Numbered from the stretch's first letter, positions 1 to 64,000 are shown. The stretch: 64,000 bases of DNA from Octopus sinensis (GCF_006345805.1 NC_042997.1:76260001-76324000), one strand, 5' to 3'. Program-made: numbers and translations. Notes: generated by a model not told the origin, from the letters alone.

Positions 1-882
1 TTCTGGTGACACTTTATCTTCTTTTTCACCTAGCTGAGGTGCTTCCTGCGGTTTGGGTTGGGGTTGGCATTCCGCCCTTACATGACCCTTCTTGCCGCAG
101 CCGAAACACCTCGGCTTTCTGCCCTCCACGAAAACTGTTATTCTCTCGTCTTCACTAATTTTTAATGTTTCTGGTATTTCCTCCAGTGTTTGCACTTCCG
201 CCTGAATGGCTATTACTATTTTCTGTCCTTTCTAAAATTCCTCTTCCTCCACTGTGGCCTGGAGGATGTTTATTTTTTCCTCCAGGCCTACCATCACTGC
301 TGCCACCAGACATTCGGCATCTGCCTCTGGGGGAATGTTGTTCATCGTAATTCTCGATGTTCTTTTCCCTCTATACAAGGGGAGGAGAACAATGTTTTCC
401 GCTTTAATCGGCTCCATAGATAGTTTTTTCGCTATCTCCTCTGTAGTGAAACGCACCTCCACTGTGCCGTATCTCTTTCCTCTGTTAATGTAAGTTATTT
501 TGTCCATTAATGGTTTAAGACAGTTCTCTAATTTTTTTTCTTCAATTTTTTGGATCATTTTTGTTGTCGTGTTAAATGTCTTATAAATTATTCTTTTTTT
601 TTCTATTTCATCGTGTTTTTGGATGTTTGTGACCACTGTCACTTCCGTGCCCTCTTTTTTTACACAGTCCGCATATTTTTCCAAATCTTCCACATTTATT
701 TTTTTAATCTTTTTACCGGCCACTTCAGAGAATTTTTTCGCTGGAGCTGGTGCTGGGTTTTCCTTTTTCTTTGGTGGCGTCGCCTCTTTTTTCTTTGGCG
801 ACACCGCCTCTTTTTTCCTTGGCGACATCGCCGGATACTCCTCTTCACTCGTCACGGGAGAATCAGAGAAGGGGGACTCCAT
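1..882 (-). pseudogene. Tx1 ORF1 (gag-like RNA-binding protein) with premature stop at 232-234
   Basis: Matches ORF 16046..17104. TGG of that copy (16442-16444) is TAG here. The CCHC knuckle CFGCGKKGHVRAEC follows in frame. Confidence 0.9.
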
Positions 883-1105
883 CTTGAACAGTTGGCTTCA
901 CAAGCCCTTGGTAACTTCAAGATAATTGATATTTTTCCCCCACGGAGGGGGGAACACCAACGCGAAGTCCTCGCGCGAAGGCTGACTTCGACAGTTAGAC
1001 AGCAATATACAAAACAGGTAGACAAACAGTAGAGAATAACAGAGATAATAATATGACAGCAAAAATATATCAACTTACAATAAACGCAAAAAAACACGAC
1101 CGCCG
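1..1105 (-). mobile_element. Tx1-group LINE, array unit U0 (5' part only; runs off window edge)
   Basis: About 98% identical by manual comparison to 16211-17320. 5' terminal motif CGGCGGTCGTGTTTTTTTGCG ends at about 1105. Confidence 0.9.
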
Positions 1106-1379
1106 TGGTTCAAATTGTTTCTTTATTATCCACAAGGGGCTAACGAAGAGGGGGACAATACATCATGATTTGTGGTCACGAGATACAGATGAAATTTACA
1201 TAAAATTGAGCTTTAAAAACGTTTACATGAAATTGCAAAAATTGAAGAAATCGAATGATACACAATGTTTTTAACAACAGTACGACATAAAAGGAACACA
1301 TGAAGTGGGAACACCAGGATTGCCGACCCCACGAGCCCTGTTTTTCCCACCGAAACTCGGCAGCCAACTTACAGCGTGT

Positions 1380-4300
1380 TCACGTGGCCCCTTTCACTCG
1401 CAGCAATCGTGCCACACGCTTCCATATTTTGTCGAACTCACACGCAGACAGACGCCTTTTCTCCAACTCCACCTTTCTTTTTAGGTGGAACCTGAAAAAG
1501 GTCACCAAGGCGGAATCAGAGATCATGGTGTCTGTCATTGCCGCTTTCATTCTAGTCTTCCATATACACTCCTTCGCTACTGCTACTGTACTGAGAAAGC
1601 AATGCTTACCTTCACTTGTCAAAAAGCTAGGCGAGTCAATTTTTATAATTGTCTCAGCCGATAGCTGTACTCTTCTTCCGTCCGACAACAGGTGTTCGGC
1701 ATATAGCCACACGTCCGAAACTTCCGGACACTGAACAATAGCATGCGAGACTGTTTCCAGATCCCGCTCGCATCTTGGGCAGTTCGATGGTCCACTCCAA
1801 CCATGCCTTGTGAGTTTATCCCGAACGGGTAAAGCTCCTCTGAAACATTGCCAGGTCGAAGACTTCTGGAAGTTATCCAATGTCTTCGTCCCGAACGTCC
1901 TTCGGAACAGGCTGTCTAACTGATTTCGATCGAGGCCCAAGGTCCTTCCTAAGGCATCGTCATTTCCGGCCTCTACCAACCTGCTATAAAAAGCTGCGGT
2001 GGTACCAAAGCCGCCGGCATTGCCCGACTTGCGGAAGTGGCAGAGTGCCTTATGGCACTCCGAATACCACATGCTCGATCTAAGTCTACGACGAAACCAG
2101 GTTTCTCTGCCACCGAAACTGACAAAGCTGGGGAACATCTGCCTCGCAATCGGGGACCACACCCGTTCACCATCCAGGTAGAGCTAAAGATGCCTTAACC
2201 TCAGCGCATCTCTGCGCATCCTCAGCCAAGGCATCCCTAAGCCACCCTTTAACGGTTTCTGACAGCAAATAGAACGTCTTACAAGAGGAGTGCTTCCCTT
2301 CCACAAAAAGTGGAAGATCTGCCTCTCCAACTTGCTTAACCACGAATCCGGACAAGGGACGACGGTCAGGCGGTAGGTGATGACCGATGCTAAAAACACA
2401 TTGGCCACCTCCGCCCTCCCTTTCAAGGATAGCCACCGTCCGGACCAAGTCCTGACCGCGTGAGCCACCTTGCCCGTCACCTCAGACCAGTTCTTTTCTA
2501 TCTGGAGATCTGGACCAAACCAGATCCCTAGCAGCTTAACCGGGTCCTCCGTCCAGCATCCCACAATGCTATTCGAAGGCATCGACTCCAGGTGCCGAGT
2601 TGCAAGCCGACCGATTTTTCCCGGTTAATCTTTGCTCCTGTCGCCGTCTCGTAAGCCTTGATGGCATCTCCCACATTACGCAGGAGTCCCACCTCGGTCA
2701 CGATGATGGTGATGTCGTCCGCATACGATGTTACAGAACCTCCACCTCCTGGATTCATCGGGATGGCGTTCAGCTTTCGCAGCAATGGCTCGAGAGCCAT
2801 CACATACAAAATCGGGGAGAGCGGACACCCTTGACGAACAGACTGTCTGATGCGGAACGGCTTCGAAAGGAAGCCATTCACCCGAACGATCGAGTCGATG
2901 TTATCGTACAATTGTATGATCCACCTGAGGAAGCCAACACCCAGACCGACCTGCGCCAGCACGGACACCAGGTACCGATGGTTCACCCTATCAAACGCTT
3001 TACTCTGGTCTAAATGGACCAATGCCCCACCTTTGCCAGAGTCATTCCCAAACCTCTCTATTGTGTAGCGTACTAGGTGAAGATTGTCCTGGATGGTTCT
3101 TCCAGGGACCGTACAAGTTTGTGCCTCCCCGATCAGACCACCCGCGACACGCGTCAACCTTTTCGCTAGCACCTTGGCCAAAATCTTCACCTCTGTGTTT
3201 AGCAGTGTGATGGGCCGAAAGTTGTCTATGTTGTCCCCCTTGCTCGGGTCCTTTCTGATCAGCGTCACCACTCCCCGACGTACAGATCTGGGAATGAACC
3301 CATTCTGTCGCCAGTTCGCGAAGACTCCGGTCAGCACGTTCCCGAACAAGTCTGGCATTCTCTTATATAGCTCGTAAGGTAAACCATCAATCCCCGGCGC
3401 CCTGCCTTCACCGCAGTCGACCAGGACCTCAGCTATCTCCTCAGGCGAGATCGACGCTTCACAGCTCTCCGCGTCCTGCCCCGAGAGGTGCGGCAACCCG
3501 GCGAGGATGTCCGTTAGGTCCACCCTCTCCTCCGGCCCGCCGTCGCCCCCAAAGAGCCGAGCGAAGTGCTCCTGAAACGTCCGACACATCTCCTCTGGTT
3601 CGGTGATCACATCGCCTTGCCCGTTCGTCACAGACTTAATTGTGGAATCGTTTCCACGTTGAGCCTCCACAACTCGTGCCCATCCGGCAGCCTTAATACC
3701 CTCGCACTCCATTGCGCGAATTCTAGCTCTGACGATACAACCCATATGTTTGGCTTCGAGGTGCTGGTTCAACTCCAGTCTCTTCAGCCTAACTTGGGCT
3801 CCATCGCCAGATCTCATGGCTTCCTCTAAGGCCTTAACTAGCCCCATCTCTTTCCTACGCCCACTAGTTACTAGACCTATGCTGTATCTAACGGACTCGT
3901 ACTTGATGGCTCTTTTGAGGGCGTACCACCATTTGTTGTTAATAATGGAACCGGTTAACTAATAACTCGATCCGTTTTCTGTACTCTTCAATAGCCAGAA
4001 GGGACTTATTGAGTTTCCAGTAGCCGGATCCCTTACTACCTAACTTATCTAGGTTCAGTTCGCCAGTGACCATCTTGTGATCGCTGTAACTGACCATGTG
4101 AAACTGTGGACACTTAACTAATCCTTTATCTATTTTTCTAATAAAAATTCTGTCTATGTAGGACCTGACAGACCCGTCGCCACTTGACCACGTCCAATGT
4201 GGAGCGTTCGGGAATTCAAGTCTGTAGGGATCTACCAGCTGAAAGCGACTCAGTAGATCCCGGAAGCCAGGGTTTGGTTTTCTATCTTTTGAGCCAACGC

Positions 4301-4748
4301 CATCGACGCGCGCATCGACTATGGCATTAAAGTCCCCTAGCATGACTATGGATTTTGACGTGCCAAGAAACTTCTCCAGACCTCGATAAAAATCAGTCTG
4401 ACTCGAATTAGGTGCGTATACTGCTACCAGCCTGATTTCTTTACCACAACTGAACGTCAGATCTAAGACGACCAGCCTACCTTCTGAATCAGAAAAAATC
4501 AACTTTTTCTCCGAGACACTATCTTTTTTAAGCAGGACCAACACCCCACTCCCGCCCACATGCTGTCCAGGAGAAATAAATCTCTCGTAGCCGTCCATGA
4601 GCGGGAGTAGATCTCTTGGCCCTTCGATTCGTGTCTCAGTAGCTACAATTACATTTAAATTCTGCGCGCTGATATCGTTTAGTAAACGACCTTGTTTCCA
4701 GTTCGCTACCAGGGCGCGCACATTTATACAACCAACGTAAACAGCCAT
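1380..4748 (-). pseudogene. Tx1 ORF2 (APE endonuclease, reverse transcriptase, CCHC domain); 2 frameshifts and 1 stop
   Basis: APE motifs ATETR, GDFNA, YIDRIF, SDHK. RT motifs FRPITLLN, DQSKAFDRV, RQGCPLSP, YADD. C-terminal CPRC...HAIVQC. Lesions at about 3953, about 2588 and TAG at 2184-2186. Confidence 0.95.
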
Positions 4749-4755
4749 AGTTTGC

Positions 4756-6138
4756 TTACCTTATTTCCTCTGGGTCCGGCCGTCGGGGGGAACCCGTCTC
4801 TTCTGCCTCCGAGGGCCGTGGAATCGGCGAGCTGCTGTTCTTCTTTTCTACATCCTTCAGGGCATCCCCCTTGCTCATTCTGGATGGACCTACATCTTTT
4901 CTAAAATCATTTGCTAACGTGTTGAACCCTCTCTGTCCCATCACGTAGCATCTCCAGTCTCCACACCTCTCTTCCATCTCCACCTCCTCCTCGATGTGTT
5001 TTGTCTCCACTCTACGCATCACTTCTCTGTTTGCGGTGTTCATTGCAACATATACCTTGTTTTCCTTCTCCGGCTTCTTCGCTTTCTTCACTTCTCTCTT
5101 CTCTTTACTTATGGTTTTCTCCGGGGAGGGATTATTGTGTTTTCGTTTTGTAGCAGCAACCTGTGACCACCCCTCCCCTACTTCTGTTGCAGGTGTTGTT
5201 TCTGTTGCCGCCACTTGAGAACTTGGCTTTGTGGGTTCGCCCTTCTCCTTCTCCGCCGGCTTGCAGTCTTTCTTAATGTGGCCCTTCTTGCCACAGGTGA
5301 AACACCTGGGCTTCCGGCCCTCCACCATTACTGCCATCCGGCTGTCTCCTATCTCGATAACCTCGCCTATCTCTTCCAAGACGTCCGGCTCGGCCTGTAT
5401 AATAATCTTTACTTTCTGTCCTTGCCACTTTTTGGCGTCTTCCACCGTGGCATCGCGAATTTCTATTTTTTCCTCCAGCCCTGCAGTGACTCCAGCCACT
5501 ATTAGTTCGGGCTCAACCTCTGGCGGTATGTTAGCAATTGTTATCCTCGAAATGCGCCTTCCTCTATAAATAGGGAGAAGGGTTATTGTATCTGTTTTCA
5601 GGGGTTTCATGGACTGCTCCCTTGCTTCTTCCTCTGTTCTGAACCTGGTTTCCACGGTACCATATCTCTTACCCCTGGTTAAAAATGTGATTTTTTCCCA
5701 GATGGGTAGCAAGCAAGCCTCCACTTCCTTTTCCGAAGAAAAGTCTATTCTCCTTTCCTTATTACGATATGTTTTATATATTATCGTCTTTCTCTCTATC
5801 TCTTCGCGAAATTCTTGCGTCTGATTCAGTTTAATTTCATACCCGTTTCGGGATACTATCTTTTTCACTTCTTCCAACTTGGTCAGGTCTATCTTTCTTT
5901 CTTTTGGGCTAGCCGCCTCGGCGAAGTTTAGCGCTTTCTTTGCCACGCTTGGCACATCTATATTTCTTCGTACCGCATTTCTGATTCCCCTACTTTCCTC
6001 TTCGTCCGAGGAAATGTCAGGTAAAGCTATTGTTTTTTCTAGGCTGGACATCTCTGGACTCAGGACCTGGGTTTGGTCTTCCGTTCTGTCCGCCTTCGGG
6101 CTGGCCATTATTGGCCTACCCCTCCTCAGCGGCTTCAC
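4756..6138 (-). CDS. Tx1 ORF1, 460 aa, RRM-like region plus one CCHC zinc knuckle
   Basis: Uninterrupted ORF. CFTCGKKGHIKKDC (CX2CX4HX4C). TRGKRYGTVE...RITIANIPPE block is shared with all array ORF1s. Confidence 0.9.
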   Translation of the reverse strand: MKPLRRGRPIMASPKADRTEDQTQVLSPEMSSLEKTIALPDISSDEEESRGIRNAVRRNIDVPSVAKKALNFAEAASPKERKIDLTKLEEVKKIVSRNGYEIKLNQTQEFREEIERKTIIYKTYRNKERRIDFSSEKEVEACLLPIWEKITFLTRGKRYGTVETRFRTEEEAREQSMKPLKTDTITLLPIYRGRRISRITIANIPPEVEPELIVAGVTAGLEEKIEIRDATVEDAKKWQGQKVKIIIQAEPDVLEEIGEVIEIGDSRMAVMVEGRKPRCFTCGKKGHIKKDCKPAEKEKGEPTKPSSQVAATETTPATEVGEGWSQVAATKRKHNNPSPEKTISKEKREVKKAKKPEKENKVYVAMNTANREVMRRVETKHIEEEVEMEERCGDWRCYVMGQRGFNTLANDFRKDVGPSRMSKGDALKDVEKKNSSSPIPRPSEAEETGSPRRPDPEEIR

Positions 6139-6290
6139 TAATATTAGTCAAATAAATTCGACTAACGAATTCAAAAAACAACTTACTTTTTCTTTTTGTT
6201 TTTGTTTTTTCCACAAATAACAACTGGTAGTAGAATACACTGACAAAATTTTACAGAGCGCAAAAAAACACGACCGCCGCTGTTCAAATC

Positions 6291-7964
6291 TTTTCTTTAT
6301 TACCCACTAGGGGCGACGAAGAGGGGACATAACAAAACATGGGAGATATAAAACATGATTAAAATTATGGGCAAATGAATATTAAAATGAAAAAATGATG
6401 ATATGAAAGCGATGCTAACGGCCCCCTCCGCCAGCATCACTTACCTGTCCTTTGGTTTTTGCCGTCACTCCAATTTCCAATAATAAAACTGATATTCTCC
6501 ATTCTCACTTCAAAACGATTCTCCATATTTTTCACGGATTCATCACTCAGACTCATCTCTTCCACCTCCCAATTCTCCCTTTCGCACCTTCTCATAAACT
6601 CATCTATTCTCTCCTTTTCAATCACTGCACACCTGGTCACACCTGAATCGCACCATGTATACCCTTCCATTACCCTTTTAACCTCTTTCTGTTCTGTCAT
6701 AATACAAATGTTCGGCCTGGGTTCGCTTTCAGTCTCTTGTCTGTCTGTGTTATTTTTTTGTTTGTTTTCTTGTTGGAGGGGAGCGGGTGGGTTCACTGCC
6801 TGCAGGGGAGGGGTGGGATTCAGAGGGTGTGGGTGGTGTTGGGGTGGGTTGGGGCTTCACACAGTTTTTATTTTTTTTTATTTTTCTCTTTTTTCTGCCT
6901 TCTTCCCTTTCTTGTTGCATCTCCTCTTCTTCTGTCGTTTCCTTTTCTGTTTGTTTCTCTTTAGTTTCTTCCTCTTTTGGGGCTTCCTCTTTTGGGGCTT
7001 CCGCAACGATTTCCTTTTTTTTTTCCTTTGGTGGGGGAGGGCAGTAGGCTCTTATGTGACCCCTCAGGCCACACTTGCAGCACCTGGGCGCCCTACCCTC
7101 CACCCACACTCTCATAATAATATTTCCAGTTTTTATACTGTCCGTAAGCTTTTCTATAACTTCCGCCTCCGTCTGTATGTTCATTTCTAGTGTGGCACCT
7201 CTCACGCCTTCATATTTCATAATGGCGTGGAGGATGTCCACTTTATCTTCATTTCCTTTGATAACCGCAACCGTTATTAATTCGCCCTCTAGGTGTGGAG
7301 GTATTCCAACCACCCTAATTCTGGTGGTCCTTCTATTCAAATACGAGGGGAACAAGTAAATCTTTTCTGTACTCACCACCTTGGCTGCTATATTCCTGGC
7401 TGCTTTCTCACTTTTAAATTGTACCGTTATGGTTCCATATTCTAATCCTTTTGTCATGTACACAATTTCTTCTCCTGTCTGTTTGAGAGCCTCTTCAATT
7501 GCTTCCATGTTAATCACTTCCATTTTTCTACCTCCATTCATAAATACTTTATATTTAATGGTTCTACGATGGAACCAGTCTCCGCGCCCTGCTGGAGGCA
7601 GCAGCTCAACCTCTCCATTCTCCTCCTCCTTCATGAACTCCTGGAAGTCCGTCAACTTAGCCAGGTCTATCTCTTTTTCTGTTGACTTCTTCGTTATACC
7701 TGCGTAGGTGCTTTCCATTTTTTCCACCGCCATTTGACGAATTTTCAGAGAAATTTCTCCCTTCCATCTCATCCGTTTGGTAGAGGCGGCTCATAGTCGC
7801 CTCAGACCGAAAAACGGCCTCCCGAACAGAAAACGTGCGACGCGCAGAACCAGTGCGACGCGAAACCGCACCAACCGACGTTCCAATTCCGCAACAACCA
7901 CAATTCACTTTTTGCTCTTTTTTCCTTTTCAACCGAATTTTACAGAGCGCAAAAAACACCGCCG
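6291..7964 (-). mobile_element. ORF1-only (half-L1/HAL1-like) Tx1 derivative, array unit U2
   Basis: ORF1 at about 6437-7772 (CCKCGLRGHIRAYC; +1 shift in an A-tract at about 6755), no EN/RT, same 5' and 3' terminal motifs as U1. Confidence 0.9.
6300..6437 (-). CDS. Putative 45-aa hydrophobic micro-ORF of U2 (MLAEGAVSIAFISSFFHFNIHLPIILIMFYISHVLLCPLFVAPSG)
   Basis: Manual translation. ATG overlaps the ORF1 stop (TGATG). Homologous open frames are present in U3 and U4. Confidence 0.4.
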   Translation of the reverse strand: MLAEGAVSIAFISSFFHFNIHLPIILIMFYISHVLLCPLFVAPSG

Positions 7965-7965
7965 T

Positions 7966-8124
7966 TCAATCTGATTTCTTTATTACCCACCAGGGGGCGA
8001 CACAGAGGGGGACACCACAAGACATGGGGACATAGAACATTACAATTAATTTTATGAAAAATGAGTTATTACATGAAAATAATGATAATATGAAAGCGAT
8101 GCTAAAGGCCCCATCCGTTAGCAT
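7966..8124 (-). CDS. Putative 52-aa micro-ORF of U3 (MLTDGAFSIAFILSLFSCNNSFFIKLIVMFYVPMSCGVPLCVAPWWVIKKSD)
   Basis: Manual translation; TGATG overlap with the ORF1 stop. Confidence 0.35.
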   Translation of the reverse strand: MLTDGAFSIAFILSLFSCNNSFFIKLIVMFYVPMSCGVPLCVAPWWVIKKSD

Positions 8125-9639
8125 CACTTAACTGTCCTTTGGTTTTCACTGTCACCTGAATGTTCATTCCCGATACGAAGACCTTCCATATCCATTCTTA
8201 CTCCGAAGTACTCCTCCATTTTTTCCACGAATTCATCGCTCATTCTTGTATCTTTCACCTCCCAATTCTCCCTTTCACACCTCAACACAAACTCGTCTAT
8301 TTTCTTCTTTTCAATCACTGCATATCTGGTCTCACCTATTTCATACCATTTATACTCTTCCATTACCCTTTTAACTTCTTTCTGTTCAGTCATAGTACAC
8401 ATGTACGGCCTGGGTTCGATTTCAAACTCTTGTCTGTCTGTATTATTTTTTTCTTTTGTTTTCTTGTTGGAGGGGAGCGGGTGGGTTCACTGTCTGCAGG
8501 GATAGGGTGGGTCTCAGAGGGTGTGGGTGGTGTTGGGGTGGATTGGTGTTCTATGTTATTTTCTTTTCCTCGTATTCTTCTCTTCCTCTTATTCCCAGCT
8601 TCCTTCCATTTCTGTGAATTCTCTTCTTCTACTGTCTCCTTCTCCTCTGGTTTCTGCTTCTCTCTCTGTAGTTCGGAATCCATTTCTTTCACTGGGGGAG
8701 GGCAGAAGGCTCTTATGTGACCCCTCAGACCACACTTGTAACAACGTGGAGCTCTGCCCTCCACCCACACTCTCATGATCACGTCTCCCAATCTGATGCT
8801 TTCCGCCAGGTCCACCAGCACATCGTTCCCTGCCTACACGTTCAGTTCCACTGTTACGCCTCTCCAGCCCTCGGTCTTAACCGAGGCATGGATGATATCC
8901 ACTTCCCCCTCGTGGCCGCTGATCACAGCCGCCACAATCCACTCGGCCTCAACGTTTGGGGGCACTCCCTCCACCCTTACTCGTGTAATCCTTCTATTTA
9001 GATATGTAGGCAAAAGTGTTACCTTCTCGGATTTCACCGCCTTCGCCGCCATCTTCCTTGCTGCATTCTCACTTTTAAACTGTACCACTACAGTACCATA
9101 CTTTGATCCTCGAGTCAGAAAATTAAATTCCTCCTCCGTTCTTCTCAGCGCCTCCTCTATCCACTCCATGTTTACAACTTCTATCTTCTTCCTTTCGTTT
9201 GCGAACACCCTGTATATAATGGTCCTTTTATCATACCATTCCTTTCTCTTGGGTGTCGGTGCTAGTTCGACCTCACCGCTATCCTTTTTCATATATTTCT
9301 GGTAACTTGGCAGCTTGGCCAAGTCCACCCCTTTCTCTTCCGCCTTCTTGGTTACACCGGCATAGGTATAACCCAGCTTTCGATCCATCATTCTCACTGC
9401 CTGTTCCAGTTCCTCCTCAGACGTAGACAAGTCTGATAGGGAATCAAAGTCCATTTCCTTCTGTCTGACGGACCGCAAACGGCCGCCCGAACAGAAAAAG
9501 TGTAACTCGTAGAACCAGTGTAACGCGAAACCGCATCAACGACGTTCAAAATTTCTACAACAACAACAATACTTTTTGTTCTTTTTTCTTTTTTAACCGA
9601 ATTTTACAGAGCGCAAAAAAACACGACCGACAGAGTGAA
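7968..9639 (-). mobile_element. ORF1-only Tx1 derivative, array unit U3
   Basis: ORF1 at 8124-9478 (CYKCGLRGHIRAFC; CAG>TAG at 8834-8836; A-tract shift at about 8450), no EN/RT, shared termini. Confidence 0.9.
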
Positions 9640-11358
9640 AATCTGATTTCTTTATTACCCACGAGGGGCTACACAGAGGGGACACTACAAACATTGGGGA
9701 CATAGAACATCACAATTACAAAGAATGAAAAATGAATTTTGAAAAATGATATTATGAAAGTAATGCTAACGGCCCCTTCCGCTAGCATCACTTACCTGTC
9801 CTTCGTACCCTATCATCCATTGTTCTCCCCAATTTCAATACACATATTCTCCAAGTCCATAGCATATAATTTTTTAAAATAATTCTTTGTCTTATCCCCA
9901 ACTACCCACTCCTCCACTTTCACATTTCTATTTTCGCACCACACTAACAGTCCATCCATTTCTTCCCTCTTCACCATTGCATATTTCCAGACCCCCTTTT
10001 CATACCCTAGATAACCCTCTAACATGTCTTTTATGTCCTCTCTTTCTTTTTTTAACCTACACAGAACAAAGCGCCCGGATTCGGTTTCAGTCTCTTGTCT
10101 GTGTGTATTACTTTTTTGTTTTCTTGTTGGAGGGGAGCGGGTGGGTTCACTGTCTGCAGGGATAGGGTGGGACTCAGAGGGTGTGGGTGGTGATGGGTTG
10201 GATTGGTGTAGCGTGTTGTTTACCTTTCTCCTTCTTCTCTTTCTTTTTTTCCTTCCTTCTTCCCACTCTTGCTGGATCTCCTCTTCTTCTGTCGTTTCCT
10301 TCTCTGTCTGGATCTCTTCTTCTTTATTTTCTTCCTCCCTTGGGGGTTCCGCAACAATTTCCTTTTCTCTTGGTGGGGTAGGGCAGAAGGCTCTTATGTG
10401 ACCCCTCAAGCCACACTTATAGCACCTGGGCGCCCTGCCCTCCACCCACACTCTCATAATCACGTCTCCCAATCTGATGTTTTCTGTTAGGTCCACCAGT
10501 ACCTCGTTCTCTGCCTGCACATTCAGTTCCACTGTCACGCCTCTCCAGCCCTCGGTCTTAACCGAGGCATGGAGGATGTCCACTTCCGCCTCGTGGCCGC
10601 TAATCACAGCCGCCACTATCCACTCAGCCTCAACGTTTGGGGGCACTCCCTCGACCCTTACTCTAGTAATTTTTCTATTTAGATACGTAGGCAAAAGTAT
10701 TACCTTCTCGGATTTCACCGCCTTCGCCGCCATCTTCCTTGCTGCCTTCTCACTTTTGAACTGTACTACTACAGTACCATATTTTGAACCTCTCGAAAGA
10801 AATTCGATTTCCTCTTCCGTTCTTCTTAGCGCCTCATTTATCCATTCCATATTCACCACTTCTATCTTTTTCTTTTCGCTTGCGAACACCCTGTATATGA
10901 TGGTCCTTTTCTCGTACCATTCCTTTCTCTTTGGTGGTGGTGCCAGTTCGACCTCACCGCTGTCCTTCCTCATTTACCTCTGGAAACCTGGCAATTTTGC
11001 TAGGTTTATTTCCTTTTCCTGTGCCGTCTTCTTTTTTGCAACTCCTGCGTACGTTTTCCTATTTTTTATCTCCACATTATTTACATCACCGATTTGCTCG
11101 TCTTCAGAGGTCGATGTCTCCGACAAGTTCTCAAATATCCATTCCTCCTCCGACTCCTCCACTAGGGAGTGGTCGTCCATTTCCCTCTGTCTGACGGGCT
11201 GAAAACGGCCGCCCGAACAGAATCAGTGTAACGCGTAGAACCAGCGAAACGCGAAACCGCATCAACGACATTCAAAATTCCGCAATAAAATAATTCAGTT
11301 TTTGTTCTTTTTTCTTTTTTACCGAATTTTACAGAGCGCAAAAAAACACGACCGCAGA
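9640..11358 (-). mobile_element. ORF1-only Tx1 derivative, array unit U4
   Basis: ORF1 at about 9788-11180 (in-frame TAA at 10974-10976 where U3 has TAT; CYKCGLRGHIRAFC), no EN/RT, shared termini. Confidence 0.9.
9669..9788 (-). CDS. Putative 39-aa micro-ORF of U4 (MLAEGAVSITFIISFFKIHFSFFVIVMFYVPNVCSVPSV)
   Basis: Manual translation; TGATG overlap at the conserved RTGK-stop position. Confidence 0.35.
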   Translation of the reverse strand: MLAEGAVSITFIISFFKIHFSFFVIVMFYVPNVCSVPSV

Positions 11359-12216
11359 TATTTCTTTATTACCCACTAGGGGCCACATAGAGGGGACAAT
11401 ACAATCTGATGATGGGGTCAGACACACGAATGGGTTTTACAAAAAAGCGAATTTTAAAAATTTACAGAAATTTACAAAAATAGCAAGAAATCGAATGTTG
11501 GAACAGACCGGAAGACATTACGGGTGGAGTGGGTGCGGGTTTAGCTCGGACCCCACGAGCCCCGCCTCCCCACTGATACTTTTGGTTTCGTTTGGTGTTA
11601 CATTTATGTTGTATCATTCACTCGCAACTTTCGTGCTACATCTTTCCATCGTTCTTCATACACTCTCTTAGTCAGGCATATTCTCTCCAGCCCTATCTTC
11701 CTTTTCAGGTGAAAGATAAAATAATTCATCAAACCAGGGCCGGAGATGAACTTGCCTGACTGTAGACCTTTCATTCTCGTCTTCCATATCACCTCTTTCG
11801 CAATTGCTACTACAACGAGAAAACGAAACTTACCTTCATTCGCGAGGAAATCCGGTGGGTCAATTTTTGTTATCGACTCAGTCGACAGCTGTACTCTTCG
11901 TGTATTTGACAACAGCTGTTCGGCATAAACCCACACCTCAGACACGTCCGGACAATGAACAATAGCGTGCGGGACGGTTTCCCTGTCCCGCCCGCATCTT
12001 GGACATATCGGACTGTCTCGGCCACCGTGCCTTGCGAGTTTATCCCGAACAGGTAGAGCTCCTCTGTAGCATTGCCATGCCAGAGACTTCTGGAAGTTGT
12101 CCAGTGTCCTCGGCTTGAACGTACGTCGGAACAGACTGGCCAGCTGATTATCGTCGAGACCTAGGGTTTCCCCCAAGGTATCTTCACATTCCGCCTCTAC
12201 CAACCCTCTATAGAAG

Positions 12217-12815
12217 TGTAACGAAAGTGTGAATATCTTCTCTGGACCTTTTGGGGGTGCGAGAAGCAATCACTATCCGTTGCTTTAATAATCCAGATTC
12301 TACCAGTCAGAAACAACAAGACGCAGACGTAAAAAATATATATCTACTTTATTCTCTCATGACAGTAACAATAAGTGGTATATCTGATATCCTTGGTATA
12401 GATGTGTCAGAGCTGAACTTTATCGCTGTAGAATTTACAGTGTTCAAATGCTAACGACACTGGTCAAAGATGGCGTCCGGAACAGGGAGAAGATGTGGTC
12501 TGCAACAATTCAGGTTAAAAGTCTTTTGGTAAAGGCTGCTGCTATGATCAAGTTCGGACAGAGAGAAAGAACTAACGTCCGTTGCCTTCAATCGGTGTGT
12601 CTCAAGCCAATGACTGCTGCTGGACGCTAGTGGTCAACGTCCTACGATCCCCCTGCCTCGGCTAACTGCCACGTAGGCAAAAGGGTCCTTCTTCCGGTGC
12701 TTCGCGCATGCGCGAGAGGGCCCTTCCTCTCTCTGCCTTGGTGAAGGCACAAACTCCGCACGCGCGAAACAGGAATGGACGGTGCGCGCGCGCACCGTTA
12801 TATAGGATCACTACA
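12217..12815 (-). mobile_element. Solo LTR (599 bp, Gypsy-like termini) inserted in U5 ORF2
   Basis: Termini TGTAAC...ACTACA, 4-bp TSD GAAG (12213-12216, 12816-12819). Removing it restores ORF2 TTFFYRG. AATAAA on the minus strand about 130 nt from the end suggests orientation. Confidence 0.85.
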
Positions 12816-14625
12816 GAAGAATGTGGTGGAACTCCCACTGCAGGCGTTACCCGAGCGACGGAATAGCAGGAGAGCCTTGTGACACTCCGTGTACCAAGTA
12901 CCAAGTTTCGATCTACGATTCAGCCAGGTTTCCCATCCACCGAAACTAGTGAACTTGGGAAACATCAGTTTTGCTAGCGGAGACCACACCCGTTCACCAT
13001 CCAGGTAGAGCCACAGATGTCTTAACCTCAGCGCATCATCAGCCAAGGCATCCCTAGCCCACCCTTTAACGGTTGTTGACAGCAAGTAGAGCGTTTCACA
13101 AGTGGTTTCCCGCCCTTCCACAAGAAGTAGAAGAGCTGTCTTTCCAACTTCATCAACCACGAATCAGGGCAAGGAACAACGGAAAGGCGGTAGGTGATAA
13201 CCGATGCGATAAACACATTGGCCACCTCCACCCTCCCTTTCAGGGATAGCCACCGCCAAGACCAGGTCTTGGTTACTGTAGCCACCCTGCTCGTTACCTC
13301 GCCCCAATTCTTCTCTATTTGGAGGTCTGGACCGAACCAGACCCCTAGCAATTTAATCGGACCCTCCGTCCAACGTCCCACGACGCTGTCAGGAGGCATC
13401 GACTTGCCTCTCCAGGTGCCGAGTTGCAAGCCGACTGACTTTTCGCGATTAACTTTTGCTCCTGTCACCGTCTCGTAGACCTCTATGGCCTTGCCTACTT
13501 TACATAGGTGGTCCATTTCGGTTACGATGATGGTGATGTCATCCGCGTACGCTGACACCGATTTTCCACTACCTGGCTGTCTCGGGATGCCGCTCAGTTT
13601 TCGCAGTAATGGCTCAAGAGCCATCACGTACAAAAGCGGGGAGAGCGGGCACCCTTGACGAACCGAGCACTTGATGTTGAACGGCTTCGACAAGAAGCCG
13701 TTCACCCGAACTACCGAGTCGATGTTATCGTAAATTTGTATAATCCACCTGAGGAAGCCAAGGCTCAGCCCGAACTGTACCAGGGCAGATACCAGGTAAC
13801 GATGGTCGACCCTATCAAAAGCTTTAGATTGGTCTAAATGGACCAGTGCCCCACCCTTGCCAGAATCACTATTAAACCCCTCTATAGTGTACCGCATTAG
13901 ATGGAGATTATCCTGAATGGTTCTGCCCGGAACGGCACATGTCTGTGCCTCCCCGATCAGACCATCCGCGACACGCGCCAATCTTTTCGATAACACTTTG
14001 GCCAAAATCTTCAACTCTGTGTTTAGCAGAGTGATGGGCCTGAAATTATCAATGCACTCCCCCTTGCTCGGGTCCTTTCTGACGAGAGTCACTACTCCCC
14101 GACGCACAGATCTGGGTATAAGCCCGTTCTGCTGCCAGTTCGCATAGACCTCCGCCAGTAGGTGCCCGAACAAGTCTGGCATACTCTTATATAACTCATA
14201 GGGTAGACCATCCAAACCCGGCGCCTTGCCCGCGCCGCAGTCCGCCATTGCCTCAACCACTTCCTCAGGCGTGATTGGCCCTTCACAGCCCTCCGCATCT
14301 CGCCCCGATAAGCGCGGCAGCCCGTCGAGTAGGTCCGTAAAAGCCCTCCTCCTATCCAGTCCGCCGCACTCACCGAAAAGCTGAGCGAAGTGCTCCTGAA
14401 AGGCCTCACACATCTCCTCGGGCTCGTTTATCAACTCACCTTGTTGGTTCGTCATAGATCGAATCGTGGCATCATTACCACGCTTGGCTTCCACCACTCG
14501 GGCCCATCTCACGGCGTTGATTCCTTCACATCCTATTGCGCGGATCCTAGCCCTGACAATGCAGCCCATGTGTTTGGCCTCGAGGTGCTGGTTTAACACC
14601 AGTCTCTTGGACGCCAGTCTCTTGG

Positions 14626-14795
14626 AGCAATCTGACCCGAGGATTCCTTTAATGTGGCAATGAGAGCCTGTGACTGTGCTGACATATGTGGTCTAATTGG
14701 GTTATACATCCTGGGCACCTTAGGGAAGAAATTCCCTTTGGTCCTCTTCAGTCTCCACAGGGCTTAGAAAGGACCTGATTTGACCCCAAGGCTTC
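14626..14795 (+). repeat. 170-bp exact copy of 18284-18453 (Penelope-like RT fragment) inside U5 ORF2
   Basis: No mismatches found in base-by-base comparison. Confidence 0.9.
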
Positions 14796-17689
14796 CTCTA
14801 ATTCCTTAACTAGAGTAGTTTCCCTCCTAGCCTCTCTAGCCACTACTCCTATGCTATATCTAATTGACTCGAACTTGATGGCTCGTTTGAGGGCGTACCA
14901 CCATTTGTTATTAATGATGGTACCAGATAGTGCCCTCTGAATTATAGTCCTAATCCGGTCTTTGTACTCCTTAATCGCCAAAAGGGACGTATTAAGTTTC
15001 CAGTAACCGGATCCTCTATTTTTAACCTTATCTATGTCAAGCTTACAGGTGACCATTTTATGATCACTGTAGCTGATCGGGTAAAACTGTGGACACTTAG
15101 CTATTTTTCTGTCTACTTTTCTAATTAGTATTCTATCTAAATATGACCTGGAAAATCCGTCGCTGTTTGACCATGTTCACAATGGAGCGTTCGGAAATTC
15201 CAGCCTATAAGTATCTGCTAGCTCAAAGCGGCTTAGCAGATCCATGAAGCCACTGTTACCTTTTCTATCTGAACGCGAGCCAACACAATCTACATCCGCT
15301 TTGCAAATCGTGTTAAAGTCTCCTAGCACAACTAATGAATGCGAAGTACCAAGAAAGTTTTCTAGTTCACGAAAATAATCACTTTGCCCTGTACTGTCGG
15401 GTGCGTAAATTGCAACCAGTCTGATAACTTTACCGTTACTGAACGTCAAATCCATGACGACCAGCCTACCTTCTGGATCTGCAAAAATTAACTTTTTCTC
15501 AGAAACCCGGTTTCTTTTTATTAGGACCAACACCCCACTTCCGCCAGGAGAGAAAAAACTCTCGTAGCCGTCAAACAGCGGGAGTAGACCTCTTGGTCCC
15601 TCTAACCGGGTTTCTGTAGCAACAATAACATCTAAATTACGCGACCTGATATCATGCAGGAAGCGACCTTGCTTCCAGCCTGCTCCCAGGCCGCGCACAT
15701 TCAAACAACCAACATAAATGTAATCCATTACTTGCCTTTATATCAGTGGTTCGGTTTTCTCTTTCTTTTCTTTGTTTAACTCTTTTTCAGGGCCTCGTGG
15801 GGGAGTCTGACGTAGGCCCTCGAATATATGTGGAGATGTCACATCCATTCTAAGTGGGCCTACGTCATGGAAGAATTCGGATTTTATCCGCCCGTAATCC
15901 TTCCGGCCTATTCTGTAAACTACATAGTCGTTCTTTTTCCCTATTCTCTCCACTTTGGCCATAGCTGCCAATACGTTTCCAAGTCTGTTATTTGATGCCT
16001 TAACGGCCATATACGGGTTCATCGACTCTCTTTTCTTTTTTAAGTTCACTCTGGGAGGGGTGGTTTCCGTTTTTCTTTTTTTTTTCTGGTGATTTTTGCC
16101 CACCCCTCCCCATTTTTCTTTTCCTCGCTCTGATTTTCCTCCGCCGCTAGTTCTGCTGCCTTTTTCACCTCCACACCTTCAGTCGTCCCTTCTGGGCCGC
16201 CCGGCGCTGCTTCTGGTGACACTTTATCTTCTTTTTCACCTAGCTGAGGTGCTTCCTGCGGTTTGGGTTGGGGTTGGCATTCCGCCCTTACATGACCCTT
16301 CTTGCCGCAGCCGAAACACCTCGGCTTTCTGCCCTCCACGAAAACTGTTATTCTCTCGTCTTCACTAATTTTTAATGTTTCTAGTATTTCCTCCAGTGTT
16401 TGCACTTCTGCCTGAATGGCTATTACTATTTTCTGTCCTTTCCAAAATTCCTCTTCCTCCACTGTGGCCTGGAGGATGTTTATTTTTTCCTCCAGGCCTA
16501 CCATCACTGCTGCCACCAGACATTCAGCATCTGCCTCTGGGGGAATGTTGTTCATCGTAATTCTCGATGTTCTTTTCCCTCTATACAAGGGGAGGAGAAC
16601 AATGTTCTCCGCTTTAATCGGCTCCATAGATAGTTTTTTCGCTATCTCCTCTGTAGTGAAACGCACCTCCACTGTGCCGTATCTCTTTCCTCTGTTAATG
16701 TAAGTTATTTTGTCCATTAATGGTTTAAGACAGTTCTCTATTTTTTTTTCTTCAATATTTTGGATCATTTTTGTCGTCGTGTTAAATGTCTTATAAATTT
16801 TTTTTTTTTTTTCTATTTCATCGTGTTTTTGGACGTTTGTGACCACTGTCACTTCCGTGCCCTCTTTTTTTTTTTTTTTTTTTACACAGTCCGCATATTT
16901 TTGTAAATCTTCCACATTTATTTTTTTAATCTTTCTACCGGCCACTTCAGAGAATTTTTTCGCTGGTGCTGGTGCTGGGTTTTCCTTTTTCTTTGGTGAC
17001 GTCGCCTCTTTTTTCTTTGGCGACACTGCCTCTTTTTTCCTTGGTGACATCGCCGGATACTCCTCTTCACTCGTCACGGGAGAATCAGAGAAGGGGGACT
17101 CCATCTTGAACAGTTGGCTTCACAAGCCCTTGGTAACTTCAGGATAATTGATATTTTTCCCCCACGGAGGGGGGAACACCAACGCGAAGTCCTCGCGCGA
17201 AGGCTGACTTCGACAGTTAGACAGCAATATACAAAACAGGTAGACAAACAGTAGATAATAACAGAGATAATAATACGACAGCAAAATATATCAACTTACA
17301 ATAAACGCAAAAAAACACAACTGCAGAGTGAAATTCTTCTTTTTTCTCTACATTGTATATTTTATAGACAATAGTCTTTTCTTTAATTTAATTTTTTATT
17401 ATCCATCTGGACTATTCCATTTCTGCATGCTAATTTTATTTTTAATTTATTCCCATTCATGTGAAACCACTTATTCAAGTTCGAGTCATTGATGCAATTT
17501 TATACCAATTGCTATTTTTACTTTTGTTATGTTACGATTATATTATACTTTAGTTTGATTTTAATTATTACTTACTACATATAATTCAATTGTTATTATT
17601 ATTTTTATTGTTAAAGTGAAAGCATCTGACATAAAATAGAGAAATGTTTTTGTTTCACTTTTAACACGTAATACTGAAATAGTGGAGAA

Positions 17690-17880
17690 GATATGATATT
17701 GCTATGGGCTCGCTCTAGGCAAGATGTTGAACATTTCTTTTGCCCATGAAACTACATGGACCCTAAGTAAGGCATGTGTAAAATTTGACTGAAATTGGTT
17801 GTGTAGTTCTCAAGTTTTAGGGAAACACACAGACAGACAGATACACATTCTCAGTTTTATATATATAAATATACATATAT
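17690..17880 (+). mobile_element. Possible non-autonomous Helitron/Helentron-type (HINE-like) end
   Basis: AAATTTGACTGAAATTGG...AGTT...(ACAG)n...TTTTATATATAT layout typical of such ends; no second terminus found. Confidence 0.3.
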
Positions 17881-18018
17881 GGTGCCTCAGCATGACTGCA
17901 GCTTTAAAGCTGAAACACTTAAAAGAGTAAAAGAATAAAGGAATATCATCAGTAGTTCTTATATCCCAAAAAGAAGCACACACTAAAACATTCTGACTAG
18001 CCATAACAAACTTCTAAA

Positions 18019-18145
18019 TATGTGTGTGAGTGTGTGTGTGTGTGTGTGTGTGCATGTGCGTGTGTGTATGTGTTTGTGTGTGTGGGTGTGCATGTGCATG
18101 TGTGTTTGTGTGTGTGTGTGTGTACATATGTGTGCACACACACAT
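18019..18145. repeat. (TG)n/(CA)n microsatellite
   Basis: Direct reading. Confidence 0.9.
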
Positions 18146-18146
18146 A

Positions 18147-20110
18147 CCCATCTGTATCGAAGAGGTCGCTGATCGAAGCACTTTCCCATGCTAATGGCTT
18201 CACAAACATTAGTGATAGAGACATAGATGTCATCCTGCATGCCAGGAAGACAATGCTGTTCAATAAAGATTTGATGTGGGTCAAGCAATCTGACCCGAGG
18301 ATTCCTTTAATGTGGCAATGAGAGCCTGTGACTGTGCTGACATATGTGGTCTAATTGGGTTATACATCCTGGGCACCTTAGGGAAGAAATTCCCTTTGGT
18401 CCTCTTCAGTCTCCACAGGGCTTAGAAAGGACCTGATTTGACCCCAAGGCTTCATGAGACTCAAATTTACTACCGAGATGAATCTTACCACCATAGACTT
18501 CTTAGATGTCACTCTTGACACACAGGCCCTATCACAAGCCGAATGAGAGACTGTCCTATATTAACACAGTCTCTTGTCACCCACCTATTGTGCCCAAGAA
18601 CCTAGTAAAGGGTATCAGCAAGAGGATCTTGAATCTATCTTCCAGTCAAGATATCTATTACAATGCGGCACTAGCATCCAGCAGGTTTAAGGACTGCATC
18701 TCCTACATGTTAGGCCCTAGCACCCACAAAAGGAAGTGCTGCCAAAACGTCATTTTGTTTGCCCCACCCTTCTCACTCAATGTCAAGACCTGTGTGGGAA
18801 GGATATTCCTCAGGTAGATAAACCAACATTTCATGCAGACACACAGATACAGATGTTTATTCAACAGGCACAACCTAAGGGTTTCCTTTAGTTGTACACC
18901 CAACATGAAAAGTATATTAGCTAACACCCATAAAACATAGGAAGAAGCAGGTTGCTCTTGCAGAGTGTACAATTACTGTCTAGTGAAAGGCCAATGCAAT
19001 GCCAAGGGAGTCATCATGAGGCTGTGGTGATACCTAGACCTAACAACCACAGTAATAGCAGCAATGGATCATCCAACAACATTGACAACATTGGAGGCAG
19101 CAACAGCAGCAGAAACACAAGCACTGACGCCAATGATTCCAGTACCAGCACCACGGCTGGAGAAGATGCTCATGCCAACATCAGCTGCACCAGTGAGGCT
19201 ACTGGTCCCACACCTTACATTACCAATGACAGCATCCACATCACCAACAACACCCATATCACCACTGGCGACAATAGTGCCAACAATACAGCCAAGGACA
19301 ACCACCATAATGACAACAACCACAGCAACAACAGCCACAGCTGCGTGCTGAACCCATGCATTGTAATGATAACACCATTGACAGCAGCCCTAACAACACT
19401 GGTGGCAACAGAAATATTCCTAGGCCAGTAGCCAACCAATGATGCACCAGTAATGTGAATGCAACCAACACCCAAGCCTGGAAATATATCGAGTCAGCCA
19501 GAATGGCCTTCAAGCAATGTCTGTACAAACACAGATCCTCCTTCAGGGTCCCAGAAAGATGATACATCACATCCCTGGCCAGCCATGTGTGGCACCTCAA
19601 AGAAGAAAGGACCCTATATGATATCAAGTGGAAGATCTTAGAGCGGCTGAGACCCTACAACAGCGGGAGTGTACGCTGCAAGCTTTGCATAGCTGAGCGA
19701 GCTAGGATTCTCAAAGACTACCTGAAACCTGAGTCACTGCATACTTGCCAAGAAATCTTCAGCTAACTGCAGCAAGCATGGGATTCCCCATTCTCTAACT
19801 AAGCCCGGAATGGTCCTTATGATCCAAAAGCAGCCCAAGGAAAAATCCCTTCTTCTCCCTCTCTCAACCCACAAATACCTGGTCAAAGGGAGATAATCTG
19901 AGCTCATAGATGCCAGACTATTTATTCTTTGATGACCAAATGACCAATGATCATAATAGATTACTGTCTCTCAGACATGAAGAGTTATGTCTTTGGACTT
20001 GAGTCTGATGAGACGTCTAAGAGGCTGTAGCCTTCATGGATGTGAAACTATTGGTCACTCTATGACCAGACATTAACTTCAATACTTTAATATATATAAG
20101 TAAAAATGGG
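18147..20110 (+). mobile_element. Decayed Penelope-like element (RT plus GIY-YIG endonuclease)
   Basis: Fragments YPSVSKRSLIEAL, VILHARKTMLF, FNVAMRACDCADICGLIGLYIL, CSCRVYNYCLVKGQC, KYIESARMAFKQ, WKILERLRPY...CKLCIAE; downstream hammerhead. Confidence 0.85.
20001..20060 (+). ncRNA. Type I hammerhead ribozyme (minimal, PLE-associated)
   Basis: Stem I GAGT/ACTC; CTGATGA 20005-20011; stem II ACGTC/GATGT with one extra G; GAAAC 20044-20048; cleavage triplet GTC 20054-20056. Confidence 0.7.
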
Positions 20111-20389
20111 ATTGAAAATTCCTAGCAGATATCAAGTAAGAACTCAGTATAAAGGAATAAGGTTATATTTCCAACAAGTAGATAACAGTAAACGTATATA
20201 GAATACAAATCCCAGGTAAATCCTCATGTATGGCAGGTAAATCCAACAATCCTTGCACATAATTTTAAGAAATTCAGAATATTAACAACAATCAATAATA
20301 TGTATGAAGAAAATCATATTTTTACAAGCTGAACCAATCTTAAAGGTGTAATATGGATGTGTAATAATGGAGTGGCTGGTGTGGTGGTG

Positions 20390-21600
20390 ATGCGTGGATA
20401 TATAACTATATCATGATGAACTGGAGGTGCACCAACTTCACCTACAATTCATTATTAACAGGGTTATTGTATCTCCTGGCATCTGGTCCTGATATGAAAT
20501 GCATAGTTACTTTCCTCAGATTAACATTTTCTCTTGCTGCTCTTTTTGCTTCATGTTGTTCAACAGTCCACATATTTAAATATGCTGCAGTATATGATTA
20601 TTCAGCCTGACTGAAGAAATCTTTTCCATTAATGACTGCAAGCAATTAATATTTTCAGGCACTTAAGCTCTTGTTTGTAAGGCTTCTTTAGAATCAACAA
20701 TATAGAGTTGAGCATATCTTCTTGGTTCATTGTTTTCAAGATGTAAGTTGCTTGCATGATAATAGACTTGTCCTTGCAAGGGAAAACAGTATGGGCCATG
20801 ACCAGTAGGTGATATAATATTGGCTCCAATGAGGCAAATGAATACATTGGATTATAGTTTCTGATGTCCTGTCTAAAGTTCATTCTTTCAATGTCGGTAT
20901 TCTCCAAAAGTTGTTTTAATAGGTCAGGATATTCTTGTAGATGTGGCAAGGAAACATTACCAATATGGCAACAATTAAGTGCTTCCTGCGGAAATCTACA
21001 TGCATGATAGTGTGGGCATACTACGTTCATCTCACCAATCGTGAATTGAGAATTTTGTTGTTCTTTTATTATATTCCGTGTTTCAGCTTCTTCCATATTT
21101 TTCCTTCTTTCTTGAACTCTGTTTCTCGTATCTTGAAGGTAATTCTGCCTTTCATATGTTGCCTTCTTTGTTGAACTCTGTTTCTCATATTTTCTAAGTA
21201 CAGCTGCCTTTGCTCTTGACTCATGTTTTCTCAATTCCATTGGTCTCTATCTCTCTTATTTTTAAATACACTTCTCTTTGGTCCTGGCTCACTTGTTCTA
21301 GCCTTTGCTGATTTATTTCCCTCCTATCCTGAAGGATACATTCCTTCTCCTCTTGACATCTTTCATTTCTTCTGTGTCTCATACGCGCGTGATTTTTATT
21401 TCTTATTTCCTCCTGTTGTTCTTTGCGCAATCGTTTTCTCCTTCTATGCTGACACTCACGTGCTGCATCTCTCATACGATTATCCATATTTTAAAACTTG
21501 TTATTAAAACAATAAATCTCCAAAATGATTCACAATGTTTCAATTGAAAATCATATACGAATGTATTAGTATTTATTTCCATCACGCGACACTTATCGCA
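20390..21600 (-). mobile_element. Helitron Rep/Helicase N-terminal fragment, decayed
   Basis: IGEMNVVCPHYHACRFPQEALNCCHIGNVSLP...FRQDIRNYNPMYSFASL and GPDARRYNNP, preceded by R/E/Q-rich repeats. Confidence 0.8.
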
Positions 21601-22604
21601 AACATGTTTTAACTAACTTAAACAACACACACCTGAGCAAGAAACGACAGGTCATCCAGATCTTACATAGATAGAATCATTACTAGAAGGAAAGATAAGA
21701 AAATATTTAGCTGTCCATAACACCATATCGTCAGCTACAGTGATCACAAATTAGTGACCTGTACGCTTGACCTAGATAGCATGTGTAGATGAGGTACTGG
21801 TTACTGGAAGTTAAACAAGTTGCTATTGGACTGTGAAACCTACAGGAAGCAGATTAGACAGTTAGTAATGAGGACGTTAACCGGATCCATTATCAACAAC
21901 AAATGGTGGTACTCCCCAAAAAGAGACATCAAATTTTAGTCGATTAGGTTTAGTAAAGAATTAGCTAGTGCTAGAAACAAAGTAGAAAAAGAACTAGTTA
22001 AGGCAATAGATGAGGCAATGAGGTCAGGCAGTGCATCGAAAGTGTTAGCGGCGAGGTTGGCACTCAACCAACATCTCAAAGCTAAACACGAAGGGTGCAT
22101 TGTCAGGGCTAAGATCTGTGCAATGAAACATGAAGGGATCAACGTGGCCAGATGGGTCTGGGTGGTAGAGAGCCAATGTGGCAACAACTTAACCATTCGA
22201 TCTTTGATGGACCCACATGGTCAATGAGTAAACGAACCCGATGAGATGTGCAACATGTTTCACGATCATTTCGTTCAGCTATTCGTGAGGAGTGGCAGAC
22301 TGGAGCACAGGGAGAATCTCGCAGACTTCCTGGCCGGTTCGCCGTGTCTTTCATGGCGGGATGCGGAATCTTGTGAAGCGCCAGTCACATCCAAGGAAGT
22401 CAAGGATGTGTTGGTTGACTGCAGTGGGAACAAATCGCCGGAACTCGATGGTCTGCCTTACGAACTCTATAGTAACATGCCAGATTTGTTTGGGTACCTA
22501 ACTGCATGCGTGAACACGAACTGGCAGCAGAATGGAAGAATTCTCAAGTCTGTAAACCGAGGGATGGTAGCGCTGTTAAGAAAGGACCCAAACAAGGGAG
22601 ATTT

Positions 22605-25343
22605 CATCATCATCATCATCATCATTTAGCGTCCGCTTTCCATGCTAGCATGGGTTGGACGGGTCAACTGGGGTCTGTGAAGCTGGAAGGCTTCGTCAGG
22701 CCCAGTCAGATCTGGCAGTGTTTCTACAGCTGGATGCCCTTCCTAACACCAACCACTCCGCGAGTGTAGTGGGTGTTTTTACGTGCCACCTGCACAGGTG
22801 CCAGACAGAGCTGGCAAACGGCCATGAATGGATGGTGCTTTTACGTGTCATCGGCACGGGGCCAGGCGATGCTGGCAACGGACACGAACGGATGGTGCTT
22901 TTACGTGCCACCGACACGGGGCCAGACAGAGCTGGCAAACGGCCACGAACGGACGGTGGCCAGCCGAGGCTGGCAACGGACACGAACTGATGGTGCTTTT
23001 ACGTGCTACCATCCGTTCATGTCCGTTGCCAGCCTCAGCTGGCCCCCGTGCCGGTGACACGTAAAAGCACCGTTCGTTCGTGGCCGTTTGCCAGCTCTGT
23101 CTGGCCCCGTGTCGGTGGCACGTAAAAGCACCAGAGCTGGCAACAGAGCTGGCAAACGGCCACGAACGGACGGTGCTTTTACGTGTCACCGGCACGGGGC
23201 CAGGCGAGGCTGGCAACGAACACGAACAGATGGTGCTTTTACGTGCCACCGACACGGGGGACAGACAGAGCTGGCAAACGGCCACGAGCGAATGGTGCTT
23301 TTACGTATCACCGACACGGGTGCCAGACGAGGCTGACAGCGGACACGAACGGATAGGTCACTTAACCCCTGCTTTCTGATATATGATTTGATTTTGATTG
23401 TTCTCACTGGTCTTGCCGGGTCTTCTCACGCACAGCATACTTCCATAGGTCTCGGTCTCTGGTCATTTCCTTGGTGAGACCTAGAGTTTGAAGGTCGTGC
23501 TTCACCACCTCGACCCAGGTTTTCCTGGGTCTACCTCTTCCACAGGTCCCCTCAACTGCCAGGGTCTGGCACTTTTTCACACACCTATCTTCATCCATTC
23601 TCGCCACATGACCATACCAGCGCAATCGTCTCTGTTGCACACAACATCTGATGCCTCTTAGGTCCAACTTTTCTCTCAAGGTACTTACACTCTGTCGACT
23701 ATGAACACTGACATTACACATCCAACGGAGCATACTAGCTTCATTTCTCGCGAGCTTACGCATGTCCTCAGCAGTCACGGCTCATGTTTCACTGCCATGT
23801 AGCATGGCTGTTCGTACACATGCATCATACAGTCTGCCTTTTACTCTGAGCGAGAGGCCTTTAGTCACCAACAGAGGTAAGAGCTCCCTAAACTTTGCCC
23901 AGGCTATTCTTACTCTAGCCATTATACTTTCAGCACACCCACTCCCACTACTGACTTGGTCACCAAGATAACGGAAGCTATCAACTACTTCTAGTTTTAC
24001 CTCCTGGAAAGTGACGGATGTTGTTTTCTGCAGATTTTCAGAGGTTAATGCTCCCGAGCATCTGCCACATACAAAAACCATCTTCCTAGTTAGCCTTCCT
24101 ATGACATTGCTGCACCTCTTATGTGTCCATAGCTTAAACTTGGTGCATCTTATAGAGTTTCTACCTACACCTTTTCTACAGATCGAGCAGGGCCATCTAC
24201 CTGAAGGCGTTTGTGATTTGTCTACCTTCCTACTTATTACGACTTTGGTTTTAGCTAGGTTGACTCTAAGGCCCTTCGATTCTAAACCATGCTTCCACAC
24301 CTGAAACTTCTTCTCCAGTTCTGATAATGACTCAGCAATTAGAGCAAGGTCATCAGCATAGAGGAGCTCCCAGGGGCATCCTGTCTTGAATTCCTCCGTT
24401 ATTGCCTGGAGGACTATGATAAATAGGAGGGGGCTGAGTACTGAGCCTTGGTGGACCCCTACCTCTACCCGGAATTCTTCACTGTACTCATTGCCAACCC
24501 TCACCTTACTAGCAGCGTCCCTGTACATGGCTTGCACAGCTCTCACTAACCATTCATCTATTCCTAGTTTCCTCATTGACCACCAGATGAGGGATCGGGG
24601 GACCCTGTCGAAGGCTTTCTCCATGTCAACAAAAGCCAGGTAGAGGGGCTTATCTTTGGCTAGGTATTTCTCCTGCAGCTGCCTTACCAGGAATATAGCA
24701 TCAGTGGTACTTTTCCCTGGCACGAACCCAAACTGCATCCCATCTAAACTAACTCTCTCTCTAATTAGTTGGCTATGACCCTCTCTGTAACCTTCATCAC
24801 CTGATCCAACAGCTTGATACCTCTGTAATTATTTGTATCTAGGGCATCACCTTTACCTTTGTAGCAGTTGACTATTATGCTGCTACACCAGTCATTGGGT
24901 ATGACTCCTTCATGTATCACCTGATTAACTATACAGGTGACTAGGCTATAGCCGACACTACCAGATATTTTGAGCATCTCTGCAGTGATACCTGATGGGC
25001 CTGGGGCTTTCCCTGTCTTCATGCTTCTAATTGCCTTAGCTACCAAGGAACTATCAACCCTGATAGCTGGTCCCTCTGTTGGGTCAACGTTCGGCAGACT
25101 CTCTTTATCCCATTCATTTTCTTTATTCAGCAACCTTTCATAGTGGCGTCTCCAAGCCTCTCTCTTTGCATCCTCGTTTAGCGCAAGTGAACCATCTTCC
25201 ATGCGAACACACTTCTCTCCTACCACATCACAATTCTCTCTCACACACTGTCTTGCAACGCGAAACACCTCCAGTCTTTGGTCCTCACGGCGCAGAACAT
25301 TGGCAAATTTTTTCTTATCTGCTTCCCCTCTGGCTAGATAGAC
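22605..25343 (-). mobile_element. 5'-truncated RTE-clade LINE with minisatellite 3'UTR and (ATG)n tail
   Basis: ORF pieces 24765..25268, 23782..24738 (FVDMEKAFDRV, HQGSVLSP, YADD, YLG) and 23404..23778 (GRGRPRKTW); tail at 22605-22625. Confidence 0.92.
22790..23350. repeat. About 60-bp alternating tandem repeat in the RTE 3'UTR with an internal inverted block (23008-23132)
   Basis: Core GGTGCTTTTACGTG(C/T)CACCG recurs; the reverse complement occurs inside the run. Confidence 0.85.
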
Positions 25344-28244
25344 CTCTGCTTAACGTAGAGTTGAAGATTTTGGCCAATGTTTTAGCAAAAAGGTTGGCAC
25401 GGATCGTGGGTGAACTTGTTGGCAAGGCGCAAACTTGCGCCATCCCTGGAAGGACCATCCACGACAATCTCCATTTTCTATGCTATACCTTAGAAAGAGT
25501 AAATAGGATTCCTGGCAAGGGTGGGGCTATTGTCCATTTAGACCAATCAAAAATGTTCAATAGGGTAGACCATCAGTATCTGGAGGCAGTCCTCATGGCG
25601 ACTGGCTTCAGCTCAACCTTCCTTGGATGGATCAACGCTATATACAGCAACTTCAAATTGGTAGTTCAGGTGAACTGTTTCTTTTTGGAGCCATTCTGCA
25701 TTGAACATTCGGTACATCAAGGGTGCCCTCTTTCCCCGCTTCTCAACGTTTTTGCCCTCAAGGGGTGCTCTGCAAGATCTAGGGTGTGGAAAGTCAACTT
25801 CAGCATATTTGGACGACATCACTGTCATCGTATCCTGGGTCAAGCACCTACAGTGGGTAGGTGAGGCCTTAAGGGATTACGAAGCGGTGGCAGGAGTGAA
25901 AATCAACCATGATAAATCGGTTGGCTTGCAACTCAGCACACTGCCTTCTGACAGTGTGATAAGACATTGGACGGAAGGGCCGGTGAAAATGCTTGGAGTA
26001 TGGTTAGGTTCAGATTTCCAGATAGAGAAGAATTGGAGTGAGGTGGTGAGAAAGGTAGCTCTCCTAACTCAGACCTTGTCTGAGTGGAAGCTGTCCTTGA
26101 AAGAGAGGGCGGAGTTTGCAGAGGTGTTTATCGCCTCTGTAATCACTTACTGCCTGCCGCGATTCGTGGCTGAACAAGCTGGAACGCATGCTCTTTTGCT
26201 TTTTGTGGAGGGGAAGCAGACCTCTTGTAAGGTACTCTATTTGCTGCCAAAAGCCACTGAAGGTTGGGCTAGGGATGCCGTGGCTAAAAATGCGTAGACA
26301 TGCGCTCAGGGTTTTAGGCACCTCTGGCTTTACCTGGACGGTGAGCAGGTGTGGTCTCCATTCGTCAAGCTGTTATTTCCACAGTTCACATTGTTTACCA
26401 AACTGAATTCATGGATCAAGTGTAGACCAAGTTTGGGCATGTTGCATGCAGAATGCCATCAGGCACTCATGCTTCTCTCCCAGTCGGGCAGCGCTGGTGA
26501 CAGGGGTACTACCTCATTCTTCTATAGAAGGTTAGTAGAGTTTAAGTGTAATGACGTCCTGAGAGAAACCCTAGGCTTCGATGAAGATCAACTGGCCAAG
26601 TTGTTCCAAAGAACATTCAGGCCGGGGCCTATGGATAATTACCAAAAGTCCCTGGCCTAGCAATGTTACAGAGGAGCTTTACCGGTTCGAGATAAGCTCT
26701 TTAGACATGGGCGTGCACCTTCATTGGTTTGTGCAAGATGCAAGCAGGACAGTGAAACTGTCCTGCACATGATAGTGCAATTCCCGAAGGTGACTGAGCT
26801 CTGGGCTTATGTCGAACACCTGTCGAACACGAGAAGAGTACAATTGTCAAGCGAATCTGTAATTAAAATCATTCCACCAACCTCGCTGAATAAGGAGGAG
26901 CGAGCCTGTTTTCTCTCGGTAGTTGCTGTTGCGAAAGAGGTAGTATGGAAGACGAGAGTGAAAGGAATTGCAACAGGCATGTTCATCTCCAGTCTCGAGC
27001 TATTTGACTTTTTCGTTTTCCACATGAAATGGAAAATAAAGCTGGAGAAGAAATGCCTGTCACAAAGTGTGTTTCATAGAAGATGGAAGTCTATAACAAG
27101 TATGCTGTGAGTGAAAGAACCTGTTTAAACAAAAATATAAAAAGGAGAAAGCAAAGTCTTCAGTGTGAGTATGTGGTTTGTGGGGTCAACCACATCCTCC
27201 GCTTCATTTTTTGTAAATCACTCATTCTCATTTAATTGTATATATTTTGATTGTTTGTTTATTCATACGTTTCGTCTTATTCGATACCCTGACCCCAATG
27301 TTTGTTTTGTCTGTCCTCGTATCATCCCCTCTTTTTCTCAAGCTCATGGTTAATAAAGAAATTGGCTGGAATTGTTTTAGCCGTGTCTTCAAGCTCTTTC
27401 TCTCTGAATCTTTCTCTTCCTATTAAAACAATAAATGTTCAAAATGATTCAGTGTTTCAATTGAAAAACATATACAAATGTATTAGACAGTTTTTGTTTA
27501 GGATATGGTATCCAATATTTGCTGTGGTTGAAAACACAAAACAAACGCCACCTTCCTTTGAGTCACCACTCACTCCTCTCTTATATCTATGTCTCAAGTT
27601 GTAGCTGTATTTCAAAGGGGGCAGCCTTATCATGTTCTGTGTGAGGCTGAATCTCCATGAGAATCACGTTAATGTTATGCCTGTCTATGAAGTACTCAGT
27701 CGTTAGTGAGCTAATTCTATCCTCGTGTGGTAATGAAAAGTGAAACTGATATCCAATATTTGCTGTGTATATGTATCTATGTATGAACTTTTCTTCGGAT
27801 TTATGTATCTACTGTCTCTCTCAGTTTCTCTCTTTCTCTTTCAATTCCTTTGTGTCCCTCTTCTCTCCCGCTTTTGATTTAACAATGTGTATATGTATCT
27901 ATGTATCTAGTTCTCTTGCGATGAACAACGTCACCACTCACTGTCTCTTTCACTTTCTCTCTTACTTCCTCTCTGAAGCATTTGAAAACATAAAATGAAT
28001 GCTGCCACCATTCACTATCTCTTTTACTCTCTCTCTTTCTCTCTCACTCTCTCACTTTCTCTCTCACTCTCCCTTTCTCTCTCTTACTTCCTCTCTGTCC
28101 TCCTCTCTCTCACTTTGCTACTTCTTTGAAGTAAGTGTGACGCATACAACAGGTATGTACAAAAACAAAAAGTTAGTGTATAAATATTATTTATTTTAGA
28201 TCACACCTTGAAAATCCGACAATTGTTTCAATTGCCTTAACATA

Positions 28245-28265
28245 TACATATATATATATACATAC

Positions 28266-28315
<50 letters not shown>

Positions 28316-28337
28316 TCATACATGTATTCATACACAC

Positions 28338-28395
<58 letters not shown>
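28245..28395. repeat. (TA)n microsatellite
   Basis: Direct reading. Confidence 0.9.
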
Positions 28396-28398
<3 letters not shown>

Positions 28399-28401
28399 TA
28401 T

Positions 28402-28795
28402 CATCATCGTTTAACATCTGCTTTCCATGCTAGCATAGGTTGGACTATTTGACTGAGGACTGGTGAGCCAGATGGCTGCACCAGGCCCCAATCTTGATCT
28501 GGAAGAGTTTCTACAGCTAGATGCCCTTCCTAATGCCAACCACTCTGAGAGTGTAGTGGGTGCTTTTATGTGCTACCGGCACGGAGGCCAGTCAGGTGGT
28601 ACTGGCAACGACCTCGCTCGAATGTTTTTTCACCTGCCACCGGCATAAGTGCCAGTAAGTTGATGCTGGTAATGATCACGCCTGAATGGTGCCTTTTACA
28701 TGTCACTGGCACGGAAGCCATTTAGCCACTCTGTCAACAATCACGCTCGGACGGTGCTTTTAGCGCCCCACTAGCACAGATGCCAGTCATCGAAT
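28402..28795 (-). mobile_element. RTE 3'UTR-only copy or SINE sharing that tail
   Basis: Homologous to 22615-22990. Confidence 0.75.
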
Positions 28796-29320
28796 ATATA
28801 TACATACATAATATTGATATTAAAATTAATAATAATATGTATGAAAATTTATGGCAACACAACATTATCAAAGTAATTCATATTGGTGAAATTCTAACTG
28901 AACATCTAAAAAAATTTTAACTGTTAAAATATGCTAACAAAAAGAAACACTGTTCTATATTTAAGAGATGAGGAATCATGTACATTATTTACATTATTTA
29001 TATTCAATGGATATTTGTCTGACAGATGTGTTAACAACAAACAAGATGAGGACAAATATCTGTCGAATGTAAATAAAAAGAAACACCTAACCAAATTTAA
29101 CTTTAGACATTCATTCATCCAACCTAGAGCAATGTCATTGAATAACTAATTTAGTTTATAAAAATAAAATATAAAAAATACCATACTAATTCCATATTTT
29201 TTGACAATATGAAATCTACATAAAAATAAAAATAGCCTTACATAGGAGACAAGTATATTTATCTACTAAATTTGATGATGTCACTGGATATCTAAAAAGA
29301 AAAACTGCTCACAGTTTTTA

Positions 29321-29593
29321 CCATATTTGAACTAACAGCAGCCACTAAACAACTGAAAGCCTCAAAAGCATTTGCTCCCGACAACATCCCAGCTATAATT
29401 TGGAAGGATGATAGATTTCATGTACTTTTGCTCAATCTTTGCAATCACAGACTTTCCACTTTTATAGCTCCAAAGATTTGGCACCAATCTCAAATCATCC
29501 CAATACCCCAAAAACGCGATTTATCCCTCGTCACCAGCTACAGGGGTATATCTCTAATGTCAATTGCTGCAAAATTGTACAACAAACTGATTC
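29321..29593 (+). repeat. 273-bp duplicate of RTE segment 30635-30907
   Basis: Near-identical, with only a handful of differences. Confidence 0.85.
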
Positions 29594-30402
29594 AACGTTA
29601 TGCTTAATAGATAACCGAAGAATAAAAACTACAGATAATAATTCTATGTAATGCTTAATAGAAACTTATATAATTTACAAAACCATAATTAATTACCTAG
29701 TTATTTATTTATTTAATATAATAAATCCTTGTATAGGAATTAACCTTATTTTATAATAACTGAAGAATTATTATATTCAACAACATATAAAACCACCAAG
29801 GATCTCACTGGATAATTAAAAAATAAAAATTATAGAAAAGACTACAAAATATCTATTTATTCATTATAATAAACTCTTATATAGGAATTAACCTTAATAT
29901 ATAATAATTGAAAAGTTATTATAATTAATAATAATATGTAAAATTACTGATGATTACATTTGATAACTAAAGAATAAAGATAAAGGATAATTAAATACCT
30001 ATTTATTTTTATATTATACTCTTTTATATGAATTAAGATTATTATATAATAATAGAAAAAATATTATAATTAATAATATATACAAATCTTGATGATAAAA
30101 ATTATAGATAAGCATTCTACATTATACTTAATTGAAGCTTAAATACTTTACATCACTATGATTAATTAATTACTCACTATATTAAACACTTTAAAAGAAA
30201 TTAACCTTATTATATAATAAATAATTAATTAAAAGATTATATCATTAATAATTGAAATATTTGAATGTCTTTCTAAATTTATAGCAACATCTTAAAGTTA
30301 AATAAAATTAATTTAGAGTTATTAAATATAAATCTTTGGAACAAAGATTACAAGTAGAATTACCAATATTTTACAATGGTGCTTAATTAATAATGGACAA
30401 CT

Positions 30403-33000
30403 TTAACCCATTAGTGTTTAGATCAGCCATAACTGGCCGAAAATTATTCCCCTTTATTTATTTGAACTGGCCAAATCCAGCCATGTCTAATTTCTCTACG
30501 AAATTGCTAAAAGACTAAACAAAACACATTATTGAATTCTCATAGCTTTGAGATCTCTTGGAAAGAATGCCAAAATCCTTGATAACCCCACTCTTCCAAG
30601 TGTGCCTATATCAGATACGCTGGACATCTTTGAACCATATTTGAACTAACAGCAGCCGCTAAACAACTGAAAGCCTCGAAAGCATTTGCTCCCGACAACA
30701 TCCCAGCTATAATTTGGATGGATGATAGATTTCATGTACTTTTGCTCAATCTTTGCAATCACAGACTTTCCACTTTTATAGCTCCAAAGATTTGGCACTA
30801 ATCTCAAATCATCCCAATACCCAAAAAAGGTGATTTATCCCTCGTCACCAGCTACAGGGGTATATCTCTAATGTCAATTGCTGCAAAATTGTACAACAAA
30901 CTGATTCTAAACCATCTCATCCTTTTTGTTGAACCTTTGCTCCAAAAGAACCAAAATGGATTCAGACATGGGCACTCAACGTTGAGCCAAATATTATGCC
31001 TACGCAGACTTATTGAAGAATCAAAAGCATTTAATCACAATCTTGCAATGGTATTTGTAAACTTTTCTAAAGCGTTCGACTCTGTAGATAGGTACAAGAT
31101 GTTTGAAATCCTTAAGCTCTATGGGATTCCAGACAAAATCATTTCTGCCATCAAGGTCCTCTACACAGATACGTCTTCAACCATCTTTCTCAATCAAAGC
31201 CAGAATACTGCAGGGAGACACACTCGCCCCATTTCTCTTCATCATTGTCGTTGACTATGTGCTACGTATGTCAGTTGATACCATTTCTGGTAAGGGCTTT
31301 GAAATAAAACCTAAAAGAAGTTCCAGACACCCAGCTGAATACTTAACAGCCACTGACTTTGCTGACGACATCGCTCTTATCAGTGATTCTCTCTTCAATG
31401 CCCAGTCTCTTTTACAATCTCTTGAACAAGCCTCAAATTGTGTAGGTCTTTACCTCAATGAGTCCAAGACTGAATATGTAAACAAGTGCCTGTCCAACAG
31501 TGATTTCCTCATCCATACTCTCAAACAATACGCCCTTAAATATGGTTTCTGATTACAAATATCTTGGGTCATACATATCATCATCTGAAAAAGATTTTCT
31601 AACTAGAAAGGGTATGGCCTGGTCAGCCTGTAATGATATGCATAAGATCTGGTCATCAAATCTAAGTAGAGATTTCAAACTTAAAATCTTCAAAGCCACA
31701 GTTGAACCAATTCTACTATATGGCTCAGAAACCTGGACGTTATCAAAGAAGCTTGAGAGACAGTTGGATGGAACTTACACTCGCCTCCTTATGAGAGCTC
31801 AAAATCTCTCGTGGAAGCGTCATCCAACCAAAGTACAAATATATGGGAAACTACCACCTGTATCATCTCTTGTGAAAGGTAGAAGAGTCCAGTTTGCTGG
31901 ACATTGTTGTAGAGCTGAAAACGAGGTAATTTCTACTCTTCTTCTCTGGAAGCCATCTGCTTGCGATACCAGAGGGCGCACACTCTCCTACCCTGATGTA
32001 ATCTCCAGGGATACAGGCATCAAGCAACAAGACCTCCGTAATGCTATGATGGACCGTGAAGTTTGGTATAACATAGTAAATTCCATTGTCTCGACCACAG
32101 TCAAACAATGATGATGAGCTTTGAGATAATGTGAGATAAAGCCTTTCCCACCTTTATTCAAGTAAAAATACCATGAAATTTTTTTAGACTTCTTGGTGTT
32201 TTCAACATTTGAAGAGAAGTGTATATCTTAGTTTTTAATGACACTGTGTCTGAAGGTACTGATTCCAACTTTAAAGGTTTTACTCATGGTGATATACAGA
32301 ATATAAACAAAAACAACAGTGATATGTCTTTGGACAAATCATATTGACATTTATGAGTCTTCGTCAGACAAGGAAGATTTTGATAATGAAAGTGATAAAA
32401 ATGAAAGTGATGAAAATAATATTGAAAAAATTATGGCAACATGGTGGAAGATTACTACATCAACCACAATTCCCAATTTCAAAGAAAAGACTAGTCCACA
32501 ATAGTCTACCATCCAATGCTCAACCATTGGACAATTTATTTTTATTTTTACCAAAAGATTTTTTGAAACTGTCGTGGAGGAAACAAATGTTCAATGCATA
32601 ATTTCTAGTCACAGAAGATCCAATCCACTATGGCAGCCAACTGATGCTGCTGAAATGCAAGCTTTTTTTTTACTATAAACATTATGTTTAGTATCAAGCA
32701 GCTTCCTCAACTGTGGACTATTGGATTCCTGAAATAAAGTATGGTGATCCATATATCTCCAGCATTATGTCTAACTATAGTTAATTCATATATTGTGAAA
32801 AAATAAATGAAAGAAAAAAGTTTGCAGACTGTTCGCTGCAAAAAAGAAAAACTACAAAAGGATATCAGTTTGAGACCTCATATATTTTGCAAAGTGCCCT
32901 TGTGAAAAGGATGATTTGGACACTTTCACGACAGAAATATGGCATAACTATATATTTTGTTGTTTGATAGTAATAATATATATTCCGTTCATTTTATTAC
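30403..33000 (+). mobile_element. Decayed piggyBac-like DNA transposon, interrupted by an RTE
   Basis: TTAA-CCC start at 30403; acidic N-terminus; FETVVEETN...WQPTDAAEMQAF...WDYW fragment at about 32520-32730; right terminus not found. Confidence 0.6.
30555..32116 (+). mobile_element. 5'-truncated RTE-type LINE with 11-bp TSD
   Basis: SYRGISL, FSKAFDSV, LQGDTLAP, DFADD, YKYLG, LLYGSETW; (ATG)n tail; TSD AGCTTTGAGAT at 30544-30554 and 32117-32127. Confidence 0.9.
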
Positions 33001-33499
33001 AAATAATATGTGAAAGTGAGAAATACATATTAATTTTCAGAATGTTACACACCTGTATTCACCTTTGCCTCACCTGTTAATGAGCTTTTTTTATTAGATG
33101 CATTCTATTATGTAAATGTATTCATTACATTATATAAGAGTACATAACCAATGGAAAATTGACGAGTAAAAGAGTTTTGCGCTTTATTTTCAATGAAAAT
33201 ATTTGAATGATATATGTAGAGAGAATAAAATCATGTACTGATTACACCTGCATTTTAATTAATTCAAATTCATATACCTCATCTTGAAAAGTGGCAAAAT
33301 TGTTGGCAGTTGACATCAGGGATAATTTTGGTAACAAAGAATTAAGAATTTCAATTTTAGTGTTTGTCGATAATGTGATTGCTTTTACATTTGTTAATTA
33401 AATTTACCTGCCCATAAAAGTCAAATTCAATCAACAAGATCATCAAAAATTTACTTAACTATAATCTACTGGCATATAAGCACCCAATTACAAAATTTC

Positions 33500-34490
33500 A
33501 AATCTGTATTTAAATAATTAACCAAGTTTCAAGCAATAATTCAAAATTACATTTTCTTCTATATTTAAAGGAATTAGAATGATCATAAAAGCTAAATTTC
33601 CATCTGGTAGCAGAAGAACCAATATACCAATACTTATGATGTCTAGTTATTACTTCACACTGATATACTATATTCTTCTTTAAACACTGATTTCCTAAAA
33701 GGCGTTGAGCATCATTTCTATATAATCCACCTCCTAATTCAGGAATTTCTTTACCTATACAATAAAGAATATAAAGACCAACTAAAATAAAGAATATAAA
33801 GACCAACTAAATTGGTAACTTGTGCCAAATCACTTGATTCCATTGTAATATCAAAAAAATCAGGTCTACCAGTTCTAGTCCAATATTTATCATCAAATTC
33901 AATAACTGTTTTTCTAGCCTCTAGAATAATATCAACCTCACTTCTATATAAATACGAATTCTCCATAGTGGAAAACAAAGCTTTATTCAGTAGGATTGGG
34001 TTGATAGATGAGTAATAATTAGAAATATCCAACTGAATAAACTTAGTGTGTTGTTTACTATTAATGCTAGAGAACCAGTCAATAACTTCCAATGAATTTG
34101 ACCACAAAGATAACCTAATGCAGTGTTTAGGAATATATTTATCAATAATAAATTTAATAATCTTACAAATATCTGATTTTGATGGGCAAATCATTCTAAC
34201 TTGGGGAACAGTATTAAAATTAGGCCTATGATCCTTCAAATTAATTCTTGGCATTTTAGGAGTGTAAAGTTTGGTCTGATCATCAACTTGTAGATTTTTA
34301 GCAATGTTTTTCCCAGTTAGGTTGATGTTCATTAAGCTCTCTTTGGAGGTAGTTATATAATCTTTAGTAATTTGTTTTTTAATTAAGGAAAAATAACGTT
34401 CTGGTTCCAGATGATAAAGATTTCCAGTTTTATCTGAATGAACACAAATTCCAAGTTTACTTTTAAATTCCTTCAATAAAAAGTGCAATA
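33500..34490 (-). mobile_element. Penelope-like element fragment (RT plus GIY-YIG, internally deleted)
   Basis: FIQLDISNYYSSI, IILEARKT, FDITMESSD...LVGLYIL, GLYRNDA, IVYQCEV...YIG. Confidence 0.8.
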
Positions 34491-34584
34491 TTTTTTAAGA
34501 TGAGGGTTTCTTTTCATAATATAGAGACTAGCTTAAGGTGACCCGCTCTACGCGCGGGTAAGAGTGTGGTTGTTACTTTCTGTT

Positions 34585-34905
34585 GCTTCCTTCCAGCACG
34601 TAAAAAGCATCATCCGAACGTGGCCGATGGAAGCGCCACCTTGACTGGCTTCTGTGCCGGTGGCACCTAAAAAGCACCAACCGATCGTGGCTGCTGCCAG
34701 CCCCCCACCTGGTACCTGTGCCGGCGGCACGAAAAAAGAACCCACTACACTCACAGAGTGGTTGGAATTAGGAAGGGCATCCAGCTGTAGAAACACTACC
34801 AGATCAGACTGGAGCCTGGTGCAGCCTCCTGGCTTCCAAGACCCCGGTCAAACTGTCCAACTCGTGCTAGCACGGAAAACGGACGTTAAACGATGATGAT
34901 GATGA
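34585..34905 (+). mobile_element. RTE 3'UTR-only copy or SINE
   Basis: Reverse complement of the 22605 tail; ends (GAT)n. Confidence 0.75.
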
Positions 34906-35685
34906 TTCTCCCTCTTTGTTTCTCTCTCACTTCCCCACTCTCTTACTCTTCCTTTCTCTCAAACTCTCTCTCGCTTTCTCTTACTCTCTATCTTTATCTA
35001 ACACTCTCCCATTTATAAACAACAAAAGATCTTGAGTAAGGTGAGAAAGAATATATTTTGAAAGATCAATCATAAATATCAGGCAGTGACAACGGAAAGG
35101 TCTGCTTCAAGGCAGACAGCAAAACACTAACATTTAAAAGGGACAGACGAAATTGCGAGCTGAATAAAAATAATAAAATATTGGAAACCAAAGTTTGAAG
35201 GGATAGAATCTGAGGATAGTAGAGTGACCATGGCTGGCATTTCTTAACGACTGACAGCAACGTATTGACAGCAACGGCTGGCGTAAAATTTTGAACTTGA
35301 TGTAAAAGAAAATTCCTAAACACCAAGTTTGAAGTGATTCTATCTCACGAAAGTAGACTCACCATGGCAAGCATTCAAAACTTCTTCATCATGGACGGCA
35401 ACACATTGACGATTAAAAGGCTGGCGCAAATTTTTTAGCTTGATGTAACAGAGAATTCCTAAACACCCGCTCCTGTAAATTTTAATCCCCTTCCAGCCCC
35501 ATTTAGACCGCTTTTCACATTTTGGTTAATATCAACCGATTTCATTCGGGTCTACTGGGGTCACATTTTATAAGATGAGGAATTTCGTCCTAGAGGTCAC
35601 GCCTTTCATTTGAGGAAAAAAATAGTTGTCATGCAAACTCGCCAGCACTTTTAACATAGGTGTGCATCGACCACATAATGCACAC

Positions 35686-35734
<49 letters not shown>

Positions 35735-35779
35735 GTGTGTGTGTGCATGCATTATATATACAAATGTATACAAATTACA

Positions 35780-35903
35780 TAAATTTTTAAATTTTATATT
35801 TTATATATTTTGTATATTATATTCTTACTTTTATGTTTTGGTTTATGTTTTTCACTGTTTGATTGCCTATTAGTGGTTTTTATCTCTAATTTAATTTATA
35901 TAT

Positions 35904-35939
<36 letters not shown>

Positions 35940-36060
35940 CATAAATTAAATTAGAGATAAAACCACTAATAGGCAAATCAAACAGTGAAAATCATAAACC
36001 AAAACATAAAAATAAAAATATAATATACAAAATATATAAAATATAAAATTTAAAAATTTA
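35780..36060. repeat. About 120-bp inverted repeat pair with (TA)n spacer
   Basis: 35780-35900 is the near-perfect reverse complement of 35941-36060. Confidence 0.85.
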
Positions 36061-37099
36061 AATCATTTAAATTTAAAATTAAAATTATTAATTTATATTT
36101 ATAATTTGTTTTAAAATATATGTAACTATCAAAATGTATTAAAAAGTTTAATATACATAAATACAGATATATACACTTTGTATATATACATTATATATAC
36201 AGATTTATATATAGAACACACACAGACACACACACACACATATATAAATTAACCCAATAAATATCTGATTCATAATATTTGTTCTCATGATTGTGTTGTG
36301 GTGGTGGCGATGATAATTCTATCTATAAATGCAGACAGACGTAGAGAGAGAGAGAGTGTGAAAGCGCTGTCGAAGGCGGGGAGGGGGGAGATATAGGACG
36401 CTGTGAAACGACGTTATAGACAGAAAGTGAAGGGAGTTAGACACTGTGAAACGACGTTATAGATAGAAAGTGAAAGGAAGGGAGGAAAGAGAGTGAGTGA
36501 TGGAGGAAGACAGATACATAAAAGAATGAGAGTAGACTTGTCAAACTGCGTTTTTGGCCTTAGCAACAACACCTTTTAAGATAGGGATTTCTAACCTAGC
36601 CCACTCGCATCCTCACCTCATTTTACATGTCCCTGTAAATTTTGGAATCAATCCGACGGGATCTAGTGGCCTTTAACCCGTTCTCAATGGCAAAACCAGA
36701 CAAACAAACAAACTTTTCGCATTTCAGAATTATAATATAGAGATAAGCCCGATTTCACCCGGTCTGTTTGAATGATGTGACTGTGATCGTTTTCGGTTAG
36801 GCATAATATATAACAGCATTTCTCAACCTTATCATTTCAGGTCCCCTTTTTCGATTGGAGCCTCCAGCTATATGAAAATTTCTCTGCCACCCCATCCCTG
36901 TCAAAAAACAGCTTCAGGAGTTGTGAAGAAAGAATTTGTACATAGTCTGTTTCTGAGAGCTATTGTATTGGACCTCTGTCTAATTATTAAAACATTTATT
37001 TAATTATGAACATAGAAAGAAATTATACATTAATCCCTATTTTTGTAAGCAATTGTATCCATAAAAATTTTCTTTGCAGATGGCAGAAATTGAAAGAAG

Positions 37100-37153
<54 letters not shown>

Positions 37154-37762
37154 GTGTGTGTTTTCGCGTGTGTATGTGAGAGGGAAAGAGGGTGAGAAAG
37201 AGAGATAGAGTGAGTGAAGTGAAAATATCTTCGTAGAACACAGCTTCAGTTGTGAAGAAAGAATTTGTACGTAGTCTATTTCTGAGAACTATTCTATTGG
37301 ACCTCTGTCTAATCACGTCTTTTAAGGTATACACACATACATAGAAAATGTGAGGTCATAGTAGAAAATTTTCATGATAGTTGATTTATGGAAAACATTA
37401 TGTGAAATCTGTGAATGAAAATGAAGTTCAGATGTCTACATGGTAGGTAGACCTGGTAGAAATTGCAGCCAAAAGTATAGCCAAAAGTATGGGAGAAGTC
37501 ATTGTTATACGCTTATAGAAAGAAGTAGACTCGTACCTTTTTTGAGAAGAAAAATTAAGTTAGAGTTATTGTATTAGACATCTGAGTAATGAGAGCAGAA
37601 ATTGAAACAAGTTATATGAAATGGACGTGTGTGTGTGTGTTTCTGGCTAATTTGGCGGATCTCTGGAGGGGTGGAAAGCGGATCTTTTGAAGTCATGAAG
37701 TGATTGTTCTCTTCCGTCCTTGTCAAGCTATGTCAGTGTGAAGGAGGAAGAGAGAGAGAGAG

Positions 37763-39993
37763 TATTTCTTTATTCACCATAAGGTTGAGAAAAAGAGGGG
37801 GCAGACAAAACAAACATTGGGGTCAGGGTATCGAATGAGATGAAACATATGAATAAACAAACAATCAAAATATATACAATTAAATGAGAATGAGTGATTT
37901 ACAAAAAATGAAGCGGAGGATGTGGTTGACCCCACAAACCACATACTCACAGTGAAGACTTTGATTTCTCCTTTTTATATTTTCGTTTAAACAGGTTCTT
38001 TCACTCGCAACATACTTGTTATAGACTTCCATCTTCTATGAAACACACTTTGCGACAGGCATTTCTTCTCCAGCTTTATTTTCCATTTCATGTGGAAAAC
38101 AAAAAAGTCAATTAGCTCGAGACTGGAGATGAACATGCCTGTTGTAATTCCTTTCACTCTCGTCTTCCATACTACTTCTTTTGCCCCAGCAACTACCAAA
38201 AGAATAAAAGCTCGTTCCCCCCTATTCAGGCTGGTCGGTGGAACGATCTTAATTACAGATTCGCTCGACAGTTGTACTCTTCTCGAATGCGACAGCAGGT
38301 GTTCGACATAAGCCCAGAGCTCAGTTACCTTGGGGCATTGCACAATCGCATCCAGGACAGTTTCACTGTTCCTCTCACATCTTGCACAAACCGGTGAAGG
38401 TGCACACCCATGTCTAAAGAGCTTATCTCAAACCGGTAAAGCTCCTCTGTAACATTGCCAGGCCAGGGACTTTTAGTAATTATCCATAGGCCCCGGACCG
38501 AATGTTCTTTGGAGCAGGCTGGCCAGCTGATTTTCGTCGAAGCCTAGGGTTTCTCCCAGGACGTCGTCACACTTAAACTCTACTAACCCTCTATAGAAGA
38601 ATGAGGTAGTACCCCCGTCACCGGTGCTGCCCGACTGGGAGTGAAGCATGAGTGCCTGATGGCACTCTACATGCCACACGCCCAACCTCGGTCTACACTT
38701 GATCCATGGATTCAGTTTGGTAAACAATATGAACTGTGGAAATAACAGCTTGACGAACGGAGACCACACCTGCTCACCGTCCAAGTAAAGCCAGAGGTGC
38801 CTAAGCCTGAGCGCATGTCTACGCATTTTTAGCCACGGCATCCCTAACCCACCCATCAGCGGCTTTTGGCAGCAAATAGAGCGCCTTACAAGAGGTCTGC
38901 TTCCCCTCCACAAAAAGCAAAAGAGCATGCGTTCCAGCTTGTTCAGCCACGAATCGGGGCAAGGCACGACGGTCAGGCGGCAAGTGATTACAGAGGCGAT
39001 AAACACCTCTGCAACCTCCGCCCTCCCTTTCAAGGATAGCTTCCGCTCACTCAGACCAGGTCTGAGTTAGCAGAGCCACCTTTCTTGCCACCTCGCTCCA
39101 ATTCTTCTCTATCTGGAGATCTGGACCTAACCAGATTCCAAGCATTTTCACCAGCCCTTCCGTCCAACGTCCTACAACGCTGTCTGAAGACATCGACTTG
39201 CCCCTCCAGGTGCCGAGTTGCAAGCCGACCAATTTATCCCGGTTGACTTTCGCTCCTGTCACCGCTTCGTAATCACTTAAGGCCTCACCCACACACTGTA
39301 GGTGCTCGACTCGGGATACGATGATGGTGATGTCGTCCGCATACGCCGAAGCTGACCCTCCGCACCTTATAACTTGCGGAGTGTCCCTCATAGTTTCCAA
39401 CCTCCCCAGCAACGGCTCAAGGGCCAAAATGTAGAGAAGCGGAGAGAGAGAATACCCTTGAGGTACCGAACGTTCAATGTGGAACGGCTCTGAAAAGAAA
39501 CTGTTCACCCGAACTACCGATTCGATGTTGCTGTATAAAGCGTTGATCCATCCGAGGAAGGTCAGGCCGAAGCCAGCCGCCACGAGGAACGCCGCCAGAT
39601 AATGATGGACCACCCTATCGAATGCTTTCGATTGGTCCAAGTCTGTCATAGCCCCACCCTTGCCAGAAATCCTATTTACCCTTTCTAAAGCATAGCGTAG
39701 AAAGTGTGGATGGTCCTTCCAGGGATGGCGCAAGTTTGCGCCTTCCCAACAAGTTCACCCACAACCTGCGCCAACCTTTTTGCTAAGACCTTGGCCAAAA
39801 TCTTCAACTCTGCGTTAAGCAGAGTGATGGGCCGAAAATTATCAATTAAATCCCCCTTGTTTGGGTCCTTTCTTAACAGTGCTACCACCCCTCAGCTCAC
39901 AGACTTAGGAATTCTCCCGTTCTGCTGCCAGTTGGTGTACACACATGCAAGTAGGTGCACAAACAAGTCTGGCATGCTACTATAGAGTTTGCA

Positions 39994-39994
<1 letters not shown>
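37763..39994 (-). mobile_element. 5'-truncated Tx1-group LINE flanked by (GA)n
   Basis: Same subfamily as 21625-27361; DQSKAFDRV, YADD; 3' end GGTGAATAAAGAAATA; (GA)n on both sides. Confidence 0.9.
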
Positions 39995-40034
<40 letters not shown>

Positions 40035-40681
40035 CGTGTGTGTGTGTGCTTGATGGGGTGAGCGATATGGGCGAGAGAGTTAACTGAAATTTTGTTATTC
40101 ACTTGTTACAGTGAGAGAAAATGTGAGTGAGTAACAGAGAAAAGGAGAGAGGGGTTATGTATGTTGGCGGGGTGATTCCATTCGAAAAGTTTGCCAGAGA
40201 GAGAGAGAGAGAGGCTGGGTTAGAAAGAGCGAATACGGAGAGGAAAAGAGAGTGAGTAGAAGCTGTGAAAAGCCGTTATAGAGATAAATAGGAGGGAAGG
40301 GGGAAGGTGAGAGATGGAAGAAGAAAGAGTGATAACCATTAGAGAGGAACAACAAACACTTGTCAATTTTCACTTTCTTTGCTATAGCAACCACATCTTT
40401 ATAGCTTGCGAATTTTAACCATTGCAGGTCGGATCCTCAGCACGCATTTAGTATCCCTGCCCATTTTCAGCTCGATCCTAGCACATCTAGTGCCATTGAA
40501 CCTTTACCAAAGCCAAAGTGTCAAGTTTTTTCCTCTTGCTATAGTTTGAATGAATGAATGAATGTCTAAAGTTAAATTTGGTTTGGCGTTTCTTTTTTGT
40601 TTGCCTTTTTTTAACAGCTAAAATTTTTTTAGATGTTCAGTTAGAATTTCACCAATATGGATTACTTTGATAATGTTATAA

Positions 40682-41054
40682 TGGTTGTATACTGTCAACT
40701 CAACGTGACAGTCCCATAAGGGAATTACACCACCACCATTTAGCCCTAGGAAACATCGCCGTTTCCTGTCGGCTTTGACACATTTTCTGTGTCCTTATAT
40801 TTGCAAATGGGAGGCAATTACACCCGCCAGCTGGGACTAGCACCTGAAGACATATGTTTCTGAGTGTATTGCTTGTCATCAGTCCAGGGTAGTCAGTCTC
40901 ACTCGCTGAGATGACTGCAACCTCTCTGCAAATATATCCTATTTTCAGTAAAATTTATTTACTGATCACCAAATTAGAAATATTGAATTTCTAAATGTTT
41001 CAGAGAGACATGAGCGGTGGTGGAGCGATATAGTGGTTGTATACTGTCAACTCA
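40682..41054 (-). mobile_element. Small non-coding hammerhead-containing element (retrozyme-like) bounded by 21-bp direct repeats
   Basis: TGGTTGTATACTGTCAACTCA at 40682-40702 and 41034-41054; several internal hairpins; hammerhead core. Confidence 0.55.
40843..40888 (-). ncRNA. Type I hammerhead ribozyme, stem II degenerate
   Basis: Minus strand CCTGGA-CTGATGA-caagcaatacactca-GAAAC-ATAT-GTC-TTCAGG. Confidence 0.65.
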
Positions 41055-42112
41055 GATGCTAGTATTCACTTGAAAACATACACATCCTCACTTGCACCAT
41101 TCGCCAAGTGTATATGTATATACATACAAACCCACACAAACACGCACACCACAAAGGTTCCTACACAGGTCAATATACGCACAAGCACAAAAAAAATAGG
41201 GCTAAGGGTAACAATACAGAAAAAAAGGTATAAGGGAGTATACAGAGAGTAAACATCTATATACGCACATACCCTTATGCACGCACACACACACACACCT
41301 ATATATGCACATACCCGCACACGTCTATATATGCACACACACACGCACACACAAAAAAGGATCATACATACGTCTATATGTGCACATACACAAGAAAAAA
41401 CAGGGCTAATGGCAAAAATACAGGAAAATGTGTAAAAACACTGAGTAAATTACGTCTATATATGCATGTACTTGCATGCATGCACACACGCATACATCCA
41501 CATGCACACACAAAAGATTCCATATACACATCTATATACACACAGGGAAAAATGGAGGGTGGAAGGTAGAATACAGAAAAATTATGTGTAAAAAATATAT
41601 AAACAATAAACCTATAAACCAATATCTCTATAAATATGTAAGAAATATATGTATAAAAAATATAAATAAAAATATATAAGAAATATAAGTAAAAGGTATA
41701 AAGAGATAAAAAGTTTGTGCGTGGACACAATATAGAAAGCAAGTTCTATCTGTTGTCTTGGGGGGACCAAAAACATAACAAATATTTGGCCACATGTAGG
41801 CATGATCCGAGGCGGTGTGGATTTCCCCCTCGGCATCTGAAACTTGGAGTTTTATCATGGCTACCGAATAACTGTCACATATTACTTTTACAGATAAATT
41901 CCTTAATTTACATAATATTGAGGTCTCTTTCTTTCTTTTGTTGTCTTACCATTTTTATCAATATATATATATATATATATGATTGCGAAGACCCAACAAA
42001 TGAAGTGAGTTCATGGCTCGCAGGATCGTCTGCTGTGCTAACTTGGATCGTAGAATGACTAGCTGTGTTTGAGGAGACCTATTAAAAATCAAATGGAAAA
42101 TGTAGTTAGGAT

Positions 42113-42432
42113 ACCCGTGCCGGTGGCACGTAAAAAGCACCATCCAAACGTGGCTGATGCCAGCGTCGCCTGACCGGCGTCAGTGTCGGTGACACGTAAA
42201 AAGCACCAACCGATCGTGGCCATTTGCCAGCCTCCTCTGGCCTCTGCCGGTGGCATGTAAAAAGCACCCACTACACTCACAGAGTGGTTGGCGTTAGGAA
42301 GGGCATCCAGCTGTAGAAACACTGCCAGATCAGACTGGAGCCTGGTGCAGATTCCTGGCTTCCCAGACCCCGGTCAAACTGTCCAACCCATGCTAGCATA
42401 GAAAACGGACGTTAAACGATGATGATGATGAT
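42113..42432 (+). mobile_element. RTE 3'UTR-only copy or SINE
   Basis: Homologous to 34585-34905; (GAT)n tail. Confidence 0.75.
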
Positions 42433-42529
42433 ACGTATGCATATGTTAATGCAACTGAAACAATTGTTGGATTTTTAAGGTGTGATCTAAAATAAATATA
42501 TGAATTTCTTCATAAATATTACTGAGTGT

Positions 42530-42578
<49 letters not shown>

Positions 42579-42889
42579 ATGTATTATTATACTAGAACTT
42601 AAAGTTTGTCTGTTTTCCTGCAATTTGATTAAGATGATAAAGATTACAAATAAAATAGTCATTTACCCCTTAAAAAAAAAATCAAGTTGTAAATGTTGAC
42701 ATTTCAAAGAGTCATGTCAGCTACTGCCATCTGTTCTTTTTTCTTCCCTTAATTATTTATACAACTGGGCTGTGGACTTGAAAGATAGAAATTCTCCCTA
42801 TATTTTTATGAGATATTTTGGAATCATGGGTGCTGCTTTTCTTTCTTAAAGGGGAAAATTACTATTTTATTTAAAATGAAATATTAATC

Positions 42890-43590
42890 TTTATCATCTT
42901 AATCAAAAGGTAGAAAAACAGGCAGAGAGACAATTCTTTACAGATGAAGATCAGTTGCAATGGGAGGAGTTGATTCTCATGAGAATGGAGATGCAAACAG
43001 CAAATGGGTTGTACCTTATAATGATACTTTTAAGAACATTCAAATCCCACTGCAATGTTGAAATCATTGCTTCACTGAAGTCAATTAAGTACATCATTAA
43101 GTACATGCTGAAAAGAAAAGTCCAAGCTGCTGTTCAAAAATTGAGATATTGACTAACAAAATTAGTCAATATCTCATGGGTGAGTATACTGGACCACCTG
43201 GAGCAGTTGCATCCATTTTAGGATTCTTGATTCCTGAAAGAGCACCTGCAAGCTCATCAACCAGAGGAACAAATAATATGGCTCAGAAATAATCAGGATA
43301 TATATATAGCTGCCAATGAATGACATGAGAACAACATTGACAGAATTTTTATCATTGTGCAACAATGATAACTTTGCAAAAACATTACTTTATGCTGAAG
43401 TACCCATGTATTTCATTTGGAATAGTAGTAAAAAAGAATGGCAAAGAAGAACAAGAGGAAAAAAGTTGGAGGCCATTTGAACGTATTCAAAGAAGAAACA
43501 CTTGGTTGTATTTATGTTGTCATATCAAAGGCAGGAGAACTGTTTAATTTAAAAAATTTTTGCATGAAGTTTGAAATAGAATTTTTCTCT
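42890..43590 (+). mobile_element. Helitron Rep/Helicase internal fragment, decayed
   Basis: FKSHCNVEIIASLKSIKYIIKY and ISQYLMGEYTGPPGAV...PERAP match Helitron Rep motifs. Confidence 0.75.
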
Positions 43591-43665
43591 TTCCCACTGT
43601 GCAGTGACATTTCCAACTTGGAGTGGTTGTGACCCAACAGGTCACAGTGAGTACATCTGGTATAT

Positions 43666-44665
43666 CATTATCATCGTTTAATGTCTGCTTTCCATGCTAG
43701 CATGGAGTAGACGGTTTGACTGAGGACTGGTGAGCCAGAGGCTGCACCAGGCTCAATCTGATCTGGCAAAGTTTCTACAGCTGGATGCCTTTTCTAATGC
43801 CAACCATACTGAGTGTGTAGTGGGTGCTTTTTATGTGCCACTGGCATGAAGGCCAATCAAGCAGTTCTGGCAATGACCATGCTCAAAAGGTGTTTTTACG
43901 TGCTATCTGCACAGGAGCCAGTCCAGTGGCACTGGCAATGACCACACTCAAATGTAGTTTTTCACGTGTCACCGGCACACATGTCTGTAAGGTGATGCTG
44001 GCAATGATCATGCTTGAATGGTGCTTTCACATGTCACTGGCATGGGAGCCAATCCGTAGCCCTGGCAATGATCACGCTCACACATGCTTCTTTTAGCATT
44101 CCACTGGCACGAGTGCCAATCAGGCAGTAAAGTCGTCGGCCATGTTAGCAATTTTGATTTTGATTTCACTTGCCTCAATAGGTCTTCACAAGCAAGGTTT
44201 ATGGGCTGCTTACACCCGCTGGCATAGGCCATGGGCTATGGTCTCACTTGGCTTGTTGGGTCTTCTCAATCACAGCATGTCTCTAAAGGTCCAGGTCACT
44301 AGTCATTGCTTTGGTAAGGCCCAATGTTCGAAGGTTGTACTTCACCACCTCATCCCAAGTTTTCCTGGGTCTGCCTCTGCCACAGGCTTCTTCAACTGCT
44401 AGGGTGTGATACTTTTCCACAGAGCTGTCCTCATTCATTTGCAACACATGACCATACCACTGCAGTCGTCTCTCATGCACACCACATCTGATGCTTCTTA
44501 AATCCAACTTTTCTCTCAGGGTGCTTACACTCTGTTGTGTATGCACACTGACATTACTCATCCAGACGAGCAGACTGGCTTCATTCCTTGCAAGTCACAG
44601 CCTATGCTTCACTGCCATGTAGCATGGCTGTTCGCACACATGCGTCATACAGTCTACCTTTTACA
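43666..44665 (-). mobile_element. Short 5'-truncated copy of the 22605 RTE family
   Basis: GRGRPRKTW C-terminus plus repeat-containing 3'UTR. Confidence 0.85.
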
Positions 44666-44667
44666 TC

Positions 44668-45700
44668 ATCTCAAAAATACAAATATACCCTATACTCTAT
44701 CTTGGTCCATACTGGACTCAAGACTTCCCTGCTGAGGTCAACGCTCAATCTGCAAATTTTGCCCGAAGGAGGCACTTCACATATTAAAGTACAACTCTCC
44801 AACACTGCTAAATAAACATAATGAGGTACTAAGCAAATGCAAACACCGCTTTTATCAAACATTCAAATAGCATGGAAAGCGGACGCTTTTATCACACATT
44901 CAAATAGCATGGAAAGCGGACGATGATGATGATGATGATGACTAAGTACTGAACTGCTAAACTATATAAATTCTTTAATTCTTTATTCATACTACTAACT
45001 CTCTGCCCCTACACTTAGACTCTACCACTACACAAATGTCACTCCTTTACCTGTACCACCCCCCTATTCCTTCTATCTTTTTATACTATAATACCTTTCT
45101 CTTTCTTTCACCCTTCATCTCTCCACTCCTACTTTCAGATTATCTCCACTGACCACTAACTTATCTATATCTTAATTTTTCTTTCATTTCTTTCTTTCCT
45201 TTATTCCTCTATTCAGGTTTATTTTTATTTTTTTATTATTTTATAACTTTTCTTCTTCTCTCTTTTCCCTTTTTTCTCTTTCTTTATTCCTCTCTTCCTG
45301 TTTTTGATTTGACCCTACTAATACACTCCCTATTTTTAGGTCACTTTAAATAAAAACCTTTGACTACAACTCTGTGTATAAATTCTGTACTTGGAATGAC
45401 CAATTTTAAATACTGTTGGATCTTACATATATACCATTCTGCCTAAAAAATGGATCTACAAATTCATTATCCCTACATATTTCACATCTATTTTCTTTCC
45501 TCCACCTCACTCTCTATTTTGTATCCTATCTAAATTAATTATTACTTAACCATCCTCTCACACCGTCTCTGATGAAGGGATATAATTAATAAATATCCTG
45601 GAAACAGCTGTAAGACCTATCTATAAATGTTCTAATATCTACACAGCCTTAGTTTTTTATCTTATTACACAAAAAATTCTTATATACACACACTGACATA
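44668..45700 (+). mobile_element. Penelope-like element 3' remnant
   Basis: NIPYTLSWSIL...CKFCPKEALHIL...LLNKHNEVLSKCKHR, then AT-rich pLTR-like sequence with a hammerhead. Confidence 0.75.
45565..45616 (+). ncRNA. Type I hammerhead ribozyme (minimal, palindromic loop III)
   Basis: GTCT-CTGATGA-AGGGATAT...ATATCCTG-GAAAC-AGCT-GTA-AGAC; A.G mismatch at the base of stem II. Confidence 0.8.
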
Positions 45701-45844
45701 TGACCAACGTTGAACCCCTTATTCGCAAAATCACCAAACATGGAACTTAACTATGGTCTGTCTATAGCACTTATTCAGCATTACCTGACACCTTTGGGTC
45801 TCAATGACACCATTACCTCTTATAACCTCAATATATATATATGG

Positions 45845-46142
45845 TACGTAAAAAGCACCATCCGTTCGTGGCCGTTGCCAGCCTCGCCTGGCCCCCGTGC
45901 TGGTGGCACATAAAAAGCACCATCCAATCGTGGCCATTTGCCAGACTCATCTGGCACCTGTGCCAGTGGCACGTAAAAAGCACCCACTACACTCATGGAG
46001 TGGTTGGCGTTAGGAAGGGCATCCAGCCGTAGAAACATTGCCAGATCAAACTGGGCCTGGTGCAGCCTTCTGGCTTCCCAGACCCCAGTTGAACTGTCCA
46101 ACCCATGCTAGCATGGAAAGCGGATGCTAAACGATGATGATG
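45845..46142 (+). mobile_element. RTE 3'UTR-only copy or SINE
   Basis: Homologous to the 22605 tail. Confidence 0.75.
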
Positions 46143-46289
46143 AAATATATATATATATATATATACACACATACATATATGCATATGTATGTATACATAT
46201 ATGCATATGTATGTATACATACTTACACACACACATACATACATAAAATATATCCTGGCTTGGCTTCAGTGATGAAGATTAGGAAAGCT

Positions 46290-48890
46290 GTTGTCCACGT
46301 TGTCTGCACACTTGTTCATAGCTGATAAGACCGATGTGGGATCAACATATCTGATTGCAGTGATGAAAGGGGTATGGTTGTTCAGGGTCTGATGATGCAG
46401 CTGCATTGTTTTTTCCCCTCTGACATTTGTCTTCAAGAGAGGCACTGAAAGAGATCTCAAAGGAGGAAGCAACATCCCGGATGGTATGGTGCCAAGCAAC
46501 GCATTCAGCTGTTAGAGAGGACCACTCATGATAATCAATGTCACAAGCACTAAAGGACTGCTTCAAGCAGTCCTTGTAATGCTTCCTTGGTACCCCACTA
46601 TTGCGGTAGCCAGTGGTGAACTCATCATATGTGATAATCTTGGGTAGGTGGTAGTCTTTCATCCTGTCAATGTGCCCTGCCCAATACAGTTGTGTCTTAA
46701 GCAAAATGGCTTCCAGGCTGGTGACCATTGCTTGTTCAGTGACCTCATTGATGGTGATGAAGACGCTCCAGGAAATGTTGAGGCAGCGTTGGTGAAAATA
46801 TTTGAGGAGTCTGAGATGATAGCAGTAGGAGACCCAGGACTCTGAGCCATATAGGAGCATCGTGAGAACGATGGCCCTGTAGATGCTGACTTTTGTGCTG
46901 ATCTTAAGATGCTTGTTGTTCCACATACGCTTGTACATTTTGCCTAATGCTTTGTTTGCCTTTGCAAGTCTGTTGTCAACTTCTTTGTTGATACTGTCAT
47001 CTGATGACATGGTACATCCAAGATAAGTGAACTGCTGTACCAACTTCAGTTCTGTTTCAGTAATGATGATATAGGGTCGGCTATACGCTTCCTGAGGAAC
47101 TGCTTGGTGTAGGACTTCAATCTTTTTCAGGCTTACTCCCAGCCTGAAGAGCTGGGTATCCTCTGCAAAGCAAGATGTGATGTGCTGCAGGACTCATTCT
47201 GTGTGTGCACCAAGTGCAGCATCATCTGCAAAGAGGAGGTCCTGGAGCAGTTGCTCTTGGGTCTTGGTGTGGGCCTGTAGTTGCTGCAGGTTGAAAAGAC
47301 TGCCAGCCAGACGGTACCTGATTTAAATGCCATCTTCAGTGTCGAGGTCTGCTGTAGCCTGCTTGGGCACCATGCTGAAGAAGATGCTGAAGAGAGTTGG
47401 TACCAGGACACAGCCCTACTTCATGCTGTTGTTGATAGGGAATGATTCTGATAATGTTATTATTCAGGTGGACTTGTCCTTATTGGCCCTTGTGAAGCTG
47501 GACAATCATGGTTAGGAACTTTTGGGGACAGCCAAGTTGGTTTAGGATCTGCCACAGACCTTTTCTGCTCACAATGTTGAACGCTTTTGTCAGCTCAACA
47601 AATTTTATATAGAGTGCTTTGTTTTGTTCCTGGCACTTTTCTTGGAGCTACCTGAGAATGAAATCCATATCTGTTGTTTCTGAAACCACATCAGCTTTCT
47701 GGGAGATGATTTTCAGCAATGGAAAGATCAAGTCTGTCGAGGAGTAATCTTGCTAGAACTTTTCCTGCAGTGAAAAGCAGGGTTATCCCCCAGTAGTTTG
47801 ACTTTTCCCCTTCATCTTTGTACAGTGTAATGATGACAGCATCATGGAATTCTCATGGCAGCTAGCCGTGTTCTCAGCATGCAATGAGAAGCTCACAGAG
47901 TTTAGCAAGTAGGACAGAACCCCCATGCTTCCATATCTCTGGTGGTATGCCATTGACTCCTGAAGCCTTTCTACTCTTCAGTCAGCCTATGGCAACTGTG
48001 GTCTCTTCCAGGGTTGGAGGCTCATCTATCCTCCACATCCAGCAGCAGCCAGTTCCATTCTGACTGGCTGCTGCTGGATGTGGAGGATTGCATTTTCCTG
48101 GACAACTCATTTTAAACTGAAGAGGGTCTGACAGTATTCAGACCAGCAGTTGAGTATGGACGCTGTGTTTGTGAGAAACACGTGGCCATCTGAGCTGTGC
48201 AAGGAACTTCGGATTTGATGCATTGGGCAGTAAACTGCCTTGAGAGCTGTGTAGAACCCTCTGTAGTCGCCAGTGTCAGTGCACAGCTGGGTTCTCTGAG
48301 TGAGGTTAGTCCACCACTCATTCTGAACTTCATGGAGTTTGTGCTGCAGAAAGCTGCAGGCTTGGCAAAAGGCCACTTTCTTCTCTGAGTAGGATGGTTG
48401 TACCAGGAGTGTTTGGTGGCAGACCTCTTCTTCTTTAGTAATTCCTGAATCAGTACATCATTTTTGTCAAACCAATTCTTGTTCTTTTTCTTTGTAAACC
48501 CAAGGAGAGGTCTATACAATGATGGTTTTCAGTTGTTCCCATAGTATTTCTGTAGTGGGATCTGAAAGGCAATTGGATTGATCAAGCTTTGCCTGGATGT
48601 TTACTTTCACTTTTGTTTAGCTGCAGACCACTAGTTATGATTTTCTTATTGATCGATCCTCTTTTTTTTGGTTTGGGCCTGAAGTGGAGTTTGAGTTTGC
48701 AATGGACAAAGTGATGGTCAGTATGGCATTCTGCACTAGGCATCACTCTGGTGTGCATGACATCAGACTGGTCTCATTGGTGCACTAGAATGTAGTCAAG
48801 GAGGTGCCAGTGTTTTGATTGGGGATGCATTCAGACTGTCTCTTTGCTGGAAGATGGTATTAAGAGATTAACACCCTGTATTTTGTCTCA
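46290..48890 (-). mobile_element. Decayed RTE (BovB-like) LINE
   Basis: LLFADDAAL, FTYLGC, MLLYGSESW, KNWFDKND, APE remnant HLLDYILV. Confidence 0.85.
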
Positions 48891-49214
48891 AAGTCAAAAA
48901 CGCAGTAAAAACTCCTCATTGTACCCCACCATCCCCTATTCTGAGAAGCATTATGGGGGCTGTTCTTTCTCCTCTCAGCCATAAAAATGCCTCTCGCCAC
49001 TTCAGTTCTGTCTAAACTGTAATGTTCAATTATGTTATTTGTGTAAAGAATAACGATTCCAGTTTCCCAAATTTTCTGTTTTAAGCCAGCGTAAATGACC
49101 CTTTTAACATTTCCAAACTCATTAAAAACAAATATTACAATAGATTCAATATATTATATCATCTTCTACAAAAACGTTCGGTTGTCAGCCTGGTTTATTA
49201 TTCTTATTACAGAT

Positions 49215-51370
49215 GTTAAATTAAAAAGATAATCGAATTTCTTACAATAATCAAATACAGGTCAAAATACAGGTTTTCAAGGTTGCCATATGCTGTCAAC
49301 AAGCTGCTGTAGCACACCCCCAATTCTGGTTTTGGATACACCAACATAGTAGCATTGGATAAAGCATTTTTCAGGGCAGTGAAAGAGGTAATCTTCATTC
49401 AGGGCAATTTCCATGTTTTTGCAAGTTCGCTGATGTAGCAAATCTGTGAGCGTTTGCACTATCTCAGCGTGGTGAGGTAAAAATATGTGATAGAAATTCA
49501 CTAAACCGAGAAACTCCCTTAATTTGCAGAGAAATGTGGGTGGTGGAAAATCCACGATGGCCTTGACTTTTTCGTGAAGGGGGCAAATGCCATCTTTATC
49601 GACGATGTGCCAGAGAAAATTAAGGGCAGCAATTCCGAACGAGTTGATAATAACACTGTATTTGTGCAGGCGTTTGAATAGCAGGTGCTGGTCATGTTCT
49701 TCGTCTGAGCTACTGGTCATGAGTATGTTGTCTATATAAGCATAGACGAAAGGCAAACCTCTAGTAACCATGTTGATAAACCTTTGGAATGTCTGTGTTG
49801 TGTTGCGTAAACCAAAAAGCATACACAGGAATTCAAACATTCCAAAGGGTGTAGTAACTGCTGTCTTCGGGATGTCTGCAGGTTCCACAAGGATTTGGTT
49901 GTATGCTTGCAGAAGGTTGATCTTGGAAAAGATGCGAGCTAGAAAAATCTTGAAGATAGGGGACAGGATACGCATCACTTACAGTACGGTTGTTCAACAA
50001 ACTTGCCAATCAGTCGATGATTTTTTGGGGAATGCAGTGTATTGGCGAGGACCAGTTGCTGCTGGACGGGCGGATGATTCCAAGGTCGAGCATATGCTGG
50101 AATTCCCGCTTGACGGCTTTGAGATGATCAGATGGTAACCTTCTGGGTCTTGCAGCAACAGGTGGACTGCTGGTTTTGATGTGGTGAATAACTTTGTGTT
50201 TGATTGGCTGGCTATGGAACACTGGTCAAGTGATGTCTGGATATTCTTTCAGTATAGCACTGTGGTGAGTTGTCGTCATTAGCAAAATAGTTGGGCTGAT
50301 TGTGGCCATACGAGCGACTATACTGTGCACAGTGAGCTGGGTGGTGCTGTTGACAAGTCTCCTATGTTTAATGTCTACCAGGAGACCAAAATGATGCAGG
50401 AAATCGGCTCCTAAGATAGGGGTCAGTAGTTTAGCTATTACAAATGCCCACTGGAAGGTGCGGCATAGTCCTAAGTTCAGCATTAGGGACTGTTCACCAT
50501 AGGTTGGAATGGGTGAGTGGTTAACTGCCTGAAGACAGACTGGTGTTTCTTTTCTTTTTCCCGAAGTGTTGGAAACAGAGATGATGCTGACTTACGTGCC
50601 GGTGTCAACCAGGAAACGTGTGCCTGTTACACAATCGCAAACAGAAAACAGTGACTTTGTGGGTGCGAGCCAGGAACTTCCGTTGCTGTGTTCAATTCCT
50701 GGCTGCGTCATTTCCCAAACTGGATGGTGAAAACAAGTAGGGGATCGTGCATTTCTGCGCCTGTGTTCTGAACTTTCAGTGGTACCAACACATTTCATGT
50801 GAATTGCGGGTAGCACTCAGGCTTCGGGACTGTCTACCAAAATGACGTGATCAGCTGTTGTTTCAACGCTGTGTACCAAGCAATAGAGCTTGTATCTACT
50901 CTGTCAGAGCCTGTATCTGTGATGCCCACTGAGTGACCAATGCACACAAGTTGGAAATTTCCAAAGCGCTGGACAACGAAAGGAGAGGATTGGTGGAAGG
51001 AATTGCTGCCTGGAATGCCATGTCGACTGTGGATGTGGTTGCTGCTGGGTTCTGCTCTGGGGAAGCCATTATGTGCCGATCAATTGCAGGAATTTTCAGT
51101 TGTTTCATTGCTGGGTGATGTGCAAGCTGTGATTCTTCAACAGGATCACGAAGTGTAGTATCGAAATGGAAAGTTCAAAAGCAGTACAAAAATTGTTTTC
51201 ATTTTCCGAATCAAGTTGGTGAAGCTGGTTGAAGGGAAGGCTGCGATTCTTTGATGGGGTCACCAAATGTAGTGGTTAAGTGTGTATCAGTATGTGTTAC
51301 GGTGAACAGATGTGATAGGAATGTGGATGCCTTTGAAGTAAACATATTATATCGATTCATGGTTAAAATA
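49215..51370 (-). mobile_element. Decayed Gypsy LTR retrotransposon (LTR end, PBS, gag, protease, RT)
   Basis: LTR end ...ACTACA at 51268 followed by PBS TGGTGACCCC (51256-51265); FLVDTG; ILGADFL; KTAVTTPFGMFEF; AYIDNIL. Confidence 0.85.
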
Positions 51371-51399
51371 ATTTATTCACTGGACTCAATTTGTCGTAG

Positions 51400-52180
51400 G
51401 TATACATAAATTTTCACTACATGCAAATGTTGACAACTGCTATGAGTTGCTAGAAATAGAATTAGGGCACCTCTGTGGAGGTGATATGTCAGAATTGAAT
51501 ATGTTTGTGTAATGATGGTGCCAAGGTATTTGAAACTCTCAACCTCTTCAAGAATATCACCATTGAGGACAATGGGTGTTTTGTCTGGTGGGGCAAAGCT
51601 GGATGTGAGGATTTTGGTCTTCAAGGCATTGACTTTCATACCAACTCCCTTAATGCATTTGTTGTGATCCAGTCGATGGCGTAATTGAAAAGAGTTGGCA
51701 AAAGAACACATCCTTGCCAAACGCCAGACCGAATTTCGAAGGGTTCCGACTCTTCACCATACACGCATACGCGGGATCTTGTTGAGCGGTAATAAGCTTT
51801 GATAAGATTGAGTTTAGGTGGGATACCATCTGCCTGCATGACCTTCTAGAGGGTGTCACAATCGACGGAGTCGAATGCAGCAGCAAAATCAACAAAGCAG
51901 AATTCATCTACGAAGCAATTGCCCCAGCCCCCCTTCAGGGTTGGTGAAAGCGATGTGGTGGACAACGAAAAACCTGGCTGATGACAGTCAAGGCTGATCT
52001 GGAACCCAACTTAGGCCCCCATATCTACGGCGTTCGCTGCTGGAATAAGGAGTGGTTGGAGATCACGTGGTCATTAGCCTCAAATAGCCAGGCCTGGTTG
52101 GCGTTTGTGAGAGATGCAGCATTGAGGATGAATGAAGCCAGCTCAACCCACCCCGGGTGAATGCTGTAAGAAGAAGATGT
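51400..52180. mobile_element. RTE fragments in opposite orientations
   Basis: Minus-strand DFAAAFDSV...QGCVLLP...FKYLG (51430-51930); plus-strand RTE-type C-terminus ending CCCGGGTGAATG (51960-52180). Confidence 0.6.
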
Positions 52181-52389
52181 TTGTGTGTGTGTGTGTGTGT
52201 AGTTCATCTGACACAGTAGTCTACCGTGAAACTTCATTCGAACATTTCTTTCGGTCTCGTAGGCCTTTCTGTCTGTCTCTCTGTTGACCTTAGTATTTTA
52301 TAACAACTGTGGCAGCTAGAAGGACAGACATACTGCAGCAGAGATTGTGCCTAAATAGGTCAGCTCCTGTCCATTTGAACTTCGCCTGA

Positions 52390-53600
52390 CATGGCTGAGG
52401 TCATAGGTCAAAGGGAGATGATTTATCATTTTTTGACAGGACAAAGAAAACCTTTTTTCATGCCTGTTGATTGTGGTGGTTTGGTTGATCCAGAATCCTT
52501 AGATTCGGTTTCGAATCTAAGATTGGAGAAGGAAGTGTTAATTTTTAACAACTTGCTAAAAGCAAATATTCATTCCTCTCAAATAGCTCAAAGAGACTGC
52601 AGGAATGTGAAGAATTTCAGGCATTTACTCAAACAAATCCTCAAGGTGGCTATCTTTAGAACAAGTTGTCAAAAGAATACTAGAACAGTAGCCTGCTCTA
52701 GTGTTATTCTTTATTATTGACGATAACAACAGTGCAGCTTCAAATGTGCTAAACTTGACAAATCCAACCACGGAGATGTATTATGCATTTTTAGCATATA
52801 TTTTGCTAGATATTAGTAAGTTGAACTTAGATTTCCAATCAGAAAACTATAGAATGCACTAACTGCACAAAAGTACTGTTAAGGGAATATTTAGAAATTT
52901 TGTAAAAAAAGAAATAAAGAGCTACATGAAATGAACATCAATGATCCATCAGTGTATGTTCCCATAACTGAAATTTACAGATGAGAAAAAAGTTGAGAGC
53001 ATCATCTATTAGTACAGCTGAATTGAAACAATTTCATGTGCAAACATCAAATTTTTATGTGCGCCTTGGGAAGGAATTTTTTCAGTGCTTCTTTACACAT
53101 GATTTCTTCCGTAACCTGAAGCTTCTAGAGGCACTAGACCCAGTTAGTATTCGTGATTGCAATGGTCCAAGTTCAATTGTTCTCCTGAAATGCAAATTTC
53201 CAAATATTGTTAAGGAGAGTCAGATTGAAGCTCTTAATAAAGAATGGAGAGAACTTAAACTTCAAGATAACAATGACATAACCGAAGCTACCAAACCAGA
53301 TTATTGGTATAAAATTTCTAAGGAAAAATATGGAGCTCCATATTTTTCCTTAGAATTTTATACCAATAATCTGGTTTGGTAGCTTCGGTTATGACATTGT
53401 TATCTTGAAGTTTAAGTTCTCTCCATTCTTATCTGGTCCTATCATGTTTTATGTTTCAACTCCTATCATTACCACATTCTTCAGCTGCAACCGAGAGTCA
53501 GTCCTAAATAACATTAATGTCAAGAATAGGTCTAAACTGCATACTCAAACAATCAATGCACTGCTACATTCAAAAGTCTTCTTCATGATGTAAACTGCAC
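52390..53600 (+). mobile_element. Decayed hAT-like transposase C-terminal region
   Basis: LEALDP...EWREL...YWYKI...LSLPHSSAATER...NRSKL, typical of the hAT dimerisation region. Confidence 0.6.
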
Positions 53601-53639
53601 AACTTATACACCTGATGCAGAGCTTTGTGCTAAATTAAA

Positions 53640-53830
53640 AGAAGGATAAGGATATTGGTACAGCCTGAAATTGGAAAGATCACACTGCAGGCTCAACATT
53701 AGAAGCTGCTTTTTCGTACAGCGTGTGACCGCCACCTGGAACAGTCTGCCAAACAGTGTGGTCGCAGCTCCATTAGTCAATGCCTTCAAGAACAGGATTG
53801 ACGCACACTGGAGGGAGCTTCCTGCAAAAT
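53640..53830 (+). mobile_element. CR1-type LINE 3' fragment
   Basis: RLNIRSCFFVQRVTATWNSLPNSVV...FKNRID. Confidence 0.7.
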
Positions 53831-54539
53831 TTGACCCTGTCTGTTACTATTTGCTACAACTGTCAAAGTGTTGTACCAAATTAATTGTACTAGTGGAAAA
53901 GAACCCGTGAACAAGCTCCTAGGAGCTTCAACACGGAAATCATCCAGTATTCAGTAAAAAGGAACCTCGCTGTGTTGACAATGCAACCTTCTAATCGTAA
54001 AGTAAGTACACTAAATATGTGTAGGTCACTTAGAAATAAAGCCCTGTATGTTATAAATAATATATATTATGCATTTCAGTTGATTTATAGGCAAAATATT
54101 ACAATTTTAGGATCTTTTCGGTTTGGACGGCAGTTTTTTCTAGTGGTGTCATATGAAATTGTCACCCATAATTATGACCCTAGTATCGATCTATTGCATT
54201 TCAATCTGTTTTAGGGTTAGGGTTAGGGGTGGGGAGAAGGGTATCTTTTTTTCTTCACAAATGTAAATAAATGTTGTTTACCTCAATGGACGTCATCGAT
54301 TGGTTGAAATTGCAGAAATTGAAGACAAAAAACAACAAATATCTTACAAACTATAGAATTTTCTCACTAAAGTCAAGAGAAAAAGATGTTTTATAAACAC
54401 ATTCTACCAGTATACGAAGTTTAAAATTTTTTAGTTACCTAGAAATTATGTTAAAAACTGCCGTTCAAACCGAAAAGATCCCAATTTTAAATTTTGGTAC
54501 TTTTAGTTTGCTAAATCTGGTACTTCCATCAAAAAGCCT

Positions 54540-54635
54540 GAGTGTCAGGTGATGCTGGTGAGGGCGCTTGGCTTTCCCAACGCCTTAGCCTCGCCATCAC
54601 CCGCGGTAATGCTGCGAGCGTGCTGACTTGCTCCT
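54540..54635 (+). mobile_element. Tiny 3' fragment of a restriction-like-endonuclease LINE (CRE/NeSL-type)
   Basis: WLSQRLSLAITRGNAASVL resembles the QRLSxAIQRGNA terminal motif. Confidence 0.45.
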
Positions 54636-57600
54636 TTAAACCTTGTGGTGTGCGACCAGTTGCTGTGACAAAAAAAAAAAAAATCCTCCACAAACGGTTT
54701 CAATGCAGTTTTAACAGGAAGATTTGGAAGAATTAGACGAAAGTTCTCCGATAATTTTCTTTCATGTAAATAAATGTTTATGTTAATTTAAAAATTTGCC
54801 AGCAAAATCTTATAAAATGACAATGTTCTAAAGGATGTACATGTTTATGTTATAAATGAAAGAAATTTAGAAGTATAATCACAGCAAATAAAGCAAAAGG
54901 AGAGTAAAAAAATCTCACAATTTTTTTAAAAATTTGTGGTAAACAGAACAAACACGTGTCTTTTTGAATCTAAATAACGTTAGGTTAAAATCACGCGAGA
55001 ACGCTTTTCATCATGGCAGACGTGGCATCAGAAGTTTAATGTAAATTAAAAACAATTCAATCCTTTTGTCTCTTCCTTTGCTTCGACAAAAGAAAAACTT
55101 TAGAAATGACATTATTTAATGACTATGTTCCGTTTAAATGTCTCCTGTTGTTTCTTGTACTATATATACTATCAACACATGGAATGACAACAACAGAACG
55201 GAGAGAGTTGAGGTAGGCCTAAACTTTTGATATTTACTTACTGTTGAATTAAGATGAAAGGTGTTGAAAATTGGCACTTGATAATATATAATTTTATAAC
55301 ATCGTGAAAGGTATTTCCATGCCAAGTGAATCAGTAAACATGTTACTGAAGGGAATATATTAAAATGTTAAATTTATTGTTAAATCCAAATTTAAACGTA
55401 TATATGCTTTGAACGGATAAATATAGAAATAATAACGAGTAACTATTTTGATAATTATAAATATAGAAATCAACTTGCACAAGACACGTTCTACTGGCAA
55501 ATTGCGATTATTTTATCAGTTTTTATTTTGCTTTCAACTTTTTACAAAATGTATGCGAAAATTTTACACATATTAAAATTAAAATAAATTACTTCTAAAT
55601 ACAGTATGGAAAGTAAAAAATCGGGTGGCATTTAAATTATTGGACCCACCTTCCCCTTATCTAAGGGAGTTAATTTACTATAACACATTAATAATCGAAA
55701 AGCAGATACAACTATGAATTTCAAATTAAAAGATTAAAGGAATTTTATACAAGCCTTCCTTAGAAAAATATTCCGCCTAAATGATTATACAGAACATGCA
55801 CATCATCATTCATAAATCATTTAATATGTTTTACAGATTTACTTAGGTTTTTCCTTCGCAGAATTCAAGCTGGTCACTAGCAAAATTTACAAAGCTCTTT
55901 TGTTTGAATCAAGACTATTCCTTGTTTTTGTGACTGAGCATACGCATGTTTGTAGGAATGTGTGCCTGTAAACTTGCCTTGCGAATGTCAATTTAGTATA
56001 CGAGTATGTGTGTGCATGCCAAATGCACATGCGATTCTCAGTCCCCATCTTGTTTACAACAGTCCTCCAAGCCGTAACTGAAGAATTTAAAACTTTGCTC
56101 CATAGTAGAATTAGAGAAAAAAAATTATGTGTGGAAGCAAGGACTGGAATAAAAAGGGGCAAGAAAACAAACAAATTACTAATCCTTTCAGGGAAAATAG
56201 CCCTGTTCCATATATAGAAAAAATATAGAAATTCCATTCGCTGTTACTCATGCAAGCTATGGACATAAAAAGTACAGTCGAAGCACAAAAGGTTAACAGA
56301 GAAAGATTCCTTTGTGTGTGGCACGTATGCAGGAACAGTAAGCTCTAAGAACACTTAGAAAATAGATTTCCTCAAATACCCAGGGGTATTACCTAGGCAA
56401 CCAAATTAGCAGTGAAGGAGTTTACTCTGAAAGCACAGTTACCAGAATTTGAACCAGCTGGGCAAAGTTCAGTGAGCTATTACCTTTATTGGTAGCAAAG
56501 GGTCTCTCCTTCATAGTGAATGGCAGATTGTATGATGCCTGTGTATGAACAGCTATGCTACATTTGAGTGAAGCATAAGCTGTGAATGCAGAGTACATGA
56601 AATGAAGTCAGCATGCTCCACTGGATGTTCACATGTCAGTGTGCATGTACGACAGTATGTTTTGAGAGGAAAAATGGATATAAGAGGCATCAAATATAGT
56701 GTGCAGGAGAGACTGCTGGTATGGCCATATGATGCACGTGGAGGGGATTTATAGAAGAAATAAACTGAGGAAGATGTGGGATAGAGTGATGAAAAATGAT
56801 CTTCAGATGTTGTGTTTTAGAAGAGATGACAAAGGACTGAAACAGTTTGCTGTACTTGATAAGATATTGTTCATCTCAGTAAAAATGAGGCTCTAAAGGC
56901 ATGTCCTTTATATCCATGTCCCCTGCACACAATCTATCTGTGAAAAACCTCCTCCTCTCCCCAGTTGTCTTCACCACTTACTGTGTTACCCTCCTTCTTT
57001 TGCCCACTCTCCCTTGTGAACCTACTTGCATGCAATATATCTTCGTTGAATCTCTTTCCCCACAGCATATCCTTCTAACACATCATCCCTCTACCTGTGC
57101 CCACTCACATTCCCCCTCTATCTCCCATTCTTTTGCAATGTCATGAATTTACCCACCCACTCATCCTCTCCAATCATTGGTCCACTTCACTATATACACC
57201 TCCCTGTAATTTAATGTACATCCCATTGCATCTTCACTATCTTATCAGTTTTCTCTCCAACTGAGTTAGACTTGTATCTCTTCTATTCATACACTAACTT
57301 CTCATCATCTGGCACAAAGCCATCTCCCTCAATACTACACCCACCTCTGTTGAGGGGTCTTGTCTTGCAAGCTACTTAGTGACATCACTGCTGCTGGTGC
57401 CATATGAAAAGCACCCCCCCCCCAGCATTCTCTGCAAAGCGGTTAGCATTATGAAAGGTATCCAGCCACAGAAACCATGCCAAAGCAGACAGTAGAGCTT
57501 AGCACTGTCTGTTGACTTGTCAGTTTCTGTTAAATTGTCCATCCCATATCAGCATGGAAGGAGGATATTAAATAATGATGATGATCAATTTGTTTATCAT

Positions 57601-58089
57601 ACGTAAAATTTATATATTATTCAAAGCTGGTTAAACTGTGGTATTTGTCTTGTGGTAACATCTCTTGTAGATGTTAAAAAAAAGACATAGAAATATGTCA
57701 ATAACATGAAAATTGTCCACCACCAATTGTTGCATTGCTAAATACATATTTGTTCCTTTTGGGGCTTAGTCAGTAGTAAGTATTCACTAGCAATCACATG
57801 CTAAGACAAATCATCCATTACTGATATAGAGACACAGTGAATGAAATATCACTCCTGTCACAATTAGTTGACAGGCTGAATAAAAATATATCAAGTGTAC
57901 CTGTTCATCTCCACTACTATCTCCATATCAGCTTGATGTGGACTCCTCAAATAGCTATTCTTGACAGTGTAGGTCTTGCATTGGACAAAGAGTTTGGAGT
58001 TTAAGTTTAAATTCTTTGAGCATTACTATGTATTTTCTTTATCGAGCATACCCATCTCTCTCTCCCATTGTATATATATGTATTGCTGA

Positions 58090-59285
58090 GAAATGAGTGG
58101 ATAAGGTCATAGAGGTAGTCAGAGTGTGCAATAGAGAGCTTAATCTCAGGCTAGTCTTGCAGAATAGTATAGCAACAATTTTCTCTACCTGTACCCCACA
58201 AACAGGTCTACCAAATGAACAGAAGGACCACTTTTATGACATTCTTTTGCAGGCTACCTCAAAGACAAGTGACAATGATCTTATCTTTGTGGCTGGGGAT
58301 TTCAGTGAGCATGTTGGACAGCAGACTGGCATCTTCCATGGTGTTTATGGGGGCCATGGAATTGATCCCTAGAACGAAAAGGGGACGAAGCTACTGGAGT
58401 TCTGTGTGATGCAAATAACCTATTGATCTACAACACCAACTTCAAGAAGCCAACCAGCAACCTGATAACTAACCAATCAGGTAACTGTGCTAGCCAGGTA
58501 ATTACATTCTCATCAGACAGCAGGTTGCTTGGTTGCTCATAAGTACAAAGACCCTCCCTGGTGAAGAATGTACCTCCCAGCATAGACTAGTCATTAGTGA
58601 TTTAGACTCCAGGCTAGAAGGATGCCAAGAAGCAGACCAATCTAGAAAAGAAGAATTTGGAAGTTTAAAGCCCCTTCATATGGTTAGAGATTTAGGGACA
58701 TCCCAATTGAGAAATTGGATGAGAGGGAAGAGGAGCTACAGACTTGTGACATAGAGGGCAACTGGGAATTCCTGCGGAGCAACATACTCCCATCCAGACC
58801 TAGGGTAACATGGTGGTGGAACGATGTGGTAGACAATGCCATTAGAATAAAGAAACAGGCCTGGAAGAGTGGGGGTAGCAGGAAACTGTATCAGATAGCC
58901 AGAAGGGAAGCTAGGAGATAGGTATATCTAGTCAAGGGAGAAATTAGGACCAAGCAACTGAAGTGTTTCAGATTGCAAGACTGTGTGACAGAAAATTGTT
59001 ATATCACAGGAGAGAAATGTGTTCACATGGATGACGGTGCACTTGCATTTAATGATTTTGCAAAGAAAGAGGCTTGGAAATACCATTATGAAAAACTGCT
59101 GAATGTGGAGAATAAATGGAAGGAGGAAAGTCTGCCAAATGTTGACCCAATTGAGGGACCAGCTACCTAAATCGTCAGTTCCTTGGTAGATAAAGCAATT
59201 CAGGATATGAAGACAGGCCCATCAGGAATCACCGCTAAGATGCTTAAAATATCTGGTGGTGTGGGTTTTGGTATAGTCACCTGTA
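58090..59285 (+). mobile_element. Decayed RTE fragment related to the 22605 family
   Basis: AGDFSEHVG, WWWNDVVD, KKEAWKYHYEKLLNVEN, LPNVDPIEGP. Confidence 0.8.
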
Positions 59286-59304
59286 TTGTATATATGATAT
59301 ATAT

Positions 59305-59340
<36 letters not shown>

Positions 59341-59341
<1 letters not shown>

Positions 59342-59926
59342 TAATTGTTATTGCCATATTAATATGGCAGTCTTACAGATATAAGACTAAAAACTGTCGC
59401 TGATTTGCTCCATGAGGCCATCGCCTTAAGATAGCTATTTGACACACAAACTGTGTCCATTATAACCTTCGAACAAGGGAGGTCAGCCGCTTCACACTGC
59501 CAGTCAGACAGCTACAGACACGTTTCAAGGTATTTGCCCTTTGTCAATGTAGTGTAGTCAACCCAGCAGGTGTCGCCACTGATCGTCTCTGTTCGAAGGT
59601 TTTATTTACCTAGTTTCGGTGGAATACATCCACTTGTTTTCAATAATAGAAATATTAAAATTACTAAGTCTCTCTAAAAGAGATTACGGCAGCGTTACTG
59701 GAAATTAATTGTTATCGCCATATTAATATGGCAGTCTTATAAGGTTATAATGGACACAGTTTGTGTGTCAAATAGCTCTTAAGGCGATGGCCTCATGGAG
59801 CTAATCAGCGACAGCTTTTAGTCTTATATCTATAACACTGCCATATTAATATGCATAACAATTAATTTCCATAACGCTGCCGTAATCTCTTTTAGAGAGA
59901 CTTAGTAATTTTAATATTTCTATTAT
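59341..59926. mobile_element. Non-coding element with nested direct and inverted repeats and a decayed hammerhead, inside (TA)n
   Basis: Block order A-B-C-D-A-rcB-rcA-rcD; hammerhead-like core on the minus strand at 59512-59552. Confidence 0.65.
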
Positions 59927-59974
59927 ATATATATATATATCTATATATACTTGTTTGTGTATCTATATTCTTTT

Positions 59975-60200
59975 ATTCTTTGACTTGTTTCAGTCATTTG
60001 TCTGCGGCCATGCTGGAGCACTGCCTTAAAGGGTTTTTAGTCAAAGAAATTGACCCCAGGACTTATTCTTTGTAAGCCTAGTACTTATTCTATCGGTCTC
60101 TTTTGCCAAACTGTTATGTTGCAGGGGCATAAACACACCAACATCAGTTGCCGAGCTATAGTAGTGTTGGTGGGGCAAACACAGGCATAAAGACACACAT
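59975..60200 (-). mobile_element. SINE-like repeat
   Basis: Minus strand ...AAGAGACCGATAGAATAAGTACT...CCTGGGGTC...CCAGCATGGCCGCAG...(AAAAGAAT)n; recalled as a common octopus repeat, not verified. Confidence 0.5.
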
Positions 60201-60269
60201 ACATAAATATATACATATAGGGTTGACCTAAAGTCACCTGACATAAATACTTAATATTCAGTTTTATAG

Positions 60270-60595
60270 GAATGAAGCTAGTATGCTCCGCTGGATATGT
60301 AATGTGAGTGTACATACAGGACAGAGTGTAAGCTCCCTGAGAGAAAAGTTGGACATATGAAGCATCAGATGTGGTGTGCAAGAGAGATGACTGCACTGGT
60401 ATGGTCATGTGTTGCATATAGATGAGGACAGCTGTGTGTAAAAGTGTCACACCCTAGCAGTAGAGGGAATCTGTGGAAGAGGTAGACCCAAGAAGGCCTA
60501 GGATGAAGTGGTGAAGCATGACCTTTGAACATTGGGCCTCACAGAGGCAATGACAAGTGACCGAGACCTTTAGAGATATGCTGTGCTTGAGAAGA
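60270..60595 (+). mobile_element. RTE ORF C-terminal fragment (22605 family), cut by the gap
   Basis: Homologous to the reverse complement of 23430-23760. Confidence 0.8.
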
Positions 60596-60695
60596 NNNNN
60601 NNNNNNNNNNNNNNNNNNNNNNNNNNNNNNNNNNNNNNNNNNNNNNNNNNNNNNNNNNNNNNNNNNNNNNNNNNNNNNNNNNNNNNNNNNNNNNN
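60596..60695. other. Assembly gap (100 N)
   Basis: Run of N; followed by (TATATG)n to 60780. Confidence 1.
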
Positions 60696-60789
60696 TATAT
60701 ATATGTATATATATGTATATATGTATATATATATGTATATATATGTATATATATGTATATATATATGTATATATGTATATAATCCTTAA

Positions 60790-63700
60790 ATCCTTAAAAA
60801 TGTTTTAGCCCGAAGGCCGCGGCCATGCTGGGGCACCATCGCTGAATGAGCTACACTAGTTTGTGAATCCACCTCTGATACGTGGCACTTGATCAACAAG
60901 GGAGTTCGATGCTGCTGCCCGCATCCGTGTCTCTGTCGTGAGGTAGGTTCATCTGGGACTCCCAACAAGAAGAGATCCAGTTTAGTTTTAAAGAAACCCA
61001 CATCCACACCATGTAAGTCTCTCAGGCATTTAGGGAGGATGTTAAAGAGCTGTGGTCCTCCGAAACCCAAGCTGTTGCAGTATCTGGACCTGTATTTTGA
61101 TGGTGATGTTGGAATCCTTGGCACCACGCAGCGGCGCCCCGTTCTGCGGTTGGAGTAACTTTGAATGCTAAAGTTTGGGACAAACCCTCCAGGATTTTCC
61201 AGATGTATATCACTGCATATCTATCCGCCTCCGCTCCAGGGAGAAGAGGTTTAATACCTTCAGTCTTTCCCAGTAGCTGACATTTTGCATTGAGACGATT
61301 TTCTTTGTGTAGCTTCTCTGAGTTGCTTCGAGTTCTGCTGTTTGTTTTATATTGTGTGGTGACCAAAGTTGGGAGCAGTAGTCCAAGCGGCTGAGGACAA
61401 TGTTTTCCATAGGACCATCAGTGTCTCCTTCTCTCTGTTCTGAAAGTTCGGAGAGTCCATCCAGCTAGCCGTCTGCATTTTATCACCAGATTAGCAATAT
61501 GCATTTGGAAAGATGCATCATTGCTCATGTCAATGCCCAGGTCACGCACTGATTTTGACGCAGGGATTGCAATTCTTCCTGGGCCAGTGTATCCAGTCTT
61601 CACGTCATTTACCTTTGTGTGCCAGTAGCGCAGGGCCTGGAACTTACCTGCATTAAACTGCATGTTGTTGTCCTCAGCCCACCTGTATATTGTGTCCAGC
61701 TCATGTTGCAGATGCGCAATATTTTCAGGGTTTTGTATTGCGTGGGAGTCTTTTGTGTCATCTGCGCATAGCTAGCAAGGGTGGTCATCGTAGCAACTGA
61801 AGGCATGTCTGAAAGGGCCACTATGAACATCAGTGGCCCCAAGACAGTGCCCTGTGGGACACCGCTTGTTATTTGCGTTTCCCTGGAGGTGGCTCCATTG
61901 CTCACAACTGCCTGTTTTCTGTCTTTTAGGAAGTTGTGCAGCCACTCTCCAAGTTTCCCGCCTATGCCGAGACCACGCAGTTTGTGTGACAGATCATACC
62001 ATGGTCGACTTTATCAAAGGCTTTTGCAAAGTCAAGAGATATTACATCCACATTTGAGCCATTTAGTAGCTGTTTCAACACCCAGTCATAGTGTTGCAGG
62101 AGCTGTGTTAGGCAGCCTCTACCTGGTCGAAATCCATGCTGGGTGTCAGACAGTAAGTCATTTTCTTCAAGGAACATGATTAGTTTCTTACGGACTATTC
62201 GTTCCATGACTTTGCTGATGTGTGAGGTCAGAGAGATAGGCTATAATTTTTAGCATCTGCTCTGCTACCTCCCTTATGGATAGGGCATATTACCCCCTCT
62301 TTCAGTTTGACTGGGAGCTTACCACTTGCAAGAAAGCTCTGAAAAAGAAGCTGTAGCGGTTTTGCAAGGGCTTGTTTGCACGATTTGAGAAGGATCGCTG
62401 GGAATCCATCAGGTCCAGCAGCTGAGTTTGTGTCAATCTCATCAATGGCTAGTGTGATATCATCTTCTTCGATGTTGATGTACTCAATTTTTGTCTCTTT
62501 GGTCGCTGGTAAAGTGGCAAAGAATTCTTCTGGGTTGTTTACTTGCCTGTGTCCTAGAGGTGTAGTGAACACACTTTGGAACTGTTCATTCAGTATTTCA
62601 CTTATCCTCGTGGGATTTCCTGTGAGAGAGCCATCTTTTTGGAAGAGAGGTCCTATTCTCTGGTGCACTGTGGCTGTTTCTTTGGCAAACTTAAAGAAAG
62701 CTTTAGGGTTGATTTTATATTTTCTATTACCCAAGCTTCTTTATCTGCTCTCTCCTTTTCATGGGACTGATGTAGACTTTTCTCAGTTTCCATTAGCATT
62801 CTTTCGAGCCGAGACTTCTCACCACTTTTGGTGTGCTTGCTCAGGCGGTTTGCAATCTTGTCCGTCGTCTCATAAGAATCCTCCTTTCTCTAGGATCCTG
62901 TTTTTGTTCTTGTGTGTGCTGGCCCTGCACATTGGGACATATTTGTCACATATGGCTTGTATTATGGACATGAAGTGCTTGTGTTTCATGTTTATGTCCG
63001 GTGTGGAGAGACATTCAGGCCAATCCTGTTTGAGGATCTCTTTCTCAATCGACTTCCAGTTGGCTTTATGAAAGTTTAAGTTGGAGAGATGGTGGGTGCT
63101 TCGTATAGGCTGTGTGTCTGCGGGGGCTTTTGTTCCATACATAGACAGCTCTATTATGTTGTGATCCGAGATCATTGTCGGCATCACATTAACATTATGG
63201 ATAATATCCATATTGTTTGTAAAGCAGAGATCCAGTATATTATCTGCCCTTGTTGGTTGCAGAACTATTTGCTCCATGAAAGAGGTATTTGTGAGATGGA
63301 GCAGGGACTCCACCTGTGCCTGCTGATGGTGTGTCATCCCTGGGAGCATCTGCCCCCCAGGCCATTCCACATTGGGGAGGTTAAAGTCACCCATGAAGAA
63401 TACACTGTTGTGCTGTTCAAGGTTGGTGAGGACTTCTCCTATTTTTGTTAGGCAGTCTTCAAACATGCCCGAGTGCTTTGGGGCGTCCGGTGGGCGATAT
63501 GTAGTGCATATGACGATATTCAGTTGTCTTATGTGTACAATTTGAGTTTCACATACTGAGTTTGAATATGACAGCAGGACCTGGGGCGTGAGGTCATCTC
63601 GGATGTACATTGCAACTCCACCATGGCTCCTCCCTTTTCTATCTGTGCGTATGACTGCATATTGCGGCATGTGTATTTCTGCATCACCTATATCGGGTTC

Positions 63701-64000
63701 AAGATGCGTTTCTGTGAGTGCCATGCATATAGCTTGATTGCATGTCACAAGGTCTCTCAGGAATGAAAATTTCTTTTTACAGTTTCCGCGCAGCAGCCCT
63801 CCTACATTCAGTAGAAATATTTTTGTGGTGTGTGTGTTGGTGTTGGTGTCTGTGGTGGCCATCCTGCATCTGTTGGAGGTGGCCTTATGTGGTGGTAGTT
63901 CCAGCTTTGTGCTTGTAGCCAGGTCAGCTGCTGAACAAATTTTTGTGCCATGCACAAAAAAGACTGCTGTTCAGCTGCCGCCCTTCTCACATCTGGGTGA
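60790..64000 (-). mobile_element. CR1-clade LINE (APE plus RT), multiply frameshifted, 5' end beyond window
   Basis: APE 62870..63955 (LTETHL, YRPP, GDFNLP, NILDL, SDHN); QHGFRPGRGC, DFAKAFDKV, SGVPQGTVLGP, SRLDYCSQLWSP, SLERRR. Confidence 0.9.

What the first reader, a model, noticed from the sequence alone, without database searches (positions are those of the whole stretch)
1..17332. Head-to-tail array of six Tx1-group retroelements mixing autonomous and ORF1-only members
Seen: U0-U5 are all on the minus strand. Each 3' end (AATAAAGAAA, no poly(A)) abuts the intact 5' end of the next, with only about 4-18 nt between (junctions at about 1110, 6285, 7967, 9635, 11357). Members are not copies of one unit: there are three distinct ORF1 lineages, and all six 5' ends are essentially complete, which is unusual for LINEs. 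Known: Tx-group LINEs are often site-specific (Kibi, Koshi, Keno, Dewa, Mutsu), and Drosophila HeT-A (gag-only) and TART form mixed head-to-tail arrays. Inference: these families target each other's termini, building a self-extending, non-telomeric retroelement array in which ORF1-only and ORF2-bearing members cooperate.
Basis: partly seen in the sequence, partly recalled or inferred. Interest (0 to 1): 0.9.

Follow-up and report, generated by a model that had tools for sequence, protein, structure and literature searches.

The report
Self-stacking LINE array in an octopus genome
Six jumping genes of one related group, some carrying only the first of the usual two genes, sit head to tail at one spot in an octopus chromosome, and the same arrangement recurs at the matching spot and elsewhere in two other octopus species, which suggests these elements insert next to each other and build non-telomeric arrays.

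Summary
Six minus-strand non-LTR retroelements lie head to tail in window 1-17323. All have complete 5' ends and a ...GTGGnTAATAAAGAAA 3' tail without poly(A), and 6-17 nt separate them. There are three ORF1 lineages: A (U0, U5), B (U1) and ORF1-only C (U2-U4). Both ORF2-bearing copies are broken.

ORF1 of the ORF1-only copies diverged under purifying selection (dN/dS 0.11-0.30). The units are therefore independent insertions, not local duplicates.

Assembly error is unlikely. All four Octopus sinensis and O. vulgaris loci fetched through ORF1 relatives are also head-to-tail arrays, two of them mixed. One is the orthologous locus: it has the same flank boundary, lies 64 Mb into a 226-Mb chromosome, and holds different units.

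The short spacers are copies of the locus's own flank end, that is, target-site duplications. They measure 13-17 nt here, 16 nt in O. sinensis and 17 nt around a solitary Argonauta copy. The duplicated sequence differs between loci. The common feature of the targets is therefore the neighbouring resident element.

Best reading: a guild of L1/Tx1-type LINEs plus ORF1-only partners inserts beside resident 5' ends and stacks into renewing interstitial arrays. The recognition mechanism and the Tx1 phylogenetic placement are untested.

The parts
1..1102 (-). U0: the 5' 1.1 kb of a lineage-A element (5' UTR plus ORF1 232-882 with a premature stop). It is cut by the window edge, so the array may continue beyond position 1.
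   Evidence: 96.9% identical to U5 over 1.1 kb. The 5' motif is at 1085-1102.
1103..1117 (-). Spacer U1|U0, CAATTTGAACCACGG (type b): a copy of the locus target (TSD).
   Evidence: GATTTGAA lies at the orthologous flank boundary in O. vulgaris.
1118..6276 (-). U1: a full-length lineage-B element of 5.16 kb. ORF1 is 4756-6138 (460 aa, CCHC). ORF2 is 1380-4748 (APE, RT, zf-RVT) and is broken by an 11-nt deletion near 3957, a 7-nt deletion near 2587 and a stop near 2184.
   Evidence: It is 91.4% identical to a unit in the O. sinensis array L032.
6277..6291 (-). Spacer U2|U1, AGATTTGAACAGCGG (type b).
6292..7961 (-). U2: an ORF1-only lineage-C element of 1.67 kb. ORF1 is 6750-7772, with its C-terminal part in another frame (6437-6796). 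The 5' motif is shortened to CGGTGTTTTTTGCG.
7962..7974 (-). Spacer U3|U2, TCAGATTGAACGG (type b, shortened).
7975..9629 (-). U3: an ORF1-only lineage-C element of 1.66 kb. ORF1 is split into 8834-9478 and 8390-8821.
9630..9646 (-). Spacer U4|U3, TCAGATTTTCACTCTGT (type a).
   Evidence: It matches the 13 nt that precede U5.
9647..11354 (-). U4: an ORF1-only lineage-C element of 1.71 kb. ORF1 is 9813-10973 (386 aa) and its N-terminus is interrupted.
   Evidence: The model shows a tandem-RRM fold followed by a CCHC knuckle.
11355..11360 (-). Spacer U5|U4, TATCTG (truncated type a).
11361..17323 (-). U5: a lineage-A element of 5.97 kb. ORF1 is 16046-17104. ORF2 is broken by a stop near 15177, a 170-bp patch at 14626-14795, a 10-nt deletion near 13038 and a 603-bp insert near 12206-12809. 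The 5' motif carries two CpG transitions (CAGTTGTG...).
17324..17336 (-). GAATTTCACTCTG: the outermost (5'-side) copy of the target sequence, abutting unique flank.
   Evidence: It aligns with the O. vulgaris flank end GATTTGAAC.
17338..17880 (-). Unique AT-rich flank, orthologous to O. vulgaris OX597814.1 at about 64.24 Mb.
   Evidence: 91.7% identity to L035 3698-4261. CpG o/e of the flanking DNA is 0.19-0.20 (17324-21000 and 18001-20000), against 0.71-0.91 in the array.

Best explanation
The region is a stack of at least six independent target-primed insertions. They come from one guild of APE-type L1/Tx1-like LINEs (lineages A and B) and an ORF1-only non-autonomous partner family (lineage C).

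The members share the first 18-30 nt and the last ~50 nt. The shared 3' tail (CCCCTnGTGGnTAATAAAGAAA) is presumably what a common reverse transcriptase recognises. This is inferred.

Each new copy went in immediately upstream of the 5' end of a copy already present and duplicated the 13-17 bp that lay there. The same short locus-specific sequence therefore now sits in front of every unit and at the outer flank. Each insertion recreates the configuration 'flank end + element 5' end', so the site stays a target and the array renews itself.

What is shown: independent insertions; spacers that copy the flank; recurrence of arrays in other loci and species; occupation of the orthologous site by different units.

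What is inferred: the resident 5' end directs the endonuclease or RNP; growth is mainly at the 5' boundary; ORF2 supplied in trans by intact A/B-type copies elsewhere moves the ORF1-only family.
For: (1) Independent insertions.
- ORF1 of the ORF1-only copies diverged under purifying selection. U3-U4 gives dN/dS 0.11 (33 synonymous against 16 non-synonymous changes, P=2e-11). U2-U4 gives 0.20 (P=9e-16). U0-U5 gives 0.29 (P=0.02).
- CpG o/e is 0.71-0.91 in the array and 0.19 in the adjacent flank. Most divergence therefore predates insertion.

(2) The spacers are target-site duplications.
- Their lengths of 15, 15, 13 and 17 nt match the perfect 16-nt duplication GGATGTGATATAATGA around the lineage-C unit at the 5' edge of the O. 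sinensis array L032. The downstream copy of that duplication touches the first base of the next unit.
- They also match the 17-nt duplication around a solitary full-length Argonauta relative.
- The 13 nt before U5 (GAATTTCACTCTG) recur before U3 (GATTTTCACTCTGT).
- At the orthologous O. vulgaris locus the shared flank ends ...GAGAAAAAAGA and continues TTTGAA. This is the GATTTGAA(C) found inside the window array before U0, U1 and U2.
- In L034 the flank end CCCGACA recurs at internal junctions as CCCGATA and CTGATAA.

(3) The target is not one sequence. The duplicated sequences differ between loci. The constant feature is the adjacent resident element.

(4) Recurrence.
- L032 holds C, B, A, A, A. 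L033 and L034 hold A-type units. L035 holds at least 8 ORF1-only units followed by an A unit. That is 4 arrays out of 4 Octopus loci.
- More distant relatives form arrays in 2 of 5 loci: L028 and L030 are arrays, while L001, L029 and L031 are solitary.

(5) Polarity. Type-b spacers, which look ancestral by comparison with O. vulgaris, are distal. Type-a spacers are next to the flank. This is what growth at the 5' boundary predicts.
Against: - Only a handful of loci were seen, and they were found through annotated ORF1 proteins, which may bias the sample. No genome-wide count was possible.
- Some junctions elsewhere show little or no duplicated sequence. Examples are L032 A1|A2 and A2|A3, and the L035 internal junctions, which keep only TCACG. 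Other routes must also act.
- The 5'-terminal sequences differ between families and species, so no single protein-recognised 5' motif is evident.
- U5 should be the youngest unit under strict 5'-boundary growth. Yet it carries two inserts and CpG-decayed 5' bases.
- Type a and type b spacers differ at 6 of 14 positions, more than simple decay explains.
- A sequence like spacer a (GAACTTTCACCAACTG) lies in front of a unit at a non-orthologous O. sinensis locus. This hints that such leaders may sometimes travel with the RNA.
- The 3' end of the array is outside the window, so the final duplicated copy could not be checked.
Confidence: 0.55

Rival explanations
1. Plain sequence-specific targeting. 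The families recognise the short genomic sequence itself. Every insertion regenerates it on both sides as a duplication, so repeated hits pile up, as described for Tx1-mobilised SINEU-3. No recognition of resident elements is needed.
For: - Relatives are target-specific. The window copy at 37764-39995 sits in (CT)n, and a metagenome relative ends in (ATT)n.
- Kojima 2015 reports tandem SINEU-3 copies sandwiching a TSD (PMC4494074).
- GATT..TTTGA-like sequences occur at the array edge here and in L033.
Against: The duplicated sequences differ between loci: GATTTGAAC/GAATTTCAC, GGATGTGATATAATGA, CCCGAYA and TATTTTTAAAATTTGTA. Six hits from three families in one non-repeated 14-mer would need extreme specificity, which these other sites contradict.
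Confidence: 0.15
2. One-event concatemers. During a single target-primed reverse transcription the enzyme reaches the 5' end of one RNA and jumps to the 3' end of another RNA with the same tail, producing a head-to-tail chain of full-length copies.
For: - All units have complete 5' ends.
- Some neighbours elsewhere abut directly with 0-4 extra nt (L032 A1|A2|A3).
- Different families share the 3' tail.
Against: - The window spacers are 13-17 nt long and templated. They match the outer flank and the orthologous flank of another species.
- The L032 lineage-C unit has its own perfect 16-nt duplication.
Confidence: 0.1
3. Local tandem duplication or unequal crossing-over of one or two founder insertions, followed by divergence in place.
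For: Homogeneous arrays exist in related loci. L033 units are 98.6-99.8% identical and share the same internal deletion. L035 ORF1-only units are 94-99.7% identical. L030 units are 98.3-98.8% identical. McGurk and Barbash describe expansion of double insertions (10.1101/158386).
Against: - In the window the units belong to three ORF1 lineages.
- The ORF1-only copies differ mostly at synonymous sites (dN/dS 0.11-0.30).
- CpG content is still high.
- Their divergence therefore arose in active lineages, not in place. Unequal exchange may still explain the U0/U5 pair or parts beyond the window.
Confidence: 0.05
4. Assembly artefact that concatenates dispersed copies.
For: A 170-bp stretch inside U5 is 100% identical to DNA 3.5 kb away. 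This could be a polishing or assembly error.
Against: - Units and junctions are all different, so no collapse or repeat-joining is needed.
- The same architecture appears in independent assemblies of O. sinensis and O. vulgaris, including the orthologous locus.
Confidence: 0.02

Closest known systems
Target-specific Tx1-clade LINEs and their tandem insertions (Tx1L in Tx1D; Kibi in (TC)n; Koshi in (TTC)n; Tx1-Mar and SINEU-3 in Mariner-N4_AMi; Kojima and Fujiwara 2004; Kojima 2015, PMC4494074)
   Same: - ORF2 has an APE endonuclease, RT and a C-terminal zinc-binding domain.
- ORF1 has RRM domains and a CCHC knuckle.
- Close relatives are microsatellite-specific.
- Tandem copies sandwich a target-site duplication of about 16 bp.
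   Different: - The duplicated sequence is not a fixed repeat or gene. It differs from locus to locus.
- The constant neighbour is another member of the guild.
- The arrays mix several lineages and an ORF1-only family.
- Placement in the clade by phylogeny was not tested.
Drosophila telomeric HeT-A / TART / TAHRE arrays
   Same: Mixed head-to-tail arrays, all in one orientation, of gag-only and RT-bearing non-LTR elements that depend on each other. Array content turns over between species.
   Different: - The octopus arrays are interstitial. The orthologous site lies 64 Mb into a 226-Mb chromosome.
- Junctions carry target-site duplications.
- The 3' ends have no poly(A).
- The 5' ends are complete rather than variably truncated.
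- An endonuclease domain is present.
R1 tandem array of D. melanogaster and 'double insertion' tandems (McGurk and Barbash, 10.1101/158386)
   Same: Tandems are created when a second element enters the regenerated target, so a duplicated target lies between units. Later expansion by unequal exchange matches the homogeneous arrays L033, L035 and L030.
   Different: R1 uses a fixed rDNA site and one family. Here several diverged families stack at non-repeated sites.
HAL1 (half-L1) ORF1-only derivatives of mammalian L1
   Same: A long-lived non-autonomous LINE derivative that keeps a selected ORF1, lacks ORF2 and shares termini with ORF2-bearing elements.
   Different: - The clade and host differ.
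- The octopus ORF1-only families co-reside in arrays with their presumed partners.
- At least two unrelated ORF1-only lineages exist: C in the window, and another in O. vulgaris L035.

Membership tests
L1/Tx1-group non-LTR retrotransposon | ORF2 with an N-terminal APE-type endonuclease followed by a reverse transcriptase | tested here: met
   Exo_endo_phos E=2e-11. RVT_1 E=8.5e-28 and 1.7e-30 in U1 and U5.
L1/Tx1-group non-LTR retrotransposon | C-terminal zinc-binding domain after the RT | tested here: met
   zf-RVT (PF13966) E=8.8e-11 in U1 and 4e-9 in U5.
L1/Tx1-group non-LTR retrotransposon | ORF1 of the RRM + CCHC-knuckle type (classification recalled from Khazina and Weichenrieder 2009) | tested here: met
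   - zf-CCHC in U1, and a CX2CX4HX4C motif in all lineages.
- In the U4 model, residues ~20-180 have pLDDT ~80. They match tandem-RRM structures such as IMP3 RRM12 (E=3e-5) and hnRNP A1 UP1.
- Overall model confidence is modest (mean pLDDT 59).
L1/Tx1-group non-LTR retrotransposon | RT groups with reference Tx1-clade elements in a phylogeny | not tested
   No named reference sequences were available. The best RT hits are unnamed cephalopod proteins. O. vulgaris is reported to hold 13 recently active L1-Tx1 families with 421 insertions averaging about 5.4 kb (PMC13282606). This is consistent but is not a test.
Kibi-type (TC)n-specific Tx1 elements | Insertion within (TC)n, with the repeat on both sides | tested here: not met
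   The array spacers are not (TC)n. A related 5'-truncated copy at 37764-39995 does meet this feature, with (CT)n on both sides.
Telomeric retrotransposon arrays (HeT-A/TART type) | Location at chromosome ends, with addition onto the end and no target-site duplication | tested here: not met
   - 47 kb of other DNA lies on the 5' side of the array. The window holds only a (TTAGGG)3 at 54211-54234.
- The orthologous locus is at 64.24 Mb of 225.7 Mb.
- Duplications are present at the junctions.
Telomeric retrotransposon arrays (HeT-A/TART type) | Mixed head-to-tail arrays of gag-only and RT-encoding elements in one orientation | tested here: met
   The window array, L032 and L035.
Double-insertion tandems sandwiching a TSD | The sequence between units equals the sequence at the array's outer flank | tested here: met
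   - Window: flank GAATTTCACTCTG against U4|U3 GATTTTCACTCTGT.
- Orthologous flank GATTTGAA against the window type-b spacers.
- L032: a 16/16 duplication.
- L034: CCCGAYA.
- The downstream end of the window array was not visible.
Double-insertion tandems sandwiching a TSD | The target is one defined repeated sequence (rDNA, a particular transposon or a microsatellite) | tested here: not met
   The duplicated sequences differ among the loci. No RNA gene or tRNA lies in the window. The flank has no other copy in the window.
ORF1-only non-autonomous LINE (HAL1-like) | ORF1 kept under selection, ORF2 absent, termini shared with ORF2-bearing elements | tested here: met
   - The units are 1.67-1.71 kb with no RT.
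- dN/dS is 0.11-0.30.
- The first 30 nt are identical to U1, and the last ~45 nt are 80-91% identical to U1 and U5.

The most novel reading that the evidence does not exclude
These families may be obligate array-dwellers, an interstitial counterpart of the Drosophila telomere elements.

Their only polyadenylation signal (AATAAA) sits in the last 10 nt of the element. In an array it is followed 15-26 nt later by the U-rich start of the next unit (GTGTTTTTTTG). That start could act as the downstream element for 3'-end formation.

Transcripts would then end in the spacer or in the next unit's 5' end. Such read-through 3' ends, or a protein that binds the shared 5' terminus, would guide new copies to resident 5' ends.

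Arrays would then persist at fixed chromosomal sites across species while their members turn over completely. ORF1-only families would be specialised residents.
Probability: 0.2. Interest if true: 0.8.

Novelty: new variant of a known kind. Interest (0 to 1): 0.65.

Why it matters
Target-specific LINEs are known to choose repeated genes, microsatellites or other transposons. Arrays that mix gag-only and RT-bearing elements are known from insect telomeres.

A guild that chooses the ends of its own members at ordinary chromosomal sites would be a different safe-haven strategy, and it keeps the same site occupied across species with different members. It would give a natural system for studying how a LINE machinery reads a DNA or RNA cue for precise, full-length insertion. 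That question bears on programmable insertion tools.

It would also show how ORF1-only parasites of LINEs persist, and how transposon stacks seed large tandem repeats in the repeat-rich cephalopod genomes.

Tried and rejected
- My first working model was 'all spacers are copies of one specific target sequence', with no role for resident elements. I dropped it as the main model once other loci showed different duplicated sequences.
- 'Spacer is part of the element RNA'. U0 and U5 are 97% identical yet carry different spacer types. The spacer type follows position in the array, not family. The orthologous flank contains the type-b sequence. A spacer-a-like leader in L032 keeps a minor version of this idea alive.
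- Degenerate seventh element in the flank. A TGGATAATAAAAAA about 65 nt upstream of U5 looked like a tail, but the flank has no other similarity to the units. It is conserved as flank in O. vulgaris.
- A conserved 3' hairpin. Only a 4-bp stem at -2.4 kcal/mol was found, so no claim is made.
- Metagenome scan with the 3' tail. The 23 hits had no similarity to the units and appear to be chance.
- Word-index search with the U4 ORF1 found nothing. A profile search later found 1086 relatives.
- No Rfam family or tRNA at or near the target.
- Internal similarity of type-b spacers to the lineage-C 5' UTR is at chance level.
- An early BLAST mixed loci L001 and L002. This was corrected.
Full report
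**1. What is in the window**

The minus strand of 1-17323 holds six non-LTR retroelements, head to tail.
- The 18-nt 5' motif CGGTCGTGTTTTTTTGCG occurs five times, only at unit starts. Shuffles give 0.02 expected.
- The 3' motif GTGGRTAATAAAGAAA occurs five times on that strand, against 0.11 expected.
- Reading the junctions gives spacers of 15, 15, 13, 17 and 6 nt between AATAAAGAAA and the next 5' motif. There is no poly(A).

The units are:

| Unit | Coordinates | Type |
|---|---|---|
| U0 | 1-1102 | lineage A, cut by the window edge |
| U1 | 1118-6276 | lineage B, full length |
| U2 | 6292-7961 | lineage C, ORF1-only |
| U3 | 7975-9629 | lineage C, ORF1-only |
| U4 | 9647-11354 | lineage C, ORF1-only |
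| U5 | 11361-17323 | lineage A, full length |

U1 and U5 encode ORF1 plus an ORF2 with an APE endonuclease, RVT_1 and zf-RVT. U2-U4 are 1.67-1.71 kb and hold ORF1 only.

ORF1 falls into three lineages:
- A is U0 and U5, 94.5% aa identical.
- B is U1, 49% identical to A.
- C is U2-U4, 55-91% identical among themselves and 31-38% to A and B.

The termini are conserved against this divergence. The first 30 nt of U1, U3 and U4 are identical. The last ~45-50 nt are 80-91% identical across lineages.

A model of the U4 ORF1 shows two RRM-like domains followed by a CCHC knuckle. A profile of the ORF1s finds 1086 relatives among 1.84 billion representative proteins.

**2. State of the copies**

Neither ORF2 is intact.
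- U1 has an 11-nt deletion near 3957, a 7-nt deletion near 2587 and a stop near 2184.
- U5 has a stop near 15177, a 10-nt deletion near 13038, a 603-bp insert near 12206-12809, and a 170-bp patch at 14626-14795.

These are real indels, not homopolymer slips. ORF1 is also interrupted in U0, U2, U3 and U4. 'Autonomous' should therefore read 'ORF2-bearing but defective'.

**3. Independent insertions, not local duplicates**

Between the ORF1-only copies most changes are synonymous.

| Pair | dN/dS | P against neutrality |
|---|---|---|
| U3-U4 (N-terminal ORF1 piece) | 0.11 (33 synonymous, 16 non-synonymous) | 2e-11 |
| U3-U4 (second ORF1 piece) | 0.30 | 5e-6 |
| U2-U4 | 0.20 | 9e-16 |
| U0-U5 | 0.29 | 0.02 |

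CpG observed/expected is 0.71-0.91 across the array. It is 0.19 in the next 2 kb of flank and about 0.4 in the rest of the window. The copies thus diverged as active lineages and arrived fairly recently.

This also shows that the ORF1-only family is a long-lived element that depends on ORF1, and not a dead deletion product.

**4. Host and relatives**

The RT is closest to cephalopod proteins: 64% to Argonauta hians. ORF1 of lineage A is 81-85% identical to an Octopus sinensis protein and 64% to an O. vulgaris protein.

Relatives show target-site behaviour:
- A related family in the window, 70% nt identical to U1/U5, is present as 5'-truncated solitary copies. The copy at 37764-39995 lies inside (CT)n, as Kibi elements do (PMC3812793).
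- A metagenome relative ends ...GTGGCCAATAAAAGAAATC followed by (ATT)n.
- A full-length, nearly intact Argonauta relative is solitary and flanked by a 17-bp duplication, TATTTTTAAAATTTGTA.

The 3' tail CCCTnGTGGnYAATAAA(A)GAAA is conserved across these species.

**5. Arrays recur**

All four Octopus loci reached through ORF1 relatives are head-to-tail arrays.

| Locus | Position | Content |
|---|---|---|
| L032 | O. sinensis CM016867.1, 70.97 Mb | C unit (83% to U4), B unit (91% to U1), three A-type units (88% and 71% identical to each other) |
| L033 | same chromosome, 76.6 Mb | one full A-type unit, then at least four internally deleted units, 98.6-99.8% identical |
| L034 | O. vulgaris OX597840.1, 31.9 Mb | three A-type units, 99% identical |
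| L035 | O. vulgaris OX597814.1, 64.24 Mb of 225.7 Mb | at least eight ORF1-only units of a further lineage (period 1.78 kb, 94-99.7% identical), then an A-type unit |

Among more distant relatives (46-51% RT identity), two of five loci are arrays. L028 has a 7.5-kb period. L030 has a 6.4-kb period with intact 643-aa and 1158-aa ORFs. L001, L029 and L031 are solitary.

An assembly artefact is therefore very unlikely.

**6. The orthologous locus**

Window 17880-17338 aligns to L035 3698-4261 at 91.7% identity. L035 is therefore the orthologous site.
- Both species share the flank up to ...GAGAAAAAAGA.
- In O. vulgaris the sequence TTTGAA follows, and then the first ORF1-only unit.
- In the window species the sequence AGAATTTCACTCTG follows, and then U5.

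The same site carries an array in both species, but with different members. No unit pair reaches the flank's identity. The best is the L035 A-type unit at 86.5% to U5.

**7. What the spacers are**

Two types occur.
- Type a: GAATTTCACTCTG at the flank, a truncated ATCTG before U4, and GATTTTCACTCTGT before U3.
- Type b: GATTGAACGG before U2, GATTTGAACAGCGG before U1, and AATTTGAACCACGG before U0.

Four observations identify them as target-site duplications.
- Type b matches the end of the orthologous flank in O. vulgaris (GATTTGAA).
- Type a matches the window's own flank end.
- In L032 the lineage-C unit at the array's 5' edge is bracketed by a perfect 16-nt duplication, GGATGTGATATAATGA, at 2479-2494 and 4186-4201. 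The downstream copy touches the first base of the next unit's 5' terminus.
- In L034 the flank end CCCGACA reappears at the internal junctions.

The spacers are thus duplications of locus-specific DNA. Their size is the same as around solitary copies (16-17 bp).

The duplicated sequences differ between loci, so the elements are not aiming at one sequence. The common feature of the targets is the resident element beside them. Tandem copies sandwiching a duplication are known for Tx1-mobilised SINEU-3 (PMC4494074) and for R1 (10.1101/158386). In those cases the target is a fixed repeat.

**8. Most likely mechanism**

A new RNP nicks about 13-17 bp upstream of a resident 5' end and again at that end. 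It inserts a full-length copy and duplicates the intervening bases. The new 5' end, preceded by the same bases, becomes the next target.

Type b looks ancestral by the outgroup and is distal. Type a lies next to the flank. This distribution fits growth at the 5' boundary, as does the L032 lineage-C unit.

How the resident end is recognised is unknown. The element's only AATAAA lies in its last 10 nt. It is followed 15-26 nt later by the U-rich start of the next unit. Read-through transcripts that carry neighbour sequence are therefore plausible and could guide priming. This is speculation.

Homogeneous arrays (L033, the L035 ORF1-only units, L030) probably expanded by unequal exchange after founder insertions. 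Junctions that abut directly (L032 A1|A2|A3) leave room for template jumping.

**9. Points against, or unexplained**

- The sample of loci is small and possibly biased.
- The array's 3' end was not seen.
- U5 does not look young.
- Type a and type b spacers differ at 6 of 14 positions.
- A spacer-a-like leader precedes a unit at a non-orthologous O. sinensis locus.
- The 5' termini differ among families.
- Clade assignment to Tx1 is not phylogenetically tested. It is consistent with reports of recently active, mostly full-length L1-Tx1 families in O. vulgaris (PMC13282606).

**10. Verdict**

Three corrections apply. The ORF2 copies are defective. The spacers are target-site duplications. Cooperation between members and the recognition mechanism are unproven.

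I rate it a new variant of a known kind (target-specific LINEs and tandem insertions), with interest 0.65.

Noticed in passing
window 14626-14795 and 18284-18453: A 170-bp stretch inside U5's ORF2 is 100% identical to DNA about 1 kb beyond the array's 5' flank. In U5 it is followed by a 19-nt local duplication (CCAAGAGACTGG...). Its CpG o/e is 0.10, like the flank and unlike the element. It looks like a templated repair patch, or else an assembly or polishing error.
   Followed up: partly
window ~12206-12809: A 603-bp CpG-rich insert (o/e 0.98) lies in the C-terminal part of U5's ORF2. It is absent from U1 and is bounded by similar ~10-nt sequences (CTTCTGTAGTG / CTTCTATAGAG). Its origin is unknown, and no other copy exists in the window.
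   Followed up: partly
window 37764-39995 (-) and 21645-27362 (+): Two 5'-truncated solitary copies of a related family (about 70% nt identity to U1/U5, 86% to each other). The first lies inside a (CT)n microsatellite, as Kibi elements do. The second is interrupted by a 2.7-kb block of other repeats at 22609-25343.
   Followed up: partly
window 21497-21572 and 27420-27492: A ~75-nt sequence (about 90% identical copies) lies on both sides of the second solitary copy, offset 60-75 nt from its ends. It may be a flanking duplication or a small repeat. This is not resolved.
   Followed up: no
window 54211-54234: A short interstitial (TTAGGG)3-4 tract. No other telomere-like sequence occurs in the window.
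   Followed up: partly
window 22772-23354, 45842-45984 and related 300-bp repeats at 22609, 28400, 34596, 42114, 43661: A family of about 300-bp dispersed repeats with internal 60-63-bp tandem units (GGTGCTTTTACGTGCCACCGGCACGG...). It is probably an abundant SINE-like element.
   Followed up: no
L030 (ENA ERZ21867824 ctg108305l) and L028 (ERZ26052130 ctg11195c): More distant relatives (46-51% RT identity) in unidentified hosts form tandem arrays of full-length units. L030 has a 6.4-kb period, 98.3-98.8% identity, and intact ORF1 (643 aa) and ORF2 (1158 aa). L028 has a 7.5-kb period and 94.7% identity.
   Followed up: partly
L035 4262-18504 (O. vulgaris OX597814.1): A second, unrelated ORF1-only lineage (ORF1 36% identical to lineage A) forms at least 8 tandem units at the locus orthologous to the window array. 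The ORF1-only lifestyle has therefore arisen more than once in this guild.
   Followed up: partly
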